Under the pieces are notes generated by a model. The model was not told the DNA's origin. It ran no database searches and saw only the letters and a program-made list of their open reading frames with translations. From a virus, in the IMG/VR virus record IMGVR_UViG_3300050190_000059, positions 1 to 64,000 of that record: 64,000 nucleotides of DNA; one strand, written 5' to 3'. The translations under genes and the position numbers were made by a program. This document shows positions 1 to 64,000 of the stretch, piece by piece. Position 1 is the first letter of the stretch. Every line of letters begins with the position of its first letter.

Positions 1-151
1 ATCACTTTGCAGGCAAACTGTGTGACAAGTGATATCACTTTGCAGGCAAACTGTGTGACAAGTGATATCACTTTGCAGGCAAACTGTGTGACAAGTGATA
101 TCACTTTGCAGGCAAACTGTGTGACAACCGATATCGCTTTGCACATCACAC
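1..151. repeat. 33-bp tandem direct repeat array (iterons). There are 4 full units and a degenerate fifth. Each unit junction forms the 14-bp palindrome AAGTGATATCACTT.
   Basis: Unit ATCACTTTGCAGGCAAACTGTGTGACAAGTGAT lies at 1-33, 34-66 and 67-99. Unit 100-132 has 2 changes. 133-151 is degenerate. The array touches the window edge and may continue upstream. Confidence 0.9.
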
Positions 152-206
152 TTATGCCCGAATGCGGCTCACGCGTTTCACGAGGATGAGCCGATAACTT
201 TTGTGC

Positions 207-236
207 TTGACAACTGATATCAGTTTGTGTTACGCT
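207..236 (+). promoter_or_regulatory. sigma70-like promoter with an operator-like palindrome in the spacer
   Basis: TTGACA (207-212), 18 nt, TACGCT (231-236). The spacer holds the perfect palindrome AACTGATATCAGTT (212-225), related to the iteron palindrome. Confidence 0.5.
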
Positions 237-254
237 CTGATTGTGAAGATTAGC

Positions 255-599
255 ATGACATCCCGAGAGTTCCAAGACCTTCGGCAGCCGTGCGTTTACG
301 TGCTGTGGCGTGATGACATCCTAGGTGATGAAGTCCTTTATGTTGGCGCGACCGCACACGGGTACAGCCGATTGTTCGTTAAGAACACAGGCGCAGATGG
401 TCCTAACAGAGGTCTTGCGTTTGACCATTGCACCAGAGTTACGGTGGAGTTTTTCTCATCGCGCAACGAGGCATTAGAGGAAGAAAAACAATTGATACAC
501 ACACATCATCCAAAATACAATTGTCGATGCGTGTTGTGCGACGGTCAATGGAACAAGTCGACCGTGACAGGCAAACCAATGTGGTACTACAAGCCATGA
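255..599 (+). CDS. GIY-YIG nuclease domain protein
   Basis: Lies in ORF 201..599. Motifs: CVYVLW...VLYVGAT (GIY/YIG), YSRL Arg, NEALEEEKQLI Glu, HPKYN Asn. ATG 255 was chosen. GTG 243 is an alternative and lies 6 nt after the -10. Confidence 0.7.
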   Translation: MTSREFQDLRQPCVYVLWRDDILGDEVLYVGATAHGYSRLFVKNTGADGPNRGLAFDHCTRVTVEFFSSRNEALEEEKQLIHTHHPKYNCRCVLCDGQWNKSTVTGKPMWYYKP

Positions 600-781
600 A
601 GCGATTCATCACCCAATTAGACGAGGTCACGCTGTCGCGCCTGCAAGCATGCGCATCAGCCACCAGCACGAGCGTCGCGCAGGTCATCCGCTTGTGCATT
701 GAGCGTCGACTGCCTATAATCGAGGCAGCAATCAAGGAACAACAGGAGAGACCATGCGAAAGTGCAAAATTTGCCAAGTAG
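596..781 (+). CDS. ribbon-helix-helix (CopG/Arc-like) DNA-binding protein
   Basis: ATGA overlap with the upstream stop. MKRFITQLDEVTLSRLQACASATSTSVAQVIRLCIERRL fits the beta-alpha-alpha RHH pattern. Confidence 0.55.
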   Translation: MKRFITQLDEVTLSRLQACASATSTSVAQVIRLCIERRLPIIEAAIKEQQERPCESAKFAK

Positions 782-1233
782 AATTAACTAAAGAAAACTC
801 ATGCCCCAGTTACGTTCGCTATAAGAATGGCGGAACATGCCACACCTGTGATCGGAAAATCGCTAAATCACGGCGTGTTCAAGACCCTTTAACTTTTATT
901 ATGTATAGGGCACGAGGCAACGCAAAGATCAGAGACATCGAGTTCGATATCACTGAGGCCGACCTTCCCACGATTCCAGAGTTTTGCCCGGTGTTCCCGT
1001 GGATTAAAATAGTATATCAAGTCGGCGAGGGTAAGTGTGATGGCAGCCTATCACTAGATCGCATCGACTCATCAAAGGGCTATATAAAAGGGAATCTCCG
1101 ATTTGTTTCTAGCAAGGCTAACAGTCTGAAAAGCGACATGAGCGACGCGCAGTTAATCGCGCTGGGAACTGATGCAGAGAAAAGGATTCGAGCGGGACTG
1201 CCGCACATCGGGGATAAATCATGTCAATCGTAA
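754..1233 (+). CDS. HNH/His-Me-finger endonuclease-like protein (DRID..GN..N..K type)
   Basis: N-terminal Cys pairs (CKIC...CHTC). C-terminal SLDRIDSSKGYIKGNLRFVSSKANSLK. Paralog of 7422..7826. GGAGAG RBS. Confidence 0.55.
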   Translation: MRKCKICQVELTKENSCPSYVRYKNGGTCHTCDRKIAKSRRVQDPLTFIMYRARGNAKIRDIEFDITEADLPTIPEFCPVFPWIKIVYQVGEGKCDGSLSLDRIDSSKGYIKGNLRFVSSKANSLKSDMSDAQLIALGTDAEKRIRAGLPHIGDKSCQS

Positions 1234-1301
1234 TCGGTCTCGCCTTGTTCTACATAATCGTGATGGGCTGCATATTCGTGCCCCGACGACGCAAGGACTA
1301 G
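1221..1301 (+). CDS. small hydrophobic peptide (26 aa)
   Basis: MSIVIGLALFYIIVMGCIFVPRRRKD, one TM segment plus a basic tail. Not in the ORF track (<60 aa). Confidence 0.3.
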   Translation: MSIVIGLALFYIIVMGCIFVPRRRKD

Positions 1302-1343
1302 TACCAACGTACCATTGACTCTACCGTGCGGACATGAGAGGAT
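1301..1343 (+). promoter_or_regulatory. promoter with GTACC upstream repeats and extended -10
   Basis: GTACC at 1301 and 1309. TTGACT (1315-1320), 17 nt, GAGGAT (1338-1343), with TG at 1335-1336. Confidence 0.55.
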
Positions 1344-1349
1344 GGATAC

Positions 1350-1571
1350 ATGGAAACCACACTATCACCGACACTGCAAGCACTGCTCGACGCAGAGCAT
1401 GCACTCAAGAGCCAGTTTCCCCGCGCGGACTCATGGGCCAAGCGACCAGAGAGCAACTCACGCAAGTTCGCGAATCATCCAATCTGGCAGCTAATCAACA
1501 ACCGTGATGGCGCGCGTCGCCTTGCGCTGCATCGCATTTATCGTGGCGATGCACCCGCACCGAGGTTCTAA
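1350..1571 (+). CDS. hypothetical protein (candidate leaderless start)
   Basis: 73-aa ORF. The ATG lies 6 nt after the predicted -10 and has no SD. Confidence 0.6.
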   Translation: METTLSPTLQALLDAEHALKSQFPRADSWAKRPESNSRKFANHPIWQLINNRDGARRLALHRIYRGDAPAPRF

Positions 1572-1578
1572 AACCAAA

Positions 1579-1613
1579 GTACTATTGACCTGAAAACGAT
1601 GTGATGGTATCAT
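1579..1613 (+). promoter_or_regulatory. promoter, extended -10
   Basis: GTACTATTGACC (-35 at 1585-1590), 17 nt, TGG TATCAT (-10 at 1608-1613). Confidence 0.55.
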
Positions 1614-1634
1614 CTTAACAGTGAGGAAAACAAA

Positions 1635-1853
1635 ATGCGAGTCAGAGTAAACAGCATCTACCGCTTCAACCCGGGTTTCATGGACCGTAACAGCGGCATC
1701 GAGGTGGGTACTCTGGTTCGCGTTATTAATCTTCACGGCTGCCCACCAGCGAACATGATGGGACAGTGCTACGTTGTCGACGTGGACAATGCGAAGGGCG
1801 ATACCAGCAACTTCGAGATGGTCGACACGCGCAGTTTGGAGGCGCGGTCATGA
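1635..1853 (+). CDS. hypothetical protein
   Basis: 72-aa ORF. RBS GTGAGGAAAA upstream. Confidence 0.65.
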   Translation: MRVRVNSIYRFNPGFMDRNSGIEVGTLVRVINLHGCPPANMMGQCYVVDVDNAKGDTSNFEMVDTRSLEARS

Positions 1854-2011
1854 ACTTCTTCAAAGTTCTTTTCACAGTTATTTTCTTCTCAATTATGTGG
1901 GCCACCTTTGGCTTCAGCATGGCTTGTACCGTCACCGTGATACAATTCATAGCAGGCTTTATCTCTGGATTCATTTGGGGCTTCTTAAACCGCATCGCGG
2001 AGACAGCATGA
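1850..2011 (+). CDS. small membrane protein
   Basis: ATGA coupling. MNFFKVLFTVIFFSIMWATFGFSMACTVTVIQFIAGFISGFIWGF gives 2 predicted TM segments. Confidence 0.55.
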   Translation: MNFFKVLFTVIFFSIMWATFGFSMACTVTVIQFIAGFISGFIWGFLNRIAETA

Positions 2012-2085
2012 GCACTATCGATATAATCTGCCTGTTCTTCATAATATTCAGTATCCGACGTATAATCGACGCATATAAATCCTAG
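2008..2085 (+). CDS. small hydrophobic peptide (25 aa)
   Basis: ATGA coupling. MSTIDIICLFFIIFSIRRIIDAYKS. Confidence 0.3.
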   Translation: MSTIDIICLFFIIFSIRRIIDAYKS

Positions 2086-2094
2086 GAGGATACA

Positions 2095-2418
2095 ATGGCA
2101 CACGAAGTTCAAGGGGCAATCATGAACTGCGAAACCTGCAAGGCCAAAATCCCTACGCTACACACGCGGCTGATGCGCGTGAATTCAGAATTATGGCAAG
2201 TCGGGTTGGAGTATTACACCACACTCGCGTATCCACTAGGCGCTGTCGAGCGCATCCTTTCTAAACACGGGTTCGCTATCTCAGATGCGCCGGACGTAAC
2301 GGTATGCGCTGGCGTCGACGGCAAACGTCACACCGAAGTCGGCGACGGCAAGTGGTTGAGTCTCACGTGGCACCGTATGGAGTCCGGACGTTTCGAAATT
2401 GTAGTATATGTGAACTAA
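2095..2418 (+). CDS. hypothetical protein
   Basis: 107-aa ORF. RBS TAGGAGGA upstream. Confidence 0.7.
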   Translation: MAHEVQGAIMNCETCKAKIPTLHTRLMRVNSELWQVGLEYYTTLAYPLGAVERILSKHGFAISDAPDVTVCAGVDGKRHTEVGDGKWLSLTWHRMESGRFEIVVYVN

Positions 2419-2419
2419 A

Positions 2420-2941
2420 ATGAGACAGAATATGTTCACAGACGCGGAAGAAAAAGTTATAACAGAATTTTATTCTGAGGGCCTATCATCTCATGACGTC
2501 GCGAAAATATGTAAATGCACATTGCAGACAGTTCTTCATATCGTCCGCAGGCAAGGCGGGGCTGTCCGTGGTAAATGGGATAATCACAAGATATATTTTC
2601 GCAACAAAGACCGCGAATGCAGTTTGCGCCAGCTTTACGATTTATCGGCAGAAGATATGGATTGGATGCACAAACATCAGAGTGGTGAGTGTTTGTGGTG
2701 CACTGCCAAACTACCAACAGACTCATTGAAGTGTGTAGTAGATCATATTGGCGGGGTAGAGACGCGCGGCGACCGTACTAAAGTTCGCGGACTTGTGTGT
2801 TCAGTCAAATGTAACTATATCGCGGGCATCGTCGAGAATGACTATATCCAGAACAAAGATTTTGGATTACTAGCGTCGTTCGTAGCACGTGTGCGCCATG
2901 TGATGAAATTTAATAAAGGGAGCCTTTCATATGTCAACTAA
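2420..2941 (+). CDS. HTH + recombination endonuclease VII-family nuclease
   Basis: N-terminal sigma-r4-like HTH (GLSSHDVAKICKCTLQTVLHIV). CLWC...VVDHIGG...VRGLVCSVKCN matches the Endo VII CxxC..DH..RGLLC..CN pattern. Confidence 0.75.
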   Translation: MRQNMFTDAEEKVITEFYSEGLSSHDVAKICKCTLQTVLHIVRRQGGAVRGKWDNHKIYFRNKDRECSLRQLYDLSAEDMDWMHKHQSGECLWCTAKLPTDSLKCVVDHIGGVETRGDRTKVRGLVCSVKCNYIAGIVENDYIQNKDFGLLASFVARVRHVMKFNKGSLSYVN

Positions 2942-3053
2942 CGCCACACTCGTTTGCGCACGCTGCGCGCGACCAGCGCAGGAGCAACACAAGATCGGTG
3001 CTTACACGTATTGCACCGACTGTGCAGAGAAGGTTCGCGAGGTGAAACCGTGA
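2931..3053 (+). CDS. small zinc-ribbon-like protein (40 aa)
   Basis: MSTNATLVCARCARPAQEQHKIGAYTYCTDCAEKVREVKP has two CxxC pairs. AAAGGGAG RBS. Below the ORF-track cutoff. Confidence 0.4.
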   Translation: MSTNATLVCARCARPAQEQHKIGAYTYCTDCAEKVREVKP

Positions 3054-3169
3054 TAGTATTCATTGTGTGGTTTATGGCATTAGTCGGGCTAATCAAGTTT
3101 ACCAAAGGCTGGACGCGCGGGCTTTTAATTGCTGCGTTCGTTTTTGGTTCGATACTGGTGATTTTATGA
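3050..3169 (+). CDS. small membrane protein
   Basis: GTGA coupling. VIVFIVWFMALVGLIKFTKGWTRGLLIAAFVFGSILVIL. The longer ORF 2954..3169 has an N-terminal part that does not look protein-like. Confidence 0.35.
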   Translation: MIVFIVWFMALVGLIKFTKGWTRGLLIAAFVFGSILVIL

Positions 3170-3342
3170 GAACCGTGCTGTTTCTCTGTGGTTCACTCGC
3201 TGTGTTCTCATTGGCAATCTTCGTTGGCGCAAACCAATCGCAAGTGACGTTGTACTACGGCTCAGCGTGCGTGGCTGTAGTTTCCATTTTAATCGTGATG
3301 TGGGCGGTATATCCTATTTGGTGTAAGGGACCACTGGCATGA
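3166..3342 (+). CDS. small membrane protein
   Basis: ATGA coupling. MRTVLFLCGSLAVFSLAIFVG...VAVVSILIVMWAVYPIW gives 2 TM segments. Confidence 0.5.
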   Translation: MRTVLFLCGSLAVFSLAIFVGANQSQVTLYYGSACVAVVSILIVMWAVYPIWCKGPLA

Positions 3343-3506
3343 GTATAGGCTATGAAAAATGTGTGTGTCATTTCTGCGGCAAGAAGAACGCCGGACACGC
3401 GCGTGCAGAGGATTCGAAACCCGGTGGCCCGTACTTCGATGCGTGTGAGGCGTGCGCGAAGAAACCGTACCCTAGTACCGAAGTACCATTGACTACACAA
3501 CCGTAG
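3339..3506 (+). CDS. small Cys-rich protein (55 aa)
   Basis: ATGA coupling. CVCHFCGKK...CEACAKK. Frame checked codon by codon to TAG 3504-3506. Confidence 0.45.
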   Translation: MSIGYEKCVCHFCGKKNAGHARAEDSKPGGPYFDACEACAKKPYPSTEVPLTTQP

Positions 3507-3517
3507 TATGAGATAGT
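3467..3517 (+). promoter_or_regulatory. promoter with three phased GTACC repeats and extended -10
   Basis: GTACC at 3467, 3475 and 3483 (8-bp phase). TTGACT (3489-3494), 17 nt, GATAGT (3512-3517), with TG at 3509-3510. Confidence 0.55.
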
Positions 3518-3536
3518 GTTAATAGAGGAAAAGAAA

Positions 3537-3824
3537 ATGTTGAGCCTGATTAGAGAGTGGGACTGGGTAAAAGAGTGTGAGCGTTGGTTCCGACCCATCC
3601 CAGTGATAGCAGTGGTTCGCCACGCTGGTGAAGAGATTGCGAAGTGCACAGATTGCCACAAGCTGTTGAAGGTTCACTACTTCAATCGCCTGATTGTGCA
3701 CCTCCGAGTGGACCACGACCTGTCCGAGAATGCGGCGATTGAGACCACCACTTGGATTATGGACCGTGTGTACCGCACCCGCATGGCAGCGACTAGGCTG
3801 GCAGGCGCGCGGGGTAAGCTGTGA
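3537..3824 (+). CDS. hypothetical protein
   Basis: Lies in ORF 3516..3824. ATG 3537 is preceded by GAGGAAAAG. Confidence 0.65.
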   Translation: MLSLIREWDWVKECERWFRPIPVIAVVRHAGEEIAKCTDCHKLLKVHYFNRLIVHLRVDHDLSENAAIETTTWIMDRVYRTRMAATRLAGARGKL

Positions 3825-3829
3825 ACCAC

Positions 3830-3937
3830 ATGAGCTATGTGGCCTACCTGCTGATTCTGGCTGTATCAGGCGCAGGGCTGCTGGCTGTCGACATCTACAT
3901 CGTAATTACGAACTGGTTTTCGAGGGAGTTAAAGTGA
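3830..3937 (+). CDS. small membrane peptide (35 aa)
   Basis: MSYVAYLLILAVSGAGLLAVDIYIVITNWFSRELK. The stop overlaps the next GTG start. Confidence 0.4.
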   Translation: MSYVAYLLILAVSGAGLLAVDIYIVITNWFSRELK

Positions 3938-4197
3938 AAGAAGCAAATCCAATGCAAGATATTCACGACTTAGCGGATTTGTTCATCGACCGCTACATTG
4001 CGGGTAACCCGGTTGCGCCCACGATGCACGTGTTCATCAATGAGGACTCAAAATATCTTCACGGCAAACTGTCATCAGGTAAAACGGTATTCCGCGACCA
4101 GATTGACGGCGCGCAAGTATTCTTAACCGAGGATGACATCGGTTTGCAAGGCACCTACTTGCCCGCGCCACACTTCTTGATTAAAGGGAGCCACTAA
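3934..4197 (+). CDS. hypothetical protein
   Basis: In frame with ORF 3694..4197. GTG 3934 follows GAGGGAG. ATG 3952 is an alternative. Confidence 0.6.
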   Translation: MKEANPMQDIHDLADLFIDRYIAGNPVAPTMHVFINEDSKYLHGKLSSGKTVFRDQIDGAQVFLTEDDIGLQGTYLPAPHFLIKGSH

Positions 4198-4430
4198 TGT
4201 TTAAAGACATTTACACTTTTCCGATAAAGGAATTAAAACTCAGCCGCTGCGAAATGATTACCACGCTGAACTACCACCGTCGGTTGGAGCGCATCGCTAA
4301 CCCCGAGGTCGACAGTTCATGCGGTCCCGTTCGTTCGATGCTGCTGGTGACCTGCGCGGAGCCTTCAAAGGCACGCTACATCGGTTACACGGTAGCAGGT
4401 AAGCAGATAATCGAGGAGGTAGCACTGTGA
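4197..4430 (+). CDS. hypothetical protein
   Basis: 77-aa ORF, TAATG coupling. Confidence 0.65.
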   Translation: MFKDIYTFPIKELKLSRCEMITTLNYHRRLERIANPEVDSSCGPVRSMLLVTCAEPSKARYIGYTVAGKQIIEEVAL

Positions 4431-4678
4431 GCGACAACTACAGCGACATCACACCGAAGGAATTCGTGACCAACGCGGCGGACACATCCGCATCGCCACG
4501 ACAGGTTCCGCAACGCGAGAACGCGCGCGAGTACGAGGCCGCGTTGCAGCATCTGGACAACGAGATATTCAGACTGCTCATTAAACGCGAGCGAGAACTG
4601 GACGCACTGCGCGCAATCAGCGAGGGACTCGCGAAACAGAACTTCGAATTGCTCAAAGAGACCGTACCGGAGTACTAG
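4427..4678 (+). CDS. hypothetical protein (coiled-coil C-terminus)
   Basis: 83-aa ORF, GTGA coupling. Confidence 0.65.
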   Translation: MSDNYSDITPKEFVTNAADTSASPRQVPQRENAREYEAALQHLDNEIFRLLIKRERELDALRAISEGLAKQNFELLKETVPEY

Positions 4679-4729
4679 GCCGAAAGTACCACGAGGTACT
4701 ATTGCATTCTCCTCTGGGTGTGATATACT
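4664..4729 (+). promoter_or_regulatory. promoter with four GTACY elements
   Basis: GTACC 4664, GTACT 4672, GTACC 4686, GTACT 4696. TTGCAT (4702-4707), 16 nt, TATACT (4724-4729), with TG at 4721-4722. Confidence 0.5.
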
Positions 4730-4735
4730 TTAAAC

Positions 4736-4936
4736 ATGGAAAACATCATAGCAATTTGTAAAGACTGCGGCAATGGCACACTGAACGGAAAGACGAACCC
4801 TCAGTTCCATATGTATGAGGGCAGGTATAACGACGTGGTCGTCTGCAACCGCTGCGATAGCAGCCATGTGGACGTAGTCTCCACCGGGGACGCGGACGAT
4901 GTTGAATTCGAGAACCGCTACGGGGTAAAGGAATAA
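4736..4936 (+). CDS. zinc-ribbon protein (candidate leaderless start)
   Basis: CKDCGNG...CNRCDS. The ATG lies 6 nt after the -10. Confidence 0.65.
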   Translation: MENIIAICKDCGNGTLNGKTNPQFHMYEGRYNDVVVCNRCDSSHVDVVSTGDADDVEFENRYGVKE

Positions 4937-5074
4937 TGGACATCCGGCGCGCAGTGATGATGGCGAAGGACTGCATGAAGGCTGCCACGGGTTCGAACTG
5001 CTGATGCTGGAAGCTGGACCGCGCGAAGGCGAAGGACGCATCGCGGCCAGCGTCAAACTACTGAAAGGGACAAA

Positions 5075-5233
5075 ATGACCGAGACACAGAACGCGTACAT
5101 AGCGATACGGGCCGCGATTCAAGACAGCCTGTACGAGGCAAAGGCGACCACCGACGCGTGGGACGAGTTTCCGCTTCTGCTCACGCTGGACATGATCGAG
5201 ACCTACGCCTTGAAAATGATGTGGACGTCATGA
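5075..5233 (+). CDS. hypothetical small protein (52 aa)
   Basis: AAAGGGA RBS. The stop overlaps the next ATG (ATGA). Below the ORF-track cutoff. Confidence 0.4.
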   Translation: MTETQNAYIAIRAAIQDSLYEAKATTDAWDEFPLLLTLDMIETYALKMMWTS

Positions 5234-5400
5234 GCACAGGCGAACGGTATCAGGTACGCGTACGAATCAGCATGCTGTACCGCGAGGCAAACCTGTTTGA
5301 GGACCGCGCGAGCGAAGCTGGCCGGATGAAGGCGGCTGAATTGCGCCGGGAAGCTAACGAACTGAACGAAGGACTCAGGATGCAGCACACGATTGGTTGA
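5230..5400 (+). CDS. hypothetical protein
   Basis: Internal ATG of ORF 5158..5400, coupled to the upstream stop. Confidence 0.5.
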   Translation: MSTGERYQVRVRISMLYREANLFEDRASEAGRMKAAELRREANELNEGLRMQHTIG

Positions 5401-5413
5401 ATGAATTATTGTC

Positions 5414-5442
5414 TTGACAAAGCCGATTAATAAGGGTACACT
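5414..5442 (+). promoter_or_regulatory. promoter
   Basis: TTGACA (5414-5419), 17 nt, TACACT (5437-5442). Confidence 0.5.
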
Positions 5443-5449
5443 GATTAAG

Positions 5450-5593
5450 ATGAAAGTCAGACGACAGTTTGACAAAGCTACCGAGGCCCGCCGCGCGGCA
5501 CGATTGCACGCGGCGAAGCCCGGGGCTACACGCAAGATCGAAGATAAGCGACGCAAGGCACCGAAGCACGCCAAGCCGTTGCAGGAGGAATAA
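5450..5593 (+). CDS. small highly basic protein (47 aa; candidate leaderless)
   Basis: MKVRRQFDKATEARRAARLHAAKPGATRKIEDKRRKAPKHAKPLQEE. The ATG lies 7 nt after the -10. Confidence 0.4.
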   Translation: MKVRRQFDKATEARRAARLHAAKPGATRKIEDKRRKAPKHAKPLQEE

Positions 5594-5594
5594 A

Positions 5595-5702
5595 ATGTTC
5601 TGGCAATTTTCGAGCACGAAGTTGGGCATTCTACTGGGTGTCGTGTTATTCATCGGGTGGGTTCTGGGCGCGTACTCAGCGGTGTTGGTGATGTTGTGGT
5701 AG
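5595..5702 (+). CDS. small membrane peptide (35 aa)
   Basis: MFWQFSSTKLGILLGVVLFIGWVLGAYSAVLVMLW. GGAGGA RBS. Confidence 0.45.
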   Translation: MFWQFSSTKLGILLGVVLFIGWVLGAYSAVLVMLW

Positions 5703-5775
5703 ACCTTTTGCTGTTGGGTGTGATGGTGGCCGGGGCTATCGTGCTGGTACTTTGTATCAAGTCGGCGAACCGCGA

Positions 5776-5922
5776 ATGAGGACCCGCCTGCGCGTGTACA
5801 CAATCGCGACGCTGCTCACCTCTGGGCTGTTCTTGGCGGTCGCCTACATCATTGTACATGCGCTTAATGTACTCTTCGGGCATCCTACGCCGAGTCATTA
5901 CAACGTGACAAAACTTTTGTAA
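5776..5922 (+). CDS. small membrane protein (48 aa)
   Basis: MRTRLRVYTIATLLTSGLFLAVAYIIVHAL... Confidence 0.45.
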   Translation: MRTRLRVYTIATLLTSGLFLAVAYIIVHALNVLFGHPTPSHYNVTKLL

Positions 5923-5948
5923 ATTGAAAAATGAAAGAGGAAAATAAT

Positions 5949-6401
5949 ATGGCAACACAATTTAAAATCGGAGACAGGGTTCGCATTCCTGAATCATTAA
6001 ACGATTGCTGGGCAGGCGAGGGCGAGGTGTACAGCCTTTATAACGAGGGGAGTACTAGCGTCGGTGTCCTCATGACCAGCGGTAACAGGGCTGGGAAGAA
6101 AGGCGGCTTTGATAAGAATAAGGTTCAGCCGCTGCCCCTGTTCAATGTGTCCGTCGAAACGACTGGAATGCAGATCACTAAGATCAAACGTAGCAGCCAG
6201 AAGACCGGGCTGAAGGTGTACGGCGTAGTCCGCAGCACCTCCGGCAAGGATTACAACTTCGCGTATATCCGCCGTTCTAATTTTCGCGGCTGGATTTGTT
6301 CTTGCGAGAACTTTTTCTTCACGATGTTCAAAAAGAACCGGAACTGCAAGCACATCAAGTTCGTGCGTCAGGAAGTCGGACGTTACGCGAGCAAGGCCTA
6401 G
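5949..6401 (+). CDS. SWIM zinc-finger protein
   Basis: WICSCENFFFTMFKKNRNCKHIKF fits the CxCx(n)CxH SWIM signature. RBS AAGAGGAAAA. Confidence 0.7.
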   Translation: MATQFKIGDRVRIPESLNDCWAGEGEVYSLYNEGSTSVGVLMTSGNRAGKKGGFDKNKVQPLPLFNVSVETTGMQITKIKRSSQKTGLKVYGVVRSTSGKDYNFAYIRRSNFRGWICSCENFFFTMFKKNRNCKHIKFVRQEVGRYASKA

Positions 6402-6443
6402 TACCAACGTACCATTGACGAGAACTTGAATCGAGTGTAGTCT
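6401..6443 (+). promoter_or_regulatory. promoter with GTACC repeats
   Basis: GTACC at 6401 and 6409. TTGACG (6415-6420), 17 nt, TAGTCT (6438-6443). 6391-6420 is 28/30 identical to 1291-1320. Confidence 0.55.
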
Positions 6444-6449
6444 GGTAAA

Positions 6450-6596
6450 GCTAGGATGTTTCTAGCAGAGTGGGACGACCAATGCGGCTTCCGTTCACGC
6501 GCCACCTTAAGCGGTGGAGCAGCGAGAGGCGGGGAGAGTCGCTAGGCGGTAGCACCCTAGGGCGAAACCGAAGGTCTAAGCCCATTCTGCTAGGCG
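6450..6596 (+). ncRNA. structured RNA leader / candidate cis-regulatory RNA (unclassified)
   Basis: 212-nt gap free of ORFs. A 13-bp closing helix pairs 6462-6474 with 6581-6593 (one G-U). Internal hairpins: 6502-6506/6513-6517 and 6542-6546/6556-6560, plus 6477-6480/6573-6576. An alternative 5' hairpin 6450-6454/6462-6466 competes for the P1 strand. Confidence 0.4.
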
Positions 6597-6612
6597 CATC
6601 GAGGAGAAAAAC

Positions 6613-6750
6613 ATGAGCAAATCATGGAAGCAACCGAAGTGGAACACTGGGACACCGCAGGCGGCTATCGACCGTCTGCGCATGCAGGACGCCAAGTCAG
6701 AAATACGCGAGGCCTTAAGACCTCCGCAGGAGGCACCACGTGGACAGTAG
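6613..6750 (+). CDS. hypothetical small protein (45 aa)
   Basis: GAGGAGAAAAAC RBS. Preferred over the overlapping ORF 6624..6962, whose translation is T/S/R-rich. Confidence 0.45.
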   Translation: MSKSWKQPKWNTGTPQAAIDRLRMQDAKSEIREALRPPQEAPRGQ

Positions 6751-6973
6751 ACAGCGACAGGACTTGGACAACTATATCACCGGGCGCTACGGCGAGGACC
6801 AGTTCCGCAGCGATTTCTGGCCCGACTTATCCGCGCACCAAGAATATTGGGAGCACCGCAATCTCTCGGACGTCTATGAATACGACCCGACCGATGACGG
6901 TCCGGAAGTCGAGATCATCACCAGCATCCGTCTTAATTGCGATTCGACTGATTTCTTTTTAGACGTAGAGTGA
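6740..6973 (+). CDS. hypothetical acidic protein
   Basis: 77-aa ORF (GTG start). Composition looks protein-like. GTGA coupling to the next gene. Confidence 0.5.
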   Translation: MDSRQRQDLDNYITGRYGEDQFRSDFWPDLSAHQEYWEHRNLSDVYEYDPTDDGPEVEIITSIRLNCDSTDFFLDVE

Positions 6974-7425
6974 AAGAGCAAGCCAAAGAACGCGCGCGCG
7001 CCAAACGGCTGATGGATAGCTACAAGCTGACCATCGCGCAGTACGATATCATCTGGAATTTTCAAGGCGGCGTGTGTTACGCCTGCCGCCAGCCTGAGCC
7101 AGTCAAGGGTCGCCGTCTGTCTGTCGACCACTGTCACACGACCGGGTTGATACGCGGGCTGTTGTGCAGCCGCTGCAACCCAATCGTCGGCAAATTGGAA
7201 AACGCGTTCAAGCGTTACGGTCTGGGCAAGGTTACCGGGCTGGATGTTCAGATATTAGCCAGTCGTATCGCCACCTACTTGTGGGAACCGCCAGCCACTA
7301 AAGCGTTGGGCTACAATCACTTCGGATACTCGGGAAAAACTGGCACCAAGGCGCATCGCAAACGCCTGCGCAAAGAACGGAAAATGAATGACACCCGAGA
7401 GACACCTTTGGGTAGACTAATATGA
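6970..7425 (+). CDS. recombination endonuclease VII-family nuclease
   Basis: CYACRQ...LSVDHCHTTGLIRGLLCSRCNPIVG. Confidence 0.8.
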   Translation: MKEQAKERARAKRLMDSYKLTIAQYDIIWNFQGGVCYACRQPEPVKGRRLSVDHCHTTGLIRGLLCSRCNPIVGKLENAFKRYGLGKVTGLDVQILASRIATYLWEPPATKALGYNHFGYSGKTGTKAHRKRLRKERKMNDTRETPLGRLI

Positions 7426-7826
7426 GCAATCTTTGTGCTGGCGGACACAACATACGCTACGCTAAGTGCGGGAAGTGTAGAGGGAGCGAAATTATCGCCA
7501 CCACGCTCTATGACCACGCTAAACATCGCGCGAAACGAAGAGGGATGCCGTTCTCTATCACGAAGAAAGAGGTGTACGAACTAGTATTTAAAACTCACGC
7601 TGTTTGTCCTATCCTCGGTATACCTTTAGCGATACACAAGGGGCGTCAAGTTGATGGCTCTCCGTCGATAGACAGAATGGTAGACAAGCTGGGCTACGTC
7701 ACCGGAAACATTCGAGTAATTTCTTGGTTAGCGAATAAGATAAAGGGTGTAGCAACCGCAGATCATCTTTTAAAGGTAGCAAATTACGTGAAGGAAATTG
7801 AGGACGCGTCAGGAGCCAGTAAATGA
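7422..7826 (+). CDS. HNH/His-Me-finger endonuclease-like protein (DRID type)
   Basis: SPSIDRMVDKLGYVTGNIRVISWLANKIKG. Paralog of 754..1233. Confidence 0.55.
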   Translation: MSNLCAGGHNIRYAKCGKCRGSEIIATTLYDHAKHRAKRRGMPFSITKKEVYELVFKTHAVCPILGIPLAIHKGRQVDGSPSIDRMVDKLGYVTGNIRVISWLANKIKGVATADHLLKVANYVKEIEDASGASK

Positions 7827-8515
7827 CCACACCAACAGAAATACAGAATATCGAAACCAAGGCTGGCGTTTGGATAACTGCGCACCACGCCGTGCTCTAC
7901 ATTCTTTTAGCTGTCGCACTCCTCGCTGGCGTTTATATCTTTGAATCCAAGTACGCGGACATCGCGACCGCGAAGGCAAACGCGGCAGAGCAGGCCTTGG
8001 CCGTCGAAAAGGACCACAGCACTCAACTGGCGAATCTTTATGCGGCCAATCAGGCGCAGCGCGACAAGGACAACGCGGCCTTCTTGCTATCTATTTCTCA
8101 AACACAGGCACAAACAAGGGTCCAGATCATTCACGACAAGGCGTTGCCCGCTCCGGATTTAGGGCACCGCATCGAGACGATAACAGGATTCAAGCAGGGT
8201 ACTATAACGCTCGATGCCTCTCAAGATTTAATCGTGCCGTTGCCGCTGGCCGTCGACATAGTCACCAGATTAGATCAGGGTATGGCGGACGCGCAAACAG
8301 TTGTGCAGCAAGCGGGCATAATTAAAAACCAAGCCGGGACAATCGCCGACCAGATCGCGATAATCGCAGAGGATAAGAAAGTTTTGACGGCGCAAATCGA
8401 CACCGACGACAGGGTATTGAAAGCAGAGAAGGCGAATGCACGCAAGGGCAAGTTGAAGTGGTTTGGTATCGGATTCGTTGCTGGATTTATTAGCCGGGAG
8501 GTTATCAAGCCATGA
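7823..8515 (+). CDS. membrane-anchored coiled-coil protein
   Basis: N-terminal TM (AVLYILLAVALLAGVYIF), a long A/Q-rich helical region and a C-terminal hydrophobic WFGIGFVAGFI. Confidence 0.65.
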   Translation: MTTPTEIQNIETKAGVWITAHHAVLYILLAVALLAGVYIFESKYADIATAKANAAEQALAVEKDHSTQLANLYAANQAQRDKDNAAFLLSISQTQAQTRVQIIHDKALPAPDLGHRIETITGFKQGTITLDASQDLIVPLPLAVDIVTRLDQGMADAQTVVQQAGIIKNQAGTIADQIAIIAEDKKVLTAQIDTDDRVLKAEKANARKGKLKWFGIGFVAGFISREVIKP

Positions 8516-10122
8516 ACGTATCAAAGGCAGAGCGCGTATCACCTGAACTCGTAGAAGCTGAGTACGAAGCGAACGGCGGCAACATCCGCGCGACGGCGGC
8601 AGCGTTAGGCATCGAGCGTTCGACAGTCCGCGCCAAGCTGGCCCTTCTAGGCAAGAAGGATAAACCGTTGGCCGCTGGCTCCGAAGAGGGAACGAAGACC
8701 GTCAAATTAAAGTTGCCAGCGAAAGGTAAGGTCTCGCGCTACATCCTGACGTCCGCGCAGAACAACACGTACGTTCACGAATCAGCGTGGGAGAATCTTC
8801 TATCACTCGCAGAACACTACGACGCCGATATCATTGTCGGCACCTTCACGTATAATCAGAACGCATACGGCAAGTTGAGTGTGAAGCGCGGCAAGGATAA
8901 GAGCGCGCAACAGACATTGTGGTATGACCCGAAGTTGACCGAATACATTCGCGACGAACGCGTCGAACTGGCGAACGGTTTGGTGTGGTGCGGCGAGATG
9001 AACATCCTGCCGACCGCCGTGAACCCGCTGGCCGGACTCGATAGTTACACGCAGCGTAAGAGCGCAATCTTCCCCCACGCGAAGTTGGCGGTGCGCAGCA
9101 TCGCAACGATGCAAGGCGAGGGCGTCAAACTGAATTACACCACGGGCACCGTTACCCAGCGCAACTACATTCAGAAACGCGAGGGCGTGATCGCCGAGTT
9201 TCATCATATCTACGGCGGCCTACTCGTCGAGGTTAACAGTGATGGTAATTGGTGGGTCCGTCAACTGAACCAAGACGGCGAGCAAGGCGCGATTCAGGAC
9301 CTAGGCGTCGTAGTGAAGGACGGCAAGGTTACCACTGGCAACCGCGTCGAGGCCATCACCTTCGGTGACCTGCACGGCACGTTCGCTGACCCGGTTGTCG
9401 TCAAGGCGTCGCTCGATATGCTCGACACGTTGCAGCCGAGGTATCAATTCCTTCATGATGTGATGGAAGGTGTCAGCATCAATCCCCACGTTCGCAAGCA
9501 CAACGATAACCACGCTAAGTTCTCCACATACCTGCGCGGGTACGGCACACTAAGCGCGGAACTGCGCGACACCGTTGCGCTGCTCGATTCATTCACGCGT
9601 AAGTTTTCCAGCACGGTCATCATCGACTCAAACCACGACGACGCGTGGATTCAAAAGTGGCTGCGTGAGTATGACTACCGGAAGGACCCGGCCAACGCAG
9701 AACTATTCTTGGATTTACAAGCTTTCATGTACATCGAACTCCGCAAAGGTAAGATGCCTCGCGACATCAGCGTAATCGAAGAGGCTATGAGTAAAATAGG
9801 TTATAAGAAGGCTAAGTTCCTCCGCGCTGATGAATCGTTCCTTATCTGTGGTCGCAAGATCGAATGCGGGATGCACGGGCACCTCGGGCCGGGTGGTCGC
9901 CGTGGTTCGCCTGAAAATCTCAGCAAAATGGGGAGACGAGCAAATACTTGCCACACGCACTCAACAGGAATTTTTAACGGTTTATATGTGGGTGGCACAA
10001 GCAGCAAGTTGCGCTGGGATTACGCGACCGGACCCAGTGCATGGACTAACACACACATCGTCACCTACCCGAACGGCAAGCGCACGCTGGTGACAATCTA
10101 CAACGGGAAGTGGAGCGCATAA
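8512..10122 (+). CDS. HTH + calcineurin-like metallophosphoesterase domain protein
   Basis: N-terminal HTH (GNIRATAAALGIERSTVRAKL). C-terminal half has FGDLHG, IIDSNHDD, GMHGHLG and CHTHS motifs. Confidence 0.65.
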   Translation: MNVSKAERVSPELVEAEYEANGGNIRATAAALGIERSTVRAKLALLGKKDKPLAAGSEEGTKTVKLKLPAKGKVSRYILTSAQNNTYVHESAWENLLSLAEHYDADIIVGTFTYNQNAYGKLSVKRGKDKSAQQTLWYDPKLTEYIRDERVELANGLVWCGEMNILPTAVNPLAGLDSYTQRKSAIFPHAKLAVRSIATMQGEGVKLNYTTGTVTQRNYIQKREGVIAEFHHIYGGLLVEVNSDGNWWVRQLNQDGEQGAIQDLGVVVKDGKVTTGNRVEAITFGDLHGTFADPVVVKASLDMLDTLQPRYQFLHDVMEGVSINPHVRKHNDNHAKFSTYLRGYGTLSAELRDTVALLDSFTRKFSSTVIIDSNHDDAWIQKWLREYDYRKDPANAELFLDLQAFMYIELRKGKMPRDISVIEEAMSKIGYKKAKFLRADESFLICGRKIECGMHGHLGPGGRRGSPENLSKMGRRANTCHTHSTGIFNGLYVGGTSSKLRWDYATGPSAWTNTHIVTYPNGKRTLVTIYNGKWSA

Positions 10123-10316
10123 TGATAAAAGGTAAACGCACAGTTGCACAAACTAAAAAGGCTTTCCAAAAAGCTATGGACCTTTTTTGGATTTATCATC
10201 CCAACGCAGACGACGAGAGATTTCAAACTTTCAGAAACAGATGGAATAAAAAATTTTTCCAAGCGAGTGATTTCACGAGCATCGGGGACTTGCTAAAAGT
10301 TGAAAATAACGCTTGA
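10122..10316 (+). CDS. hypothetical protein
   Basis: TAATG coupling. Internal ATG of ORF 10110..10316. Confidence 0.55.
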   Translation: MIKGKRTVAQTKKAFQKAMDLFWIYHPNADDERFQTFRNRWNKKFFQASDFTSIGDLLKVENNA

Positions 10317-10341
10317 CAACTCGGCAACGGCGTGGTAGTCT
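10313..10341 (+). promoter_or_regulatory. promoter, extended -10
   Basis: TTGACA (10313-10318), 17 nt, TGG TAGTCT (-10 at 10336-10341). Confidence 0.55.
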
Positions 10342-10363
10342 ATCTTACAGAGAGCGAGGAACC

Positions 10364-12271
10364 ATGAAAACGAAAACGCTACAACTGAAAGAGATCAAAC
10401 CGAACCCGTTCCGCGACTTCGAACAGAACCCGCTGGACGAGAAACAAATCGAAGGCCTAGTGGAGTCTATAGGGACCGTCGGGAAGAGGGGGATTTTGGA
10501 AGTTCGTCTTAACGATGATGATAAACCGGAGCTAGTGTCCGGCCATCATTTGTTGGAGGCTCTTAAGCGTGTTTACTCTGGCACCAAAGAACTAGATTTC
10601 GCTATCGTAGATTTTACAGACGGCAAAATGATTCAGTGGATGGCTCGCGAGAACCTGACACAGCGCGGCCCGTCCCCCGCCGAACTTTTTGAGGCGATCA
10701 AGGCAGCCGTTGCAGCGCACGGCTCCGGCAAGATCGGCAAGGACGAGATGCCCTTTCCCCCGGGTACCGACCCTAAGTTAGTTAGATTTGCTCCGAAATA
10801 TACAGCCGGGACTGCCGCAGTCCCGGTTGGAGATTCGCCAGAGGCCCGCGCAGCCCGTGCAGCATTTTCTAAAGAAATCGCCGAAAAGAACGAGCGTCAC
10901 GCATTCACTGTAGAAGCGTTGGCGAAATTTTTGGGTCTCGTAAAACAGGAGTCGCAACGTCCGAAGGACAGCTTCGTCGCCGCATTCGGCGCGCTCGAAC
11001 TCGTCTCGGAAGGGTACCTGACAGAAGCACGCACTAAGGGATTGGATGTTCGCAAACTTGGCGAGGTCGTAGCTGTTGTTAAAAAGCAGCGCGAAGCGGT
11101 TATTGCTGAATCGAAACGACTCGCAGCGGAGATCGAAGCGCGGAGACTGGAGGTTGTTCGTAAGGCCGAGGAATTGAAGAAACAGCAAGCCGAGGCAGAG
11201 GCTAAACGAGTGGCCGCTGTCGAAGCAGAGCGTCTCGCAGCGATCAAACGGGCAGAAGAGAAGGCCAAGCACGACGCGGAGGAGGCTGTCCGTCGCGCCG
11301 CAGAAGAGAAGCGCAAGAAAGCAGAGGCGGAACAACGCGCTATCGCCGAAGCCAAGCGTAAGGACGAAGAGGAGAAGTTACGCAAGGCCCGTGAAGCGCA
11401 GCGCGTCGAGGCAGAACGTCAGCGCATTGAGGCCGACCGGGTGCGGCAAATCGCGCTCGCTAAGGCTAAGAAGGAAGAGGACGAGGCCAAGGCAGAGAAG
11501 ATGCGCAAGGACGCGGAGGCCGCGAAGGTACGGGCTGAAGCAGAGGCCAAGCGAAAGGAAGAGGCCGCCCGACAGGCTGAGATCGCCGCCAAGAAACGGG
11601 AAGCAGACGAAAAGGAACGCCAAGCACAGGCCGCTAAGAAACGGGCCGAAGACGAGGCGCGTCAAGCCGCACAGCGCAAGGCGCAACAAGAGGCCGCTGC
11701 CCGTGAAGAGATAAAGCGAGTCGAGGAAGCGAGACGCAAGGCAGAGGTCGCCAAGCTGGCGGCAGCGGAGGCCGACCGTAAGAAGCAAGCGGAGATCGCC
11801 GCAGCCCAAGCCGAAGCCAAACGAAAAGATGCTGCTGCTAAGAAGGAAGAGGCCGAAAGAAAGGCCGACGCCAAAGAGGTGGCGGATAAGTTAGCGGAAG
11901 AGGCTAAACTAAAGACCACGAACCGAGATGATATCCGAGACATAGGCCGCCGCCGCGCGGAAGAAAAGGCGGCAGAGACGGGTCGTCGAGCACCGATACC
12001 CAATCCTGCGCCCCCGTCCGGAGTGGATGCGGATGAGTTTCGGAAATTTTTGGAGGATTTGAAGAAAGCGCACGCCGCTGGCACAACGGCCCGAGTTCTT
12101 CGCAATGTTCCAGAAGAGGTAGTTCAGATGGCGAAGCAGTGGGTAGAGTTCAGTTATCGAGAATTTGCAAAGAAGAAACATCCCGATCACGGGGGTACGC
12201 AGAGAGAAATGCAACTCATCAATGCGACCGCGTCGTGGTTGAGAGGCATAATAGAGGAGAAAAACAGATGA
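10364..12271 (+). CDS. ParB/Srx-like N-terminal domain + ~300-aa E/K/R/A-rich helix + C-terminal J-domain (HPD) fusion protein
   Basis: LKEIKPNPFRDFEQNPLDEKQIEGLVESIG...LVSGHHLLEAL (ParB-like). About residues 270-560 are uninterrupted AEAKRK-type charged sequence. C-terminal YREFAKKKHPDHGGTQREMQLINATASWLR is a J-domain helix II-HPD-helix III. Confidence 0.75.
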   Translation: MKTKTLQLKEIKPNPFRDFEQNPLDEKQIEGLVESIGTVGKRGILEVRLNDDDKPELVSGHHLLEALKRVYSGTKELDFAIVDFTDGKMIQWMARENLTQRGPSPAELFEAIKAAVAAHGSGKIGKDEMPFPPGTDPKLVRFAPKYTAGTAAVPVGDSPEARAARAAFSKEIAEKNERHAFTVEALAKFLGLVKQESQRPKDSFVAAFGALELVSEGYLTEARTKGLDVRKLGEVVAVVKKQREAVIAESKRLAAEIEARRLEVVRKAEELKKQQAEAEAKRVAAVEAERLAAIKRAEEKAKHDAEEAVRRAAEEKRKKAEAEQRAIAEAKRKDEEEKLRKAREAQRVEAERQRIEADRVRQIALAKAKKEEDEAKAEKMRKDAEAAKVRAEAEAKRKEEAARQAEIAAKKREADEKERQAQAAKKRAEDEARQAAQRKAQQEAAAREEIKRVEEARRKAEVAKLAAAEADRKKQAEIAAAQAEAKRKDAAAKKEEAERKADAKEVADKLAEEAKLKTTNRDDIRDIGRRRAEEKAAETGRRAPIPNPAPPSGVDADEFRKFLEDLKKAHAAGTTARVLRNVPEEVVQMAKQWVEFSYREFAKKKHPDHGGTQREMQLINATASWLRGIIEEKNR

Positions 12272-12888
12272 GCAAAAATATTCTTACGGTTCATAGTCCA
12301 GAAATCCGGCAATTCGCTCAAATTCTTTGTCCGGGCAAAACCTTGACAGCGTTCGACGTGAATCTCGCGCTGATGATTTATAAACTCAAAAGGGAGGTCG
12401 GTTCGGACCCGGGAGAGGGCACATTTACGTTTGTACAGATTGCCAAGCTACTCAACTCCAATTACCACGACGAGGGACCCAACACTAAGAAGGGACTCAA
12501 GAAGGACGTTAAGAAATACGCCGCCCGTCTAACTGATATGTCTGCAAACAGCAGGGGGCCATCAGCTATCGGGATAGTGATGTTTACTGATGAAACATAC
12601 AGCCTCTGGCGTCGGGGCGACGCGACCGTCGCGGAGGTGGTTAAAACTTACCGACCGGGATTGCCTTACACCCGGGTCGGGGTATTTGGAAACGTGAATG
12701 GTGAGTACATTCTGGGCTGGGTCGCCGTTCAACGACGCAAGGGACGGGGATTAGATAACCGGGGCATCGAGAGAGAACAAGGATTTGATGCTGCTGGTTT
12801 GCTCACCAGTGACACAAAGGAAGCTGTGGGTCGGCTTTTGGGGATTTCTGCCGCGCCGAAGTTACCCGAACTGTCCCCAGTGGATTAA
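12268..12888 (+). CDS. hypothetical protein
   Basis: ATGA coupling. 206 aa. Confidence 0.65.
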   Translation: MSKNILTVHSPEIRQFAQILCPGKTLTAFDVNLALMIYKLKREVGSDPGEGTFTFVQIAKLLNSNYHDEGPNTKKGLKKDVKKYAARLTDMSANSRGPSAIGIVMFTDETYSLWRRGDATVAEVVKTYRPGLPYTRVGVFGNVNGEYILGWVAVQRRKGRGLDNRGIEREQGFDAAGLLTSDTKEAVGRLLGISAAPKLPELSPVD

Positions 12889-12889
12889 T

Positions 12890-13165
12890 ATGGCCGAAAC
12901 CCACAATCTGAAACCTGACCCAGAAATGGTTAAGGCTCTCCCTATGATGCTCCAACTTCTCAATAACCCTTCGTTCGTCAAGCACGCGCGCGGCCAAGGG
13001 TATGAGTTCGACATACAATCCATCTGGAGGGCATACGTGAGCACACTAACGTATACGCCTACGCTACCCATTAAAACCACCGGGATACAGTCTGTCAAAC
13101 GAACTAAGCCGCGCTTGACAGCATCCGACTTCGTGATGCTTCGAGAAATGGGGATAAGATTATGA
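12890..13165 (+). CDS. hypothetical protein
   Basis: Internal ATG of ORF 12785..13165, immediately after the upstream stop. Confidence 0.6.
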   Translation: MAETHNLKPDPEMVKALPMMLQLLNNPSFVKHARGQGYEFDIQSIWRAYVSTLTYTPTLPIKTTGIQSVKRTKPRLTASDFVMLREMGIRL

Positions 13166-13353
13166 CCGAAACCCGCAAGCCGAAACGCGACATGAAACCG
13201 AAGCACGTCATCTACATCAACACCTCGTTGGCGTGCAGCCGCTGCCCGGTTGAGTGGTTCGTGGTCGACCTGAACCCCGAACTCAAGGCCGTGAAGTGCC
13301 CGCGATGCGGGGAGTATAACGACATCCGCGAAGCAATCAAGAGGGCAGCATGA
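13162..13353 (+). CDS. zinc-ribbon protein
   Basis: CSRCPVEW...CPRCGEYN. ATGA coupling. Confidence 0.65.
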   Translation: MTETRKPKRDMKPKHVIYINTSLACSRCPVEWFVVDLNPELKAVKCPRCGEYNDIREAIKRAA

Positions 13354-14045
13354 CACAACTAATCATAGGACTCGGCAACAAGGCGCGCCACGGTAAAGAC
13401 TCGTTCGCGCTCGCCATCGACATCTACTACGCCAAGATCAACGCGACCGCGCTGAAGCACAGCATGCACATGAATCCCGTAGTCGCGCAGCGTCACGCGT
13501 TCGCCGACGCGCTGTATAAGGAAGTCAACGACCAGATTAAAGATGGCGGGTCCATCTGGACCACGCGAACAGTGTACACCGCTTTTGGCACTTGCGCATT
13601 CGAGGCCACACCGTTACCAGAATGGGTTCAACCGGACCCGAATCCGGAGGTCAGCGAGCGTTCGCCATACGGCAAGCACCCGAAGCTGTTGCAATGGTGG
13701 GGCACCGAGTTCCGCCGCGCGCAGAACCCGAACTACTGGGTGGACAAGTTCGTGGCCGGGATAAATTCGAAGGCCGACATCGTGTTGGTCACTGATATGC
13801 GCTTCTTAAACGAGGCCGAAAGGATTAAGCAACTTGGCGGGTACACCGTGCAAGTGAATCGGTTAAACGCGGACGGTACGCCGTTCGTCGACACCGCGCG
13901 GCCAGCGAATCACGTGAGCGAGATTCAGTTGGACGGCTACAACTACGATTACAAGATCACCGTGAAGACCGGGGACCTGCCGCTGCTGGAAGAGTGGGCG
14001 ATCACCCTCGTCAGTTTTCTACGCGGCTGGAAAGGGAAACGATGA
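13350..14045 (+). CDS. deoxynucleoside monophosphate kinase-like P-loop protein
   Basis: IIGLGNKARHGKDSFA (degenerate Walker A), WWGTEFRR and VLVTDMRFLNEAERIKQLGGYTVQVNR resemble the phage dNMP kinase family. Confidence 0.55.
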   Translation: MTQLIIGLGNKARHGKDSFALAIDIYYAKINATALKHSMHMNPVVAQRHAFADALYKEVNDQIKDGGSIWTTRTVYTAFGTCAFEATPLPEWVQPDPNPEVSERSPYGKHPKLLQWWGTEFRRAQNPNYWVDKFVAGINSKADIVLVTDMRFLNEAERIKQLGGYTVQVNRLNADGTPFVDTARPANHVSEIQLDGYNYDYKITVKTGDLPLLEEWAITLVSFLRGWKGKR

Positions 14046-14593
14046 GCCAAGCGACGATTGTTACCTCGACTGGATTGTGTTTCGATATCCTCGAACCCAC
14101 CTTGGACATGGTGTGCATCGAGGACATCGCGCACTCGCTCAGTCAGGTCAATCGTTTCACCGGGCACGGCAAGTTCCCGTACCCAGTGAGTCAGCACTCA
14201 CGTCTCGGTAGTTACTTGGTGCCGATGAAGTACGCGCTGCGATTTCTTTTGCACGACGGCAGCGAGGCCTACATAGGCGACATGAACCGACCGCTGAAGC
14301 ACTTCACCACGGCGGGAGAAGAGTACCGCAAGGTCGAGGCACCGATTCAGTATTTGATTTACCGAAAGTTTGGGTTATCACCAGAGGACCCAGAGATAAT
14401 CCACGAGATCGACAACCAGATGTTGTACGCGGAGAAGGCTCAGATCATGCCCGCAACTGAGTGGCGAAACAAGTGGAGTACGGACCAGAAAGCCGCCGAC
14501 GTGAAGATCGTCGAGACATCCTTTCGATTGAACAAAGCACTGTTCCTCGATAGGTTTTATTTCGTTCGGAATTTCGGCGGACCACAAATTTAA
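14042..14593 (+). CDS. HD-domain phosphohydrolase (YfbR-like 5'-deoxynucleotidase)
   Basis: IAHSLSQVNRFTGH...VSQHS...LLHDGSEAYIGDMNRPLK (H..HD..D). Confidence 0.7.
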   Translation: MSQATIVTSTGLCFDILEPTLDMVCIEDIAHSLSQVNRFTGHGKFPYPVSQHSRLGSYLVPMKYALRFLLHDGSEAYIGDMNRPLKHFTTAGEEYRKVEAPIQYLIYRKFGLSPEDPEIIHEIDNQMLYAEKAQIMPATEWRNKWSTDQKAADVKIVETSFRLNKALFLDRFYFVRNFGGPQI

Positions 14594-14605
14594 AGGAGAA
14601 AGAAA

Positions 14606-14962
14606 ATGCCAATTATCGACACAGCAATTCGCAGTATCTCGTGTGACGGGCCGGAGTGTAACAAGGCCGTGTTATTCGACCGTAAGGACGAGAAGACGAC
14701 GTTTGAACTTCCCGAGAACGTGTGGTTGAGAGCGACACGGGTAACGCAAACCGCCGACGGGCGCAACAAGGTGTACTGCTCTGACGTCTGCGAAGTGAAA
14801 GGCGTAGGCACGGGCACACACAACATTCCGGAGGCACCGAAGGTAATCCCAGCCGGAAACGCCGCGACCATCATGGCCGCTGCGCATGCCGCAGCCGCCG
14901 CGAAGAACGCCGACGCAGCCATCCGCGCAGGCGAGCCAACTAAAGTCCAGTTGACCGACTAA
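14606..14962 (+). CDS. hypothetical protein
   Basis: 118-aa ORF. AAAGGAGAAAG RBS. Confidence 0.7.
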   Translation: MPIIDTAIRSISCDGPECNKAVLFDRKDEKTTFELPENVWLRATRVTQTADGRNKVYCSDVCEVKGVGTGTHNIPEAPKVIPAGNAATIMAAAHAAAAAKNADAAIRAGEPTKVQLTD

Positions 14963-15222
14963 TGTGCGGGCCGCAAAAAGATTTTGAGAAGTTCATGCCC
15001 GACGACGTAGAGGACTTCGAGAAGTGCACGCACGGTGTCAGTCTAAATAAGGACTGCCTCACGTGCGACGAGGAGTATGGCGACGACCTTATCTGCGATC
15101 ACGACACCGAACCAACTGGTGAGCGCGACGAAGAGGGCCGCAAGATCACGAAGTGCAAACACTGTTCGAAAGAGTTCGTGAAGCTGTACTCCGGAAGAAA
15201 ACGCGATGCAGCAGATAATTAA
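14962..15222 (+). CDS. Cys-rich acidic hypothetical protein
   Basis: 86-aa ORF. CLTCDEE...CKHCSKE. Confidence 0.6.
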   Translation: MCGPQKDFEKFMPDDVEDFEKCTHGVSLNKDCLTCDEEYGDDLICDHDTEPTGERDEEGRKITKCKHCSKEFVKLYSGRKRDAADN

Positions 15223-15556
15223 ATTCATCGGCAAAATCTCGTTCGAAGGGAAAATGAACGGTCTACCCCCAGAGATTTTCGGCTTCGTCACGCTCCAAGA
15301 CGCGGACAACAAAACCATCAGCGACGCGATTGCAGGCCAATTCGGACGCTACCGCGAGATGGGTGGAATGGTTTCTGAGAAGGACCAAGGCTCGCCCGTC
15401 AATCGGCAAATCACGTGGCTCGGTCACATGTACGTGCCGTTCCATTGGATTGTTAACGTTCAAGTCGCCCTCATCAACTTGAGTCAAGAAATATCTGTAC
15501 CGGACGAAAAGGGTGTCGAACGTCTTGTCGACGGCACCGAACTGGTTAAGAACTAA
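15206..15556 (+). CDS. hypothetical protein
   Basis: 116-aa ORF. The start is uncertain (ATG 15254 is an alternative). Confidence 0.55.
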   Translation: MQQIIKFIGKISFEGKMNGLPPEIFGFVTLQDADNKTISDAIAGQFGRYREMGGMVSEKDQGSPVNRQITWLGHMYVPFHWIVNVQVALINLSQEISVPDEKGVERLVDGTELVKN

Positions 15557-15590
15557 TGACACCCCTCAAACCGCTGTTGAAAGGAACACT

Positions 15591-16310
15591 ATGATCGTCG
15601 TAGGATTGGACATCGAAGCAACGGGTCTCGACAAGGTCAAGGACCGCCCAATAGAAATTGGCGTGACCTTGTGGACCACGAAATATAACCGTGGTCTAGA
15701 TACCCGCGCGCTTCTTGTCCAGTCTGACGGCGTTCCTGTCACCGAAGAAATCACTGGCATCACTGGCATCACTCAGGGCATGATCGACAGTTTTGGTTAC
15801 ACACCGGAGGAGGCCTACGACGAGGCGATGTACTTTGTGGAGCGCGCCGATGCTATCGTGGCTTTCAATGGTATCCGCTACGACATCCCGATGATGCACC
15901 AGTGGGCGAAGCGAATTCAGAAACAGTTTCCCGATAAATTAATCATCGACCCGTCTACAGATTTACCGATGCGCAGTCAAGAACTGATTACGATGTGCGC
16001 CAAGATGGGCATTTACTATGACCCGCACGAGGCGGGCGCGGACGTCGGCGCGATGCTCCGGCTAATGGGCAAGTTCGACTTCAATGGCGTACTCGCGAGA
16101 TCGAAAAGTCCTACAGTCGTGGTGCGGTCGATGCAAGGCCGCAACGAGAACGACAAGGTTAAGAGGCACAAGTTTCGTTGGAACCCAGATCATAAGATTT
16201 GGTGGAAGGCCGTGAAAGAGATCGATTTGATCGACTTGCAGCAGGCGGTCAACAACGAATTCGAGATGCAGGTCCTTGACTTGCAGCCCGAAGATTTAGA
16301 AGATCAGTAG
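15591..16310 (+). CDS. DnaQ-like DEDDh 3'-5' exonuclease
   Basis: VVGLDIEATGL (Exo I), IVAFNGIRYDIPMM (Exo II), HEAGADVGAM (Exo III). RBS GAAAGGAA. Confidence 0.8.
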   Translation: MIVVGLDIEATGLDKVKDRPIEIGVTLWTTKYNRGLDTRALLVQSDGVPVTEEITGITGITQGMIDSFGYTPEEAYDEAMYFVERADAIVAFNGIRYDIPMMHQWAKRIQKQFPDKLIIDPSTDLPMRSQELITMCAKMGIYYDPHEAGADVGAMLRLMGKFDFNGVLARSKSPTVVVRSMQGRNENDKVKRHKFRWNPDHKIWWKAVKEIDLIDLQQAVNNEFEMQVLDLQPEDLEDQ

Positions 16311-16355
16311 ACTCAAACTAACTACGTGGTAACCCCACTAAAGGAAAACCAAATC

Positions 16356-16988
16356 ATGGAAATCAGAACACAAAAGCCGTTTGAAAAACCGGAAGGTGGT
16401 TCATACATTGGTACCATCATCGACGTCACGCCGAAGGAAGTAGCCGATACCGACTACCTCACCCGTTTGCAGAAGGTCGACGGCAACGGTAAGGGCTTGA
16501 CGAAGGTTCAAGTCACCTTCACGTGGACGATGGGATTTGCCGACGGCAAGCCTGCCGTTGATTCAGAAGGTCGCGCGTTTCAGGTGTTTGAAACGTACGA
16601 CGCATACCAGAATCCAGCGAAGCCATCGAAGTTGGACAAAGCAATTACGCAGATTTTGAATACTGCCGCTCCACTTCTCTCGAACACCGATCAGTTGGAA
16701 CCACTGTTGCTCGGAAGGTCCAACGAGTTGTTCATCACCAAGACCCCGAAGGTCAATAACCCGAACGAAATGACTGTTAAGGTTATTGGTCACTCACCGC
16801 TGAAACCCGGACAAATTGCCCCGGTTGTACCAGTGGGCTTCGTCCGCTTCAAGGACCGAGTCAAGACCGTAGCTGGACCGCAAGGTCGTCCCGTGCAGAC
16901 GTACGAGGCTCCCCTGCAGACCCAACAGCCAGCGCAGAATGTGTCGCTCAACGCGGGCGCACCAGCGGGCACCCCAGAAGCATTCTAA
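16356..16988 (+). CDS. hypothetical protein (possible ssDNA-binding protein by position only)
   Basis: Sits between the exonuclease and primase genes. P/Q-rich tail ends in ..TPEAF. No diagnostic motif was recognised. Confidence 0.6.
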   Translation: MEIRTQKPFEKPEGGSYIGTIIDVTPKEVADTDYLTRLQKVDGNGKGLTKVQVTFTWTMGFADGKPAVDSEGRAFQVFETYDAYQNPAKPSKLDKAITQILNTAAPLLSNTDQLEPLLLGRSNELFITKTPKVNNPNEMTVKVIGHSPLKPGQIAPVVPVGFVRFKDRVKTVAGPQGRPVQTYEAPLQTQQPAQNVSLNAGAPAGTPEAF

Positions 16989-17023
16989 TCTTCCTCAAAC
17001 GGGAAAGCCACCGCACATAAGGC

Positions 17024-17052
17024 TTGACACCACGGAGAGCACGTGGTATAAT
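17024..17052 (+). promoter_or_regulatory. near-consensus promoter, extended -10
   Basis: TTGACA (17024-17029), 17 nt, TGG TATAAT (-10 at 17047-17052). Confidence 0.7.
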
Positions 17053-17068
17053 ATTTGAGGAGTAAAGA

Positions 17069-17686
17069 ATGCCACATCAGAAACAGTTAGGAAGTCATCT
17101 ATCTAAAGAGTTTCGCCGCGCTTTACGAAAACAGCGCGAGAGCGATGGCTTTTGTAGCCAATGTGGTGAAGTAGTAGAAAAAGACCTTAAGAACCGCGTC
17201 ACAGGAAAACTCCGTAGAATGTGTCGCGCTTGTCTGCGAAAGCACGCGGATAAAACTAGCCAAGTAAGAAAATCCCGATCAACTCAAAATCTTTGTGAAC
17301 GCTGCGGTCAAAGACCGCCCAAAGATGGTGTTAAAAGTTGCGCCGAGTGTACACGATATCTCTCTGAAAACCAAAGGAAATATAGGCACGCTCGATTTTT
17401 CGATAACAGGGCGCGCACTCTAGGAACTTACTCAGTAGGGTTTGCGAAAGAGTTATGTTTTCTTTGGAAACGTCAGCGTGGAAAGTGTGCCCTTACCGGG
17501 CGTCGACTGAGCCGAGATAACTCTGAAATAGATCACATAGTCCCGCTTTCTAGAGGCGGCAGTGATGAAATTTCCAATCTGCGATGGCTGCACAAGGATG
17601 TAAATCAAGCCAAGAGAAGTTTATCAGACGATGAATTTATTACGATGTGTTCGGAAGTAGCGTGGGCAGCGCGAGGGCAGAAATGA
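17069..17686 (+). CDS. HNH endonuclease
   Basis: Multiple CxxC pairs N-terminally. EIDHIVPLSRGGSDEISNLRWLHKDVNQAKR is a canonical HNH motif. Confidence 0.85.
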   Translation: MPHQKQLGSHLSKEFRRALRKQRESDGFCSQCGEVVEKDLKNRVTGKLRRMCRACLRKHADKTSQVRKSRSTQNLCERCGQRPPKDGVKSCAECTRYLSENQRKYRHARFFDNRARTLGTYSVGFAKELCFLWKRQRGKCALTGRRLSRDNSEIDHIVPLSRGGSDEISNLRWLHKDVNQAKRSLSDDEFITMCSEVAWAARGQK

Positions 17687-19722
17687 ATTTTCTTGAGAAA
17701 GCCACACCGACCGCAGTTAAAGGAGTTGCGGTAATTCGTTTGCGTCCGAATGCTAAAGCGGCCATAGATGTCGGCTGGCCCCAGCTTGCGACTACAGATA
17801 TTGAAACTTTGAAAAAGTGGAACGAAGAGACACCGGACGCAAACTGCGGAGCCGTTGCTACCCCGGGTGGCGTGTGGTATTGGGAAGTCGATTCGCCTGA
17901 TGTAATTCCTCGCCTACAAAAAGAAACCGGGCAACAGGTACCAGAGACCTTTAAGGTCAGATCAAGAAAAGGTCGCGGCCACTTTTACTGGAAGTCGACC
18001 GAAGCCAGCCGCGCAATGGGGAACCTATCTCAGAGCTATGTCATAGGTCAGGATTGGTCTGCTCGTGTAAACAACGCTTACGTCGTGGCACAAAACTCTC
18101 TCCACCCAGACACTGGACTCCCATATACAGCTTTAAATCCCGATGCAGAAATCGTTGAAGCACCGGATTGGCTAGTGCAGTGGCTGGTATCCCAAAAGAT
18201 TCAGAAGATAACCCCCCAAGGCGCGGATGCGACCCCGCGCGATTTCAATAATAAAGTGCCCCACGGTTCGATACATGGTTTTCTTCTCTCCACAGCGGGC
18301 CGTCTCAGAGCCGCAGGTTTAACCCAAGACGAGATTGAGGTGGCTCTCGTTCGTATCGCAGAAGAACAGTGCGCCCCACCTGTCGATTTTTCGAAAGTGC
18401 GGACGATGGCGAAGTCGATTTGCAACTTCCCTCCGGGCCAGCAGGGCCACAGCATCGCGCTGTCGCAGCCGCCGCAGTCAGCGGCGACCGAGGTAGCAGA
18501 GGATGCGCCGGAGTTCGTGACCATCGAGTATCCGCTGTTCCCACGCCACGTGATGTTTGGCACCAGCATTTACGATGGATTCATCAAACCATATTGCGAA
18601 AACAGTTCACGCATCGATTACTTCATGTTTATACCGACCGCTGCGCTGATGATGAACTACCTTGGCACCAAGGTCACCGTTCCGTTCTCTTCGTGGAAGC
18701 CAAGTTTTTATATTGTGCTGATTGGTAAGAAGGCGCGCACGCACAAGACATCGTCTATCAAGGACGCGATGAAGTTTTTGGAGTATGGCAGTAGCTTGGC
18801 AATGTATTCGAAGAATGTCAAGAACGCTGATGGAAAATCTTTAGTGTGGCAGGTAGGTTCGCCGGAAGGTCTCGGCACCGATATGATGCGCACCAACTGC
18901 AAGAACGCGGTTCTCTCTTACGGCGAGCTATCTACGCTGGTAGGAAAGGCCCGCATCGAGGGCAGCAGCATGAAGAGCGCGCTGCTGGATTTGTACGAGT
19001 CAGACAACTTCTCCAACTCGATTAAGACCAAGAAGGACACGTTCAGCATCGACCCGGGCAGCTACGTGACGACGCTCATTACGGCCACGACCGACAAAAA
19101 GTTCACTGAACTGTGGTCACAACTTGCCGGAGAAGACAGCGGATTAAACGACCGCTTCACGTGGGTATTGGAGCCTCAGACGTTGCCAGAGAAGAAATTG
19201 GAGAACACGGTAAACTATAACGAGGCCGCGCTGGCGACCCGCCGCATCATGGACAACGCCGTCCAGAAGGGCAAGTATGAGTTCTTCGATAAGACCCCGT
19301 TGCAGCGCATCTTATTAGTGTACGGCCCTCGCCAAGTGGCCCGCGCGGAGAAATGGGCGTTGTACTTCGCGATTGATTTGCAGCTTGACGAGATCGATGA
19401 GGACTGTGTAGCACGCGGCATCGAGATGGTGAAGTACGAAGAGGCCGTCAAGGATTACTTGCTGACTTTCGAAGCGAAAAACGATGAGTCGGCGATTCAG
19501 CAGGGTGTGGTGCGCCTGCTTAAGAAGAACGGCGGATTGATGGAGAAGCGCGACATCGTGCGCGCGCTGAACGCGAACAAGTACGGCGGCACCATCTGGG
19601 ACCGTTCTTACAACTGGCTCGTGAACTCCGGCCACATAGTTCAGTACGGTAAGGGCATTAAAGGCGACCCGTGCATGGTCAAGCTGTTGCGCGACATGTC
19701 TTTTGGAAGGGACGACGATTAA
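17683..19722 (+). CDS. bifunctional primase-polymerase (Prim-Pol) / helicase-like replication protein
   Basis: N-terminus has LRPNAKAAIDVGW, GRGHFYW and AYVVAQNSLHPDTGLPY (prim-pol motifs). The centre has LIGKKARTHKTS (Walker A-like, DUF3987-type). Confidence 0.75.
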   Translation: MNFLEKATPTAVKGVAVIRLRPNAKAAIDVGWPQLATTDIETLKKWNEETPDANCGAVATPGGVWYWEVDSPDVIPRLQKETGQQVPETFKVRSRKGRGHFYWKSTEASRAMGNLSQSYVIGQDWSARVNNAYVVAQNSLHPDTGLPYTALNPDAEIVEAPDWLVQWLVSQKIQKITPQGADATPRDFNNKVPHGSIHGFLLSTAGRLRAAGLTQDEIEVALVRIAEEQCAPPVDFSKVRTMAKSICNFPPGQQGHSIALSQPPQSAATEVAEDAPEFVTIEYPLFPRHVMFGTSIYDGFIKPYCENSSRIDYFMFIPTAALMMNYLGTKVTVPFSSWKPSFYIVLIGKKARTHKTSSIKDAMKFLEYGSSLAMYSKNVKNADGKSLVWQVGSPEGLGTDMMRTNCKNAVLSYGELSTLVGKARIEGSSMKSALLDLYESDNFSNSIKTKKDTFSIDPGSYVTTLITATTDKKFTELWSQLAGEDSGLNDRFTWVLEPQTLPEKKLENTVNYNEAALATRRIMDNAVQKGKYEFFDKTPLQRILLVYGPRQVARAEKWALYFAIDLQLDEIDEDCVARGIEMVKYEEAVKDYLLTFEAKNDESAIQQGVVRLLKKNGGLMEKRDIVRALNANKYGGTIWDRSYNWLVNSGHIVQYGKGIKGDPCMVKLLRDMSFGRDDD

Positions 19723-20915
19723 TGGTAGAAGTGCATATCGACTTCGAATCACGCAACCCCCTCGTTGGACCAAGCGACGTAGGATTGCACAACTACATCT
19801 TCTCCCCGGAGACGGAGCCGTTATTCCTTTGGTACAAGATAGGCGAGGGCGAATATAAGCGTGTGTCCTTTTATCTTGGCGAGATCATTGAACAGTCATC
19901 AGAACTTCATATGGCGTTGATGAATCCGAATGTGGCGTTCGTTGCGTTCAATAGCGCGTTCGAGCGTTACATGTTCCAGAAGCTAAACTACATCATCCCG
20001 GCCAGTCGTTTCATCGACCCGCAGGTCGGCGGTCGGTATCTGTCGCTCCCGGCCAGCTTGGAAGTGCAAGGCAAGGTGCTGGGACTGCCGCCGAGTTTGG
20101 CGAAGCAAGAGGGCGACCTTGTACAGTTCTTTTGCAAACACCAGATCGTAAAGGCCACCAAGAAGCGCGAGGGCCGCGCGTACTACAACGATTGGAACTC
20201 TCACCCGAAAGAGTGGGCCGAGTTCCTCGAATACGGTAGACAGGACGTGGTCGCAGAGGGCGAGCTACTCCGTCGCATGCGAATACTGGGCGCGCTGCCG
20301 CTGCCGGAATTCGAACAACAGGTGTGGATTCTCGACCAGAAGATTAATGATCGCGGGATGCCCGTGGACGTCGAGTTCGTTCGCAAGATGTACAACCTTG
20401 GTCTCCGCGCGAAGGCTGAAGCTAAGAAGAACTTTGAAGATTTTACAGGCGTGAAGAACGCCAACTCACCAGCGCAGGTCAAAGCGTGGGCGAAGCCACA
20501 AGGCTACCCGTTCGACACCTTGAAGAAAGACACCGTCGCCTCGGTGCTTAAGGACCCCGAAATAAAACTCACTGATGCGTGCCGCGCTGCGCTAAAGATG
20601 CGCGCAGAGGCCGCCAGCACTAGCTACCAGAAACTCGGGAAGATTCTCGAATGCGTTTCATCAGATGGGAGAGTTCATGGTCAATTCATCTTTATGGGTT
20701 CAAGCCGTTGCGGTCGTTGGTCTGGGAACGCAGTCCAGCTTCATAACTTTGCTCGTCCGACGCTCGTGGGTGGGTATGATTTTGAAGATCAAAAAGTTGT
20801 TAAAGAAGCCAGAGAGTTCATTTATCGAGAAGATTACGACGGCATAAAACAGAAGTATGGGTCAGTCCTATTAGTAGTGAAATCTCTCATTCGAACAGTC
20901 TTTGTCGCGCCATGA
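19722..20915 (+). CDS. family A DNA polymerase, N-terminal fragment (3'-5' exo domain + N-terminal part of the pol domain)
   Basis: HIDFESRN (Exo I), FVAFNSAFERYMF (Exo II), YGRQDVVAE (Exo III), GSSRCGRWSGNAVQLHNFARP. The ORF stops just before motif A. Confidence 0.8.
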   Translation: MVEVHIDFESRNPLVGPSDVGLHNYIFSPETEPLFLWYKIGEGEYKRVSFYLGEIIEQSSELHMALMNPNVAFVAFNSAFERYMFQKLNYIIPASRFIDPQVGGRYLSLPASLEVQGKVLGLPPSLAKQEGDLVQFFCKHQIVKATKKREGRAYYNDWNSHPKEWAEFLEYGRQDVVAEGELLRRMRILGALPLPEFEQQVWILDQKINDRGMPVDVEFVRKMYNLGLRAKAEAKKNFEDFTGVKNANSPAQVKAWAKPQGYPFDTLKKDTVASVLKDPEIKLTDACRAALKMRAEAASTSYQKLGKILECVSSDGRVHGQFIFMGSSRCGRWSGNAVQLHNFARPTLVGGYDFEDQKVVKEAREFIYREDYDGIKQKYGSVLLVVKSLIRTVFVAP

Positions 20916-21334
20916 AAAATAAATCCTGCAAACACGGCAAACAGAAGGGACACTGTCGCAAATGTAACCCTAAGAAGTTTTGTGCGCACGAAGTTCATCG
21001 CAGCCATTGCCGTGTTTGCAGTCCTCGTGGTTGGGCATCTGGTATTCTATCAGTTGCAAGGGGCGCTGCTCATCGTCGCAATTATGCAGCACCACAAATA
21101 ACTCCAGAGGATTTAGTTCGTTTGATGTCAAAAAGTGATGAGTGCGTGATGTGCGGGAGTGGACTAGTTTGGACTAAACCAAGACCGCATCTTCATCACG
21201 ACCATAAGACAGGTGAAGTAAAAGGTTTTAGTCATCCTAATTGTAATTTCGCAGAGGGTATGCTGTCAAAGATGTCCGACGTGGAAAGAAAAACATTTAT
21301 TCGAGAAGTATTTCCCGAGGTTTTGGCACAATGA
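20912..21334 (+). CDS. free-standing HNH/Endo VII-like homing endonuclease inserted in the polymerase gene
   Basis: CVMCGSGL...HLHHDHKTGEVKGFSHPNCN. ATGA overlaps at both ends. Paralog of 46430..46870. Confidence 0.8.
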   Translation: MKNKSCKHGKQKGHCRKCNPKKFCAHEVHRSHCRVCSPRGWASGILSVARGAAHRRNYAAPQITPEDLVRLMSKSDECVMCGSGLVWTKPRPHLHHDHKTGEVKGFSHPNCNFAEGMLSKMSDVERKTFIREVFPEVLAQ

Positions 21335-22425
21335 GTACTCGCTTCAACGTATGTGACCTCAATGCTATAGAAACGCGGGTAGGTGCTTGGTTAGCAAATT
21401 GTACAGACCTTATGAGCGTGTTCGTGCCGTACACCGACGTGTTTGGTGTTTACCAGCGCAACGGTCGCGACCCGTACCTCGCGTTCGCGTGTAAGATGTT
21501 TGGTCTGACGTACGATGTCCTTTACGCCGACTATAAGGGTAGAAACGGCAAAGAGCGCAAGGCTGCCGCGAAGCGTATGCGACAAGTCGCGAAGCCGGGA
21601 GTGCTGGGAGCCATCTACCGTCTCGCTGGCGGCATACTTATACGCATCCACACAGATGAGTGCAAGCTGGCGCAATCGAAGGGAGAGATAAAGGCCGACG
21701 AATGCGGCTGCCCCAAGGGTAAGACGGGTCTCTGGGACTACGCGGATAAGATGGGCGTCGAGATGTCCCAGAAACAATCGCACGAGGTGGTGGACATCTT
21801 CCGCAACTCGTACCCAGAAATATGTGACCCGAAGGTTGGAATTTGGAAGCAGTTGGAACTCGCGGTCGCCGACGTGATGCACCCGAACCACCCGGCCACG
21901 GTTCGTTATATCGGCCCGGGCAACTGTGTGAAGATCGACCGCATCAACTTCATTGACCCAGTGACGGGTGAGCAAGAGCGTCACCCAATGATGAGGATGC
22001 AATTACCGAGTGGCCGTTACCTGCACTATTTAGACGCGCGTCTCGAATCAACGATGATGCCGTGGAAGGGACAAGACGACGATGGAAACGAAATTGACGT
22101 TTACCGTGACAGCCTCATTTACGCCGGAACAAATCAGAAGACTAAGCAGTGGGATATCTGGATTTCCACCCACGGCGGGAAACTCTTTGAAAATCTCGTC
22201 CAAGGAATCGCAAGAGATATTCTGGCCTACTGTCTTCTCCAATTTGAAGAGCAAGAAATGCCCGTGGTGGGCCACGTTCACGACGAGGGCCTTACGTTGG
22301 TTGAAGACGATATTCTCTCGCCTACGTACCACGACATGGTCGAGATAATGAGTACGCCCATTAACTGGGCACCGGGTCTGTTGCTGGGCGCGGATGGATA
22401 TGAGGAGACGTACTACCACAAATGA
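21331..22425 (+). CDS. family A DNA polymerase, C-terminal fragment (motifs A, B, C)
   Basis: CDLNAIETRVGAWLA (motif A), RQVAKPGVLGAIYRLAGG (motif B), VGHVHDEGL (motif C). Confidence 0.8.
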   Translation: MSTRFNVCDLNAIETRVGAWLANCTDLMSVFVPYTDVFGVYQRNGRDPYLAFACKMFGLTYDVLYADYKGRNGKERKAAAKRMRQVAKPGVLGAIYRLAGGILIRIHTDECKLAQSKGEIKADECGCPKGKTGLWDYADKMGVEMSQKQSHEVVDIFRNSYPEICDPKVGIWKQLELAVADVMHPNHPATVRYIGPGNCVKIDRINFIDPVTGEQERHPMMRMQLPSGRYLHYLDARLESTMMPWKGQDDDGNEIDVYRDSLIYAGTNQKTKQWDIWISTHGGKLFENLVQGIARDILAYCLLQFEEQEMPVVGHVHDEGLTLVEDDILSPTYHDMVEIMSTPINWAPGLLLGADGYEETYYHK

Positions 22426-22553
22426 GCGATAAACCTAACTGTCCGAACTCAGATATAGCCCAGAAGGTGCATCACAACTGTATTCAAAAGATTGTCAATG
22501 GTCGCCCCGCGTGGGTCTGTCCACTGTGTTGGAAAATTGTATACATAAAGTGA
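22422..22553 (+). CDS. small zinc-ribbon protein (43 aa)
   Basis: ATGA coupling. CPNS...HHNC...CPLC. Below the ORF-track cutoff. Confidence 0.45.
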   Translation: MSDKPNCPNSDIAQKVHHNCIQKIVNGRPAWVCPLCWKIVYIK

Positions 22554-22560
22554 GGACAAA

Positions 22561-22716
22561 ATGAGATTACAAACAGACGACCGTTGCATGATTTGCGGAC
22601 AAGACGAACCGGGAGAACTCTCGTGGTGCACGTACTGCGGGCTGGGACTTTGTTTCGATTGTGTCGTCGACCACGAAGAGTATTGCGATGACAATGACGC
22701 GGACGGTCGGTCATAA
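22561..22716 (+). CDS. small Cys-rich zinc-binding protein (51 aa)
   Basis: GAGGA RBS. CMICGQ...CTYCG..CFDC...HEEYC. Confidence 0.5.
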   Translation: MRLQTDDRCMICGQDEPGELSWCTYCGLGLCFDCVVDHEEYCDDNDADGRS

Positions 22717-22725
22717 AAATAATGC

Positions 22726-22755
22726 TTGACAAAGGTACTAGGACTATGGTACTGT
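22726..22755 (+). promoter_or_regulatory. promoter
   Basis: TTGACA (22726-22731), 18 nt, TACTGT (22750-22755), with TG at 22747-22748. GTACT at 22735 and 22749. Confidence 0.45.
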
Positions 22756-22771
22756 TAATTATGGAGACACC

Positions 22772-24091
22772 ATGAGCAAAAAACAGCTAGTTATTCAGCA
22801 CGATTTATCGAAGTTAGACGCACCCACGCTGGCGCAGTATCTGCGCGACGTCAGCGAGTTTATTGGGCTGGACCCAGACCTGAACGCACTCGACACCATC
22901 TGGATGCAGAACGAGAACGGCCCCGGCCAGTCGCTGGTAGTGTACGCGCGCCGTGGCACCGCAGAGATTCTCCGCAATAAGCTGGGCATCCAAGTAACCT
23001 CGCTGACTTCTGCCGTCACCCAAGGCTCGATTGTCTTCACCGCAGCGGGTAACATAGATTTTCACGATGAGACCAAACGACACGAGATCGCGGTCGGTTC
23101 GAAGTACATCACAGGATTAACGGGCAAGGCGTTGGATGACGCGATTATGACCGCGAGCACCCGCGCGCTACGCCGTCTAACGATGCAATTCACCACGCTG
23201 GGTCTGCTCGACGAGAGCGAGGTCAAGTCGACCGTGGGCGACACCGTCAACCTCGCCGCTGCCGTGACACTCGCGGGCAGCGCGATGGTAATCCCGCCGC
23301 AGCCAGCCACCGTCAACAACGCGCCGGGTAAAGACGTCACAGGAATCGTCGCGGTGGGCGGCGGTTCGACCGGGGTGAGTACGGGGGGAGTAGGAATCAC
23401 CACTATACTCAAGCCGACGATGCAAGAAATGCGCGACGAGGCCACCGCTTTCCTTGCGGCAAAACCAGCGGCGAAACAACCGGACATTAATCCGGCCATT
23501 TCACCAGAACAACCTGTTTCAACATCCGTTGAATCAACGACTTCCAGTGAAACTGAACCGGACAAACAAGTGGACAAACCATCGGCAGAAACATCGGCAA
23601 AACCGAAGCGCGCACGTAAGGCGAAGAACAGCGTATCTTTGGAGACGAGTGGCCCGGAACCGGAGATCGTTACCAAACCAGACCTGCCGAGTCCGGGTGC
23701 CCTGTCTCTGGCACCTATTAACCCGAACACGTTTGCCCCGGTTGTCGCAGCCCCGATTAACACGCAAAGCCTCACCATGACCGCCCCGTTGCCAGCAACG
23801 GCCCCCGTGGCACCCGCCAGCGTCGCCGACTTCGCCGGGAAACCGTCCGCCGAACAAATGGCCGACTACCGCAAGAAGGTTTCGGTATTCACGTCCCAAC
23901 TCCCGTCCAGCGAAAATCTAGGAAGCGTCCAAAAGATGCGCGCCTTTATCACTAAGATGTCCGGTCACACGCCACAATTCATGACAACCGAACAATGGGA
24001 AGAAACGCTGGCTTGGTTCGAGTTCTTCGTAGGACGCAACCAGATCAAAGGCCTTGTCACCTACATCAACGACACCCTTGGGGTCAAGTGA
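22772..24091 (+). CDS. hypothetical protein; possible single-strand annealing protein with a long P/A/T/S-rich linker
   Basis: The N-terminal ~170 aa contain GKALDDAIMTASTRALRRLTMQF, which resembles the conserved helix of Rad52/Sak-type SSAPs (weak). Residues ~175-330 are low-complexity. Confidence 0.7.
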   Translation: MSKKQLVIQHDLSKLDAPTLAQYLRDVSEFIGLDPDLNALDTIWMQNENGPGQSLVVYARRGTAEILRNKLGIQVTSLTSAVTQGSIVFTAAGNIDFHDETKRHEIAVGSKYITGLTGKALDDAIMTASTRALRRLTMQFTTLGLLDESEVKSTVGDTVNLAAAVTLAGSAMVIPPQPATVNNAPGKDVTGIVAVGGGSTGVSTGGVGITTILKPTMQEMRDEATAFLAAKPAAKQPDINPAISPEQPVSTSVESTTSSETEPDKQVDKPSAETSAKPKRARKAKNSVSLETSGPEPEIVTKPDLPSPGALSLAPINPNTFAPVVAAPINTQSLTMTAPLPATAPVAPASVADFAGKPSAEQMADYRKKVSVFTSQLPSSENLGSVQKMRAFITKMSGHTPQFMTTEQWEETLAWFEFFVGRNQIKGLVTYINDTLGVK

Positions 24092-25716
24092 GCCTAGACC
24101 TAAATCCCGAACAGCAGACGGCGGTCGATGCCGTGGACGGCGACGTGGTAGTGATCGCGGGACCCGGCGCGGGGAAAACGCGCGTGCTGGTAGAGCGTTA
24201 CCTTAAGATGCGCATGAAGGGGATTCCCGACCGCGACATATTAAACCTGACGTTCACCAGTTCCGCCGCGAAAGAAATGGTGGAGCGTGTCGGGCTGATG
24301 AACTCTGACGACGTTTTTCGCACCTTCCATTCGTTCTCTCTGAATCTGATGAAGCAAGAGCGCGCTCACGTCCCGTTCCCGTTGTGCCCCGCGATTATCC
24401 CAGTGCGCGGCGAACAGTTCATGCTGATGAAGGACCTATTGAAGACGTACCCGCCCATCACCTCGTTCTTCGCGTTACGTGACGCGATCTCGAAGTGGAA
24501 GGCCGAGAACGTGGACCCGGAGCAGGCGATGGAAGAGGAGTTCGACTCCGGCATCAGATACTTCTACGCGATGGCGTACCGCGACTACGAGAGAAAATGC
24601 CGCGAGCAAGGCTGGCTGGATTTTGATTCGCTGATGAAAGAGACTGTCGCATTATTGGAGACCAACAATGCTGTCCGTGAACGAAGCAGGCGAAAGTACA
24701 TCGCTGTCGACGAGTGTCAAGACACCGATACTACCCAGTTCCAACTCCTCAGACTCTTGTACAATGGAAATATTTTTGTCGTTGGTGATGAGAACCAGCT
24801 TATCTACGAATGGCGCAGTGCTCAATCAGGAAACTTATCGAATTTCTCGAAAAGTTACGTCGGAGCAAGGACGCTGTATCTGGGTCAGAATTATCGCAGC
24901 ACTCAGAGGCTGGTAGATTTCTTCAAAAAGATTATCCCGGTCGACAACGGGCTGGCGAGTCACATGATCTCGATGCGGCCAGAGGGTGAGCCTGTTCGAA
25001 TCATCAACTACCTGCACGAGGATGAAGAGGCCAACGAGGTCTTGAATGACATCTTGAAGCGCAACGTGGCGGACGCGGCGGACAACTCAGCAATCTTGGC
25101 GCGCACCAATCGTCAGCTACAACTGATTCAACGGCGCGCGATGAGCCGCAACATCAAGGCTGAAATTCTCGGTAAGAAAAACGTGTGGCAGGAGAACGAG
25201 GTCAAGCACCTGATTGAACTCACCAAAGAAAGTTTTAAGGATTCTCGTCCGGCAGCGGTCGTGATGAAGAACCTGATTCATAGTCACAACATGGTGTACC
25301 GTTACACCAACACCAAGGGCAATCCTATGGATAAAGACCCTATCGAAAACATGAACGACATCGTTCGCATGGCGGGCCGCAAGAGCAAGGCGACCGGGCA
25401 GCCGTTGACCGTGCTCGAATTCCTCGACTGGATGCGCAAGATCACGCACATGCGCCGTACTAAGACGGAGCCAATCTTGACGCTCTCGACGGTGCACCAA
25501 GCGAAGGGCCGGGAGTGGAAGTACGTCTACGTGGTCGGATGCAACCAAGGCACGATGCCGCATATCAACGGTGAGATAATGGAAGAGAGCCGCATATTCT
25601 TCGTAGCGTGTAGCCGCGCGGCGGACGAGTTACAAATCAGCTACTCCAAAGTTCGCAGTCAGTTCTTGAATGACTTCGTGCAAGACATCGAAACTTTTGG
25701 TGAAGACGATGAATAG
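24088..25716 (+). CDS. UvrD/Rep-family SF1 helicase
   Basis: AGPGAGKT (I), TFTSSAAKEM (Ia), VDECQDT (II), VGDENQLIYEWRSA (III), QNYRS (IV), VHQAKGREW (VI). GTGA-coupled GTG start. Confidence 0.85.
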   Translation: MSLDLNPEQQTAVDAVDGDVVVIAGPGAGKTRVLVERYLKMRMKGIPDRDILNLTFTSSAAKEMVERVGLMNSDDVFRTFHSFSLNLMKQERAHVPFPLCPAIIPVRGEQFMLMKDLLKTYPPITSFFALRDAISKWKAENVDPEQAMEEEFDSGIRYFYAMAYRDYERKCREQGWLDFDSLMKETVALLETNNAVRERSRRKYIAVDECQDTDTTQFQLLRLLYNGNIFVVGDENQLIYEWRSAQSGNLSNFSKSYVGARTLYLGQNYRSTQRLVDFFKKIIPVDNGLASHMISMRPEGEPVRIINYLHEDEEANEVLNDILKRNVADAADNSAILARTNRQLQLIQRRAMSRNIKAEILGKKNVWQENEVKHLIELTKESFKDSRPAAVVMKNLIHSHNMVYRYTNTKGNPMDKDPIENMNDIVRMAGRKSKATGQPLTVLEFLDWMRKITHMRRTKTEPILTLSTVHQAKGREWKYVYVVGCNQGTMPHINGEIMEESRIFFVACSRAADELQISYSKVRSQFLNDFVQDIETFGEDDE

Positions 25717-26668
25717 CTGGGCAGAAAGAATGAGGAAAGTAAGTGCAAAGGTCGAAAGGGAGTATCTAATGACACCTGAACCTAAAAAAGAAAAGAACTA
25801 CACCCACTGGGCGAAGCGTAAAGACCGTTTCTACCCGACGTTAGTGACTCACGACCTTATACCCAGCGCGGTATACGAGAGCCGAGAGGACTCAGAGGGC
25901 AACACGTACCTGCGCAAGATCGCGTTCCCATCTGACGACCTGCTGCTGATTCCCGGGACGCCTGTGGACTACGTGCTCAACCAGATCGAAGAGTTCTGGG
26001 GTCGAGAGGAGTTCTTCAAAGAGCTAGGCCTCGTGTACAAGCGCGGCGTGCTCTTCTACGGCCCCGCTGGCTGCGGTAAGACCAGCATCATCCGCCTGTT
26101 GTGCACCGAGATCATCAAGCGCGATGGTCTGGTACTCTCTATCACCGACTTGGAGCATGACCAAGACATTCTGTTGAAGGTGCGCGAGGTGGAACCCGAC
26201 CGCCCAATCATGTGCATCTTCGAAGACATTGAGAAGCTGACCGAGAATAAGGAAACCGAGAGTGACCTACTATCCTTCCTAGACGGTGAGAAACAAATCG
26301 GCAACGTCATCAACGTGGCGACCACCAATAAGCCGGACATCTTAGAAGAGCGTTTGATAAAACGTCCGGGCCGATTTGACCTCGTGATCGGACTCAATCC
26401 GCCAGTGGTAGAGGCACGCGCCACTTACCTGACCAAGCTGTTTAAGGATAAGACGGTAGAAGAGATCGCACACTACGCAGCAGAGACAGATGGTCTCGGC
26501 ATGGCCCACCTCCGCGAGTTGGCCGTCTCGATGCTGGCCTTCAACCACACCTTCGAGGCCACCGTGGCCCGCATGAAGGGCAATGTCAAGGAAGTCTTCC
26601 GCATGAGCAAGGTCGGGGAGAAGATGGGGAACGTCGGATTCACCATCGGCTTCAAAGGCCACAAATAA
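25709..26668 (+). CDS. AAA+ ATPase (classic AAA clade)
   Basis: LFYGPAGCGKTS (Walker A), IMCIFEDIEKL (Walker B), ATTNKPDILEERLIKRPGRFD (SRH). Alternative start ATG 25769 has an AAAGGGAG RBS. Confidence 0.8.
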   Translation: MNSWAERMRKVSAKVEREYLMTPEPKKEKNYTHWAKRKDRFYPTLVTHDLIPSAVYESREDSEGNTYLRKIAFPSDDLLLIPGTPVDYVLNQIEEFWGREEFFKELGLVYKRGVLFYGPAGCGKTSIIRLLCTEIIKRDGLVLSITDLEHDQDILLKVREVEPDRPIMCIFEDIEKLTENKETESDLLSFLDGEKQIGNVINVATTNKPDILEERLIKRPGRFDLVIGLNPPVVEARATYLTKLFKDKTVEEIAHYAAETDGLGMAHLRELAVSMLAFNHTFEATVARMKGNVKEVFRMSKVGEKMGNVGFTIGFKGHK

Positions 26669-27885
26669 TGGCCTTCCTTTACATAAACACGAAGGGACAA
26701 CCGTGGCGCAAGCACTCGTACAGCGCAGGCAATCTGTTCGACCACTGCCCGTTCGCCTATAAGATGCAAAAGATTCACGGGTGGAAGGAAAAGAATTTGA
26801 AGGCGCGCTTCGAGTTGGGACGCGCGTTCGAGTCTGCGGTCCAGTATTTTCACGAGAACAGCGGAGACACCGCCGCCGCGATTAAGCATTTCCTCGCGCA
26901 GTGGGAGACGTGCCACACCACAACGGGACTGCAATATACGAAGGTCGAGAGGGACTGGGACACGTGCGCGCGCATCGGAACCGACTGGCTGAAGTTGTAC
27001 GCTATCCGTCGGCCATCTCTGCCAATCCCGCTGGGCGGGCAGGTTTTGTTTCAACGTCAGTACGAGAAAGAAGTATTTCCGGGAGACCCAAACTATGGAG
27101 AAATTCTCGACATCGGTAAACTTGACATTGTGGCCTTTGTGGAACCGAACCATCCTCTATTACCCAAACTCAATTGGCTCCCAGAGTACGGAGCGTTCCG
27201 GCCTGTCATCATCGACATTAAGACGGCAGGATCGGATTTTCCAGAGGCTTATGGAATTGCAGCGTTCGATCCGCAACTTCGCCGCTATTCATGGCTCTCT
27301 GGAATCCGTGACGTTGCACTTCTGTGGTTCGTCAAGAAAGGCCTCAAAATCCAAAAAGGTTATTCGGTAACCCTCTTGGAGGACGCCGGATTCATGAAGG
27401 CCGGACAGGAGGCCGTGGTCGCGCAGTGCGACGGCGAAGACATCTGGTTGCTCGCGAACGACTTCATGGTCGAAGAGATGGAGCGCGTTCAAGGCAAGAA
27501 GACAGATAAGAAGGGCGTAGTGAAGACGGACCAGACCGACGCGGCAAAGGAACGCCGCGACAAGTGGTTGAAAGAGAACGGGACCAACGTCGACGAGGAC
27601 ATGATTACCAAGCAGCGTCTGCAATTCAACGCGGGCTTCGTGACCGTGGAGTCGGCGGACGATGCTGGCAAGATCGCGCAACGCCAGATCATCAACATCG
27701 TAAACTCGTGGCACTCCGGCAACTGGGAGAACAAGTTTGGCGTGCGCTACCCGCACGACGACCGCTCCGACCCGTACTTCCGCGCCTTCGTTTTAAATGA
27801 GGTAGGCTTCAAGGACCAGAATTTTGAAAAGTCGGACGAGGATGTTGATATCTTCGCCGACGAAGACACCGAAGGGGAATTATGA
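26668..27885 (+). CDS. PD-(D/E)XK (Cas4/RecB-like) nuclease
   Basis: YSAGNLFDHCPFAYKMQKIHGW at the N-terminus. GKLDIVAF...VIIDIKTAG core (D..D/E-x-K). Confidence 0.65.
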   Translation: MAFLYINTKGQPWRKHSYSAGNLFDHCPFAYKMQKIHGWKEKNLKARFELGRAFESAVQYFHENSGDTAAAIKHFLAQWETCHTTTGLQYTKVERDWDTCARIGTDWLKLYAIRRPSLPIPLGGQVLFQRQYEKEVFPGDPNYGEILDIGKLDIVAFVEPNHPLLPKLNWLPEYGAFRPVIIDIKTAGSDFPEAYGIAAFDPQLRRYSWLSGIRDVALLWFVKKGLKIQKGYSVTLLEDAGFMKAGQEAVVAQCDGEDIWLLANDFMVEEMERVQGKKTDKKGVVKTDQTDAAKERRDKWLKENGTNVDEDMITKQRLQFNAGFVTVESADDAGKIAQRQIINIVNSWHSGNWENKFGVRYPHDDRSDPYFRAFVLNEVGFKDQNFEKSDEDVDIFADEDTEGEL

Positions 27886-28148
27886 ATAAGATAAAATGCA
27901 GCGGCAAAAACTGCATGGCAACATTTGATACATTCGAGCCGCTCCACCGAGACGCGAAGTACACATGCCGGGAACACACAGCGAAGGGCAGCGATAAGGT
28001 TCGCTTCCAAGCGAGCCAGTTTGATAAAGAACTGAGCCGCGCGGGAACTCCCATCGGCACATCGCATATACCGAGACGGATAGGCGCGGCACAGCCTACA
28101 GGCCTTCGACCCGCCAGCGTACTCGCAGAGGAGGAGGATGATGGCTAA
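27882..28148 (+). CDS. hypothetical protein
   Basis: 88-aa ORF, ATGA coupling. Confidence 0.6.
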   Translation: MNKIKCSGKNCMATFDTFEPLHRDAKYTCREHTAKGSDKVRFQASQFDKELSRAGTPIGTSHIPRRIGAAQPTGLRPASVLAEEEDDG

Positions 28149-28572
28149 CTCCGACACGTTCAAAGAACTACGCGGATACCTAGACGGCCAAGACACCTTC
28201 ATGACAGGCGGCCATCAGGTCATCAAGCCGCGTCGCAGTGATCGTCAGACGCCGGACTGGGCGGCCACCAATAAAAGCATCCAGATCATTCTTTTGCGCT
28301 CGTTCCCCAATCTGAAGACCAACCTGACACAACGAAAGAGGGCAGCCCGTTGGGCAGAAATCATTCAACTGTATTACCGTATGCATATATCGAAGAGGCA
28401 GATTTCGGAACAGCTAAAGTTAAACTACAACACAGTACAAATGCTAGTTAGAAACATTAAGCGGGCTGCGAACGGAAAAAGGGCAGACGGCACGGGATTT
28501 TTAACTGGTAAACCAAAAGGACGGCCAAGAAAGAATGACACCCATCAAACCGCTTTGGGAGTTCAAAAATGA
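28138..28572 (+). CDS. sigma-70 region-4-like HTH protein with AT-hook tail
   Basis: RAARWAEIIQLYYRMHISKRQISEQLKLNYNTVQMLVRNIKR. C-terminal KPKGRPRKN. Confidence 0.6.
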   Translation: MMANSDTFKELRGYLDGQDTFMTGGHQVIKPRRSDRQTPDWAATNKSIQIILLRSFPNLKTNLTQRKRAARWAEIIQLYYRMHISKRQISEQLKLNYNTVQMLVRNIKRAANGKRADGTGFLTGKPKGRPRKNDTHQTALGVQK

Positions 28573-29210
28573 TTTCACGCGTACACCACTGCGTCGGGCA
28601 GATAGATGTAGCAGAAGGAAGGAAGGAACCGCCAGCCCCGAGTTGCAGATGCAGAAAATTTATTTCGATTGAGAAGGCGACCGAGTTCGTCAAACTGGGC
28701 GAGGTAAGCTGGGTGGTCATTGGCCGCACCCGTGGCCTCGCGCAAGTGGTCTGCAAACTGTGCGGGGGCGACAAGAGCATCAAAAACTGTGCAGAGTGTC
28801 GCGGCAAAGGCCTCGCGCCAGTGCCCGTTACTTGGGACGAGTACAACAACGATATCGTGCTGGTTAGCCAGTTGCCAGAAGACAAGACGGAGAAGAAACG
28901 CAGTTCGGTTTTGAAAAAGAAGACGCCGCGCGTCGCCACAATCGAGGCACCTCACATCGAGCGCGCCTACGTGTACGGCAAAAAAGAGGCGCAACAGCGC
29001 ATCGAGCAGTACGGCGAGATGGTCGCGTGGGGGCTGCAAGAACTAGGCGCGGAAATAAACATTAGTTGTAAGTATTGTGGTCTTTTGCGCGGATGTCGAT
29101 GCGTGGGCGACCGTAAGACCGGGAAAGTTATTATGGAGGGTAGGCCGGAACCAAAGAACGACGCGAAGAAAGGTTTGGGCCGCGACCATGACTGGGGTCG
29201 CTGCGTATAA
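28569..29210 (+). CDS. Cys-rich protein with a DnaJ-type CxxCxGxG zinc-finger-like segment
   Basis: CKLCGGDKSIKNCAECRGKG. Additional CKYCGLLRGCRC. Confidence 0.6.
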   Translation: MISRVHHCVGQIDVAEGRKEPPAPSCRCRKFISIEKATEFVKLGEVSWVVIGRTRGLAQVVCKLCGGDKSIKNCAECRGKGLAPVPVTWDEYNNDIVLVSQLPEDKTEKKRSSVLKKKTPRVATIEAPHIERAYVYGKKEAQQRIEQYGEMVAWGLQELGAEINISCKYCGLLRGCRCVGDRKTGKVIMEGRPEPKNDAKKGLGRDHDWGRCV

Positions 29211-29512
29211 TGGGCATAAGCTACATTTCGAGCAGAGATAAAGATCGCTGTATGCGAGCCAACACTCTTGCTCGTAAAAGAAATCAGGCTTACGTTTCGC
29301 AAGACAAAGAGCGCGGATGTCAGCAGTGTGGTGAAACGCACCCTAGGTGCCTCGACTATCATCACAGAGATAGGGCTACCAAACATTTAGCGATAAGTGT
29401 TTTAAAGAGCCGCTCTTATTCTTTGGAGATTCTCAAAGCAGAAATAGAAAAGTGCGATTTGCTTTGCGCTAACTGCCACAGGAAATTGGAAGATTCATTG
29501 GAGAAACCATGA
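29210..29512 (+). CDS. HNH endonuclease
   Basis: CQQCGE...LDYHHRD...LLCANCHRKLE. Confidence 0.8.
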   Translation: MGISYISSRDKDRCMRANTLARKRNQAYVSQDKERGCQQCGETHPRCLDYHHRDRATKHLAISVLKSRSYSLEILKAEIEKCDLLCANCHRKLEDSLEKP

Positions 29513-30072
29513 CCGACGAACTCACACCAGACCCGTTCGTAACCACGCCGGAGTTACAAGCTGCAATTGACGCGGCCTTGGCTGCGGTTCTAAACCGTCC
29601 GTACGCTGCGCGCAACCCGCAGTTAGGCAAGATGATTAACTGTCAAGTGTGCCGATCACGCCACCGCAAGAACGAAAAGCAGTGCGAGCAGGTCTTCACA
29701 CACCGGGTAGATCACGACAACTACGAGTTACTACGAGAGAACGACAATGGTGAACTCGTACCGGACTACCGCACCTGTACGAAGGAAGGCGAGCGTCCGA
29801 CGATGAAACAGCTTATGGGCGCGTCGGCATTCAACAAGAAACGTTTCCACCCGCACCCATCGAAAATCAAACTGCTACTTATCGAGTATACCCGCGAGGC
29901 CTTTACTGCTCTCGGTTTCCCTCTCGATAACAAGGCAGCGGATTTTGAAAAGAACCTGCAACGCGCCCGTGTCGTGGCCGCCCGTCGTATCCGCAAGGAA
30001 CGCCGACTGCGTACCCGTGCGACGAACCGTCAAAGAGACAAGGCAAAACGCATCAACAAGGGGCTGCTATGA
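29509..30072 (+). CDS. hypothetical protein with basic C-terminus
   Basis: 187-aa ORF, ATGA coupling. Confidence 0.65.
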   Translation: MTDELTPDPFVTTPELQAAIDAALAAVLNRPYAARNPQLGKMINCQVCRSRHRKNEKQCEQVFTHRVDHDNYELLRENDNGELVPDYRTCTKEGERPTMKQLMGASAFNKKRFHPHPSKIKLLLIEYTREAFTALGFPLDNKAADFEKNLQRARVVAARRIRKERRLRTRATNRQRDKAKRINKGLL

Positions 30073-30326
30073 GCAGAGAGTTGAGAAAGACCGTGGAGAA
30101 AATCATTCTGACCGACTGGCCGAAGATGAAGTACATGGAGGCCAACTATCGCGGCATGGAGACGGATGATTTGTTAAAATACCGTAGCCGTATATATCAT
30201 TTGATGATGATGGACGACAGTGAAACCGCAGGCGGCTGGGTTGTGAACATCAACATCGAGGGTATCGTCGATGAACTCAAATTTCGAAAAGCCCTTCCAA
30301 AGAATGATGGATGGGGCGATGCTTGA
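30069..30326 (+). CDS. hypothetical protein
   Basis: 85-aa ORF, ATGA coupling. Confidence 0.6.
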   Translation: MSRELRKTVEKIILTDWPKMKYMEANYRGMETDDLLKYRSRIYHLMMMDDSETAGGWVVNINIEGIVDELKFRKALPKNDGWGDA

Positions 30327-31086
30327 AAATATCACCATCCTAATCCCGACCTTCCACCGACGCGGTTACCTCTGCGACTGTTTGATGGGAATCGCCGAGA
30401 ATCTACCCGAGTGTTCGGTGTTGGTTGCCTCGGATGACGGCCTTCCTCCAGAGCGCGCTTGGCTCACAGATGGCATCCTCAGAGATAGCTGGTTCACGAT
30501 GTCTTATGATGTAGGCTTGACCGCGAAGCGGAATCTATTAGTACAAGGGACACTGACGCGGTACGCGCTGATGGGGTCGGACGACTTCGACTTCTCCACA
30601 CCAGAGGCGCGCGAAGGTATCATTAGGATGGCTCAACTATTCAAGGCTTCAGATTTAACTTTTATGGAGGTTGACGTCGCGTGCGGACGGGTCAACAACC
30701 GACCGTACGAGGGTCATCTTGAGTACGTTCCCGGCCAATATATTAAAGAGCACCGTATCGGGCCACGGCAGGCCGCGAGGGTAACCGGAATCGACATCGC
30801 GGCAAATTACTTTCTCGCCCGCGCTGACTTCCTTAGAAAGTTCCCTTGGGACGAGACCATCCGGCCTATCGGTGGGGAGCACGCGGACTGGTTCTTAGAC
30901 TTGAAGGCGGCGGGCAGAAAGGTCGTGTTCGTCCCCGGCGTGAACATCAACGAACTTCCGAAGGACCGCAGTAAAGAGCATCCCGACTACCGCACGTTCC
31001 GCAATCGATGCTGGGAAGGCCACGCGATCTTCATGAAAAAGCGCGGCATCAAGAAGTATTACGGATTCGATGAAGACGTACAATAG
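30319..31086 (+). CDS. glycosyltransferase, GT-A fold (GT2-like)
   Basis: ITILIPTFHRRGYL...VLVASDDG...LMGSDDFDF. The start is uncertain (30304-30319). Confidence 0.65.
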   Translation: MLENITILIPTFHRRGYLCDCLMGIAENLPECSVLVASDDGLPPERAWLTDGILRDSWFTMSYDVGLTAKRNLLVQGTLTRYALMGSDDFDFSTPEAREGIIRMAQLFKASDLTFMEVDVACGRVNNRPYEGHLEYVPGQYIKEHRIGPRQAARVTGIDIAANYFLARADFLRKFPWDETIRPIGGEHADWFLDLKAAGRKVVFVPGVNINELPKDRSKEHPDYRTFRNRCWEGHAIFMKKRGIKKYYGFDEDVQ

Positions 31087-31096
31087 GAGAACTAAA

Positions 31097-31291
31097 ATGG
31101 CAAAACAAAAGGTAGCAAAGGCAATTCAAATTGGTTCGGTGGTTCAGTTCAAGAGTGGCGGGCCGCTCATGACCGTAGTCAAAGGCGTATCAGGGGGCGA
31201 CAGCACCATTCTAACGGTGTTGTGGATAGCAGAAGAACGCTATCTTCAAAAGGCCGAAGTCGCCATCCAAGCGTTCAAACTGATACGCTAA
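31097..31291 (+). CDS. YodC/DUF2158-like small protein
   Basis: VVQFKSGGPLMTVV...LWIAEERYLQKAEVAIQAFKL. TAGGAGAA RBS. Confidence 0.6.
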   Translation: MAKQKVAKAIQIGSVVQFKSGGPLMTVVKGVSGGDSTILTVLWIAEERYLQKAEVAIQAFKLIR

Positions 31292-32244
31292 TGGACCTGA
31301 TAATCTACCACGGAAATTGTCCCGACGGCTGGGCCGCAGCGTACATCTGCAAGCTGAAGTACCCGGAGGCCGAGTTCATGCCCCTCAATCATGGTCTGAC
31401 AGACGAGGCATTGGAAGACCTATTTGCGATGGTCGACAATAAACACGTCATCATGGTCGACTATTCGCTGCGCACTCGCGAGTTGAACGACAAGTTAGCC
31501 GCACTCGCGAACACGTTCCGTATTCTCGACCATCACAAGACAGCGCAGGCCGTGTTGGAGGGCGCACCGTACGCGATCTTCGATATGAAACGCTCAGGCG
31601 CTGGCATGGCGTGGGATTATCTGTTCGGCAAGGACGCGTATTTGGAGGGCGACGGATACTTAGAACGACCATTCTGGATTTCGTACACCGAGGACCAAGA
31701 TTTGTGGAACTGGGTGTTGCCGCACTCCCAAGAGATCAACGCCTATTTGATGGTGCAACCGCGCACCGTTGAAGTGTGGGATAAAATAATTGAGATGAGT
31801 GCCGCTGATGCTGAGAAAAGAGGTAAAGGCGTCCGCTCGTACATCGAATACTACACCCGCTCCGTCCTCGCAGAGGTACAAGAGGGCGTTCTATTTTTCC
31901 AGACGGGCACAATCGAGTCAGAGGACGAGACCATCACCCTTCCCGTTTATACCAGTTACCGCACCGGGGTCCTCAACATCCCGTACGTGGGAGTCAGCGA
32001 GGCTGGCGCGGCATTAGTCGAGAGTGGATTCGACATCGGCCTCGCGTGGTTCGAGCGCGGCGACGGTCTGATTCAGTTCTCTTTGCGTAGCAAAAAGGGC
32101 GGCCCAATCGACGTCGCCGCAATCGCAAAGACCTACGGCGGCGGCGGCCACAACAACGCGGCAGGTTTTCAAGTTAGTCTCAGAGAGGGTCGCGACATCG
32201 TCGACGGCATCATAGGGAGACTCAGTTATGAAAAATCGAATTGA
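31291..32244 (+). CDS. DHH/DHHA1-family phosphoesterase
   Basis: IIYHGNCPDGWAAAY, RILDHHKT (DHH), GGGGHNNAAGF (DHHA1 GGGH). Confidence 0.8.
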   Translation: MDLIIYHGNCPDGWAAAYICKLKYPEAEFMPLNHGLTDEALEDLFAMVDNKHVIMVDYSLRTRELNDKLAALANTFRILDHHKTAQAVLEGAPYAIFDMKRSGAGMAWDYLFGKDAYLEGDGYLERPFWISYTEDQDLWNWVLPHSQEINAYLMVQPRTVEVWDKIIEMSAADAEKRGKGVRSYIEYYTRSVLAEVQEGVLFFQTGTIESEDETITLPVYTSYRTGVLNIPYVGVSEAGAALVESGFDIGLAWFERGDGLIQFSLRSKKGGPIDVAAIAKTYGGGGHNNAAGFQVSLREGRDIVDGIIGRLSYEKSN

Positions 32245-32572
32245 CATCATAGAGTTCCCTGTCTTCTCCGACTTCATCGTCCACGTTGAAGTGACAAAGA
32301 ACTTACAAAAGACTACGATGAAGTATCCAAGTGTCGCGTGTTCGGCGGACGAGATCGATAACAACACAGACGCGGTCACGTTGTACGCTAACGGAAAGGT
32401 CTGTTTCATATTCTTACAACCCGATGCTTCTGCTGGAACAGTGGCCCACGAGGCCTTTCACGCCGTCGAGAATATGATGAGCTATTTCGATATGGACTTG
32501 GGCGGGGAGACTTCGGCGTATCACATCGGGTATATAGTGAACCGTGCATTCAAATTGTTGAGGAAACGATGA
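32228..32572 (+). CDS. small HExxH metallopeptidase-like protein
   Basis: GTVAHEAFHAVENMM. 114 aa. Confidence 0.5.
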   Translation: MKNRIDIIEFPVFSDFIVHVEVTKNLQKTTMKYPSVACSADEIDNNTDAVTLYANGKVCFIFLQPDASAGTVAHEAFHAVENMMSYFDMDLGGETSAYHIGYIVNRAFKLLRKR

Positions 32573-33267
32573 CACTACTTATCGCAGTTAAGAGTTGCCG
32601 TGCAGACCTAGATCGCGGGTGTCATGACGTGATTCGCTCGACGTGGGGGCTAGCCTTGCGCGGTAAGGCGATGGTGCGTTTCTTCGTCGGCCACACGGCC
32701 AGCGACTACTTCATGGCCCACCCAAAGGCCGACGCGAGAACATTCTCAAACGACGAGGTTGTGGTGGACGCACCCGACGATTATCAGTCACTGCCACATA
32801 AGACTCGCGCCATCTGCGGCTGGGCGATCACTAAGAACGTCAGCCACGTGTTCCTCTGCGACAACGACACTTATGTGAACGCGGCGAAGCTACTCTCTTG
32901 CGGGTACGAGGGCTACGACTACGTAGGCAAGATCGACAAGCCGTTGGGAGAAACCTTCCCTTACGACGCGGTTGACCGCAATGGAATAATGGAGCACATC
33001 CCCTTCTGTTACCCGTGGGCCAGCGGCGGCTTCGGCTACTTCCTGTCTCGCAACGCGGCCTTCGAGGTGGCAGACAGCTATCCGAAGACGTGGGCAGAGG
33101 ATTTGTGGGTTGGTCAAGTTCTGGGACGAGAGATCGCAAAGAAAGAAATGTCGGCACTCAGTCTCCCGGCACGTAGTTACTCTGAGCACTTTCCGTCCGC
33201 ACAATTCAAACAGGGATACGACCCGAAACTGAAGTGGATGGAAAAGATGCACGCGGAGAACAAGTGA
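32569..33267 (+). CDS. GT31/Fringe-like glycosyltransferase (beta-1,3-Gal/GlcNAc-transferase family)
   Basis: LLIAVKSCRADLDRGCHDVIRSTWG, DDYQSLPHKTRAICGWA, FLCDNDTYVN (DxD), ASGGFGYFLSRNAA, EDLWVGQVLG. Confidence 0.65.
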   Translation: MTLLIAVKSCRADLDRGCHDVIRSTWGLALRGKAMVRFFVGHTASDYFMAHPKADARTFSNDEVVVDAPDDYQSLPHKTRAICGWAITKNVSHVFLCDNDTYVNAAKLLSCGYEGYDYVGKIDKPLGETFPYDAVDRNGIMEHIPFCYPWASGGFGYFLSRNAAFEVADSYPKTWAEDLWVGQVLGREIAKKEMSALSLPARSYSEHFPSAQFKQGYDPKLKWMEKMHAENK

Positions 33268-33956
33268 AGACCGCGCTCTTAGTCATTGCAACTGGGGAGA
33301 AGTACCACAAGTATATTCAGCCGCTGCTCCAATCGGCCAGAACCTATTTCGTCCCCCACACCCCGGTCGTCTTCTCCGACGCCAACAATATCGGCTTGGG
33401 AGAACGTCCTTACATGGTGATCGACCACGAGGCGTGGCCCGGTCCCACGCTACACCGATATCATACGTTTTTGAAGGCGAAAGAATATCTGGGATGTTTC
33501 GACCAGCTATTTTATATCGACGTCGACATGCTGTTCGTCGCACCAGTTGGGGACGAGATATTCTCCCACGGTCTTACTGCCGTGCTCCATCCCGGCTACG
33601 TCGGCATGAACAGCACTTCCGGTACTCCCGAAAGACGGAGAGAGTCCGCCGCGTTCACCCCACATAATACGGCCTATTATTGCGGAGGCTTTCAAGGTGG
33701 GGATACAGAAACATATTTGAGGGCGATGGAGTATATGGCTGCTGGAATTAAACTTGATGAGACGCGAGGAATAACTGCGGTGTGGCACGATGAGTCTCAC
33801 TGGAACGCCTTCTTGTCGACTATCGAAAGACCGACAAAGGTTTTTGGACCAGATTATTGTTACCCCGATGTACCCGGCGACTACTACCGCAATAAATGGC
33901 GCGCGGCGGGGCTGACGGTCACCCCAAAGATTTTGGCACTCACGAAAGAATCATGA
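33264..33956 (+). CDS. GT6-family glycosyltransferase (ABO / alpha-1,3-Gal(NAc)-transferase-like)
   Basis: LLVIATGEKYHKY...VVFSD, YIDVDMLFVAPVGDEI (DVD), LHPGYVG, ERRRESAAF, YYCGGFQGG, AVWHDESHWNAF. These are collinear with the vertebrate GTA/GTB motifs VDVDMEF, HPGFYG, YYLGGFFGG and AVWHDESHLNKY. Confidence 0.85.
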   Translation: MKTALLVIATGEKYHKYIQPLLQSARTYFVPHTPVVFSDANNIGLGERPYMVIDHEAWPGPTLHRYHTFLKAKEYLGCFDQLFYIDVDMLFVAPVGDEIFSHGLTAVLHPGYVGMNSTSGTPERRRESAAFTPHNTAYYCGGFQGGDTETYLRAMEYMAAGIKLDETRGITAVWHDESHWNAFLSTIERPTKVFGPDYCYPDVPGDYYRNKWRAAGLTVTPKILALTKES

Positions 33957-34681
33957 TTACCATTAAACTGATGGGAGGATTAGGAAATCAACTTTTCCAG
34001 CGGGCCTTCGGGCTGGCGTTAGAGGGCCGAGGTTACACAGTTCGATACGACTTGTTCGCGTTGAAAGAGGGCACTCACCGCGAGTACTCGCTTGGATACT
34101 TCAGCGACCTGCCAATCAGCCGTCAAGAGGGGCCGATTGTCAAGGAGGAGGGCGCGGGTTTTAACGCGGCCTATCTCAATCCGCCCGACACGTGCACCAT
34201 GACCGGGTATTGGCAATCGGAGAAATACTTCCTCCCGGTTGCGTACGAGGTTAACGAGGCATTCAGGTTTCGAGGGCCGCGTCCGCTACTGCCCGACTGT
34301 ATAGCGGTTCACGTGCGCCGGGGGGACTATGTCGATTTGCAACAGTTTCACGGCATGCCTGACATTAAGTATTATACAGAGGGCGTTGAGCACATCCGTC
34401 GCCGCGTGGGGGAACCTCTTAAGGTTTTAGTGCTATCGGATGACCGCCAGTGGTGTAGGGAAAATCTCCCCTCTGATTTCACAGTCGTAGAGGGTGCGAA
34501 CAAGTACGAGGACATGAAGATCATAGCTGCGTGCGGGTTCGCGGTGATCGCCAACAGCAGCTTCAGTTGGTGGGGCGCGTGGCTGGGAAGACAGCGGATA
34601 ATAGTTGCACCGAAGCAGTGGTTCACAGAGCCGTCAATGGATTCTAAGGATATCGTACCGGAGCGATGGAGAACACTATGA
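33953..34681 (+). CDS. GT11-family alpha-1,2-fucosyltransferase
   Basis: LMGGLGNQLFQRAFGLAL, HVRRGDYVD, VLSDDRQWC, NSSFSWWGAWL (the four GT11 motifs). Confidence 0.85.
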   Translation: MITIKLMGGLGNQLFQRAFGLALEGRGYTVRYDLFALKEGTHREYSLGYFSDLPISRQEGPIVKEEGAGFNAAYLNPPDTCTMTGYWQSEKYFLPVAYEVNEAFRFRGPRPLLPDCIAVHVRRGDYVDLQQFHGMPDIKYYTEGVEHIRRRVGEPLKVLVLSDDRQWCRENLPSDFTVVEGANKYEDMKIIAACGFAVIANSSFSWWGAWLGRQRIIVAPKQWFTEPSMDSKDIVPERWRTL

Positions 34682-35091
34682 GAGTATACTTAGGCGGCAC
34701 CTTTGACATCATTCATCCCGGCCACATCAAGCTGTTCCGATGGGCGAAATTTACCTTCGGTGAGGTGATAGTCGCGCTCAACACCGACGAGTTTATCCTG
34801 CGGTATAAGGGCAAGGCCCCGGCGATGACCTTCGAGCAGCGTGCGGACGTTCTCAGAGAGCTTCGTTCGGTGGACCGCGTTGTCACGAACACGGGCGACG
34901 AGGACTCAAGGCCATCGATTATCGAAGCCCGCCCGCAAGTCATCGCGGTAGGCTCCGACTGGACGAGAGATCGCATTTTGAAGCAACTGAATATCACTGA
35001 GGGATTCTTACTGCAATACAGCATCAACCTTGTGATCTACGGCAACTCTGACCCGATACACTCATCAGACATCAAGAAGAGAATGGCATGA
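34678..35091 (+). CDS. cytidylyltransferase-fold nucleotidyltransferase (TagD-like glycerol-3-phosphate cytidylyltransferase)
   Basis: GGTFDIIHPGHIKLF, NTDEF, RELRSVDRV, VGSDW, SSDIKKR. Collinear with TagD. Confidence 0.75.
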   Translation: MRVYLGGTFDIIHPGHIKLFRWAKFTFGEVIVALNTDEFILRYKGKAPAMTFEQRADVLRELRSVDRVVTNTGDEDSRPSIIEARPQVIAVGSDWTRDRILKQLNITEGFLLQYSINLVIYGNSDPIHSSDIKKRMA

Positions 35092-35726
35092 TAATCGAGG
35101 CGTTCATTCCGGATTGGGCAAGCCCCCGGGCGCACGCGGGGGCGTTGGCCGAGGCACTTGAGCCTTTTTGCAAGACGACTATCTTGAGTTCCTTCGACGT
35201 GCCTTTTTCAGTTCAGTGGGAGGAAGCAGTTTCTAAGTTCACTGGCGACATATTTTTGTGGGCGATGGCGGACATCGGATTTCGGGACCCTGTTGAAGAC
35301 ATCTTTGTTTCAATGTACCGCGCCTACTCGCGCGGCGACGTCGCTATGTACGCCCCCAACTTGGACTACACCGCGATGGTGTATGATACGAGCAAGTTAC
35401 GGCAGGTCGATCTTGGGCTGTTCGAAGTCGCGGGAACGGATTTAATCTTTGTTAGCCTGCACCGGGACCTGTTGGAATTGCTGCCCCCGCTGGGCTGCAA
35501 TACCCATGCGTGGGCCTATGATTATCTGATGACGCACATCGCGCACAGCAAACTCGGCAAGAAGGTCGTACGCGACTACAATTTCATGATCGCTCACCCG
35601 TACGGGAAAGCGTATAGTGAACCAGAAGCTATAGCGCAGCAAAACGAGTGGATACACCATCTGTCTTTTGTACACCAGATGGGCATCCGAGAACAGCAAG
35701 CGATTCAAGAAAGAACCCATGCTTAA
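35088..35726 (+). CDS. hypothetical protein in the glycosylation island
   Basis: 212-aa ORF, ATGA coupling. No diagnostic motif. Confidence 0.65.
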   Translation: MIIEAFIPDWASPRAHAGALAEALEPFCKTTILSSFDVPFSVQWEEAVSKFTGDIFLWAMADIGFRDPVEDIFVSMYRAYSRGDVAMYAPNLDYTAMVYDTSKLRQVDLGLFEVAGTDLIFVSLHRDLLELLPPLGCNTHAWAYDYLMTHIAHSKLGKKVVRDYNFMIAHPYGKAYSEPEAIAQQNEWIHHLSFVHQMGIREQQAIQERTHA

Positions 35727-36501
35727 GTTATTCACTTTCGTGAGCACGAACCCCGCGCTGCTCGAACTTCAGTACAACAGCTTTCTGCGACACATGAGGG
35801 AGCCGTTCGAGTTCGTCGTTATAAACAACGGCGCGCTCACGGACCACGACAAGTACATTGAGATTGCCAAAGAGTGCATGCGCCTCCACCTTCGGTTCAT
35901 AAGTGTGATGTACGACCCTATCCTCGCAGACCGACTGCGCAATTTAGGCGGCCACCGAGTGCTCGTCGGTAATATGTATGCTAACATGACTGCGGCCTGC
36001 GGATACGGGGTCGCGTGGGCGTGGGAGAACGTGATCTCGAAACAGCGCGGCACCGTCTGTCTGATGCACCACGACATGCTGATGGTGCGCGACGCCGTTC
36101 TGTCAGATCAGATGGAGGATGCTGACTTGGTATTTGTCCCGCAATCCCGTGAGGGCGTGCCCGTGCACTTGTGGGAGGGGTTCGTTCTCGCCAACATCGA
36201 CCGCATACCTGTGATGGACGCAGCGTGTTGGTGGTACGGTGAGATCGGTGATGTCAATGTGGACGTCGGAGGGATGTCACACTACTGGTTTCAAGCGCAC
36301 CCGCACCTGCGTTGGAAGGGAATTCCTACAGTCTCAGTCGAGGATACGCCCGACGTGAGTTTTCACCCAGCGGTATTTGAGCATCTGTATCTCGATGGCG
36401 AACCAACAATTCTACACTACCGCGCGGCATCCGACTGGATGAAGCTGGGGCCAGAGTACCACGAAAAGAAGATGCTGTGGCTAAGGGAGCAACTGCGATG
36501 A
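35719..36501 (+). CDS. hypothetical protein, possibly a GT-A-like glycosyltransferase
   Basis: FTFVSTNPALLELQYNSFLRHM..FEFVVINNG resembles a GT-A N-terminus (weak). Confidence 0.6.
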   Translation: MLKLFTFVSTNPALLELQYNSFLRHMREPFEFVVINNGALTDHDKYIEIAKECMRLHLRFISVMYDPILADRLRNLGGHRVLVGNMYANMTAACGYGVAWAWENVISKQRGTVCLMHHDMLMVRDAVLSDQMEDADLVFVPQSREGVPVHLWEGFVLANIDRIPVMDAACWWYGEIGDVNVDVGGMSHYWFQAHPHLRWKGIPTVSVEDTPDVSFHPAVFEHLYLDGEPTILHYRAASDWMKLGPEYHEKKMLWLREQLR

Positions 36502-37358
36502 TCGCAGGAAAAGTAAACATAGTTATCCCGCTCTACAATCAAGAGCAGTACATCACTCAGTGTGTCAATTCAGCCCTCGCTCAAACGTATCCGAATTTCG
36601 ACGTGACCATCGTTAATGATGGTTCAACCGACTATTCGAGACAGGTGTTACAGGAAGCGATTGACGCTTATTTGAACGTAGACAGCGTCAAGAGGGATGA
36701 ATTTTATAAGATAGTAGAAGAGAAAGGTCTAGAGACCAAGCGAACCAGCGATGGCATGTTTCCGGACCACGAAGAAAAATGGGCCTTGTGGGCGAGTTAT
36801 TTTCCGAACGGTGAGCGCGTCGCACCTCTCGTGATCGACCAACCGAATAAAGGTCTTTCCGAGTCCCGGAATATCGGGATTAGAAGCGGGGACGGGGAGT
36901 TTATTTTACCGCTTGACAGCGACGACTGGATTGATGTAGACTATCTAAGTAGGACCGTGCCCAAGATGGCGGACCCGAAGGTGGGCATCGTCTCCACCGA
37001 TATGCAGTACGAGGGGCTGTTGCGCAACCGCATCGCACCGCGCGGTCTAACGTTAGCGCATCAGATGAACTGCAATGACCTTCCAATCTGCTCGCTGATT
37101 AGACGAGAGGCGTGGGAGCAAACCCCCGGGTACGAGACCATCTTCGTTGACGTGGCAGGCAGCACGAAGGTTCTCGGTTATGAGGACTGGAATATGTGGA
37201 TTGATATTTTGAAGCGCGGCTGGACCGTGGCGGTCGTCAACGAGCCGCTGTTCCACTACCGCGTGAAACCAGTTTCGATGATAACGCAGGCGAAATCGAA
37301 GCACAACGGACTGGTGCGCGTGATTCATCTTCTGCATCCGGATTTGTGGAGACAATAG
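36498..37358 (+). CDS. GT2-family glycosyltransferase
   Basis: VNIVIPLYNQEQYITQCVNSALAQTYPNFDVTIVNDGSTD, LPLDSDDW (DxD). Confidence 0.85.
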   Translation: MIAGKVNIVIPLYNQEQYITQCVNSALAQTYPNFDVTIVNDGSTDYSRQVLQEAIDAYLNVDSVKRDEFYKIVEEKGLETKRTSDGMFPDHEEKWALWASYFPNGERVAPLVIDQPNKGLSESRNIGIRSGDGEFILPLDSDDWIDVDYLSRTVPKMADPKVGIVSTDMQYEGLLRNRIAPRGLTLAHQMNCNDLPICSLIRREAWEQTPGYETIFVDVAGSTKVLGYEDWNMWIDILKRGWTVAVVNEPLFHYRVKPVSMITQAKSKHNGLVRVIHLLHPDLWRQ

Positions 37359-38011
37359 TGAGGATAACTTTTATCGGCGACGTGCACGGGAAGACCGACC
37401 AGTACCAGAAAAAGCTGCGCCAGAAATTCGCCGGGAAGCGCACCTTCCAGATCGGGGACATGGGCGTTGGCTTCAAAGGCACCCCGGGTCTTCATAAAGA
37501 CATCATGACCAGCGGCGACCACAAGTGGATTCGCGGGAACCACGATGACCCGGCGAAGTGCCGACAGCAGTACGGATACGCGGGCGAGTACGGCTACCTG
37601 CCGGGGGACAAGCTGTTCTTCCTCGGTGGCGCGTTCTCCATCGACCGCGCGTGGCGCACCCCCGGCGTATCGTGGTGGGGCGACGAGGAACTCAGTTGGC
37701 CGGAACTCGCGAAGGCCGTCGACTTGTACATCGCGACGAAGCCTGAGATCGTGGCAACGCACGACTGCCCCAGCCGCATCTCAGAATACATGCTGACCGT
37801 GGTGCTCCCCAGCTTCCGACCGGAGAAACTGGACTGCATGTCCAGCCGCACCGCAGCCGCGTTGCAGCAGATGCTCGACATTCATCGCCCGAAAGAGTGG
37901 GTCTTCGGTCACTACCATATTGATACCTCTTTCGAGTGGCAGGGCGTAAAATTCACTTGCATCGCTGAACTTTCGGAGTATACTATAACTGACGAGGTGG
38001 TGACGCTGTGA
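37346..38011 (+). CDS. calcineurin-like metallophosphoesterase
   Basis: FIGDVHG, QIGDMG, IRGNHDD, ATHDCP, FGHYH. GTG start (37346 or 37358). Confidence 0.8.
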   Translation: METIVRITFIGDVHGKTDQYQKKLRQKFAGKRTFQIGDMGVGFKGTPGLHKDIMTSGDHKWIRGNHDDPAKCRQQYGYAGEYGYLPGDKLFFLGGAFSIDRAWRTPGVSWWGDEELSWPELAKAVDLYIATKPEIVATHDCPSRISEYMLTVVLPSFRPEKLDCMSSRTAAALQQMLDIHRPKEWVFGHYHIDTSFEWQGVKFTCIAELSEYTITDEVVTL

Positions 38012-38187
38012 AATACGAGTACATAAGATTAGAACTTAACATGGGCGACCTGACCGCGCTCAACGGTTTGTCGTCCGTGGGTTTCCGTGTCGTGGCCGTT
38101 TTGAGCGAACCACGGTATGTCGCCGTGGACGACTTCGCGGGTATGGTGCCGATAAATTACGCCTTGCTCGAAAGGCCTATACCATGA
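38008..38187 (+). CDS. DUF4177-like small protein (59 aa)
   Basis: VKYEYIRLELNMG...LNGLSSVGFRVVAV...LLERP. GTGA and ATGA coupling at both ends. Replaces the antisense ORF 38029..38238. Confidence 0.5.
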   Translation: MKYEYIRLELNMGDLTALNGLSSVGFRVVAVLSEPRYVAVDDFAGMVPINYALLERPIP

Positions 38188-38858
38188 ACGTTTATCTGAT
38201 AGCCGACACGCATCTGAAACACGAGGCCATGAAGACATACTGTCTACGCCCGCCCAACTTCACAGAACTCATACATAAGAACGTGATGAACACAGTGAAG
38301 GCAGAAGATACGCTGATACATTTAGGCGACGTGGGCATAGGTAAACACGCGGATTGGACGTGGATGGTGCGCGCATGGCCGGGTCGTAAAATACTGATAC
38401 GTGGTAATCACGATAGGGCACACTCTTGTGGATGGTGGGCAGAAACAGGCGGCTTTGATTTCGCGTGCGACTCGATGGTCTTCCGCAACGTGCTACTCAC
38501 CCACGAGCCAGCGAACGCGATCATAAAATCTGACGGCCATCGTCCGTACGGCGCGCTGGAAGAGGGTCTGCCGCAAGACTGCGAACTGAACGTGCACGGG
38601 CACCTTCACAACATCTGGGACGGATTCGCCAGCGAAGGACGTTTGGAGCGCGACAAGGAACTGCTCGGAATAGACTTCACCAAACGACTAAAGCACTCGT
38701 GGCAGCGGCTGTTCGCCGTGGAGTACACGAACTACATGCCAGTTGAATTCAACAAGTTTATATCGCAGCCGGACAAGTATCAGGCGAGAGGACCTAAACC
38801 GAAACATTTTTCGGAACTCCGCGATCAACTGATACTTCCAGCAACAGAGGAGAAATAA
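38184..38858 (+). CDS. calcineurin-like metallophosphoesterase
   Basis: LIADTHL, HLGDVG, IRGNHDR, LTHEP, VHGHLHN. Confidence 0.8.
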   Translation: MNVYLIADTHLKHEAMKTYCLRPPNFTELIHKNVMNTVKAEDTLIHLGDVGIGKHADWTWMVRAWPGRKILIRGNHDRAHSCGWWAETGGFDFACDSMVFRNVLLTHEPANAIIKSDGHRPYGALEEGLPQDCELNVHGHLHNIWDGFASEGRLERDKELLGIDFTKRLKHSWQRLFAVEYTNYMPVEFNKFISQPDKYQARGPKPKHFSELRDQLILPATEEK

Positions 38859-39385
38859 TGGCAGACTTTAATCAGGCAGTTCAGAAGACGTTAATACACG
38901 AGGGCGGGTATCAGAACCGTCCGCTGGACAAAGGCAACTGGTACAACGGAATCAACTACGGCACGAAGTACGGCATCACTGCCACCGACGTAGCGCATTA
39001 CTTTCCTACGCTCATTTCGGACTTGAACTGCGTTCGTAATCTGACGACGGCACAGGCCACGATAGTCTACAAGGGCGGGTACTGGAAAGACCTTTACTCC
39101 CAGATCAACGCGCAACTGGTCGCGGAGAAGCTGTTCGACATGGGCGTGCTGATGGGCGTGGGGACTGCGGTGAAACAATTGCAGATCACTTTGAAGAACG
39201 CGATTGCGATTGTGCCGGACGGCGTGTTCGGCCCCCAGACCTTGGCCGACGTTAACCAGCAGGACGGTACTCAACTATTAGCTAATTACCGCACCACGCT
39301 CATTCAACACGCGATCAACATCGTGAACAACAACCCGAACGACGCCGAAGACATCCAAGGCTGGATAACCCGCATCAACAGTTAA
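38858..39385 (+). CDS. endolysin: GH108 N-acetylmuramidase + PG_binding_3 domain
   Basis: TLIHEGGYQNRPLDKGNWYNGINYGTKYGIT (GH108 EGGY motif). C-terminal LQITLKNAIAIVPDGVFGPQTLADVN (peptidoglycan-binding). Confidence 0.8.
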   Translation: MADFNQAVQKTLIHEGGYQNRPLDKGNWYNGINYGTKYGITATDVAHYFPTLISDLNCVRNLTTAQATIVYKGGYWKDLYSQINAQLVAEKLFDMGVLMGVGTAVKQLQITLKNAIAIVPDGVFGPQTLADVNQQDGTQLLANYRTTLIQHAINIVNNNPNDAEDIQGWITRINS

Positions 39386-39393
39386 AGGCTCCC

Positions 39394-39723
39394 ATGATAA
39401 AAAAGTGGGTGATGACAAGGTTCATAGAGTGGGCTCCGGGGGAAAAACATCCGGCGACCCCGGTTAAGGTATTCAGGAATGTTCACGACTGCGATAAGAT
39501 TCGCCGCGTTCTGCTGGCGCGGTGCAACATCTGCAACTATGTCGTATCTCGCGACCCGATAGCGGTGAAGGAACTGCTTTATAAGTGCGACAACAAACGG
39601 TGCTGTTTGATAAGTCCCGGGCTGCACCAAGTGTGTGACGTTTGTTACTGGATGTGGCGCGCGTTGTACGCGAATCTAGGATTGAAAGACCAGAGGTACT
39701 TCAAAGAGGGAGGAGAGTTATGA
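39394..39723 (+). CDS. Cys-rich hypothetical protein
   Basis: 109-aa ORF. CNICNY...CDNKRCC...CDVC. Confidence 0.6.
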   Translation: MIKKWVMTRFIEWAPGEKHPATPVKVFRNVHDCDKIRRVLLARCNICNYVVSRDPIAVKELLYKCDNKRCCLISPGLHQVCDVCYWMWRALYANLGLKDQRYFKEGGEL

Positions 39724-39950
39724 GACACAAAATCAGCACGGTAGTATTTTCACAAGGTTGGCTGGACGGCCAGATTGAGAGCATGCTGGCGAACACCGCA
39801 GCCCATCAAAATGAGGACCCGACCGGGCACTTGGTCGTATCCCAGATCGCGGAACAGTGGGCCATCATCACCGCTGCGCTGGACGACCTGATTAAAGAGA
39901 ACGGCGAATTGAAGCGCAAGCTGTCTGTGGTTGAGAGCGCGTTTTTATGA
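39720..39950 (+). CDS. hypothetical protein
   Basis: ATGA-coupled internal ATG of ORF 39642..39950. Confidence 0.55.
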   Translation: MRHKISTVVFSQGWLDGQIESMLANTAAHQNEDPTGHLVVSQIAEQWAIITAALDDLIKENGELKRKLSVVESAFL

Positions 39951-40129
39951 ACATCCGCGAGTGCAGACAGTGCCACCGGATGGTCGACTTCGACGAACCG
40001 TGGTGCGCCCACGAGACGATGGAAGAGAGCGCGTGGATAGACATTCGCGAACGAGCCGCCGCCTTCGGTAGAGACGCAGCCGTGATAGACGACATCGTAG
40101 AGCAAGCGGCGAAAGACCTAATCAAGTGA
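39947..40129 (+). CDS. hypothetical protein
   Basis: 60-aa ORF, ATGA coupling. Confidence 0.55.
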   Translation: MNIRECRQCHRMVDFDEPWCAHETMEESAWIDIRERAAAFGRDAAVIDDIVEQAAKDLIK

Positions 40130-40653
40130 ACCTAAAGTGGAACGCGTCGCTCAGTCGTTTCGAAGCCGAGTTCTCGGACTTCCACGGGGACCTTGCTGCC
40201 GTGAAGGCGGCGGGTTTCAAAACGGATGGTCGCCCGGACTGGATTTGGTACACATACAAGGCCGAACCGTTGAACAAACTCCGCGAGACCCGACCCGCCA
40301 GTGGTCTCACAATCACCCCGGACGCAAAGCAGCAATTTGCCGTGCTGTACGCGGTCGAAGAACGCAACGCGAAGACGAAGGCCGAATTCGCGGAGCACAC
40401 AAAGGCCTTGAAAAAGAAGATTAAGGAAGAGACCCACGAGGGGACGACCCTAGTAATCGTCCCCGCGAAGGGCTACATCGAGGCCAGCGACCTCCCGCCG
40501 TTCACCCCCGTTTGTACGCAGTTCAACCCCCCAAACAAGCCGTCCACTGTGTGCATCATCTGCGGGGACCCTGTCTATTTTTACGAGCAGCAAAATCCGC
40601 CCGTGTGTCTGTGGTGTTCGAAAATAGTTCTTGACAACCCCGACGGAATATGA
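40126..40653 (+). CDS. hypothetical protein with C-terminal zinc ribbon
   Basis: 175-aa ORF. CIICGDPV...CLWCSK. Confidence 0.65.
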   Translation: MNLKWNASLSRFEAEFSDFHGDLAAVKAAGFKTDGRPDWIWYTYKAEPLNKLRETRPASGLTITPDAKQQFAVLYAVEERNAKTKAEFAEHTKALKKKIKEETHEGTTLVIVPAKGYIEASDLPPFTPVCTQFNPPNKPSTVCIICGDPVYFYEQQNPPVCLWCSKIVLDNPDGI

Positions 40654-40659
40654 GATGAT
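40631..40659 (+). promoter_or_regulatory. promoter, extended -10 (TGAGATGAT class)
   Basis: TTGACA (40631-40636), 17 nt, GATGAT (40654-40659), with TG at 40651-40652. Confidence 0.55.
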
Positions 40660-40676
40660 GTTTTTGGAGGATACAC

Positions 40677-40895
40677 ATGTCGAAATCATCAGATGATTTA
40701 GCTACGTTGTTCGGGAAATTTGTCGGTGCCCTTATTCTCGGTGCCGCGCTCTCTGTTCTGTTCGCGTGGGTCACCGGATATATCGTGAACCACTTATTCA
40801 CCGCTCAGTTTCTGACCCTCGTGTTCGGGCACCAAATTTCGTTTTGGCAGGCCTTCTGGCTTAACATTCTTATTGGTTTCGGAACCCGCCGATGA
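40677..40895 (+). CDS. two-TM small membrane protein (holin candidate, weak)
   Basis: FVGALILGAALSVLFAWVTGYIV and FWQAFWLNILIGFG. GGAGGA RBS. Confidence 0.6.
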   Translation: MSKSSDDLATLFGKFVGALILGAALSVLFAWVTGYIVNHLFTAQFLTLVFGHQISFWQAFWLNILIGFGTRR

Positions 40896-40999
40896 GATTC
40901 GACGACGGAGACGAATCCGCACCGACGTTTGTGGAACTGTTCATTTTGTACATACTCGGGATGGCCCCTCCTGAAGTCGAGGACACGCCGCCCCAGTGA
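40892..40999 (+). CDS. small acidic peptide (35 aa)
   Basis: ATGA and GTGA coupling at both ends. Below the ORF-track cutoff. Confidence 0.3.
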   Translation: MRFDDGDESAPTFVELFILYILGMAPPEVEDTPPQ

Positions 41000-41190
41000 G
41001 CCACAACTGCAAACTGACGGACAAGGACGGGTTCTACACCTTCACCTGCTCCCGCTGTCGAGCCTGTTACGTTTGCAAGCACAAGGCGGTTTATTTCGAC
41101 GAGGCAGGTAAGTGGATGTGGAAGTGCAAAACTGGAAAATTTGTTGAGGTGATCTTAGATGGTAGAATTCAATCGGGCAGCGTACGATAA
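40996..41190 (+). CDS. Cys-rich hypothetical protein
   Basis: 64-aa ORF. CSRCRACYVCKH... Confidence 0.5.
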   Translation: MSHNCKLTDKDGFYTFTCSRCRACYVCKHKAVYFDEAGKWMWKCKTGKFVEVILDGRIQSGSVR

Positions 41191-41623
41191 AAAATATTAT
41201 AGCCGAAACCGCGAAAGGATACTCGTTGTTGCAGCAGAATATCGTAAACAAAATAAGGAAGCAATCAACGAGCGTCTTCGTAAATGGTACCAAAACGGAG
41301 GAAGAGATGTTAAGAGGGCGTGGCGGTGGGCGGTTGAATACGGTTTGTCAGCCGTGGAAGTCGGCTCTTTGTTTTTGTTTCAGAAAAGCCGATGTGCGAT
41401 ATGCGGAAGTAAGACCAGTTTAGAGGGCCGTTGGAAATCTTTGAATATCGACCACGAACACGGCGGATTTAACAGAGTCAGGGGCCTTCTTTGCACCCTC
41501 TGTAATCAGATGCTCGGGTCACTGGAGAGACGGCCAAAACTTTTGAAGTTGTGTAAACCGTTTTGGGATTATATCAGTAATCCGCCAGCACGAAAATTGA
41601 AAATCGGAGGATGGAAATCATGA
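41159..41623 (+). CDS. recombination endonuclease VII-family nuclease
   Basis: CAICGSK...NIDHEHGGFNRVRGLLCTLCNQMLG. Confidence 0.8.
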   Translation: MVEFNRAAYDKKYYSRNRERILVVAAEYRKQNKEAINERLRKWYQNGGRDVKRAWRWAVEYGLSAVEVGSLFLFQKSRCAICGSKTSLEGRWKSLNIDHEHGGFNRVRGLLCTLCNQMLGSLERRPKLLKLCKPFWDYISNPPARKLKIGGWKS

Positions 41624-42027
41624 GCGACAAACAGAAGCACAAGAATCCACGCACCAGACAACCGCAAAAGGCATCGGCCCCGCTCACAGCGGAAGAGCAG
41701 GCCAAGATTATCGCCGCCCGGGAACAAGCGGAGAAGGAAGCGAACGAGGAAGCCGCGCGCCTTCAACTCTACGGCAGGTCCGTCGAGAAGATGTCGCACC
41801 GTCAACTCCGTTCCGAACTCGTGAAGACGATTAAGCGTGAAAACGCGGGCCGCCCACCGGAGCCAATCCCGGGTTTAACGGTTGCCTTCGCGTCCGTCCT
41901 GTTGCTGGTGTTGGACAACACGCGCACCAGCCCCGTATTTGACACGGACAAAAACGGCAAGCCGACCCGCGTCGCCCGGTTGGACCAGATTAACCAACTC
42001 GGCAGGCTGCACCCGTACCCGCTATGA
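41620..42027 (+). CDS. hypothetical protein
   Basis: ATGA-coupled. Basic N-terminus. Confidence 0.6.
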   Translation: MSDKQKHKNPRTRQPQKASAPLTAEEQAKIIAAREQAEKEANEEAARLQLYGRSVEKMSHRQLRSELVKTIKRENAGRPPEPIPGLTVAFASVLLLVLDNTRTSPVFDTDKNGKPTRVARLDQINQLGRLHPYPL

Positions 42028-42254
42028 TAATCAAACCGAACTATGAACACCGCAACCTTTCTACGCTGCTCTCGTTCGTGGCGTTCTGTTACAAGAATCC
42101 GAAACTTCGATTCTGGCAGGCATTGGTAGTTTGGGCAAACTACGGCGAGATCGATGCGGTGCCAGTAACGGAGGACACGAAGTACGGACGTACACCAGTG
42201 GAACTGCACATCGACACCTTCTACTGGGAAGGACGCAGCGGCAACAATGTTTGA
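42024..42254 (+). CDS. hypothetical protein
   Basis: 76-aa ORF, ATGA coupling. Confidence 0.6.
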   Translation: MIIKPNYEHRNLSTLLSFVAFCYKNPKLRFWQALVVWANYGEIDAVPVTEDTKYGRTPVELHIDTFYWEGRSGNNV

Positions 42255-42333
42255 ATTCTTGTTTTGCCCCGTTCACGGTATCGTGCCCTTCGTGGTCCGG
42301 TACCTTAGCGCGGTGGACCCGCAACTTTTGTAC

Positions 42334-42362
42334 TTGACATTGAAGTCGTATTATGAGAGGAT
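42334..42362 (+). promoter_or_regulatory. promoter, extended -10 (TGAGAGGAT, identical to the 1335-1343 block)
   Basis: TTGACA (42334-42339), 17 nt, GAGGAT (42357-42362), with TG at 42354-42355. Confidence 0.55.
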
Positions 42363-42368
42363 AACAAA

Positions 42369-42575
42369 ATGAACGGCATAAACGAAAAGAATCACCGCGA
42401 TAAAAAGAACGAGACCAGCGCAGAGAACTTCCGCAAGGAAAAGAGAGCGCGCAACGACGCGCGCGGCAAACAGAAGTGGGTCCCAAGTTCGTTCACGGGA
42501 ACCTTAGAAGAACTCGATAAGTTATCTGACGCAAAGGTACGGGCAATTGTCCCGGCGCACTGGGAGAGATCATGA
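42369..42575 (+). CDS. small basic protein upstream of RtcB (candidate leaderless)
   Basis: 68-aa ORF rich in K/R/N/E. The ATG lies 6 nt after the -10. ATGA-coupled to rtcB. Confidence 0.55.
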   Translation: MNGINEKNHRDKKNETSAENFRKEKRARNDARGKQKWVPSSFTGTLEELDKLSDAKVRAIVPAHWERS

Positions 42576-43903
42576 GTTTACCAAACAAGAAAATGATTCA
42601 GAAGAATTACAACGTGCTCGCGACCGTGGGCGCGCCAATCAAAATGTGGAACAAGCACGTCAAGATCGAAGACAAGGCCATCGAGCAACTACATCAGGTC
42701 GCCGCGATGCCCTTCGTGAAGCCGTGGGTTGCCGCTATGCCAGACACCCACTGGGGCATGGGCGCGACCGTTGGCTCTGTCATCCCTGCGGTGGGCGCTG
42801 TGATGCCTGCGGCGGTCGGAGTGGACATCGGGTGCGGCATGATGGCTGTGCGCACCAACTTAAAGTTTCGAGAGAAAAGTCTTCACGACCAGCGCGACCC
42901 AATGCAGTTCTACTTCGAGGAAATCTCCGCAGCGGTTCCGCACGGTCGCACTAACGACGGCGGAAACGGTGACCGTGGCGCGTGGGGTGAAGTGCCAGAA
43001 GACATTCAGAAGGCTTGGGGACGAGAGTTTACGTCGTACATTTACGGTGAGAACAGAGGTTTATTTGATAGACATCCCGGCGCGTTGTCGAAGAACGCGG
43101 AGAAGCAACTCGGCACACTCGGAACCGGAAACCACTTCATCGAGGTGTGCACCGAGATCGACAATCCCGACTCGAATCTCTGGGTCGTAATTCACTCGGG
43201 TTCACGTGGCTTCGGCAACCGCATCGGTACGTACTTCACGAAGCTAGCAGGCGACCTATGTAAGAAGTGGGGCGTTCAACTTCCGAATCGCGATCTCGGC
43301 TACCTTCCGGTAGGAACTCCTGAATACGACGACTACATGTCTGCCGTGAGGCTGGCGCAGAAGTTCGCTTGGGTCAACCGTGTGGTCATGATGAACCGCG
43401 TGTTGACTGCAATCGGCGCGGAGTCAGACACGGATTGGACACACCACACTGATGTGGAGCCGAATCTCGTCGTTCACAATCCAGTGCCGTCTTTGATTCA
43501 CGTGCACCACAACTACATGACTCAGATTCGTTTCCAGAATCTCGACATCAACCTGACCCGCAAGGGCGCGGTGGACGCGAGCGAGGGCAACTGGGTCATC
43601 ATCCCCGGCTCGATGGGCGCGAAAACGTACATCGGGAAGGGACTCGGGAACAGGGACTCGTTTTTCTCTTGCTCTCACGGCGCGGGCCGCGCGATGAGCC
43701 GAACCCAGGCTCTTAAGATTTTCTCAGTGGAAGACCACACCAAAGCAACGGATGGTGTCTACTGCGATAAAACGACCGCTGTGCTCGACGAAACCCCCGG
43801 GGCTTATAAAGATATTGACCAAGTTATGGAGAGCCAAAGGGACCTTGTTGAGCCTGTGCTCAAGATTCGGCAACTCGTTTGTGTAAAAGGTTTGAGTGAC
43901 TAA
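42572..43903 (+). CDS. rtcB: RtcB 3'-phosphate/5'-hydroxyl RNA ligase
   Basis: MPDTHWGMGATVGS, GVDIGCGM, GTGNHFIE, HSGSRGFG, HHNY, IPGSMGAKTY, CSHGAGR. Confidence 0.9.
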   Translation: MSLPNKKMIQKNYNVLATVGAPIKMWNKHVKIEDKAIEQLHQVAAMPFVKPWVAAMPDTHWGMGATVGSVIPAVGAVMPAAVGVDIGCGMMAVRTNLKFREKSLHDQRDPMQFYFEEISAAVPHGRTNDGGNGDRGAWGEVPEDIQKAWGREFTSYIYGENRGLFDRHPGALSKNAEKQLGTLGTGNHFIEVCTEIDNPDSNLWVVIHSGSRGFGNRIGTYFTKLAGDLCKKWGVQLPNRDLGYLPVGTPEYDDYMSAVRLAQKFAWVNRVVMMNRVLTAIGAESDTDWTHHTDVEPNLVVHNPVPSLIHVHHNYMTQIRFQNLDINLTRKGAVDASEGNWVIIPGSMGAKTYIGKGLGNRDSFFSCSHGAGRAMSRTQALKIFSVEDHTKATDGVYCDKTTAVLDETPGAYKDIDQVMESQRDLVEPVLKIRQLVCVKGLSD

Positions 43904-44202
43904 TGTTGAACGGAGACTGGCGAGTTAACAGATCGTTCACGAGAACGGAAGGCCAAGCCAACGCCAAGATTGCTAACGCGAAGGGCGACGCTGAGTCACA
44001 GTTAATCGTGGCGCGCGCTAAGGCAGAAGCACAGCGTCTGCAAGTTAGCAACATCACACCCGAACTGCTTCAACTTCGCACCATCGAGTTGATGCACGAC
44101 AGATGGGATGGCACGTTCCCGACAACGTTCATGGGTGGGTCTAGTCCAGCGAGTCTGTTGATTCAACCCCCGGCCCACGTAGCGAAGGCAGCGAAAGAGT
44201 AA
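43903..44202 (+). CDS. SPFH/band-7 C-terminal-like fragment protein
   Basis: EGQANAKIANAKGDAESQLIVARAKAEAQRLQ...LQLRTIELM resembles only the C-terminal helical part of HflK/C-prohibitin. Confidence 0.5.
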   Translation: MLNGDWRVNRSFTRTEGQANAKIANAKGDAESQLIVARAKAEAQRLQVSNITPELLQLRTIELMHDRWDGTFPTTFMGGSSPASLLIQPPAHVAKAAKE

Positions 44203-44391
44203 ATGACCAACCGTTACACGGTCGACGGCATCCTCGTGGAGGCCACCAAAAGTATCGGTGGTCTCTTCTACGAGGTGACTGCTGTGAAGACGGGACAGAC
44301 GATACGTGTTCTCGTCAAGGCATTTGAAAGTGTAGCGAAACCAGTACCAGAGATCATGAGTTCGACAGCAGACCCGGAGGCAGCGACATGA
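44203..44391 (+). CDS. hypothetical protein
   Basis: 62-aa ORF directly after the stop. Confidence 0.55.
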   Translation: MTNRYTVDGILVEATKSIGGLFYEVTAVKTGQTIRVLVKAFESVAKPVPEIMSSTADPEAAT

Positions 44392-44480
44392 ATATAACAA
44401 GCACAGACGAGAGACGGATTTGGGCCACTTTTTACATCGTCGCAGTAATCACGGCGTTGATAATGATTATTTCGCGATGA
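44388..44480 (+). CDS. small TM peptide (30 aa)
   Basis: MNITSTDERRIWATFYIVAVITALIMIISR. ATGA coupling at both ends. Confidence 0.3.
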   Translation: MNITSTDERRIWATFYIVAVITALIMIISR

Positions 44481-44779
44481 TAGTCGCATTCCAACCCGGG
44501 GGCAACATACGTGCCGCGCGCGTGGTGCTAAAGCCGGACGAGACGGTTCCAACGCGGTACAACACGCCGGAGGCCATCGTTTACCGAGAGGGCGAAAACG
44601 GCGGCCCTTGGATTTTAGTGAAGCCGCAGTACACGGTTATACCAGCGGATTCCCCGCTACTGTCGCAGCCAGTGCTGCCGGACATCACTCTGCCCGTAGA
44701 GCCAGAGGGTAGCGCATTTGACCATACAGACATCATTCGAATGGATGACGATTATGATAATTCACAAAGAGAGGAATAA
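44477..44779 (+). CDS. hypothetical protein
   Basis: Internal ATG of ORF 44420..44779, coupled to the upstream stop. Confidence 0.55.
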   Translation: MIVAFQPGGNIRAARVVLKPDETVPTRYNTPEAIVYREGENGGPWILVKPQYTVIPADSPLLSQPVLPDITLPVEPEGSAFDHTDIIRMDDDYDNSQREE

Positions 44780-44780
44780 A

Positions 44781-45815
44781 ATGAAAAAGCAATATATCGG
44801 TCTCATCAGAGACCACAGCGCGTCGATGAATCACTTGACGAGCGCAGCAAAAGACGATTACAACAATGTGATCGCCGCAATCAAGGATGCATCATTTAAG
44901 GAAGACATCGACACCATCGTTTCTGTCGTGAAGTGCGGGGCAGGTGGAATCGGCGGGACCGTGGTGCGGGAGTTCGTCAATTCCAGTGTCTCTCGTTTGA
45001 AGCCGCTCCAAAGTTATGTGGCGGACGGCAGTTCCACCCCGCTGTTCGACTCAGTCGGCGAGATCATCGACATCTTGGAGAAGTCCCCAGATGCCTACGA
45101 CTCCGACGTCACCTTCCTTGTGATGGTCGTAACGGACGGCTACGAAAACGGTTCCAAAAAGTGGGATGGCCGTCAGATCGGCGACCGCATCACCCGCTTG
45201 ATGGGTAGCGACCGCTGGACCTTCACCTTCCGCGTGCCTTACGGCTCCAAGGGCAGCTTGACCCGTCTCGGCATTCCTTCCGGCAACATCGAAGAGTGGG
45301 AGCAGAATGAGCGTGACATGGAACGCAGCGGCGTCTTGACCACACAATGTGTCTCGAACTACTTCGGCGGCGTCACTCGTGGCGTATGTTCCACCAACAG
45401 CTTCTACGCAGACATGTCGACCAACGTCTCTTCCGAAGTTCGCGTTTGGCCCGTAACAAAACAAGATCAGAACAAGGGACCGTTAGACCGTAACGGATAT
45501 CGCGTTGCAGAGATCGCTCCCTTCGTTGAGAAAAAGACCGGGACACCCTACCAGCGCGGTTCCGCATTCTACGAACTCGTGAAGACGGAAAAAGCCGTGC
45601 AGGCAACCAAGTTGATCGTGATTCGCTCTCGCAAAGACGGTGCCGTATACGCGGGACAAAGCGCGCGTGACCTACTAAATCTGCCGACCCAAGGCACCAT
45701 CAAATTGTCCCCCGGCGACCACGGCGACTGGGAGATTTTCATCCAGTCGACCAGTTCCAACCGTCACCTGCCAGTAGGCTCGAAGGTGTTGTACTGGAAG
45801 AACGCGGGACGCTAA
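44781..45815 (+). CDS. von Willebrand factor A (vWA) domain protein
   Basis: GLIRDHSASM (DxSxS MIDAS), DGSSTPL and VVTDGYENGS. GAGGAATAAA RBS. Confidence 0.75.
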   Translation: MKKQYIGLIRDHSASMNHLTSAAKDDYNNVIAAIKDASFKEDIDTIVSVVKCGAGGIGGTVVREFVNSSVSRLKPLQSYVADGSSTPLFDSVGEIIDILEKSPDAYDSDVTFLVMVVTDGYENGSKKWDGRQIGDRITRLMGSDRWTFTFRVPYGSKGSLTRLGIPSGNIEEWEQNERDMERSGVLTTQCVSNYFGGVTRGVCSTNSFYADMSTNVSSEVRVWPVTKQDQNKGPLDRNGYRVAEIAPFVEKKTGTPYQRGSAFYELVKTEKAVQATKLIVIRSRKDGAVYAGQSARDLLNLPTQGTIKLSPGDHGDWEIFIQSTSSNRHLPVGSKVLYWKNAGR

Positions 45816-46255
45816 TGCGACTACGAACCAAAATCGGACTGACCATTCTGTCGGCGGTCCTTTGGTTTGCCGGATGCGAGGGGCTGGACCGCGTCCATCC
45901 CCGCGTTTCCAATAAGTCCGACGGCTGCATTACTTCCGTCTCCCAAGCACGACTCCAAGAGTGGTACCAAGACGCGAACAAAGATTACTTCGATGACCAA
46001 CTGCCTCACGACACCTTGATCGTGTGGGAAAATTTGCGATACAAGAAGGCGATGGCCGACACCGTGTGCAACGAGCAAGGCTGCAAAATGCGTTTAGACC
46101 CGTACGTGAACATCGCCCCGGTCACGGCGCAGTTAAGTGAGTATCACGAAATGTGCCACGTCGCGACCCGAGATGTGGACCTTATGCACGGCCCCGAATT
46201 CCAGAAGTGCATCCGAATGCTCTTCGATAAGGGAGCGTTGGACGGACTAATTTAG
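45815..46255 (+). CDS. SprT-like zinc metallopeptidase, predicted lipoprotein
   Basis: Signal peptide and lipobox-like LWFAGC. LQEWYQDANKDYFDDQLP...SEYHEMCHV...HGPEFQ follows the SprT pattern. Confidence 0.65.
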   Translation: MRLRTKIGLTILSAVLWFAGCEGLDRVHPRVSNKSDGCITSVSQARLQEWYQDANKDYFDDQLPHDTLIVWENLRYKKAMADTVCNEQGCKMRLDPYVNIAPVTAQLSEYHEMCHVATRDVDLMHGPEFQKCIRMLFDKGALDGLI

Positions 46256-46264
46256 GAGGATAAC

Positions 46265-46429
46265 ATGCGTGATTTAACGAGGGATTGGCCCACGTGGCGC
46301 GCCCCGGGGTATAAAATGATGAGTATGGACCAAGTTAGGGAAGAGCAGTTGAAACAACAGCGAGACGACGCACGACTTAAGCACTTGCGCGACATCGAGT
46401 TTGTGAACCAGAACGAGAGGGGAAAATAG
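46265..46429 (+). CDS. hypothetical small protein (54 aa)
   Basis: TAGGAGGATAAC RBS. Replaces the antisense ORF 46252..46461. Confidence 0.5.
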   Translation: MRDLTRDWPTWRAPGYKMMSMDQVREEQLKQQRDDARLKHLRDIEFVNQNERGK

Positions 46430-46870
46430 ATGTTGTGTGGTGAGAAATCAGTTCGCCACACATTTCCTTGCGGCTGTTCGGGAACATTATCTATTAATCG
46501 GAGTAAATTTATCGACGTAAGAAATCATCGAGGTGGGAGAAAGTCTGCCCATTGTCGCGTGATGGCAATATTGAGTGCCTCGCAACAAAGAGCCAAAAAG
46601 TATAAATATACTCCAGTCAATCGAGACACGCTACATTCTCTAGTTAGGAAGTTAATGAGAGTCAAAGAGTGCTGGCGTTGCAGACAACCGCTAGAGTGGG
46701 TCTTCGGTCGCGGAAAGACGCCGCACCTCCACCACGACCACGAAACCGGAGAGGTTCATGGTTTCACACACCCAAGCTGCAATCCAAAGGCGTTGCTACA
46801 CGAGATTGATGATTTGAGAAAAGAACTCGCTATTTTAAAAATTTCACTTGACAAGACTCTCCAATCATGA
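46430..46870 (+). CDS. HNH/Endo VII-like endonuclease
   Basis: CWRCRQPL...HLHHDHETGEVHGFTHPSCN. Paralog of 20912..21334. Confidence 0.8.
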   Translation: MLCGEKSVRHTFPCGCSGTLSINRSKFIDVRNHRGGRKSAHCRVMAILSASQQRAKKYKYTPVNRDTLHSLVRKLMRVKECWRCRQPLEWVFGRGKTPHLHHDHETGEVHGFTHPSCNPKALLHEIDDLRKELAILKISLDKTLQS

Positions 46871-46876
46871 GATGCT
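46848..46876 (+). promoter_or_regulatory. promoter, extended -10, embedded in the 3' end of the HNH gene
   Basis: TTGACA (46848-46853), 17 nt, GATGCT (46871-46876), with TG at 46868-46869. Confidence 0.5.
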
Positions 46877-46896
46877 TTGGATACGGAGAAACGCAT

Positions 46897-47769
46897 ATGA
46901 CTTTTCGAGAACAGGCTGAGAAATATATGCTTGAGATCGCTAATCGAAAGGGTGCCCCAGCGAGAGCTACCACCCTTCACGTCTATCGCTCCGTTCTCGA
47001 TGCCCGCGTACTTCCCGCTATCGGCGGGGCAGATATGGCGGCCATTAACAATAAAACCGTCAAGATGCTCGTCGGTCGTCTCGCAGAGGCCCGATTGAGT
47101 CCTGCCACCATATCCTTGACGGTCGCACTTGTGAAACAGATCGTCGCGTCCGCCACGGATGACGAGGGTACCTACCTGTACCCGGTGAAATGGAACCCCA
47201 AGTTTATAGACGCTCCCCGGGTCGACCCAGCCTCCCAGACCACGCCTATTGCCTCGGTTGCTGCCATTACGGCTGCATTACAGACGACATCGGGCGAAGT
47301 TGGGGTATTGGTAGCCTTATTGGCTGGAACGGGCCTACGGGTCGGGGAAGCCCTCGCCTTGAAGGCATCTGACTGGGACCGGGACGCGGGCACCCTCCGA
47401 ATTCACTCCACGATGGTCAAGGGCCAAGTCCAGCCGGACCCGAAAACGAAGGCCGGGAACCGGGTGGTCGACCTAGACCCCTCGCTGAATCGATTCCTTA
47501 GCGCGCTGCTTCCGACCGAGGGCCGCCTGTTTTCATCCCCGGAGCGCACCCTGCACTTCCGCCTTGCGAAGCTGGGCATCCACGGGTTCCACAGTTTGCG
47601 CAGATTTCGCATCACGTATTTGCAAGGCACGGCAATCCCGCCTACGCTGGTGAAGTTCTGGGCGGGTCACGCGGCGGGAGACATCACGGAGCGTTACACA
47701 AAATTCGGAGCACAAATTCAAGAGAGGAAGGTCTGGTCGGAGAAGGCCGGATTAGGGTTCTCGTTGTGA
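46897..47769 (+). CDS. int: tyrosine recombinase / phage integrase
   Basis: TGLRVGEALAL (Arg I), HGFHSLRRF (H-x-x-R), WAGHAAGDITERY (His and catalytic Tyr). GGAG RBS. Confidence 0.85.
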   Translation: MTFREQAEKYMLEIANRKGAPARATTLHVYRSVLDARVLPAIGGADMAAINNKTVKMLVGRLAEARLSPATISLTVALVKQIVASATDDEGTYLYPVKWNPKFIDAPRVDPASQTTPIASVAAITAALQTTSGEVGVLVALLAGTGLRVGEALALKASDWDRDAGTLRIHSTMVKGQVQPDPKTKAGNRVVDLDPSLNRFLSALLPTEGRLFSSPERTLHFRLAKLGIHGFHSLRRFRITYLQGTAIPPTLVKFWAGHAAGDITERYTKFGAQIQERKVWSEKAGLGFSL

Positions 47770-47845
47770 TGTTCCACATCTACAAATGGATTTTCGTCCT
47801 CACTGGGAACCAGTGGGCATGGGACAAGTTACAGGAGAAACGCCG

Positions 47846-48028
47846 ATGACCAATTTACACATTAAGATGATTTTGTTTGGCGTGGTGTTGTTCATGATAT
47901 CCACGATACTGACGGTCGATTTAATAAACCGCCAGTGCCACGGCCAGTGCTTTCAGAAACACGACAAGGGTTGTCAAGCGCGCTGCTTCGACCGGGGCGT
48001 GTGCCCGATGTCTGGGGGAGACCAGTAG
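47846..48028 (+). CDS. TM-anchored Cys-rich small protein
   Basis: MILFGVVLFMISTILTV, then CHGQCFQKHDKGCQARCFDRGVC. AGGAGAAA RBS. Confidence 0.5.
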   Translation: MTNLHIKMILFGVVLFMISTILTVDLINRQCHGQCFQKHDKGCQARCFDRGVCPMSGGDQ

Positions 48029-48216
48029 TGCCCGGTAAGGACATCCCGGCAATCGAGTGGAAGACCTTCTTGGACGCCGACCACGTCGCACACGTCGGCC
48101 CCGCGCTAGAGGGAAGAATGATGGCGGGGCATAAACTAACTCTAGCCTGCGACTGCGGGCCGAAGGTGGACCGGACGCGCTACGCCTTAATCGTTGTGCA
48201 CAACATCATTCACTAG
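48028..48216 (+). CDS. hypothetical protein
   Basis: GTG start overlapping the upstream stop (TAGTG). Lies in ORF 47935..48216. Confidence 0.45.
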   Translation: MPGKDIPAIEWKTFLDADHVAHVGPALEGRMMAGHKLTLACDCGPKVDRTRYALIVVHNIIH

Positions 48217-48225
48217 GAGAACAAT

Positions 48226-48498
48226 ATGAGAGAACACTGGAAGGGACAAGCTGATGGTTTTCACGACGGAGAACCCGTCTGGGACAACGACGGGCACTAC
48301 ACGTGGCCGAGAATCAGGTACGTCGAACCGCTGGAATTCACGGCGGAACTTATCGTTAAAATCTTCGACAAGGATGGGAACTGGATTGGGACTCACGAGC
48401 GGCGGGTTATGACAAAAGAAGAATTTATGAAGATGTATCCGGACTTTAGACAAAGTGAGAGCGAAAAGTATCAGGACGAGTTGGAGCCCCTACCGTAA
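48226..48498 (+). CDS. hypothetical protein
   Basis: 90-aa ORF. TAGGAGAA RBS. The 3' end overlaps a convergent gene by 9 nt. Confidence 0.65.
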   Translation: MREHWKGQADGFHDGEPVWDNDGHYTWPRIRYVEPLEFTAELIVKIFDKDGNWIGTHERRVMTKEEFMKMYPDFRQSESEKYQDELEPLP

Positions 48499-49275
48499 GG
48501 GCGCGTACGGTTCGAAATCCTTGGCGTACTGATCTCGGTTCGAAGTCGTAGCCATAATCTCCCTCGCGCGCTGTATCCTCGTTCCTAAATCCAATCCGTA
48601 GTTCTTGTAAATATCCAAACTGTCGTAAGCCCGGAAACCGATGTGCGCGCAAACCGGAGCCTTCGGGTACACGGGCAGCCAGTTATTTTGGCGCATCGTA
48701 TTCCGAACGAGACCATCATCAAGTTGGGTGATTTCGTGCCATGCCCCGAACGTACGGTCTAGATATCCACGCATGTCTTGAAAGTAGGCGTCGCAAATAT
48801 GCGGCACCAATGCGTCAAGTAGGGGGCGTTTCAAACACGCGCCCGGATTTGTGTAAAGGTGTCGGAACTTCCACCGACCGTCGTGGTGGTATCTACCGCA
48901 ACTGGCAACCGCAGTTTGGCTGCGATGCCAAGAAAAATAATAGGGATAGCAGAGTACATCTTCCTCCAATAAATAAACAGCCGATGCCCCTGTTTTATAT
49001 CCGGATTTAATGGCGTGCAAAATATTCCAACTGCCAGAGGGGGCTTTGACGTGAGGTCGGGCGTGGAAAATTTGCGCTCTAGGAAGGTACGCATCTCGAA
49101 CCCAGCCCACTTCGGCCACCCGCTGCTCCGAAGATGTATCCAGAAAAATTCGAACGTCATCAGGAGCATCAACAATTTGTCCTAGTTTTTCAAGTGTCAA
49201 CGCCAGCAGTTCTGGGCGAGCAAAAGTTGGTATAACAACGACCTCGTTCAGTGACGTTTTCCGTGTAGTGGACAT
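48490..49275 (-). CDS. GT-A fold glycosyltransferase-like protein
   Basis: VVVIPTFARPELLALTLEKL...IFLDTSS...YLLEEDV. AAGGAA RBS. Confidence 0.6.
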   Translation of the reverse strand: MSTTRKTSLNEVVVIPTFARPELLALTLEKLGQIVDAPDDVRIFLDTSSEQRVAEVGWVRDAYLPRAQIFHARPHVKAPSGSWNILHAIKSGYKTGASAVYLLEEDVLCYPYYFSWHRSQTAVASCGRYHHDGRWKFRHLYTNPGACLKRPLLDALVPHICDAYFQDMRGYLDRTFGAWHEITQLDDGLVRNTMRQNNWLPVYPKAPVCAHIGFRAYDSLDIYKNYGLDLGTRIQRAREIMATTSNRDQYAKDFEPYAPLR

Positions 49276-49712
49276 TTTTCCTTGGTTCCTTTACCACCCG
49301 GCCCGTTGCAATTATTACAAAGAACTTGATATCCCTTCGGGTAGTTATTTTTCTTGAGGAAATTAAAAAGTGCACAACTGCTGAGTCTGCGACCGTTCTT
49401 CCCTAGATGGCTGTGACCGTCGCCTTTGATGTGGTCTAATTGTAAAAAGCCAAAATACGTGGTTCGACAACCTGAACACATGCATCGCAATTTGCCTTTA
49501 CTGTAGTACATGAGCACATCTAAACGCAATTTTGCGGCGGCCTTTCGGGTCGATTCACAAAGGAGTTTTCTATCTTCGGGATTCTTCCAACGCTCTCGCA
49601 TTCGTAAACGTCCGTATTCTCTGCTACGGTAGAGAACGCAATCGTCACAATACTTTTTACCGTTGTGATAACTCTTCTTAAACGATTTTCCGCATCTGAG
49701 ACATTTCATCAT
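49248..49712 (-). CDS. HNH endonuclease
   Basis: CLRCGK..CDDC.., LQLDHIKGDGH...VLCNNCN. Confidence 0.8.
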   Translation of the reverse strand: MMKCLRCGKSFKKSYHNGKKYCDDCVLYRSREYGRLRMRERWKNPEDRKLLCESTRKAAAKLRLDVLMYYSKGKLRCMCSGCRTTYFGFLQLDHIKGDGHSHLGKNGRRLSSCALFNFLKKNNYPKGYQVLCNNCNGPGGKGTKEKCPLHGKRH

Positions 49713-49737
49713 TTTCCTTTCTCCAGAATAGAAAGTA

Positions 49738-49766
49738 GGCCGGGAATGATTCTGGCACCCCCGGCC
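49738..49766 (-). terminator. candidate hairpin (weak terminator/attenuator) between two minus-strand genes
   Basis: 7-bp GC stem 49738-49744/49760-49766 with a 15-nt loop. The downstream tract (minus strand) TACTTTCTATTCT is only moderately U-rich. Confidence 0.25.
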
Positions 49767-49790
49767 CGTTGTTTCGAAACAAAGTCGATG

Positions 49791-49994
49791 TTACCTACCG
49801 CGTTTGCGGGCTTTTCCAGTGTAAGCACGGGACGCGGGTGCAACTTTCTTGTCCGGGGCATTGTTCAGCTTTGGACCGCTATCTTCGCCGAAAATACTAT
49901 CCCAGCGTTCTTGACTTACGTTGTTGACCCCCCACGTGGCCTTGATCGCGCCTCGTGCGAGTTTGTCTCCACTTCCGATATCACCTAGTGTCAT
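49791..49994 (-). CDS. hypothetical protein
   Basis: Internal ATG of ORF 49791..50048, preceded by AAGGGAGAAG. Confidence 0.55.
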   Translation of the reverse strand: MTLGDIGSGDKLARGAIKATWGVNNVSQERWDSIFGEDSGPKLNNAPDKKVAPASRAYTGKARKRGR

Positions 49995-50169
49995 TGTCTT
50001 CTCCCTTGTAATCCGGGTGTTGCAATTCTTTTGGAATGTCCGCCTCAAGTTCTGCGGGCAGAGGCTTATTGGGGTCCGCTCCCGGCCAATTGGTCCGGAC
50101 GTAGTTCTCCCGCGTTACCGGGGTGCCCTTCTTTTTCAAGTAGTCCAGAACGTAATCCATAAGTCTCAT
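49981..50169 (-). CDS. hypothetical protein (candidate leaderless)
   Basis: 62-aa ORF. The ATG lies 6 nt downstream of the minus-strand -10. Confidence 0.55.
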   Translation of the reverse strand: MRLMDYVLDYLKKKGTPVTRENYVRTNWPGADPNKPLPAELEADIPKELQHPDYKGEDNDTR

Positions 50170-50175
50170 CCTTTT

Positions 50176-50204
50176 ATCGTAGCATTTTCTACTGGGGTTG
50201 TCAA
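50176..50204 (-). promoter_or_regulatory. minus-strand promoter, extended -10
   Basis: On the minus strand: TTGACA (50204-50199), 17 nt, TGC TACGAT (-10 at 50181-50176). Confidence 0.55.
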
Positions 50205-50212
50205 GCCTTATT

Positions 50213-51187
50213 TTAACTGTTCGACGCGTTAATGAGCGCGGGCGTAAAGTTTATGTTGGAGAGGTTCGTGTTGGAGACGACCACGTACGCTCTGCGGAGG
50301 TACACCCGCACGTTCGCCGGGTCCGTTGCCTCGATGATGTACTCGCCAACAGGAACTGTAAACGAGTAATTTCCGTTCGCGTCGCTGATCGTAAACAAGG
50401 TTTGAGTTTTAGAACTATCGACGCGAGTCGGCGTCATTTGAATCAAAATATTCGAGAAGCTAACGCTCCCGGACACGTTAACAGACCCCGCCGTCAAGCT
50501 ACAGATATCAACTGGCGGCTGGGTTGCGCCAGCGGGACACGGTGTAAGTAGCGACCCGTTCCCTGTATCACCGTTCGACAAAGTATTTCCGTTTCCCGAA
50601 CTATCAAGTGTAAGATTGTCCCCACAAAACTTCCACCACCCTACTAGGTTATTAGAACTTGGCGTACCGCCTAAAGCGACGGACGCTATCTGCGAGTCAG
50701 AGAGCACGGTATTGTAGATGCGTAGGTCGGAGAGTTCACCGTCGTACTGGTTGGTGCCGCCGTCGTTACCGATATATGCAAACCCGGCTGTGTCGTTTTT
50801 CGGAGTCTGCCCCGTTGGTACCGTGGCCTCCGCAGCGTAAGTGATCTCCGCGCCGTTCCGGTAGAGTTTCAAAGGACCGCCGTCCACTATATCGAATGAC
50901 ATAGTGTAGTGGAACCAAGTACCCAGTGTGAGAAGGTTGGTTAAGGAATCTGATGTCGCGGGACCAGATGGGTTGTACTTTATCTTGACGCCCATTTGTC
51001 CGCTTGAACTAATCCAGCAGACATCTGTGTAGACACTGGCCGGGGCCTTCACGAACATAGCTGGCTGGGAGTTCGGATATGACAAGGGCTTGACCCACAT
51101 GCAGATAGTCCCTTTACCAAGATTCCCGTATGCCGTAGACCCCGGTGCCGTCAGTCCCGATGTGGTGCCGTTTGTTCGTACGCTCAT
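50213..51187 (-). CDS. tail fibre / receptor-binding protein: LamG (concanavalin-like) domain + CarboxypepD_reg-like C-terminal module
   Basis: GTICMWVKP...GTWFHYTMSF...LKLYRNG...YDGELSDLRIYNTVLS (LamG pattern). C-terminal SKTQTLFTISDANGNYSFTVPVGEYIIEA. Confidence 0.7.
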   Translation of the reverse strand: MSVRTNGTTSGLTAPGSTAYGNLGKGTICMWVKPLSYPNSQPAMFVKAPASVYTDVCWISSSGQMGVKIKYNPSGPATSDSLTNLLTLGTWFHYTMSFDIVDGGPLKLYRNGAEITYAAEATVPTGQTPKNDTAGFAYIGNDGGTNQYDGELSDLRIYNTVLSDSQIASVALGGTPSSNNLVGWWKFCGDNLTLDSSGNGNTLSNGDTGNGSLLTPCPAGATQPPVDICSLTAGSVNVSGSVSFSNILIQMTPTRVDSSKTQTLFTISDANGNYSFTVPVGEYIIEATDPANVRVYLRRAYVVVSNTNLSNINFTPALINASNS

Positions 51188-53779
51188 TTAGTTTCCGTTC
51201 CATGAGTTCACAGCCGATGGCGTGAGATTAATATCCGTGTTGGCGTTCACGCCGTCTACCACCACGAGGACTTGAAGTCTATACACGAAACCCGACGCCC
51301 ATGCGCCGATGTAGTATCTCCCGACAGGCAGATTGGAGAAGCTGTAATTGCCAGAAGAGTCTGAGAGGGTAGTGAAAATCTGAGTTTTGCTGCTGTCAAA
51401 GTGATCGCTGACACACTCGACCAGCGCGCCAGTTTTGACAACATTTCCTGAGATGGCCCCAGAAGTAGGAACAGGAATGCCCGTCACAAAGTTCACCGTT
51501 GAGCCGGGGGCTAACAAGGTTCCAGCGGCTGGATTAGAACTGATAACGAGACCGCCCGAACCAGTTATTGTACCAACTGCGAAACCTTCACTGATTAACA
51601 GTGCTATGGCCTGCGCTTGAGTTAAACCAATCAAACTCGACGAGAGAACAAGGCCCGTATTGCCGCCCGCCCATAAACTGATCTGTGCATCAGTGAGGGC
51701 AATCGTGTTATTGATCTGAATTCCGGGGAATCCGGATGTGATCGAGGCAGCGTAATCCTGCGCTTGCAGAATCAGGAACCCGTTCTGGTAAACCGACAAG
51801 ACAATGCTGCCGTCACTTCCTTGGGTGGATGCAAGCCTGATGACATCACCAACTTGCACAGTAAGGTTGTTAGGGGTTGCGTTTGGATTAGAGAGAACAG
51901 TTCCTACGTTGTTGACTGACTTTCCGATTTGGAAATCTACGCCACCTGTAATTGTGCCTGTCGGCGAAGTGAGTTGTGCGTAGTAATAAGTGTGTGTCGC
52001 GACTTGTCCCAAAACAAGCGGGAGTATGAACTGAGCCGTACGTCCACCCACCATAGCGTGTACCGTTATCTCACTGTATTGGTTTACACCAAAAGATGCT
52101 CCAGTGTATAAGCCTACGCAGCGGCTTCCGGCAGTAGTTGTTGCTTCAACAAATGGTCCGGCAACAATTTTTAAAGCACCAGCCGTAGCCTGGGTGGTCC
52201 AGTTAGCAGATAAAGGCCCCACCCCGCTTGTGAACGCATCCACCGCAACTTGGGTGGTACCGTCTTCGTTCGTTGATACAATCGCGGCCAAGGTAGAGCC
52301 TACGGGAGCAAGAGCTAGGCCGCCTTGATAAACTTGTGGCCCGGTCGAGTCACCCGGCGAACCGACATAGTACATACCGACACGGTTCAACGTTGGCATG
52401 TAAAGTACCGACGTGGCGTAAGCACCTGATTCCGTTGAATTCAAAGACTCCCATAATCCGGAACGGTGAATAGAGTGATGAACGAGCGTCCAGTTAATCA
52501 AGTCGGTGGAACTGTAAAGTACGGTCTCAAGCGGGTCGAAGTTAGGGGCTGATGGGTTTCCTTGTCCCGGTTGGTTGGCGGTTCCGTACATGTAGTAGGT
52601 CGAGCCAATTTTGAGAACGCTGCAATCCATCCCGAAGACGTTTGCTAGAACAGGATTGCCTGAGTTCTGCATCGCCCACGTAATACCGTCGGCTGAAGTT
52701 GCGAGGTAGGTGTTTGGCGCACTACCTGTTCCGTTCAATGCTGAGAACAAGGCATAAAATATTCCAGCGATGACATCAGCGATCACTAGATAATAAACAT
52801 TGGGATACGTCCCACCTGTAGGGAGGTTCGTTGCAGTCTGAGCCGACCAGTGTATCCCGTCCGCGCTGGTGGACATGTAAGCCGTGGCAGAACCTATAGA
52901 AGCGGCTGGTTGGCCCCAGTGATAGTAAATTCCATTGTACTTGAAGACCTGACCGTTAGCGTACGCGCTGATGACTGGATTTGATGAATAGCGTGTCCAG
53001 CTTATACCGTCTGCCGACTCAGCGTAATTGACCCCGTTGAGATTAGTAAACCAGCCCTTGTATACGCTAGGACCAGCCAGAATCTGCGGATTGGTGTCGT
53101 AGATAACGCCCTGCATCCCCGTTACGCCAGTCCCGAAGTTACCACCCGAGGCCACTTCCGCAGCGGTGGGCGCGAAGATTACGCCCTGCTTTGTCCAGAT
53201 ACCATCTTGTTGAACGGAATTATAACCGCGCCACGATGCAACTTGGGAATTCACGACTGCGTTGGTTGCTGATTGGAAGAACCCCGGTGCGCCACCGGAC
53301 GGAAAAGTTGCGTCTCCGATATAGAAAATTCGGGTGCCGTTCTGATAAACAGCAATGACCGCCCCGAGTGCAGAGAGTGACCACACGTCACCGGAAGCAA
53401 TAGTTAACCCGGAAACCGTAGAACCAAGTTGGGTTGCAGACCCAGCAGTAATCTTTTGTACAATGAGAGTGGCAACGCCGCTGGCGTGAGTGATGGCAGC
53501 TTGGTATCCACTATTTCCCGACGTATAACGAACACCCAAAGTAAGCACGTTCGTTCCGGTCGTATTTAGTGATTGAATTGTAACTTCCGAAATCTGATCG
53601 TTGCCCCAAGTCAAGGCCGTCCACAATTGTCCGCAAGAGGTATTTATAGCGGTAGGTTCGGCGTAGAAGGGAGACCCAGCGGTAATCGCGGACTCTGCTA
53701 GGTTCGGCCACGCAGACCACCCCGCAGCGAGACTGCCGGATGCGAAATTGTCAGATGCTAGTAGGGTGTTGTTTGCCAT
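51188..53779 (-). CDS. large tail fibre/spike: jelly-roll modules + beta-propeller glycosidase-like region + PASTA domain + CarboxypepD_reg-like C-terminus
   Basis: Repeated SADGI(S/H/T)W blades (about aa 190-470). PASTA-like LIGLTQAQAIALLISEGFAVGTITGSGGLVISSNPAAGTLLAPGSTVNFV (about 51482-51634). The C-terminus is homologous to that of 50213..51187. Confidence 0.7.
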   Translation of the reverse strand: MANNTLLASDNFASGSLAAGWSAWPNLAESAITAGSPFYAEPTAINTSCGQLWTALTWGNDQISEVTIQSLNTTGTNVLTLGVRYTSGNSGYQAAITHASGVATLIVQKITAGSATQLGSTVSGLTIASGDVWSLSALGAVIAVYQNGTRIFYIGDATFPSGGAPGFFQSATNAVVNSQVASWRGYNSVQQDGIWTKQGVIFAPTAAEVASGGNFGTGVTGMQGVIYDTNPQILAGPSVYKGWFTNLNGVNYAESADGISWTRYSSNPVISAYANGQVFKYNGIYYHWGQPAASIGSATAYMSTSADGIHWSAQTATNLPTGGTYPNVYYLVIADVIAGIFYALFSALNGTGSAPNTYLATSADGITWAMQNSGNPVLANVFGMDCSVLKIGSTYYMYGTANQPGQGNPSAPNFDPLETVLYSSTDLINWTLVHHSIHRSGLWESLNSTESGAYATSVLYMPTLNRVGMYYVGSPGDSTGPQVYQGGLALAPVGSTLAAIVSTNEDGTTQVAVDAFTSGVGPLSANWTTQATAGALKIVAGPFVEATTTAGSRCVGLYTGASFGVNQYSEITVHAMVGGRTAQFILPLVLGQVATHTYYYAQLTSPTGTITGGVDFQIGKSVNNVGTVLSNPNATPNNLTVQVGDVIRLASTQGSDGSIVLSVYQNGFLILQAQDYAASITSGFPGIQINNTIALTDAQISLWAGGNTGLVLSSSLIGLTQAQAIALLISEGFAVGTITGSGGLVISSNPAAGTLLAPGSTVNFVTGIPVPTSGAISGNVVKTGALVECVSDHFDSSKTQIFTTLSDSSGNYSFSNLPVGRYYIGAWASGFVYRLQVLVVVDGVNANTDINLTPSAVNSWNGN

Positions 53780-56700
53780 TTATTTTGCCCCGTGAAGATT
53801 CAGGTACTTGCTCTTCAAAACTGGCATATCGCCCAAGTTGGCGACGCCCGATTTCTGGGTGTTGTCCGGTTTTAGAGTGGCAGGTTTTTCCGCGTTCTCG
53901 GCTATTTGTTCACGAGCGGTCTTCGCGTACGCGCTGACTTGCTGTTGCGCCTGTGACTGAGTGATCTTGCCGTCCTTGTACTTGCCCCAGATGTCATCAA
54001 TTGCCGTGCGATGGGCTGGGCTGGACTTCAGTTCCGCTGGGAAGTTCTTACGAACCTGTTCCCACGTGATCGATTGTAGCTGGCGCGGTTGTATACCGAG
54101 TTCCGCAGCGGCTTGACGGTAGGCCTCGGCATGGACGGCGTACGTGCCCTTCAATCCTGTGGCGGCGACGCTCAGTCTCCCGAAGTTGTCTAGTACCTCT
54201 GGGTCCTTTCCACTCAGCGGACGCTGGTGGCCCGCAGCCACGGCGTGCGTGTCGATGGTAACATGGCCGCCCGGGTTATTCGGGTCCACGATGTTGTTGT
54301 AAAAGTTTCGAACCTTGTGCGACCCGCCTAGGTTGCGGCTGATGTTTTCACGGGAACCGTCGTCGAGAATGTTCACGGCCTTCGCAATTTCATTCAACGC
54401 GCCCCAAGCAATCTTGGAATTGGAACCGTCGTTGTTGGTCATCGTGTGCGTGTAATCGCCCGTGCCCGGGTCTACGTACTTAAACGAACGGTCGTTGTGT
54501 GTCTCATCCCAGATACGAATGAACGCGGCCTTCTCCAACGGCTCGGTAAGCTGGTTCAATGTCTTGTCGCCAATCGCGTCGGCCATCCCACCCAGACCAA
54601 TCTCTCCGGCCTTCTTGTGGGCCTCTGGTGCCAACGAGTCGTCCGCATGCTGGTGGTAGATGTCGGTTGTGCGTTCGGCCAGCCCGACGTTCATGTTCCA
54701 ATCTTTTTGAGGCGACATCGCAGCTAACACGCCCGCGCCCTGCTTGGTGCTCTTGCCGTACTTGGAAGCGATGCGGTCGCCGATCTTGTTCGCGCTCTCG
54801 TACCACTTCGCGGTCGCGTCACGCGTCTCTTTCGGAACTTGGTTGTAAAGGTCCTTCAAGTTATTCTTAAACTGATCGATATATTTGCTGATGACCTTCT
54901 GCGGGTCTTTCAGTCCGTCCGGAATTCTCATCCCGGGCATCTCGCGAATCTTGTTCGCAATCTTCACCGCAGCCTCGGGTGTGACCGAGTGCATGCCAAT
55001 GTGGACGTTCTCGGTGTGCGGGTCGGCTATCGCCTTCGTGCCAGTGGGAACCGCAGTCGAGATGATTCCCTTCTGCTGGTCTTCGGTGCCTTCCGCGTTC
55101 TTACCGAAATTAAAATCCTCGCCACCCGTGCCCTCTCCGGTGCCGCCAGTTGGGATAGTCTCACCGCTGCCTAAGTGGTAGATCGCCTTCTGGTTCGCGT
55201 CCTGACCCGCCGCAACTGCGGCGTCACGGTCTGTGTGCAGCTTGGTGATATCCAGTACCGACTTCCCGGTGTCCGGGTCCTTCCACGTTCCCACGGCGCG
55301 GTCGCCCTGCGATAGCAGGTCCGCGTTGTCGGCCTTGAATTTTGCTAGAACTTCCGGAGTCAGCTTGTCGACTGACAGGGTACGGTCTGGGTGCGCGCCG
55401 ACCGAGTACAAGTCCTTACCAGCGAGGTTCTCGCCCTCTGGCGTGAAGGTAGAGCCGCCGTTAGCCTCGTGCGCGGCCACTTGATCGGTCTTGTCGACGT
55501 TCGACTGCTCCAACGCCTGAATCTTTTGCAGCATCGGCTTCACGTCGCTGGCACTTGGAAATTCCTTTTCGGTTGAAAGGGTGTTGCGGGTTTCTGGAGA
55601 GATATCCGCGCGCTCCATGCGCAGCAGCCCATTGCGGTCACCGTTCGCACCGAACGAACGTTGCATGGCATCAGCTTGCGCTGCGCTCACGCCGCCCTCT
55701 GGCACAGAGAATGCCAAGACCTTGCCGCCGCGTTCTTGTGTCTTATGAACACGAACTGTTCCGGTGTCATTAATGAAGTCGCGACGGTTATCCTTTTCAC
55801 CGTTCGCTGGTGCCCCGCCGTGCTCCTCAATTGCATCTTGGTGGTTGGACGGCAAGTCTATGTGACGTCCGTCTGATGTAATAAATCCCGCGTTGCGTTC
55901 CATCTTCGGGTCATCGTGGACACCGTACGCGCGCTTGATGTTGTCTAGGACTTCGTCGTGATTAATGTTCGACTGCTCCGTCTTCGGTTTGTCCGCAGCC
56001 GCGTACTGAGCACGGGACGCGCGTAACTTTTCAGCGGTAGCCTCTGGTGTGACGGTTTCCTTCGGTGAGAATCCAAGCGTGGTCCCAGACTCGGGGTCGT
56101 GGAACATGCGAACGTGGTTCTCCGCGTCCATCGTCATGCGCCCGCCCGGGACGCCGCCGCCCTTCTTGATGGCCTCGTCGTCCCCCGCGTTGCCCGTGGA
56201 ACGTTCCGGTGGGACACTCGGTGTCTTCTTTACTTCGCTGATTTCTGTTCCTTTTCCTGCTGCTGGCTTTGCGCTTTCATCAGCTTTTCGTGCTTCTTCG
56301 GCAGGTGCTTTTTCAACCCGTCCATTCTGTTCTTTTCCTTCTGCTCCGGCGTTATCGGATTCTCCTTCAAGTAATCCTCCATCGGGACCCCCTGAAAGAA
56401 CTCCTGCGGTGGTTGGTGTGTTGGCATTGTATGCTCCCTTTAGTTTTTTAGCGTACTCTTTCATACGAGTCGGACTCATATGGTACTCTTTGTCCAGACC
56501 CTCTTCACGCAGTCCCAAGTTTGCTCGAACTACGGCGAGTGCATCTGGATTCGACACGTGCTCCTTGGCTCTCTCGTACAACTCATTGAAGACCTTGTTA
56601 ACTTCGTCTGGGGTGTAGCCGCCTTCCTCACGCAGAATCTGGCGCGCGCGAGCGACGTCACCCCGTGCGCCAGAGTTTTGCTTCCAAGGCATGTTGTGGT

Positions 56701-59353
56701 GAACTTCATCAAAGGCAGGACCACCTAAGATACCAACAACGCGCTGATCGATTCCTTCCGACCCCGGCTTCGCACCAGAAACGTCCGTCTGTATCGCCGC
56801 CGCTGCTGGCCCGCCCTTTGCATTTCTCGCGTCCTCGTGGTGTTCCGATAGGAACTGAAATGGTTCCAATCCCTCGGCAACGTTAGCCATAACGTGACCG
56901 CCAGCCTCGTGTCCGTGGATTTGTTCGGAGGTATGACCTGACACGCCGCCGATCTCCATCGCTGGTTCGGTGGCATCCGCAAACAGTCCATGTGCAACGG
57001 CCTCGTTGCTCATGATGTCTTGTTTCTTTTGGTCCCTATCTGTATTAGATTGTTCCGTGGCCTTCTGTTCTTCCTCGATCTTCTCTTTCGCCGCCTTGCG
57101 AGACGTCTGCGCGTTCTCTATTTCAGCCTCGCCAATCCGCTCGTGCAGCTTTACGTCAGAGGCGTATTCGGGCAGTTTCAGAAGGCCGTACTTTCTTTTG
57201 ATGGCGTAGTCTGACAAGAACTTCGCTTCCTGCTTCGCGTACGACCCCGGCGTCGGTAGCTCGCCGCTGTACGCGGCTATGCTCGCGTGCAATTCAGTCA
57301 TGTCGTTCGGATGAACTGGCTCGGGCGGTTCCGAAACATCTGGTGGCAACTCGAACGCAGGCGGATTGCTCGGTTGATTACCAGTAGTTTCCAGATGAGG
57401 AACTTCGCCGGAAGTGTGGTTAACATCTAACGAGCGTTTGATTTGTTGAGAGCGAGTCAACTCGCCCGGAGCTAACTTTCCCGCAGCCGCATCACCGACT
57501 GCGCCCATCGCCATCGCCCCAGCCTCTGGGGCACCCGGAATCCCCGTAGCTACACCAGCCGCTGCTCCTGCGCCGATGCCAGCCTTCTTAGCGGCCCAAG
57601 CCAGACCCTTTCTAACGGAGCCGACTTCGTTACTTCCGCGCATCGTGGTGTCTGGTTTATTAATCATGCGTCCAGCGGCGTTCTTGACGCGGATGGCCGA
57701 CGCTTCCAAATTGCGTAGCTGCGCAGCATTCGCAACGCCCTTGTTTTCCAAGAGTCCGTACGTGCCTTCGCGAATAATTCTAGCTAGCTCGTAACGGCCT
57801 GCAAATTCTGGATTCGTCGCACGGGCTGTTGCAACATCCATGCGGTCCTTTTGCAGTAGGCCACGGTTGTCGTCGTTCAATGCCTTGCGTATTCTCTCGG
57901 CTTCGGAGATAGTTGGGTCCGTGGTGTTCTCATAATTTTCGAGAACCGCCAAAGCCTTCTCAGTGAATCCCGGTCTGACCTTCTCATCATCGGCCAACGC
58001 TTCTACCATTCTCTGTTTTATACTGGCGGGCGTTCCATCGTCATTCGTTCCTAGGCTCGGATGCTCGTCCTTGTACTTTTCAAGCCACGGTGCTAGCTCG
58101 GCCTCCATACGGTCTTGGTGGCTCTGCATAGAATCGTGAACCGCTTGAGGGCTATCGACCGGATTGCCAGTTGCGTGACTATTCTCCAACAACGGACGAA
58201 CCTTTTCCCGATCTTCGGACGAGACTGCAGACTTGCCGGGACCAGATGGAATAGCTTGTTCAAGGTCTTCCTTGGACTTCTTAATATCTTCCGCTGTTCC
58301 AATCTTACGTTTCGGTTTCGCCTTCTCTTTTGCAGCATTATCCAAATCACGCTGTGCCATCTCAACTTTCGCGGCGGCCTTAGCCTTATTCTCTGCGGCG
58401 TCCCTAACTGACTCGCCAGTGCGTTGTAAATTGGCGGTGGCCTCTGTTAGATTAGTTTGGGCTGCAACGGTTTGCTCTCTCGTGCCCTGCCCCGCTGTCT
58501 CGTTTTGGGAAGCAAGTTCTGCTCGGTGCTGGGCCTCAGTTACTTGGTTCATAGCTACTTGATGACCATCCGTTACGATCTTATGAATGGTATCAGCCGC
58601 GTTATGCTCAACCATCGCGCCGTTTAGTTTGTTTAGACGAACCTTAGCCGCAGACGGGTGCGCTTGGATGTACTCGTGTATGTATTCCGGAACCAGCGTT
58701 TGTCCAATGATGGACGTTACGTCTCCCGCTAACGCTCCCCAGTTTTTGTTCACAGTGTCCGTTGTCGCATTTTCTGCTGACTCGCCAATGAATGGCACGC
58801 TTGAAACAAGAGTATGTGCAGCCGCAAAAGCGGCCTTGCCAACGTTGGCACCAACCGGACCACCCTTTCCGATATTTTCACCAGCTTCGACCGCTTCGTG
58901 CGCGTCGTTGTACACGTTTCCCGCAACGCGTTTCGCGTATCCCCACAAACCTGTTGCCGCATCCACTGCGGCTCCCCCTGTCGGGTCTAGCGCATGAATC
59001 GCTAAACTCTTCTTCGAAGCCGCGTCCGCAGCAGCCGCTCGATACTCTTCTTTGTTCTTCGGCAAACCGAAACCCTCTAAGTTACGAGAGGTGAATGTAG
59101 GTTTTTCCGAAGGAGGAGCTAACGGATGTGCTGGCGATGAATCAAACGTCACGCCCGGGGGAACGCCTTGTGGCGCAGCTAACGGTCTCGCTGGTGATGA
59201 GTCAAACGTCACGCCAGCGGGAATGCCTGATGTCTGTGGTGCTCCCGCAGCATTGGGGCCGTTCGTCGCTTCTGCTTCTGGCAGATTGTCAGAGTCGTCC
59301 CGTGGGTCGAATGTCACGCCCGCTGGTGCGCCTGTCGGCTTTTCGTTAGCCAT
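53780..59353 (-). CDS. giant virion-associated protein (1857 aa; internal/ejection or polyvalent-type)
   Basis: Uninterrupted 5.6-kb ORF immediately upstream of the tail fibres. N-terminal 3x (P)xGVTFD repeats. Mid-region shows FtsH(M41)-like spacing with HEAGGH. Function not established. Confidence 0.75.
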   Translation of the reverse strand: MANEKPTGAPAGVTFDPRDDSDNLPEAEATNGPNAAGAPQTSGIPAGVTFDSSPARPLAAPQGVPPGVTFDSSPAHPLAPPSEKPTFTSRNLEGFGLPKNKEEYRAAAADAASKKSLAIHALDPTGGAAVDAATGLWGYAKRVAGNVYNDAHEAVEAGENIGKGGPVGANVGKAAFAAAHTLVSSVPFIGESAENATTDTVNKNWGALAGDVTSIIGQTLVPEYIHEYIQAHPSAAKVRLNKLNGAMVEHNAADTIHKIVTDGHQVAMNQVTEAQHRAELASQNETAGQGTREQTVAAQTNLTEATANLQRTGESVRDAAENKAKAAAKVEMAQRDLDNAAKEKAKPKRKIGTAEDIKKSKEDLEQAIPSGPGKSAVSSEDREKVRPLLENSHATGNPVDSPQAVHDSMQSHQDRMEAELAPWLEKYKDEHPSLGTNDDGTPASIKQRMVEALADDEKVRPGFTEKALAVLENYENTTDPTISEAERIRKALNDDNRGLLQKDRMDVATARATNPEFAGRYELARIIREGTYGLLENKGVANAAQLRNLEASAIRVKNAAGRMINKPDTTMRGSNEVGSVRKGLAWAAKKAGIGAGAAAGVATGIPGAPEAGAMAMGAVGDAAAGKLAPGELTRSQQIKRSLDVNHTSGEVPHLETTGNQPSNPPAFELPPDVSEPPEPVHPNDMTELHASIAAYSGELPTPGSYAKQEAKFLSDYAIKRKYGLLKLPEYASDVKLHERIGEAEIENAQTSRKAAKEKIEEEQKATEQSNTDRDQKKQDIMSNEAVAHGLFADATEPAMEIGGVSGHTSEQIHGHEAGGHVMANVAEGLEPFQFLSEHHEDARNAKGGPAAAAIQTDVSGAKPGSEGIDQRVVGILGGPAFDEVHHNMPWKQNSGARGDVARARQILREEGGYTPDEVNKVFNELYERAKEHVSNPDALAVVRANLGLREEGLDKEYHMSPTRMKEYAKKLKGAYNANTPTTAGVLSGGPDGGLLEGESDNAGAEGKEQNGRVEKAPAEEARKADESAKPAAGKGTEISEVKKTPSVPPERSTGNAGDDEAIKKGGGVPGGRMTMDAENHVRMFHDPESGTTLGFSPKETVTPEATAEKLRASRAQYAAADKPKTEQSNINHDEVLDNIKRAYGVHDDPKMERNAGFITSDGRHIDLPSNHQDAIEEHGGAPANGEKDNRRDFINDTGTVRVHKTQERGGKVLAFSVPEGGVSAAQADAMQRSFGANGDRNGLLRMERADISPETRNTLSTEKEFPSASDVKPMLQKIQALEQSNVDKTDQVAAHEANGGSTFTPEGENLAGKDLYSVGAHPDRTLSVDKLTPEVLAKFKADNADLLSQGDRAVGTWKDPDTGKSVLDITKLHTDRDAAVAAGQDANQKAIYHLGSGETIPTGGTGEGTGGEDFNFGKNAEGTEDQQKGIISTAVPTGTKAIADPHTENVHIGMHSVTPEAAVKIANKIREMPGMRIPDGLKDPQKVISKYIDQFKNNLKDLYNQVPKETRDATAKWYESANKIGDRIASKYGKSTKQGAGVLAAMSPQKDWNMNVGLAERTTDIYHQHADDSLAPEAHKKAGEIGLGGMADAIGDKTLNQLTEPLEKAAFIRIWDETHNDRSFKYVDPGTGDYTHTMTNNDGSNSKIAWGALNEIAKAVNILDDGSRENISRNLGGSHKVRNFYNNIVDPNNPGGHVTIDTHAVAAGHQRPLSGKDPEVLDNFGRLSVAATGLKGTYAVHAEAYRQAAAELGIQPRQLQSITWEQVRKNFPAELKSSPAHRTAIDDIWGKYKDGKITQSQAQQQVSAYAKTAREQIAENAEKPATLKPDNTQKSGVANLGDMPVLKSKYLNLHGAK

Positions 59354-59362
59354 GTTTTCCTC

Positions 59363-61774
59363 TTACTGACCCGGCATTGGTGCTAAAGGCTTGTTGTTTA
59401 TGTCCATGTAGTACCACTTCTTGTCTGAGCCTTGCTTGAACCCGGTCGTCCCCTTCGGACGATTGTGTTCATTGTCTTGAACGCCGGGTGGTAGATCGCT
59501 CTTCGGGGCCGCTTGAACCGTCTTGCTGCCAACCTTCTGTGTCGGTGGATTAATCGGGTCGCTGAACGAAGTGAGTTCGTTCGGCTTTTTAATCGCGTCA
59601 ACGTCCACGCCAAACTGACGGAGTATGCGCTCGCTGTCTGGTTGCAGCAGACCCGGAATGGACGCGTCCTTGCCGCCCATGATTTTGTTGTAACGTCCGT
59701 TCATACCCTTACCACGGGCAGCAACTAGCTCAGCCATCGAACGGAAAGTATTTTGCAGTTCGGCTGGTGTTCTGTCTCTGTTTACCGTAGCGGCTATGCG
59801 CTCTTCTTCATCACTCGGAGGAACGAACCCATTATTGATAAAGTTCAAGAACTCACCCTTAACAGTCTCGGCCTTAATCATGAAAGCCTGCGCTTCCGGG
59901 AAACCTTCCATCCCGGCCTTTAGTTTGTTCAAAGGCATATTTACAGCCGGAGAACCCGTGTTACGAAGGTCTCCGATTGCACGGTTGGCCGCCCCGGTGT
60001 GGAACGCGAAGCGGTTCAAGCTGTCAACTTGGCCGCCCATGCTCTTCGGTGTATCCTTCGCTAAATCCATATTCATGTTGTAGCGTTGCTTGTATTCTGC
60101 CTCGCTCCAGTGAATGCCTTGCTTGTCTGCCTCTCTGAACATCTCGGCGTCAAATCTGGCGCGAGTGTTCTTACGCATCGTGAACAACTGATTCGGGTCA
60201 ACGTCATAAGCAAAAGCGTGCTTGATAAGGACGGGAACGTCGTCTTCATCGATAGCGTTGCTTGCTTCTTGTTTATTCTTTTCCGTCGTTGTCTTGAAAT
60301 CTTGGCTAGCCTTTGCAGCAGCGGTGGTCTGAGTGATGATACCCTTCATCTCCGCTTTCTGTTTATCTGTATACTCTGCCTTCGGGTCATCCAATCTTGC
60401 CTGAACCGATGCTGCCATTCCCGCAGCGTCCTCGCCGTGCGCGCCGTCCGCTTTCTTCTGCAAATCTGCAATCATTGTACCAAAGTCGTCGCTCTTTTTG
60501 GTATACTCGTTAACTTGCTTCTCGGTGAACGCGTCTGCCGCGAATTGCTTCAACTTCTCATGCTCTTCCTGCACGTCCGCAAGCTGGCTCTTTGCCCAAT
60601 CGTACGCAGGCTGGTTTTTCTGCGCTTGTGCATCGGCCATCTGTTTTTGGTATTCGGCGACATGCTGGTTACCGTTCGCAATCTGTTCTTGGACCCCGCC
60701 GTACGGGTCCCCCGGTTTGTGCGAGATGGCGGCCTGAATCGTCGGGTCCGTCAAGGCTGGTCTCAGCGTTTTAATTTCATCGGCTGACAACGGCTTCTCC
60801 CTACCGTTATTCAAGTGGTTGACGGCCATTCTGTCCGCCTGCATGGTCGTGTCCATCGCGACGAACTGTCCCGTGGTCAACTTCGTGCCCACAGGCATTT
60901 TGGTGCCGTAGAAATTCTCCATGTGGGCAGACATAGCTGCGTCAACCGCGTGGTCATCTGGCGCACCGTCTTTGGTCGCCTTATCAATGATGGTGTAGCG
61001 AGGAGTTGTGACCGGGTTTCCGTACTTGTCCTTCTGCGGCTTACCGTTTGCATCCGACATTGGGTCACTGGCAATCTCGCGAACGTAGTGCTCTTGCGCA
61101 AATTTCGGGTCCTTCATCTTCTTTTGCACTTCGTCAAAACTAGCTTCGACATTGTTGTGGTTCAAATCCATGATATCGTTGAAGTGCTGGTTACCCTTGT
61201 GGAACTCTTCGGCATCTGCTTGACTTTGACGGAACGCGTTACGGTGCAGCGCGATGGTCTCGGCCTGAGTCTTCGCCATCAAGACGTCGTCTTTCTTCGC
61301 TTGCGCGAGACGCTGATTGCGCGCGTTCAAAGTGTTTGCAACTCCACTCAACCATCCGCCCTTGGTATCCCCCGCGTGTGCGGCATCGCCAAATCCGGCT
61401 GCAACTTCACCGACCGCACTCGACAACTTACCGCCGAAGGAACCGGGACGCGGCTGGTCGCCGCCCGCTGGTGCTGGCGCTGGCGCATCAGGGTCTACCG
61501 CTGGCTTCGTTGTGTCCACAGGGGCCGCGTCCTTCGCAGCCTTCGCGTCCCGAATGGCTTTGGTCTGTTGACCTAAGGGTGAATTCGCCTGCACCTCTGT
61601 GATGTGCTGCAAATAGCCCGCTACGATACCGTCTAAACCCGAACCAGCGAGGATGCCGCCGCCCACAGCGGCTGGTGAGGCCGGAGGCGCGGTCCCTTGG
61701 GTATCCGCAGCTTGAGTCGGGGCCTGCTGTACGCCAGCGAGTGCGCTCGGAATCTGGTTGTCGTTTTCAGTCAT
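59363..61774 (-). CDS. large virion protein (803 aa; internal core-like by position)
   Basis: Long ORF with the gp15-like position of podovirus gene order. No diagnostic motif. Confidence 0.7.
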   Translation of the reverse strand: MTENDNQIPSALAGVQQAPTQAADTQGTAPPASPAAVGGGILAGSGLDGIVAGYLQHITEVQANSPLGQQTKAIRDAKAAKDAAPVDTTKPAVDPDAPAPAPAGGDQPRPGSFGGKLSSAVGEVAAGFGDAAHAGDTKGGWLSGVANTLNARNQRLAQAKKDDVLMAKTQAETIALHRNAFRQSQADAEEFHKGNQHFNDIMDLNHNNVEASFDEVQKKMKDPKFAQEHYVREIASDPMSDANGKPQKDKYGNPVTTPRYTIIDKATKDGAPDDHAVDAAMSAHMENFYGTKMPVGTKLTTGQFVAMDTTMQADRMAVNHLNNGREKPLSADEIKTLRPALTDPTIQAAISHKPGDPYGGVQEQIANGNQHVAEYQKQMADAQAQKNQPAYDWAKSQLADVQEEHEKLKQFAADAFTEKQVNEYTKKSDDFGTMIADLQKKADGAHGEDAAGMAASVQARLDDPKAEYTDKQKAEMKGIITQTTAAAKASQDFKTTTEKNKQEASNAIDEDDVPVLIKHAFAYDVDPNQLFTMRKNTRARFDAEMFREADKQGIHWSEAEYKQRYNMNMDLAKDTPKSMGGQVDSLNRFAFHTGAANRAIGDLRNTGSPAVNMPLNKLKAGMEGFPEAQAFMIKAETVKGEFLNFINNGFVPPSDEEERIAATVNRDRTPAELQNTFRSMAELVAARGKGMNGRYNKIMGGKDASIPGLLQPDSERILRQFGVDVDAIKKPNELTSFSDPINPPTQKVGSKTVQAAPKSDLPPGVQDNEHNRPKGTTGFKQGSDKKWYYMDINNKPLAPMPGQ

Positions 61775-61786
61775 TTTATTAGTCCT

Positions 61787-62404
61787 TTATTTATGCGCCC
61801 CGTATATGCTTGCAGCAGAACCCGCGAGCGCGGTAATGCCGCCTGCGATGTCTTGACCCATCTGGTTGTTTTCCTGCGTGATCTGAGATGCTTGACCGAA
61901 GGCGTTTTGGTTCTCGCCGATTGCACCACTCTGCGCACCGTTTGGGTTGTAGTCTTGAGCCAACGCCTGCATGCCGCCCAACGCGGTATTGTAGTTTCGG
62001 TTGCCTTGCTCTTCGTCCGCGAGAGCGATGTTGCCCTCTTGACCCGCCAGCGCGTTCGCCGCGCCAGAGCCGATCTGGGACTGAATCTGTTTTGTGATGC
62101 CAGTCGTCAGGCCGCTGCCCGCTCCGCCGCCCTGTCCCGCGCCGTACGTACGGGCCGCCTGTTGCGCTGCCGTGTTAGCCCCGCCAGCGGCATTGATCGC
62201 CTTAGTTTCCAAGGCCGATCTCTCCGCACCACTAAAACCGTTCTGGCTCGGTCCCGCAGCGAGAGTCGGAGACAGCGTTTTGTTGAGCACGTCCAGCACG
62301 CCTCCTTGTCCAGCGAACAGTTTGGCGTAATTCCCTTGCAGTTGATTTGCAAACGCTTGGCTCGATGCTTGGAGCGACTTTTCGTCTGATGATGGTCCGC
62401 ACAT
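61787..62404 (-). CDS. G/A/Q/N-rich small virion protein (internal virion protein-like)
   Basis: 205-aa ORF with a low-complexity G/A/Q composition. TAATG coupling. Confidence 0.6.
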   Translation of the reverse strand: MCGPSSDEKSLQASSQAFANQLQGNYAKLFAGQGGVLDVLNKTLSPTLAAGPSQNGFSGAERSALETKAINAAGGANTAAQQAARTYGAGQGGGAGSGLTTGITKQIQSQIGSGAANALAGQEGNIALADEEQGNRNYNTALGGMQALAQDYNPNGAQSGAIGENQNAFGQASQITQENNQMGQDIAGGITALAGSAASIYGAHK

Positions 62405-62832
62405 TATTTTTGTACCTCAAAATCCAGTTGGTAATCGTCGTCTTCCACTGGTTTAAAACCTAAACGTTTACACATGAACGCCACTAAAGTCGGGCTGACT
62501 GAGTTGAATATCATGCCCTTCTTACTTGGTGGTAATTTGAAAATTTCAATCAGCTTCTCCATGCACGCCAGCATCCCAACAACCAGTCTGCGCTTGGAGA
62601 CTACTGTATCTGGCGCGAACTGGGTGTGGATGCGGACATACTCGCCTTCGTTATCCAGTCGAACGTAGGTCAGGGGTCCACGTTCATCCATCAAACAGAA
62701 GGCGAGTAAACTGTTTTCCGCCCCGGTCAACCACCACTCGGGCTGTCCGAGGTGGAAGTGATAAGGGTCGTACTGAATCCACTCAGTGAGTTGTTCCAAG
62801 TCATCATTGGTGGACGGAGAGAAATTAATCAT
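62404..62832 (-). CDS. hypothetical protein (possible GNAT-like fold, weak)
   Basis: TAATG-coupled internal ATG of ORF 62404..62931. 142 aa. Confidence 0.55.
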   Translation of the reverse strand: MINFSPSTNDDLEQLTEWIQYDPYHFHLGQPEWWLTGAENSLLAFCLMDERGPLTYVRLDNEGEYVRIHTQFAPDTVVSKRRLVVGMLACMEKLIEIFKLPPSKKGMIFNSVSPTLVAFMCKRLGFKPVEDDDYQLDFEVQK

Positions 62833-64000
62833 TACATTGCCTCTAGCTTCAAGTGCACTTCGTATTGCATCGCCGTCCCCGTCGAGGCATAAGCAACAGC
62901 GTACTGAATTGGACCGCCTGCTGCCACCCACACAATCATGCTGCCAGTGAGTACGGAAACCGTTGTGTTTATAGAGTTCAACGTGACTGCCGCACCTGTC
63001 TCATCGGCCATCAGCATGACGTTGCTCTGGGCGACTGAGTCGGTTCCGTCTGTATACGTTATCGTCAGTGGTCCCAGCGTAGAAGTGGTGCCCGCTGTCG
63101 TTACCTTCAAATAAGCAGAAATACGATACATCCTAGTCAAAGGTGGATTAATGAGAGATGTAGGCCCTAGTGCGGTGGTCTGCGCAGTCAGATCGACGGT
63201 AGCTTTCTCAAGAGCAACTCCGGCACCAGCTAAGTCCGCAGCCGAGATCGTGCCAACCGTAAACGCACCACCGACGGTGGTCTGCTTTACGAAATCCCCA
63301 GTTCCGCCCGTCGCACCGAGGTTCGCCCCGGTTCCGCCAGAGAACGTCGATAGAACTCCCTGACTGTTACTAAGATTTATAGGCGCGGGAGTGCGAAATC
63401 TTGGGATGCCAGCGACCAAAGTTGTAGTTGAAATTTCCAACACTTCAACATTCGCGAGAACCGACGCTAGACCATAAATTCCGCCGTCTTGAAGGTAGAC
63501 CTGAATTGTGAGGGTCTCCGCTCCCGCTAGCGTGTTTGGCAACAACCAAACAGTGCTTTGAGCGTTCGACAAAAACGATTGTTCGAATCCGGTGTACGAG
63601 TCCGCGATGAAAATCGGAGTAAGACCCTGAGTGTCTGATATGCTATACCCGGTTTTGGCGATGCCGTTAGGATTGGAAGCAGTTACAACCGCGCGAAAAA
63701 TTAACAGCAACGCGTGTCCGGCCCCGGTAGGAGCCAGCGTCACAGTAATCTGTGATGTACCGCCGTTACTTCCGCTAGCACTTTGATAAACCGTCGGAAG
63801 TGGTCCCGCAAAGATAGCGATGTTGGTTGCCCAGCTTGCGTTGTTTGCTGTGACAGCACCCTCGGTTGCGACGGCACCAACCCCGGCGACCATCGCCTGT
63901 TCCATGATCGGATTAGTTGTGGTATGTCCCGGTAGCGCAGTCCAGCCTACGGGGTCCGATGCGAAAGACCCAGCAGTTATGGTGCCGACGTACAATGCCC
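62832..64000 (-). CDS. structural (fibre/tail-like) protein, probably 5'-truncated by the window edge
   Basis: The frame is open to position 64000. The track start at 63995 is a TTG. T/S/G/A-rich beta-type composition. Confidence 0.6.
   Translation of the reverse strand, partial: ALYVGTITAGSFASDPVGWTALPGHTTTNPIMEQAMVAGVGAVATEGAVTANNASWATNIAIFAGPLPTVYQSASGSNGGTSQITVTLAPTGAGHALLLIFRAVVTASNPNGIAKTGYSISDTQGLTPIFIADSYTGFEQSFLSNAQSTVWLLPNTLAGAETLTIQVYLQDGGIYGLASVLANVEVLEISTTTLVAGIPRFRTPAPINLSNSQGVLSTFSGGTGANLGATGGTGDFVKQTTVGGAFTVGTISAADLAGAGVALEKATVDLTAQTTALGPTSLINPPLTRMYRISAYLKVTTAGTTSTLGPLTITYTDGTDSVAQSNVMLMADETGAAVTLNSINTTVSVLTGSMIVWVAAGGPIQYAVAYASTGTAMQYEVHLKLEAM

What the first reader, a model, noticed from the sequence alone, without database searches (positions are those of the whole stretch)
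32569..34681. Consecutive GT31, GT6 and GT11 genes: the enzyme set for an ABH histo-blood-group-like epitope
Seen: three adjacent, overlapping genes carry the hallmark motifs of three families.
- GT31/Fringe-type beta-1,3-transferases: IRSTWG, DDY..L..KT, DNDTYV, EDLWVG.
- GT6: DVD, HPGY, YYCGGFQGG, AVWHDESHWNAF. These are collinear with human GTA/GTB.
- GT11 alpha-1,2-fucosyltransferases: GGLGNQLFQ, HVRRGDY, SDD..WC, NSSFSWWGAWL.

Established:
- In vertebrates a beta-1,3-linked Gal precursor is fucosylated by GT11 (FUT1/2) to give H antigen.
- GT6 enzymes require H antigen as acceptor to make A or B antigen.
- Bacterial mimicry with GT11 plus GT6 is known, for example in the E. coli O86 O-antigen. 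Bacterial GT6 enzymes such as the Bacteroides one are metal-independent NxN variants.

Inference:
- This phage encodes a self-contained precursor-to-H-to-A/B-like pathway.
- Its GT6 retains the vertebrate-type DxD (DVD).
- It has Gly at the position aligned with human residue 268 and Cys at 266 (YYCGG vs YYLGG in GTA and YYMGA in GTB). That tentatively points to a GalNAc (A-type) donor.
- A phage-carried blood-group-mimic cassette could mediate host-glycan mimicry, serotype conversion or receptor masking.
Basis: partly seen in the sequence, partly recalled or inferred. Interest (0 to 1): 0.8.

Follow-up and report, generated by a model that had tools for sequence, protein, structure and literature searches.

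The report
Phage GT31–GT6–GT11 glycan-building gene trio
An uncultivated ~100-kb phage carries three back-to-back sugar-transferase genes from the same enzyme families that build human ABO blood-group sugars; the genes are real and conserved in its relatives, but phages with two of the three were already known and what the sugar is attached to is still unknown.

Summary
Three translationally coupled genes (32569-33267, 33264-33956, 33953-34681) belong to GT31, GT6 and GT11, by Pfam above gathering cut-offs and, for GT31 and GT6, by confident AlphaFold models matching those families in the PDB. The GT6 aligns motif-for-motif with human GTA: DVD, HPG, CGGF and the catalytic WHDE.

The trio is part of a longer glycan operon (30271-37358) in a lytic-style replication-to-lysis gene array. 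Nine fetched relatives and 10 of 33 related IMG/VR contigs keep it at the same locus. Thirteen more keep GT31-GT11 without GT6, so GT6 looks like an optional last step. One relative encodes GDP-fucose synthesis (Gmd plus an Fcl-like domain) beside it. A Planctomycetota contig fuses GT2, GT31, GT6 and LicD in one protein, followed by a cytidylyltransferase and a GT11.

An A/H-like Fuc-alpha1,2-(GalNAc-alpha1,3)-Gal cap is the best chemical reading.
- the cassette is not self-contained (no primer, export or GDP-fucose genes);
- DxD is normal for the known phage/PVC GT6 clade;
- GT6 plus GT11 is already annotated in cyanophages and reported in soil phages;
- vertebrate mimicry has no support.

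The target (host envelope, virion or other) is unresolved. I rate it a new variant of a known kind, of moderate interest.

The parts
30271..31086 (+). Divergent GT2-type (GT-A) glycosyltransferase, a conserved upstream member of the module
   Evidence: The window copy has no Pfam hit. Of its 95 homologues, many carry precomputed PF00535 and JGI names them 'glycosyltransferase involved in cell wall biosynthesis'. A homologue lies within about 3.1 kb upstream of GT31 in 21 of the 22 IMG/VR contigs of this lineage, L088-L109; in L102 it lies downstream.
31222..32244 (+). DHH/DHHA1 phosphoesterase (context; conserved directly upstream of the trio in many relatives)
   Evidence: PF02272 DHHA1 at 26.1 bits (cut-off 25.9) and phrog_4771 DHH phosphoesterase at E 2e-65. 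Synteny.
32228..32572 (+). 114-aa ORF with an HExxH motif, translationally coupled to GT31 (ATGA overlap)
   Evidence: Sequence VAHEAFHAV. phrog_1365, unknown function, E 4e-9. Conserved in L003, L004, L006 and L088 but absent in L005 and L007.
32569..33267 (+). GT31-family glycosyltransferase (beta-1,3-Gal/GlcNAc-transferase fold); predicted to make the beta-linked Gal acceptor
   Evidence: PF01762 at 43.4 bits (cut-off 23). AF2 pLDDT 93.5. Foldseek top 34 PDB hits are all GT31: B3GalT6, B3GNT2, B3GalT5, CHSY3, Manic Fringe. Residues T25, W26, D98, D100, G153, G154, E177 and D178 are invariant in 41 homologues.
33264..33956 (+). GT6-family retaining alpha-1,3-GalNAc/Gal transferase of the minimal, DxD-bearing (metal-dependent-type) clade
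   Evidence: PF03414 at 94.9 bits. PDB hits to BoGT6a and GTA, with DVD, HPG, CGGF and WHDES aligned. These columns are invariant across 121 sequences. AF2 plus Foldseek give TM 0.80-0.89. phrog_3317.
33953..34681 (+). GT11-family alpha-1,2-fucosyltransferase
   Evidence: PF01531 at 91.4 bits (cut-off 23.9). phrog_2644 full-length, E 3e-44. 28-31% identity across the length of the annotated cyanophage GT11 genes. HVRRGDY motif. Gmd plus an Fcl-like domain lie next to the orthologous gene in L007.
34666..35091 (+). Cytidylyl/adenylyl-transferase-like nucleotidyltransferase (makes an NDP/CDP-activated substituent); first gene of the variable block
   Evidence: PF01467 E 7e-19. The best NCBIfam hits, rfaE domain II and glycerol-3-P cytidylyltransferase, are below their cut-offs. 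A 141-aa homologue follows the GT2-GT31-GT6-LicD fusion in L013.
35088..35726 (+). 212-aa protein of unknown function in the variable block
   Evidence: No Pfam, NCBIfam, PHROG or PADLOC hit. 39% identical to the N-terminal domain of the L007 522-aa protein whose C-terminus is Fcl-like.
35668..36501 (+). 277-aa protein of unknown function that recurs in GT6/GT11 glycan loci
   Evidence: No family hit. Homologues at 21-36% identity occur in phage relatives and in bacterial GT6/GT11 loci: L008, L041, L043, L051, L058, L070, L089, L091, L095 and L096.
36477..37358 (+). GT2-family glycosyltransferase, last sugar gene of the block
   Evidence: PF00535 E 7.5e-27 at 94.7 bits.

Best explanation
The trio is the conserved core of a phage-encoded, cytoplasmic glycan-assembly operon (30271-37358).

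Proposed chemistry:
1. The GT31-like enzyme adds a beta-1,3-linked sugar, most likely Gal, to an acceptor.
2. The GT11 enzyme adds alpha-1,2-fucose to that Gal from GDP-fucose, giving an H-type disaccharide cap.
3. The DxD-type GT6, presumably metal-dependent, adds alpha-1,3-GalNAc (less likely Gal) to the fucosylated Gal, giving an A-like trisaccharide.

The upstream GT2-like enzyme and the variable downstream genes (nucleotidyltransferase, two unknown proteins, GT2) build or decorate the rest of the glycan.

Shown: family membership, active-site conservation, operon structure, conservation in the lineage, and optional presence of GT6.

Inferred: linkages, donors and order of action.

Target: the enzymes are soluble and the window carries no export or ligation machinery. 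I think the most likely acceptor is a host lipid-linked or envelope glycan precursor. If so, infection repaints the cell surface for receptor masking or superinfection exclusion, as has long been hypothesised for cyanophage 'LPS' clusters.

My probability for the A/H-like chemistry is about 0.6. For host envelope as the target it is about 0.45.
For: - Families: Pfam, PDB and fold evidence.
- GT6 residues: H-P-G (GTA 233-235, the fucose-accommodating side of the acceptor pocket), [C/A]GGF (donor) and E303 are invariant in 121 sequences. BoGT6a AGGL and GTA LGGF are GalNAc-specific, and PaGT6 from Parachlamydia transfers GalNAc to H antigen with Mn/Mg (PMC3516806). Parachlamydiaceae GT6 genes carry AGGF.
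- Operon: 4-nt ATGA/GTGA overlaps.
- Synteny: the trio sits at the same locus in L003-L009 and L088 down to 44% GT6 identity.
- Order of action: 10 of 33 IMG/VR contigs have the trio, and 13 more have GT31 and GT11 but no GT6 within 6 kb. GT6 is therefore a dispensable terminal step.
- GDP-fucose: Gmd (481 bits, cut-off 415) and an Fcl-like domain lie beside the trio in L007.
- Rosetta stone: L013 encodes a GT2+GT31+GT6+LicD fusion, then a cytidylyltransferase and a GT11.
- GT6-GT11 linkage in bacteria: 30 of 41 loci with at least 5 kb on both flanks.
- Cellular location: no TM segment in any cluster protein and no polytopic membrane protein in the window.
- Cellular homologues sit in polysaccharide-type loci with GT1, GT2, LicD and patatin genes.
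- A prophage GT11 has been shown to make 2'-fucosyllactose (PMC12748750).
Against: - No enzyme of this lineage has been assayed.
- GT31 enzymes also transfer GlcNAc or GalNAc. B3GNT2 scores as well as the B3GalTs, so the Gal assignment is only pathway logic.
- Some GT11 enzymes use other GDP-6-deoxyhexoses.
- The acceptor-pocket position equivalent to GTA A343 cannot be aligned reliably.
- The window phage encodes no GDP-fucose or UDP-GalNAc supply, so the product depends on an unknown host.
- Nothing in the data separates a host-envelope target from a virion target.
- The gene order in the window (GT31-GT6-GT11) does not follow the reaction order, and L009 and L096 have GT31-GT11-GT6.
Confidence: 0.5

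Rival explanations
1. Virion glycosylation. The same enzymes build the glycan on phage structural proteins (capsid, tail or fibres) in the cytoplasm, as in mycobacteriophage capsid/tail glycosylation or chlorovirus and giant-virus capsid glycans. The result would be A/H-like or other variable glycan coats on the particles.
For: - All cluster proteins are soluble, and the window has no export or ligation genes.
- The module is a stable core feature of a lytic-style genome region rather than a moron.
- The downstream block is hypervariable, as expected for an exposed, selected surface.
- Fringe/GT31-like and GT-A enzymes occur in giant viruses that glycosylate their own particles.
- Papers found cite virion glycosylation in phages; I did not read the primary paper.
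Against: - The genes lie between the replication and lysis genes, not with structural genes.
- Cellular homologues and the Planctomycetota fusion sit in cell-envelope-type polysaccharide loci.
- No acceptor protein or protein-O/N-glycosyl-initiating enzyme was identified.
Confidence: 0.25
2. Same families, different product. The three enzymes do not make an ABH-type epitope. For example, GT31 could be a beta-1,3-GlcNAc/GalNAc transferase, GT11 could fucosylate or transfer another 6-deoxyhexose elsewhere, and GT6 could act on a non-fucosylated acceptor. The blood-group resemblance would then be only at the family level.
For: - B3GNT2 and chondroitin synthases match the GT31 model as well as the B3GalTs do.
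- GT6-less relatives carry several GT31 paralogues.
- Relatives encode a dTDP-glucose-4,6-dehydratase-like enzyme and a DegT-type aminotransferase, so other deoxy or amino sugars are in play.
- The NCBIfam model nearest the GT6 is named 'family 6 glucosyltransferase' (below cut-off).
Against: - The H-P-G and [C/A]GGF residues are conserved as in the H-antigen-dependent GalNAc transferases GTA and BoGT6a (PMC3516806).
- GT6 is tightly linked to GT11 in phages and bacteria.
- Gmd plus an Fcl-like domain lie next to the trio in L007.
Confidence: 0.25
3. Lysogenic conversion or mimicry of a vertebrate host's blood-group glycans. A prophage would express the cassette so that its bacterial host displays A/B antigen to an animal immune system.
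For: - An integrase-like gene is present at 46867-47769.
- GT11+GT6 mimicry is established for E. coli O86 and Bacteroides ovatus (PMC3516806).
Against: - The genes are translationally coupled inside a replication-to-lysis array, with no excess of promoter or terminator signals.
- No prophage copy was found among 185,579 species genomes. The closest cellular GT6 genes are 37-49% identical, and those record titles that name a source name cave, pond, lake, bog, groundwater and water-treatment samples.
- The two best hits in that scan are misbinned phage contigs.
Confidence: 0.05
4. DNA hypermodification. The transferases would build an oligosaccharide on a modified base of the phage DNA to evade restriction.
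For: - The cluster lies among DNA-metabolism genes and phosphoesterases.
- There are weak sub-threshold hits to a dNMP-kinase and a YfbR-like nucleotidase at 13350-14593.
Against: - No base hydroxymethylase or other hypermodification enzyme was found in 64 kb.
- To my knowledge (not tested here), GT6, GT11 and GT31 are not known DNA glycosyltransferase families.
- Cellular homologues are in polysaccharide loci.
Confidence: 0.03

Closest known systems
Cyanomyovirus 'LPS/cell-surface' gene clusters with GT11 and GT6 (Prochlorococcus phage P-SSM2 PSSM2_265/268; Synechococcus phage S-8S55 and others)
   Same: - They are phage-encoded, soluble GT11 plus minimal DxD-type GT6 in one sugar-gene cluster with epimerases and other GTs.
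- The function is likewise unproven and hypothesised to be host-surface remodelling (PMC12801897).
- They share the same PHROG families, phrog_3317 and phrog_2644.
   Different: - Only 28-32% identity.
- A different phage lineage, with no DNA match to any deposited phage.
- In this tblastn survey no GT31-like gene was seen next to the two cyanophage GT6 genes examined.
- Here the trio is translationally coupled and sits at a fixed locus across the lineage, with GT6 presence or absence varying among relatives.
Parachlamydia acanthamoebae PaGT6 and the 'clade 1' minimal DxD GT6 enzymes (PMC3516806)
   Same: - A minimal catalytic domain without the BHB membrane-binding tail.
- A DxD motif.
- A [A/C]GGF donor motif, seen in Parachlamydiaceae loci.
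- PaGT6 needs Mn/Mg and transfers GalNAc to H antigen or 2'-FL.
   Different: About 35-38% identity to the Parachlamydiaceae loci. This one is phage-borne, and its activity has not been measured.
E. coli O86 O-antigen pathway (WbnJ beta-1,3-GalT, WbnK GT11, WbnI GT6), which makes a blood-group-B-like O unit
   Same: The three-step logic is the same: beta-1,3-Gal, then alpha-1,2-Fuc, then alpha-1,3-Gal/GalNAc. Bacterial GT11 plus GT6 mimicry is cited in PMC3516806; the step assignment is from my own knowledge.
   Different: - From my own knowledge, WbnJ is not a GT31 enzyme and O86 WbnI is an NxN-type GT6.
- The O86 cluster has Wzx/Wzy and sugar-nucleotide genes.
- The phage window has no primer, flippase, polymerase or ligase.
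Planctomycetota glycan locus in MAG contig JBCCWB010000155.1 (L013)
   Same: It has GT31-like, GT6, a 141-aa cytidylyltransferase and GT11 in the same order as the window. The GT2, GT31, GT6 and LicD domains are fused in one 992-aa protein. Among cellular bins, GT31 lies next to GT6 only in Planctomycetota.
   Different: It is a cellular-type context with GT1 and patatin genes and no phage genes. GT6 identity is only 39%. It is a 10-kb MAG contig, so its taxonomic assignment is not certain.
Phage O-antigen seroconversion systems (GtrABC, Oac)
   Same: Possibly the same purpose: altering a surface glycan to block further phage adsorption.
   Different: Gtr systems are membrane proteins acting at the periplasmic face and are expressed from prophages. 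Here all proteins are soluble, no polytopic membrane protein is encoded, and the genes sit in a lytic-type operon.

Membership tests
CAZy GT6 (Pfam PF03414) | Significant full-domain match to the family profile | tested here: met
   PF03414 at 94.9 bits against a cut-off of 25, residues 14-210 on profile positions 78-286. BoGT6a E 7.5e-26 and GTA E 3.9e-23.
CAZy GT6 (Pfam PF03414) | GT-A fold superposable on GTA, GTB, alpha3GT and BoGT6a | tested here: met
   AF2 pLDDT 92.4 and pTM 0.90. Foldseek gives TM 0.86-0.89 and rmsd 2.0-2.4 A to BoGT6a, and TM 0.80-0.85 to GTA/GTB.
CAZy GT6 (Pfam PF03414) | DxD (or NxN) nucleotide-sugar/metal motif and the catalytic Glu of WHDE at homologous positions | tested here: met
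   DVD aligns with GTA D211-V-D213, and AVWHDESH aligns with GTA 298-305. D..D is 120/120 and E303 is 121/121.
CAZy GT6 (Pfam PF03414) | H-antigen-type acceptor pocket: His233/Gly235 rather than Gln/Trp, and a small residue at position 343 | tested here: inconclusive
   H-P-G is conserved. The residue-343 equivalent lies outside the reliable alignment.
CAZy GT6 (Pfam PF03414) | Retaining alpha-1,3-Gal/GalNAc transfer, and metal dependence | not testable with these tools
   Needs an enzyme assay. The CGGF donor motif suggests GalNAc by analogy with AGGL in BoGT6a and LGGF in GTA (PMC3516806).
CAZy GT11 (Pfam PF01531) alpha-1,2-fucosyltransferases | Match to the family profile above the curated cut-off | tested here: met
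   91.4 bits against 23.9, but the best stretch covers only residues 133-258. phrog_2644 matches full-length at E 3e-44. tblastn gives 28-31% identity across the length of the annotated cyanophage GT11 genes.
CAZy GT11 (Pfam PF01531) alpha-1,2-fucosyltransferases | HxRRxD GDP-fucose-binding motif | tested here: met
   HVRRGDY is present. That this motif defines the family is from my own knowledge, not from a tool.
CAZy GT11 (Pfam PF01531) alpha-1,2-fucosyltransferases | Use of GDP-L-fucose on terminal beta-Gal | not testable with these tools
   Contextual support only: Gmd (481 bits, cut-off 415) and an Fcl-like domain lie next to the orthologue in L007. No solved homologue is detectable by sequence.
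CAZy GT31 (Pfam PF01762 / Fringe PF02434) | Match to the family profile above the curated cut-off | tested here: met
   PF01762 at 43.4 bits against 23, but only residues 20-114 on profile positions 4-104 of 195. Fringe scores 15.1, below its cut-off of 21. Nearly all of the 120 listed homologues (of 380 found) carry PF01762.
CAZy GT31 (Pfam PF01762 / Fringe PF02434) | GT31 fold | tested here: met
   AF2 pLDDT 93.5. The top 34 Foldseek PDB hits are all GT31 enzymes, the best at E 9e-12 and TMq 0.67. The moderate TM reflects a smaller, minimal domain.
CAZy GT31 (Pfam PF01762 / Fringe PF02434) | Conserved beta3GT motifs: (I/V)RxTW, DxD, GG, and ED(L/V) | tested here: met
   VIRSTWG, D98-N-D100, SGGFGY and AEDLWVG are present. 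T25, W26, D98, D100, G153, G154, E177 and D178 are invariant in 41 sequences. That these are the family motifs is from my own knowledge. The central DxD reads DND or DTD rather than the animal DDD.
CAZy GT31 (Pfam PF01762 / Fringe PF02434) | Inverting beta-1,3 transfer, and the identity of the donor (Gal, GlcNAc or GalNAc) | not testable with these tools
   GalTs and GlcNAcTs match equally well.
Self-contained ABH-type O-unit pathway (E. coli O86-like) | Own priming transferase, flippase/polymerase/ligase, and GDP-Fuc/UDP-GalNAc supply | tested here: not met
   No such Pfam or NCBIfam hits in the cluster or among the other ORFs scanned. No protein in the window has more than three TM-like segments. 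Only 64 kb was seen.
Phage lysogenic-conversion (Gtr/moron-type) glycan modification | Membrane-embedded GtrA/B/C-type proteins, or an autonomous moron unit with its own promoter and terminator | tested here: not met
   All proteins are soluble. Genes have 4-nt overlaps with neighbouring genes. Promoter-like sites number 12 against 8.9+/-3.5 expected, and terminator-like sites 13 against 14.2+/-3.2. The sigma-70 consensus may not apply to the unknown host.

The most novel reading that the evidence does not exclude
This uncultivated phage lineage of roughly 50-117 kb contigs, possibly infecting Planctomycetota or other PVC bacteria, carries an ABO-like polymorphism of its own. It has a fixed GT31-GT11 'H-type' core. 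Some members extend it with GT6 ('A-type'), some with a second GT6-GT2 fusion, and all with a hypervariable decorating block. The phages would use this glycan to paint either their own particles or the infected cell in an arms race over glycan recognition. The clustered and fused GT31-GT6-GT11 module in PVC bacteria and their phages would then be the prokaryotic form of the whole vertebrate ABH pathway, not just of GT6. That would give a candidate source and vector for the horizontal transfer proposed for GT6.
Probability: 0.15. Interest if true: 0.75.

Novelty: new variant of a known kind. Interest (0 to 1): 0.45.

Why it matters
Phage GT6 and GT11 genes have been annotated since the first cyanomyovirus genomes, but nobody has shown what they glycosylate. 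This lineage offers a compact, conserved three-enzyme set that can be expressed, and natural variants with and without GT6.

That makes three questions directly testable:
- whether phage GT6 enzymes really depend on a GT11-made H-type acceptor;
- whether a minimal DxD GT6 with a CGGF motif is a GalNAc transferase;
- whether the product ends up on the cell or on the virion.

The work also adds a GT31-type enzyme, a family that is mainly eukaryotic to my knowledge. PHROGs has no family matching it, and in BFVD only one phage protein among the top hits is named Fringe-like. It extends the DxD-type GT6 clade to many PVC-group bins, which bears on the proposed prokaryote-to-vertebrate transfer of GT6. 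If the enzymes behave as predicted, they would be small soluble catalysts for synthesising type-1/3 H and A oligosaccharides.

Tried and rejected
- Megablast of 30000-38000 against 50,697 phage records found no match, so the phage itself is undescribed there.
- Sequence search of the PDB with the GT11 and the GT31-like protein found nothing. GT31 was resolved by fold search instead.
- Host identification failed. There are no tRNAs. The UvrD-like helicase and the A1-like protein give only distant hits of 24-50% to unrelated phages. The genome scan found no prophage copy. PVC or Planctomycetota is only suggested, by the closest cellular GT6 and by GT31-GT6 adjacency.
- The DNA-hypermodification idea was rejected. 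No hydroxymethylase or similar enzyme was found among the ORFs scanned.
- No cluster protein hits PADLOC, so it is not a known defence system.
- The moron or lysogenic-conversion idea got no support. Promoter and terminator signals are not in excess, though the sigma-70 consensus may not apply to this host.
- The 329-aa 'epimerase' in relatives could have been a UDP-GlcNAc 4-epimerase supplying UDP-GalNAc. Its best match is instead dTDP-glucose 4,6-dehydratase-like, below cut-off, so it gives no support for the donor call.
- The GTA A343 / alpha3GT W356 acceptor-pocket position could not be aligned reliably.
- Literature searches for GT31 with GT11 in phages returned nothing relevant.

Full report
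**1. Observation**

- Pfam places each above its curated gathering score: 32569-33267 in PF01762 Galactosyl_T (GT31; E 4e-11, 43.4 bits vs 23); 33234-33956 in PF03414 (GT6; E 5e-27, 94.9 vs 25); 33896-34681 in PF01531 (GT11; E 8e-26, 91.4 vs 23.9).
- The junction sequences are ATGA (32569), GTGA (33264) and ATGA (33953). The homologues are 226-233 aa long. The real GT6 and GT11 starts are therefore probably 33264 and 33953. The genes are translationally coupled to each other and to the ORF upstream.

**2. Family tests**

GT6:
- phmmer against the PDB gives BoGT6a at E 7.5e-26 and human GTA (1lz0) at E 3.9e-23.
- The printed alignment puts DVD on GTA DVD(211-213), LHPGY on LHPGF(232-236), YYCGGF on YYLGGF(264-269) and AVWHDESHWN on AVWHDESHLN.
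- Across the window protein plus 120 metagenomic homologues, D..D, H-P-G, [C108/A13]-G-G-F and the catalytic Glu are essentially invariant.
- An AlphaFold model (pLDDT 92.4) superposes on BoGT6a at TM 0.86-0.89 and on GTA/GTB at 0.80-0.85.
- The only acceptor-pocket residue I could not place is the GTA A343 equivalent. The alignment is unreliable beyond GTA residue 325.

GT31:
- The Pfam match covers only the N-terminal half, and the PDB sequence search found nothing. I therefore modelled the protein from 41 homologues (pLDDT 93.5).
- The 34 best Foldseek matches in the PDB are all GT31 enzymes: B3GalT6, B3GNT2, B3GalT5, chondroitin synthases and Manic Fringe. The best has E 9e-12 and TMq 0.67.
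- The motif residues T25, W26, D98, D100, G153, G154, E177 and D178 are invariant in the family alignment.
- The donor sugar cannot be told from this evidence.

GT11:
- It is supported by Pfam, a full-length match to phrog_2644 (E 3e-44), and 28-31% identity across the length of the annotated cyanophage GT11 genes.
- No solved homologue is detectable by sequence.

**3. Context in the window**

- The window is phage. It encodes a primase-helicase, a DNA polymerase split by an endonuclease ORF, a UvrD-like helicase, a T5 A1-like protein, RtcB, a GH108-type endolysin and an integrase-like gene. Large tail-like proteins with lectin and carbohydrate-binding domains lie on the minus strand.
- It matches no deposited phage at the DNA level. 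It is about 95% identical over the cluster to IMG/VR contig IMGVR_UViG_3300037091_000060, which is 100,420 bp.
- The trio is the middle of a longer sugar operon:
  - a divergent GT2-like transferase, 30271-31086;
  - a DHH phosphoesterase;
  - a 114-aa HExxH ORF;
  - GT31, GT6 and GT11;
  - a cytidylyltransferase-like enzyme;
  - two unknown proteins;
  - a GT2, 36477-37358.
- Two metallophosphoesterases and the endolysin follow.
- None of these proteins has a transmembrane segment. No protein in the 64 kb looks like a flippase, polymerase, ligase or Gtr-type enzyme.
- There is no GDP-fucose pathway and no base-hydroxymethylase in the window.
- Promoter-like and terminator-like sites are not enriched.

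**4. Relatives**

- The GT6 has 589 metagenomic homologues at E<=1e-10 and the GT31-like protein 380 at E<=1e-5.
- In contigs L003-L009 the trio sits at the same locus, after the helicase, nuclease, GT2-like and DHH genes and before the phosphoesterases and endolysin. GT6 identity there is 88% to 44%.
- Two of these contigs are deposited as an 'uncultured archaeon' MAG and are clearly misbinned phage.
- A scan of IMG/VR with the GT31 alignment found 33 viral contigs:
  - 10 carry the trio;
  - 13 more have GT31 and GT11 but no GT6 within 6 kb, often with extra GT31 paralogues, and in 12 of them GT11 follows GT31 within about 1.1 kb (L099 has a GT31 paralogue in between);
  - one short contig has GT31 and GT6 and then ends.
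- The stable core is therefore GT2-like plus GT31 plus GT11, and GT6 is an optional addition. This is what one expects if GT6 acts last on the GT11 product.
- The block downstream of the trio differs between relatives:
  - a second GT6 domain fused to GT2 (donor motif QGCF) plus an NDP-hexose 4,6-dehydratase-like enzyme in several;
  - Gmd (481 bits, above the equivalog cut-off), an Fcl-like domain, a DegT-type aminotransferase and more GTs in L007;
  - the nucleotidyltransferase, two unknowns and GT2 set in the window and L088.
- GDP-fucose genes beside the trio in L007 are the best contextual evidence that the GT11 really fucosylates.

**5. Cellular relatives**

- A scan of one genome per species (185,579 species) found no prophage copy.
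- Setting aside the two misbinned phage contigs, the closest GT6 genes (46% down to about 36% identity) come mainly from Planctomycetota, Verrucomicrobiota and Chlamydiota bins. They are DxD-type. NxN types appear mainly in CPR (Patescibacteria), Neisseriaceae and Burkholderiales bins, plus a few others.
- GT11 lies within 6 kb of GT6 in 30 of 41 loci that have enough flank.
- A GT31-like gene next to GT6 occurs only in four Planctomycetota contigs.
- In one of them (L013) a single 992-aa protein carries GT2, GT31-like, GT6 and LicD domains. It is followed by a 141-aa cytidylyltransferase and a GT11, which is the window's gene order.
- That fusion is independent evidence that the GT31-like and GT6 activities serve one pathway. 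It also hints that the window's nucleotidyltransferase feeds a phospho-substituent decoration.

**6. Mechanism**

- Best reading of the chemistry: GT31 adds a beta-1,3 sugar (Gal by pathway logic). GT11 adds alpha-1,2-Fuc. GT6 adds alpha-1,3-GalNAc. The product is an A-like cap on an H-like core.
- The GalNAc call rests on the invariant small-Gly-Gly motif. BoGT6a AGGL, GTA LGG and an alpha3GT HAAI-to-AGGL mutant all favour GalNAc, and PaGT6 transfers GalNAc to H antigen in a metal-dependent way (PMC3516806). Parachlamydiaceae GT6 genes carry AGGF.
- All of this is inference from homology. I put the chemistry at about 0.6.
- The target is open.
  - The enzymes are soluble, the cellular homologues sit in envelope-polysaccharide-type loci, and the phage lacks export genes. 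I therefore favour hijacking of host lipid-linked or envelope glycan assembly during infection, for receptor masking or superinfection exclusion (about 0.45).
  - Glycosylation of virion proteins is a serious rival (about 0.25).
  - A prophage-borne mimic of vertebrate antigens and a DNA modification are unlikely.

**7. Comparison with what is known**

- Phage GT6 has been known since the P-SSM2 genome. The 'clade 1' minimal DxD GT6 (P-SSM2, marine metagenome sequences, PaGT6) is described in PMC3516806.
- P-SSM2 carries GT11 and GT6 in one cluster, and in S-8S55 they are adjacent.
- PHROGs has families for both.
- A 2025 soil-virome paper lists GT6 and GT11 as phage auxiliary genes (PMC12016548). 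A 2025 paper showed that a prophage GT11 makes 2'-fucosyllactose (PMC12748750).
- What I did not find described:
  - the GT31 partner, which no PHROG family matches and for which only one phage protein among the top BFVD hits is named Fringe-like;
  - the fixed, coupled trio in a new phage lineage;
  - variation in GT6 presence among relatives;
  - the Planctomycetota fusion.

**8. Verdict**

The feature is real and its families are correctly identified. The pathway reading is plausible but untested. I rate it a new variant of a known kind, namely phage sugar clusters with GT6 and GT11. Interest is moderate at 0.45. It offers a clean experimental system and an evolutionary lead, but not a new principle.

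Noticed in passing
window 19671-22425: The DNA polymerase is split into two ORFs (19671-20915 and 21331-22425, both phrog_17). An Endonuclease_7-family ORF (20912-21334) lies between them and overlaps both by 4 nt. It looks like a homing-endonuclease insertion that splits an essential gene.
   Followed up: partly
window 201-599, 2420-2941, 6970-7425, 17069-17686; L088:6711-7139: There are many free-standing homing-endonuclease-like ORFs (GIY-YIG, Endonuclease VII, HNH). The 95%-identical relative L088 has a 142-aa HNH-like ORF inserted exactly between GT31 and GT6. The window lacks it.
   Followed up: partly
window 32228-32572: A 114-aa ORF with an HExxH motif (VAHEAFHAV), matching phrog_1365 of unknown function. 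It is translationally coupled to GT31 and conserved in part of the lineage but missing in L005 and L007. It could be a mini-metalloprotease; its role is unknown.
   Followed up: partly
L004:12412-14535 (also L003, L005, L006, L090): Relatives carry a second GT6 domain fused to a GT2 domain (about 692-707 aa). Its donor motif (YYQGCF) differs, and it has WFDES instead of WHDES. This suggests a second, different alpha-1,3 transfer. The window phage lacks this gene.
   Followed up: partly
L013:2020-4998 (JBCCWB010000155.1, Planctomycetota MAG): A 992-aa protein fusing GT2, GT31-like, GT6 and LicD domains, followed by a 141-aa cytidylyltransferase and a GT11. It is a Rosetta-stone fusion with the same order as the phage genes.
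   Followed up: yes
L008 and L009 (CABMCB010000059.1, CABMCB010000010.1): Two contigs of 99.9 and 57.7 kb deposited as 'uncultured archaeon isolate LFW-28' carry the helicase, nuclease, DHH (L009), GT31, GT6 and GT11 genes of this phage lineage. They are almost certainly misbinned phage.
   Followed up: partly
window 35088-35726; L007:11789-13357: The 212-aa protein of unknown function is 39% identical to the N-terminal domain of a 522-aa protein in L007. That protein's C-terminal domain is GDP-fucose-synthase-like, which hints at a sugar-nucleotide-related role.
   Followed up: no
window 50213-63995 (minus strand): A block of large proteins (324, 863, 1857, 803, 205 and 387 aa). Only the 1857-aa protein hits PHROG families, and those are of unknown function. 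Pfam finds Laminin_G_3/ConA-like lectin, PASTA, GH43-like, CarboxypepD_reg and DUF7178 domains. These are probably tail or receptor-binding proteins that recognise glycans.
   Followed up: partly
window 46867-47769, 45815-46255, 42572-43903: A tyrosine-integrase-like gene, a SprT-like protein and an RtcB RNA ligase sit in a phage that also has its own replication machinery. Whether the phage is temperate is unclear. No prophage copy was found in the genome collection.
   Followed up: partly
phage records LR756502.1 (642 kb) and LR745206.1 (635 kb): Among deposited phage records, the closest GT6 homologues (38% and 36% identity) are in two unannotated metagenomic phage records of more than 600 kb, not in cyanophages.
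   Followed up: no
window 37346-38011 and 38184-38858, with DHH at 31222-32244: Three phosphoesterases (two metallophosphoesterases and one DHH) flank the sugar genes in most relatives examined (absent from the fetched part of L005). Their conserved position suggests a link to the glycan module, for example removing nucleotide by-products. Nothing was tested.
   Followed up: no
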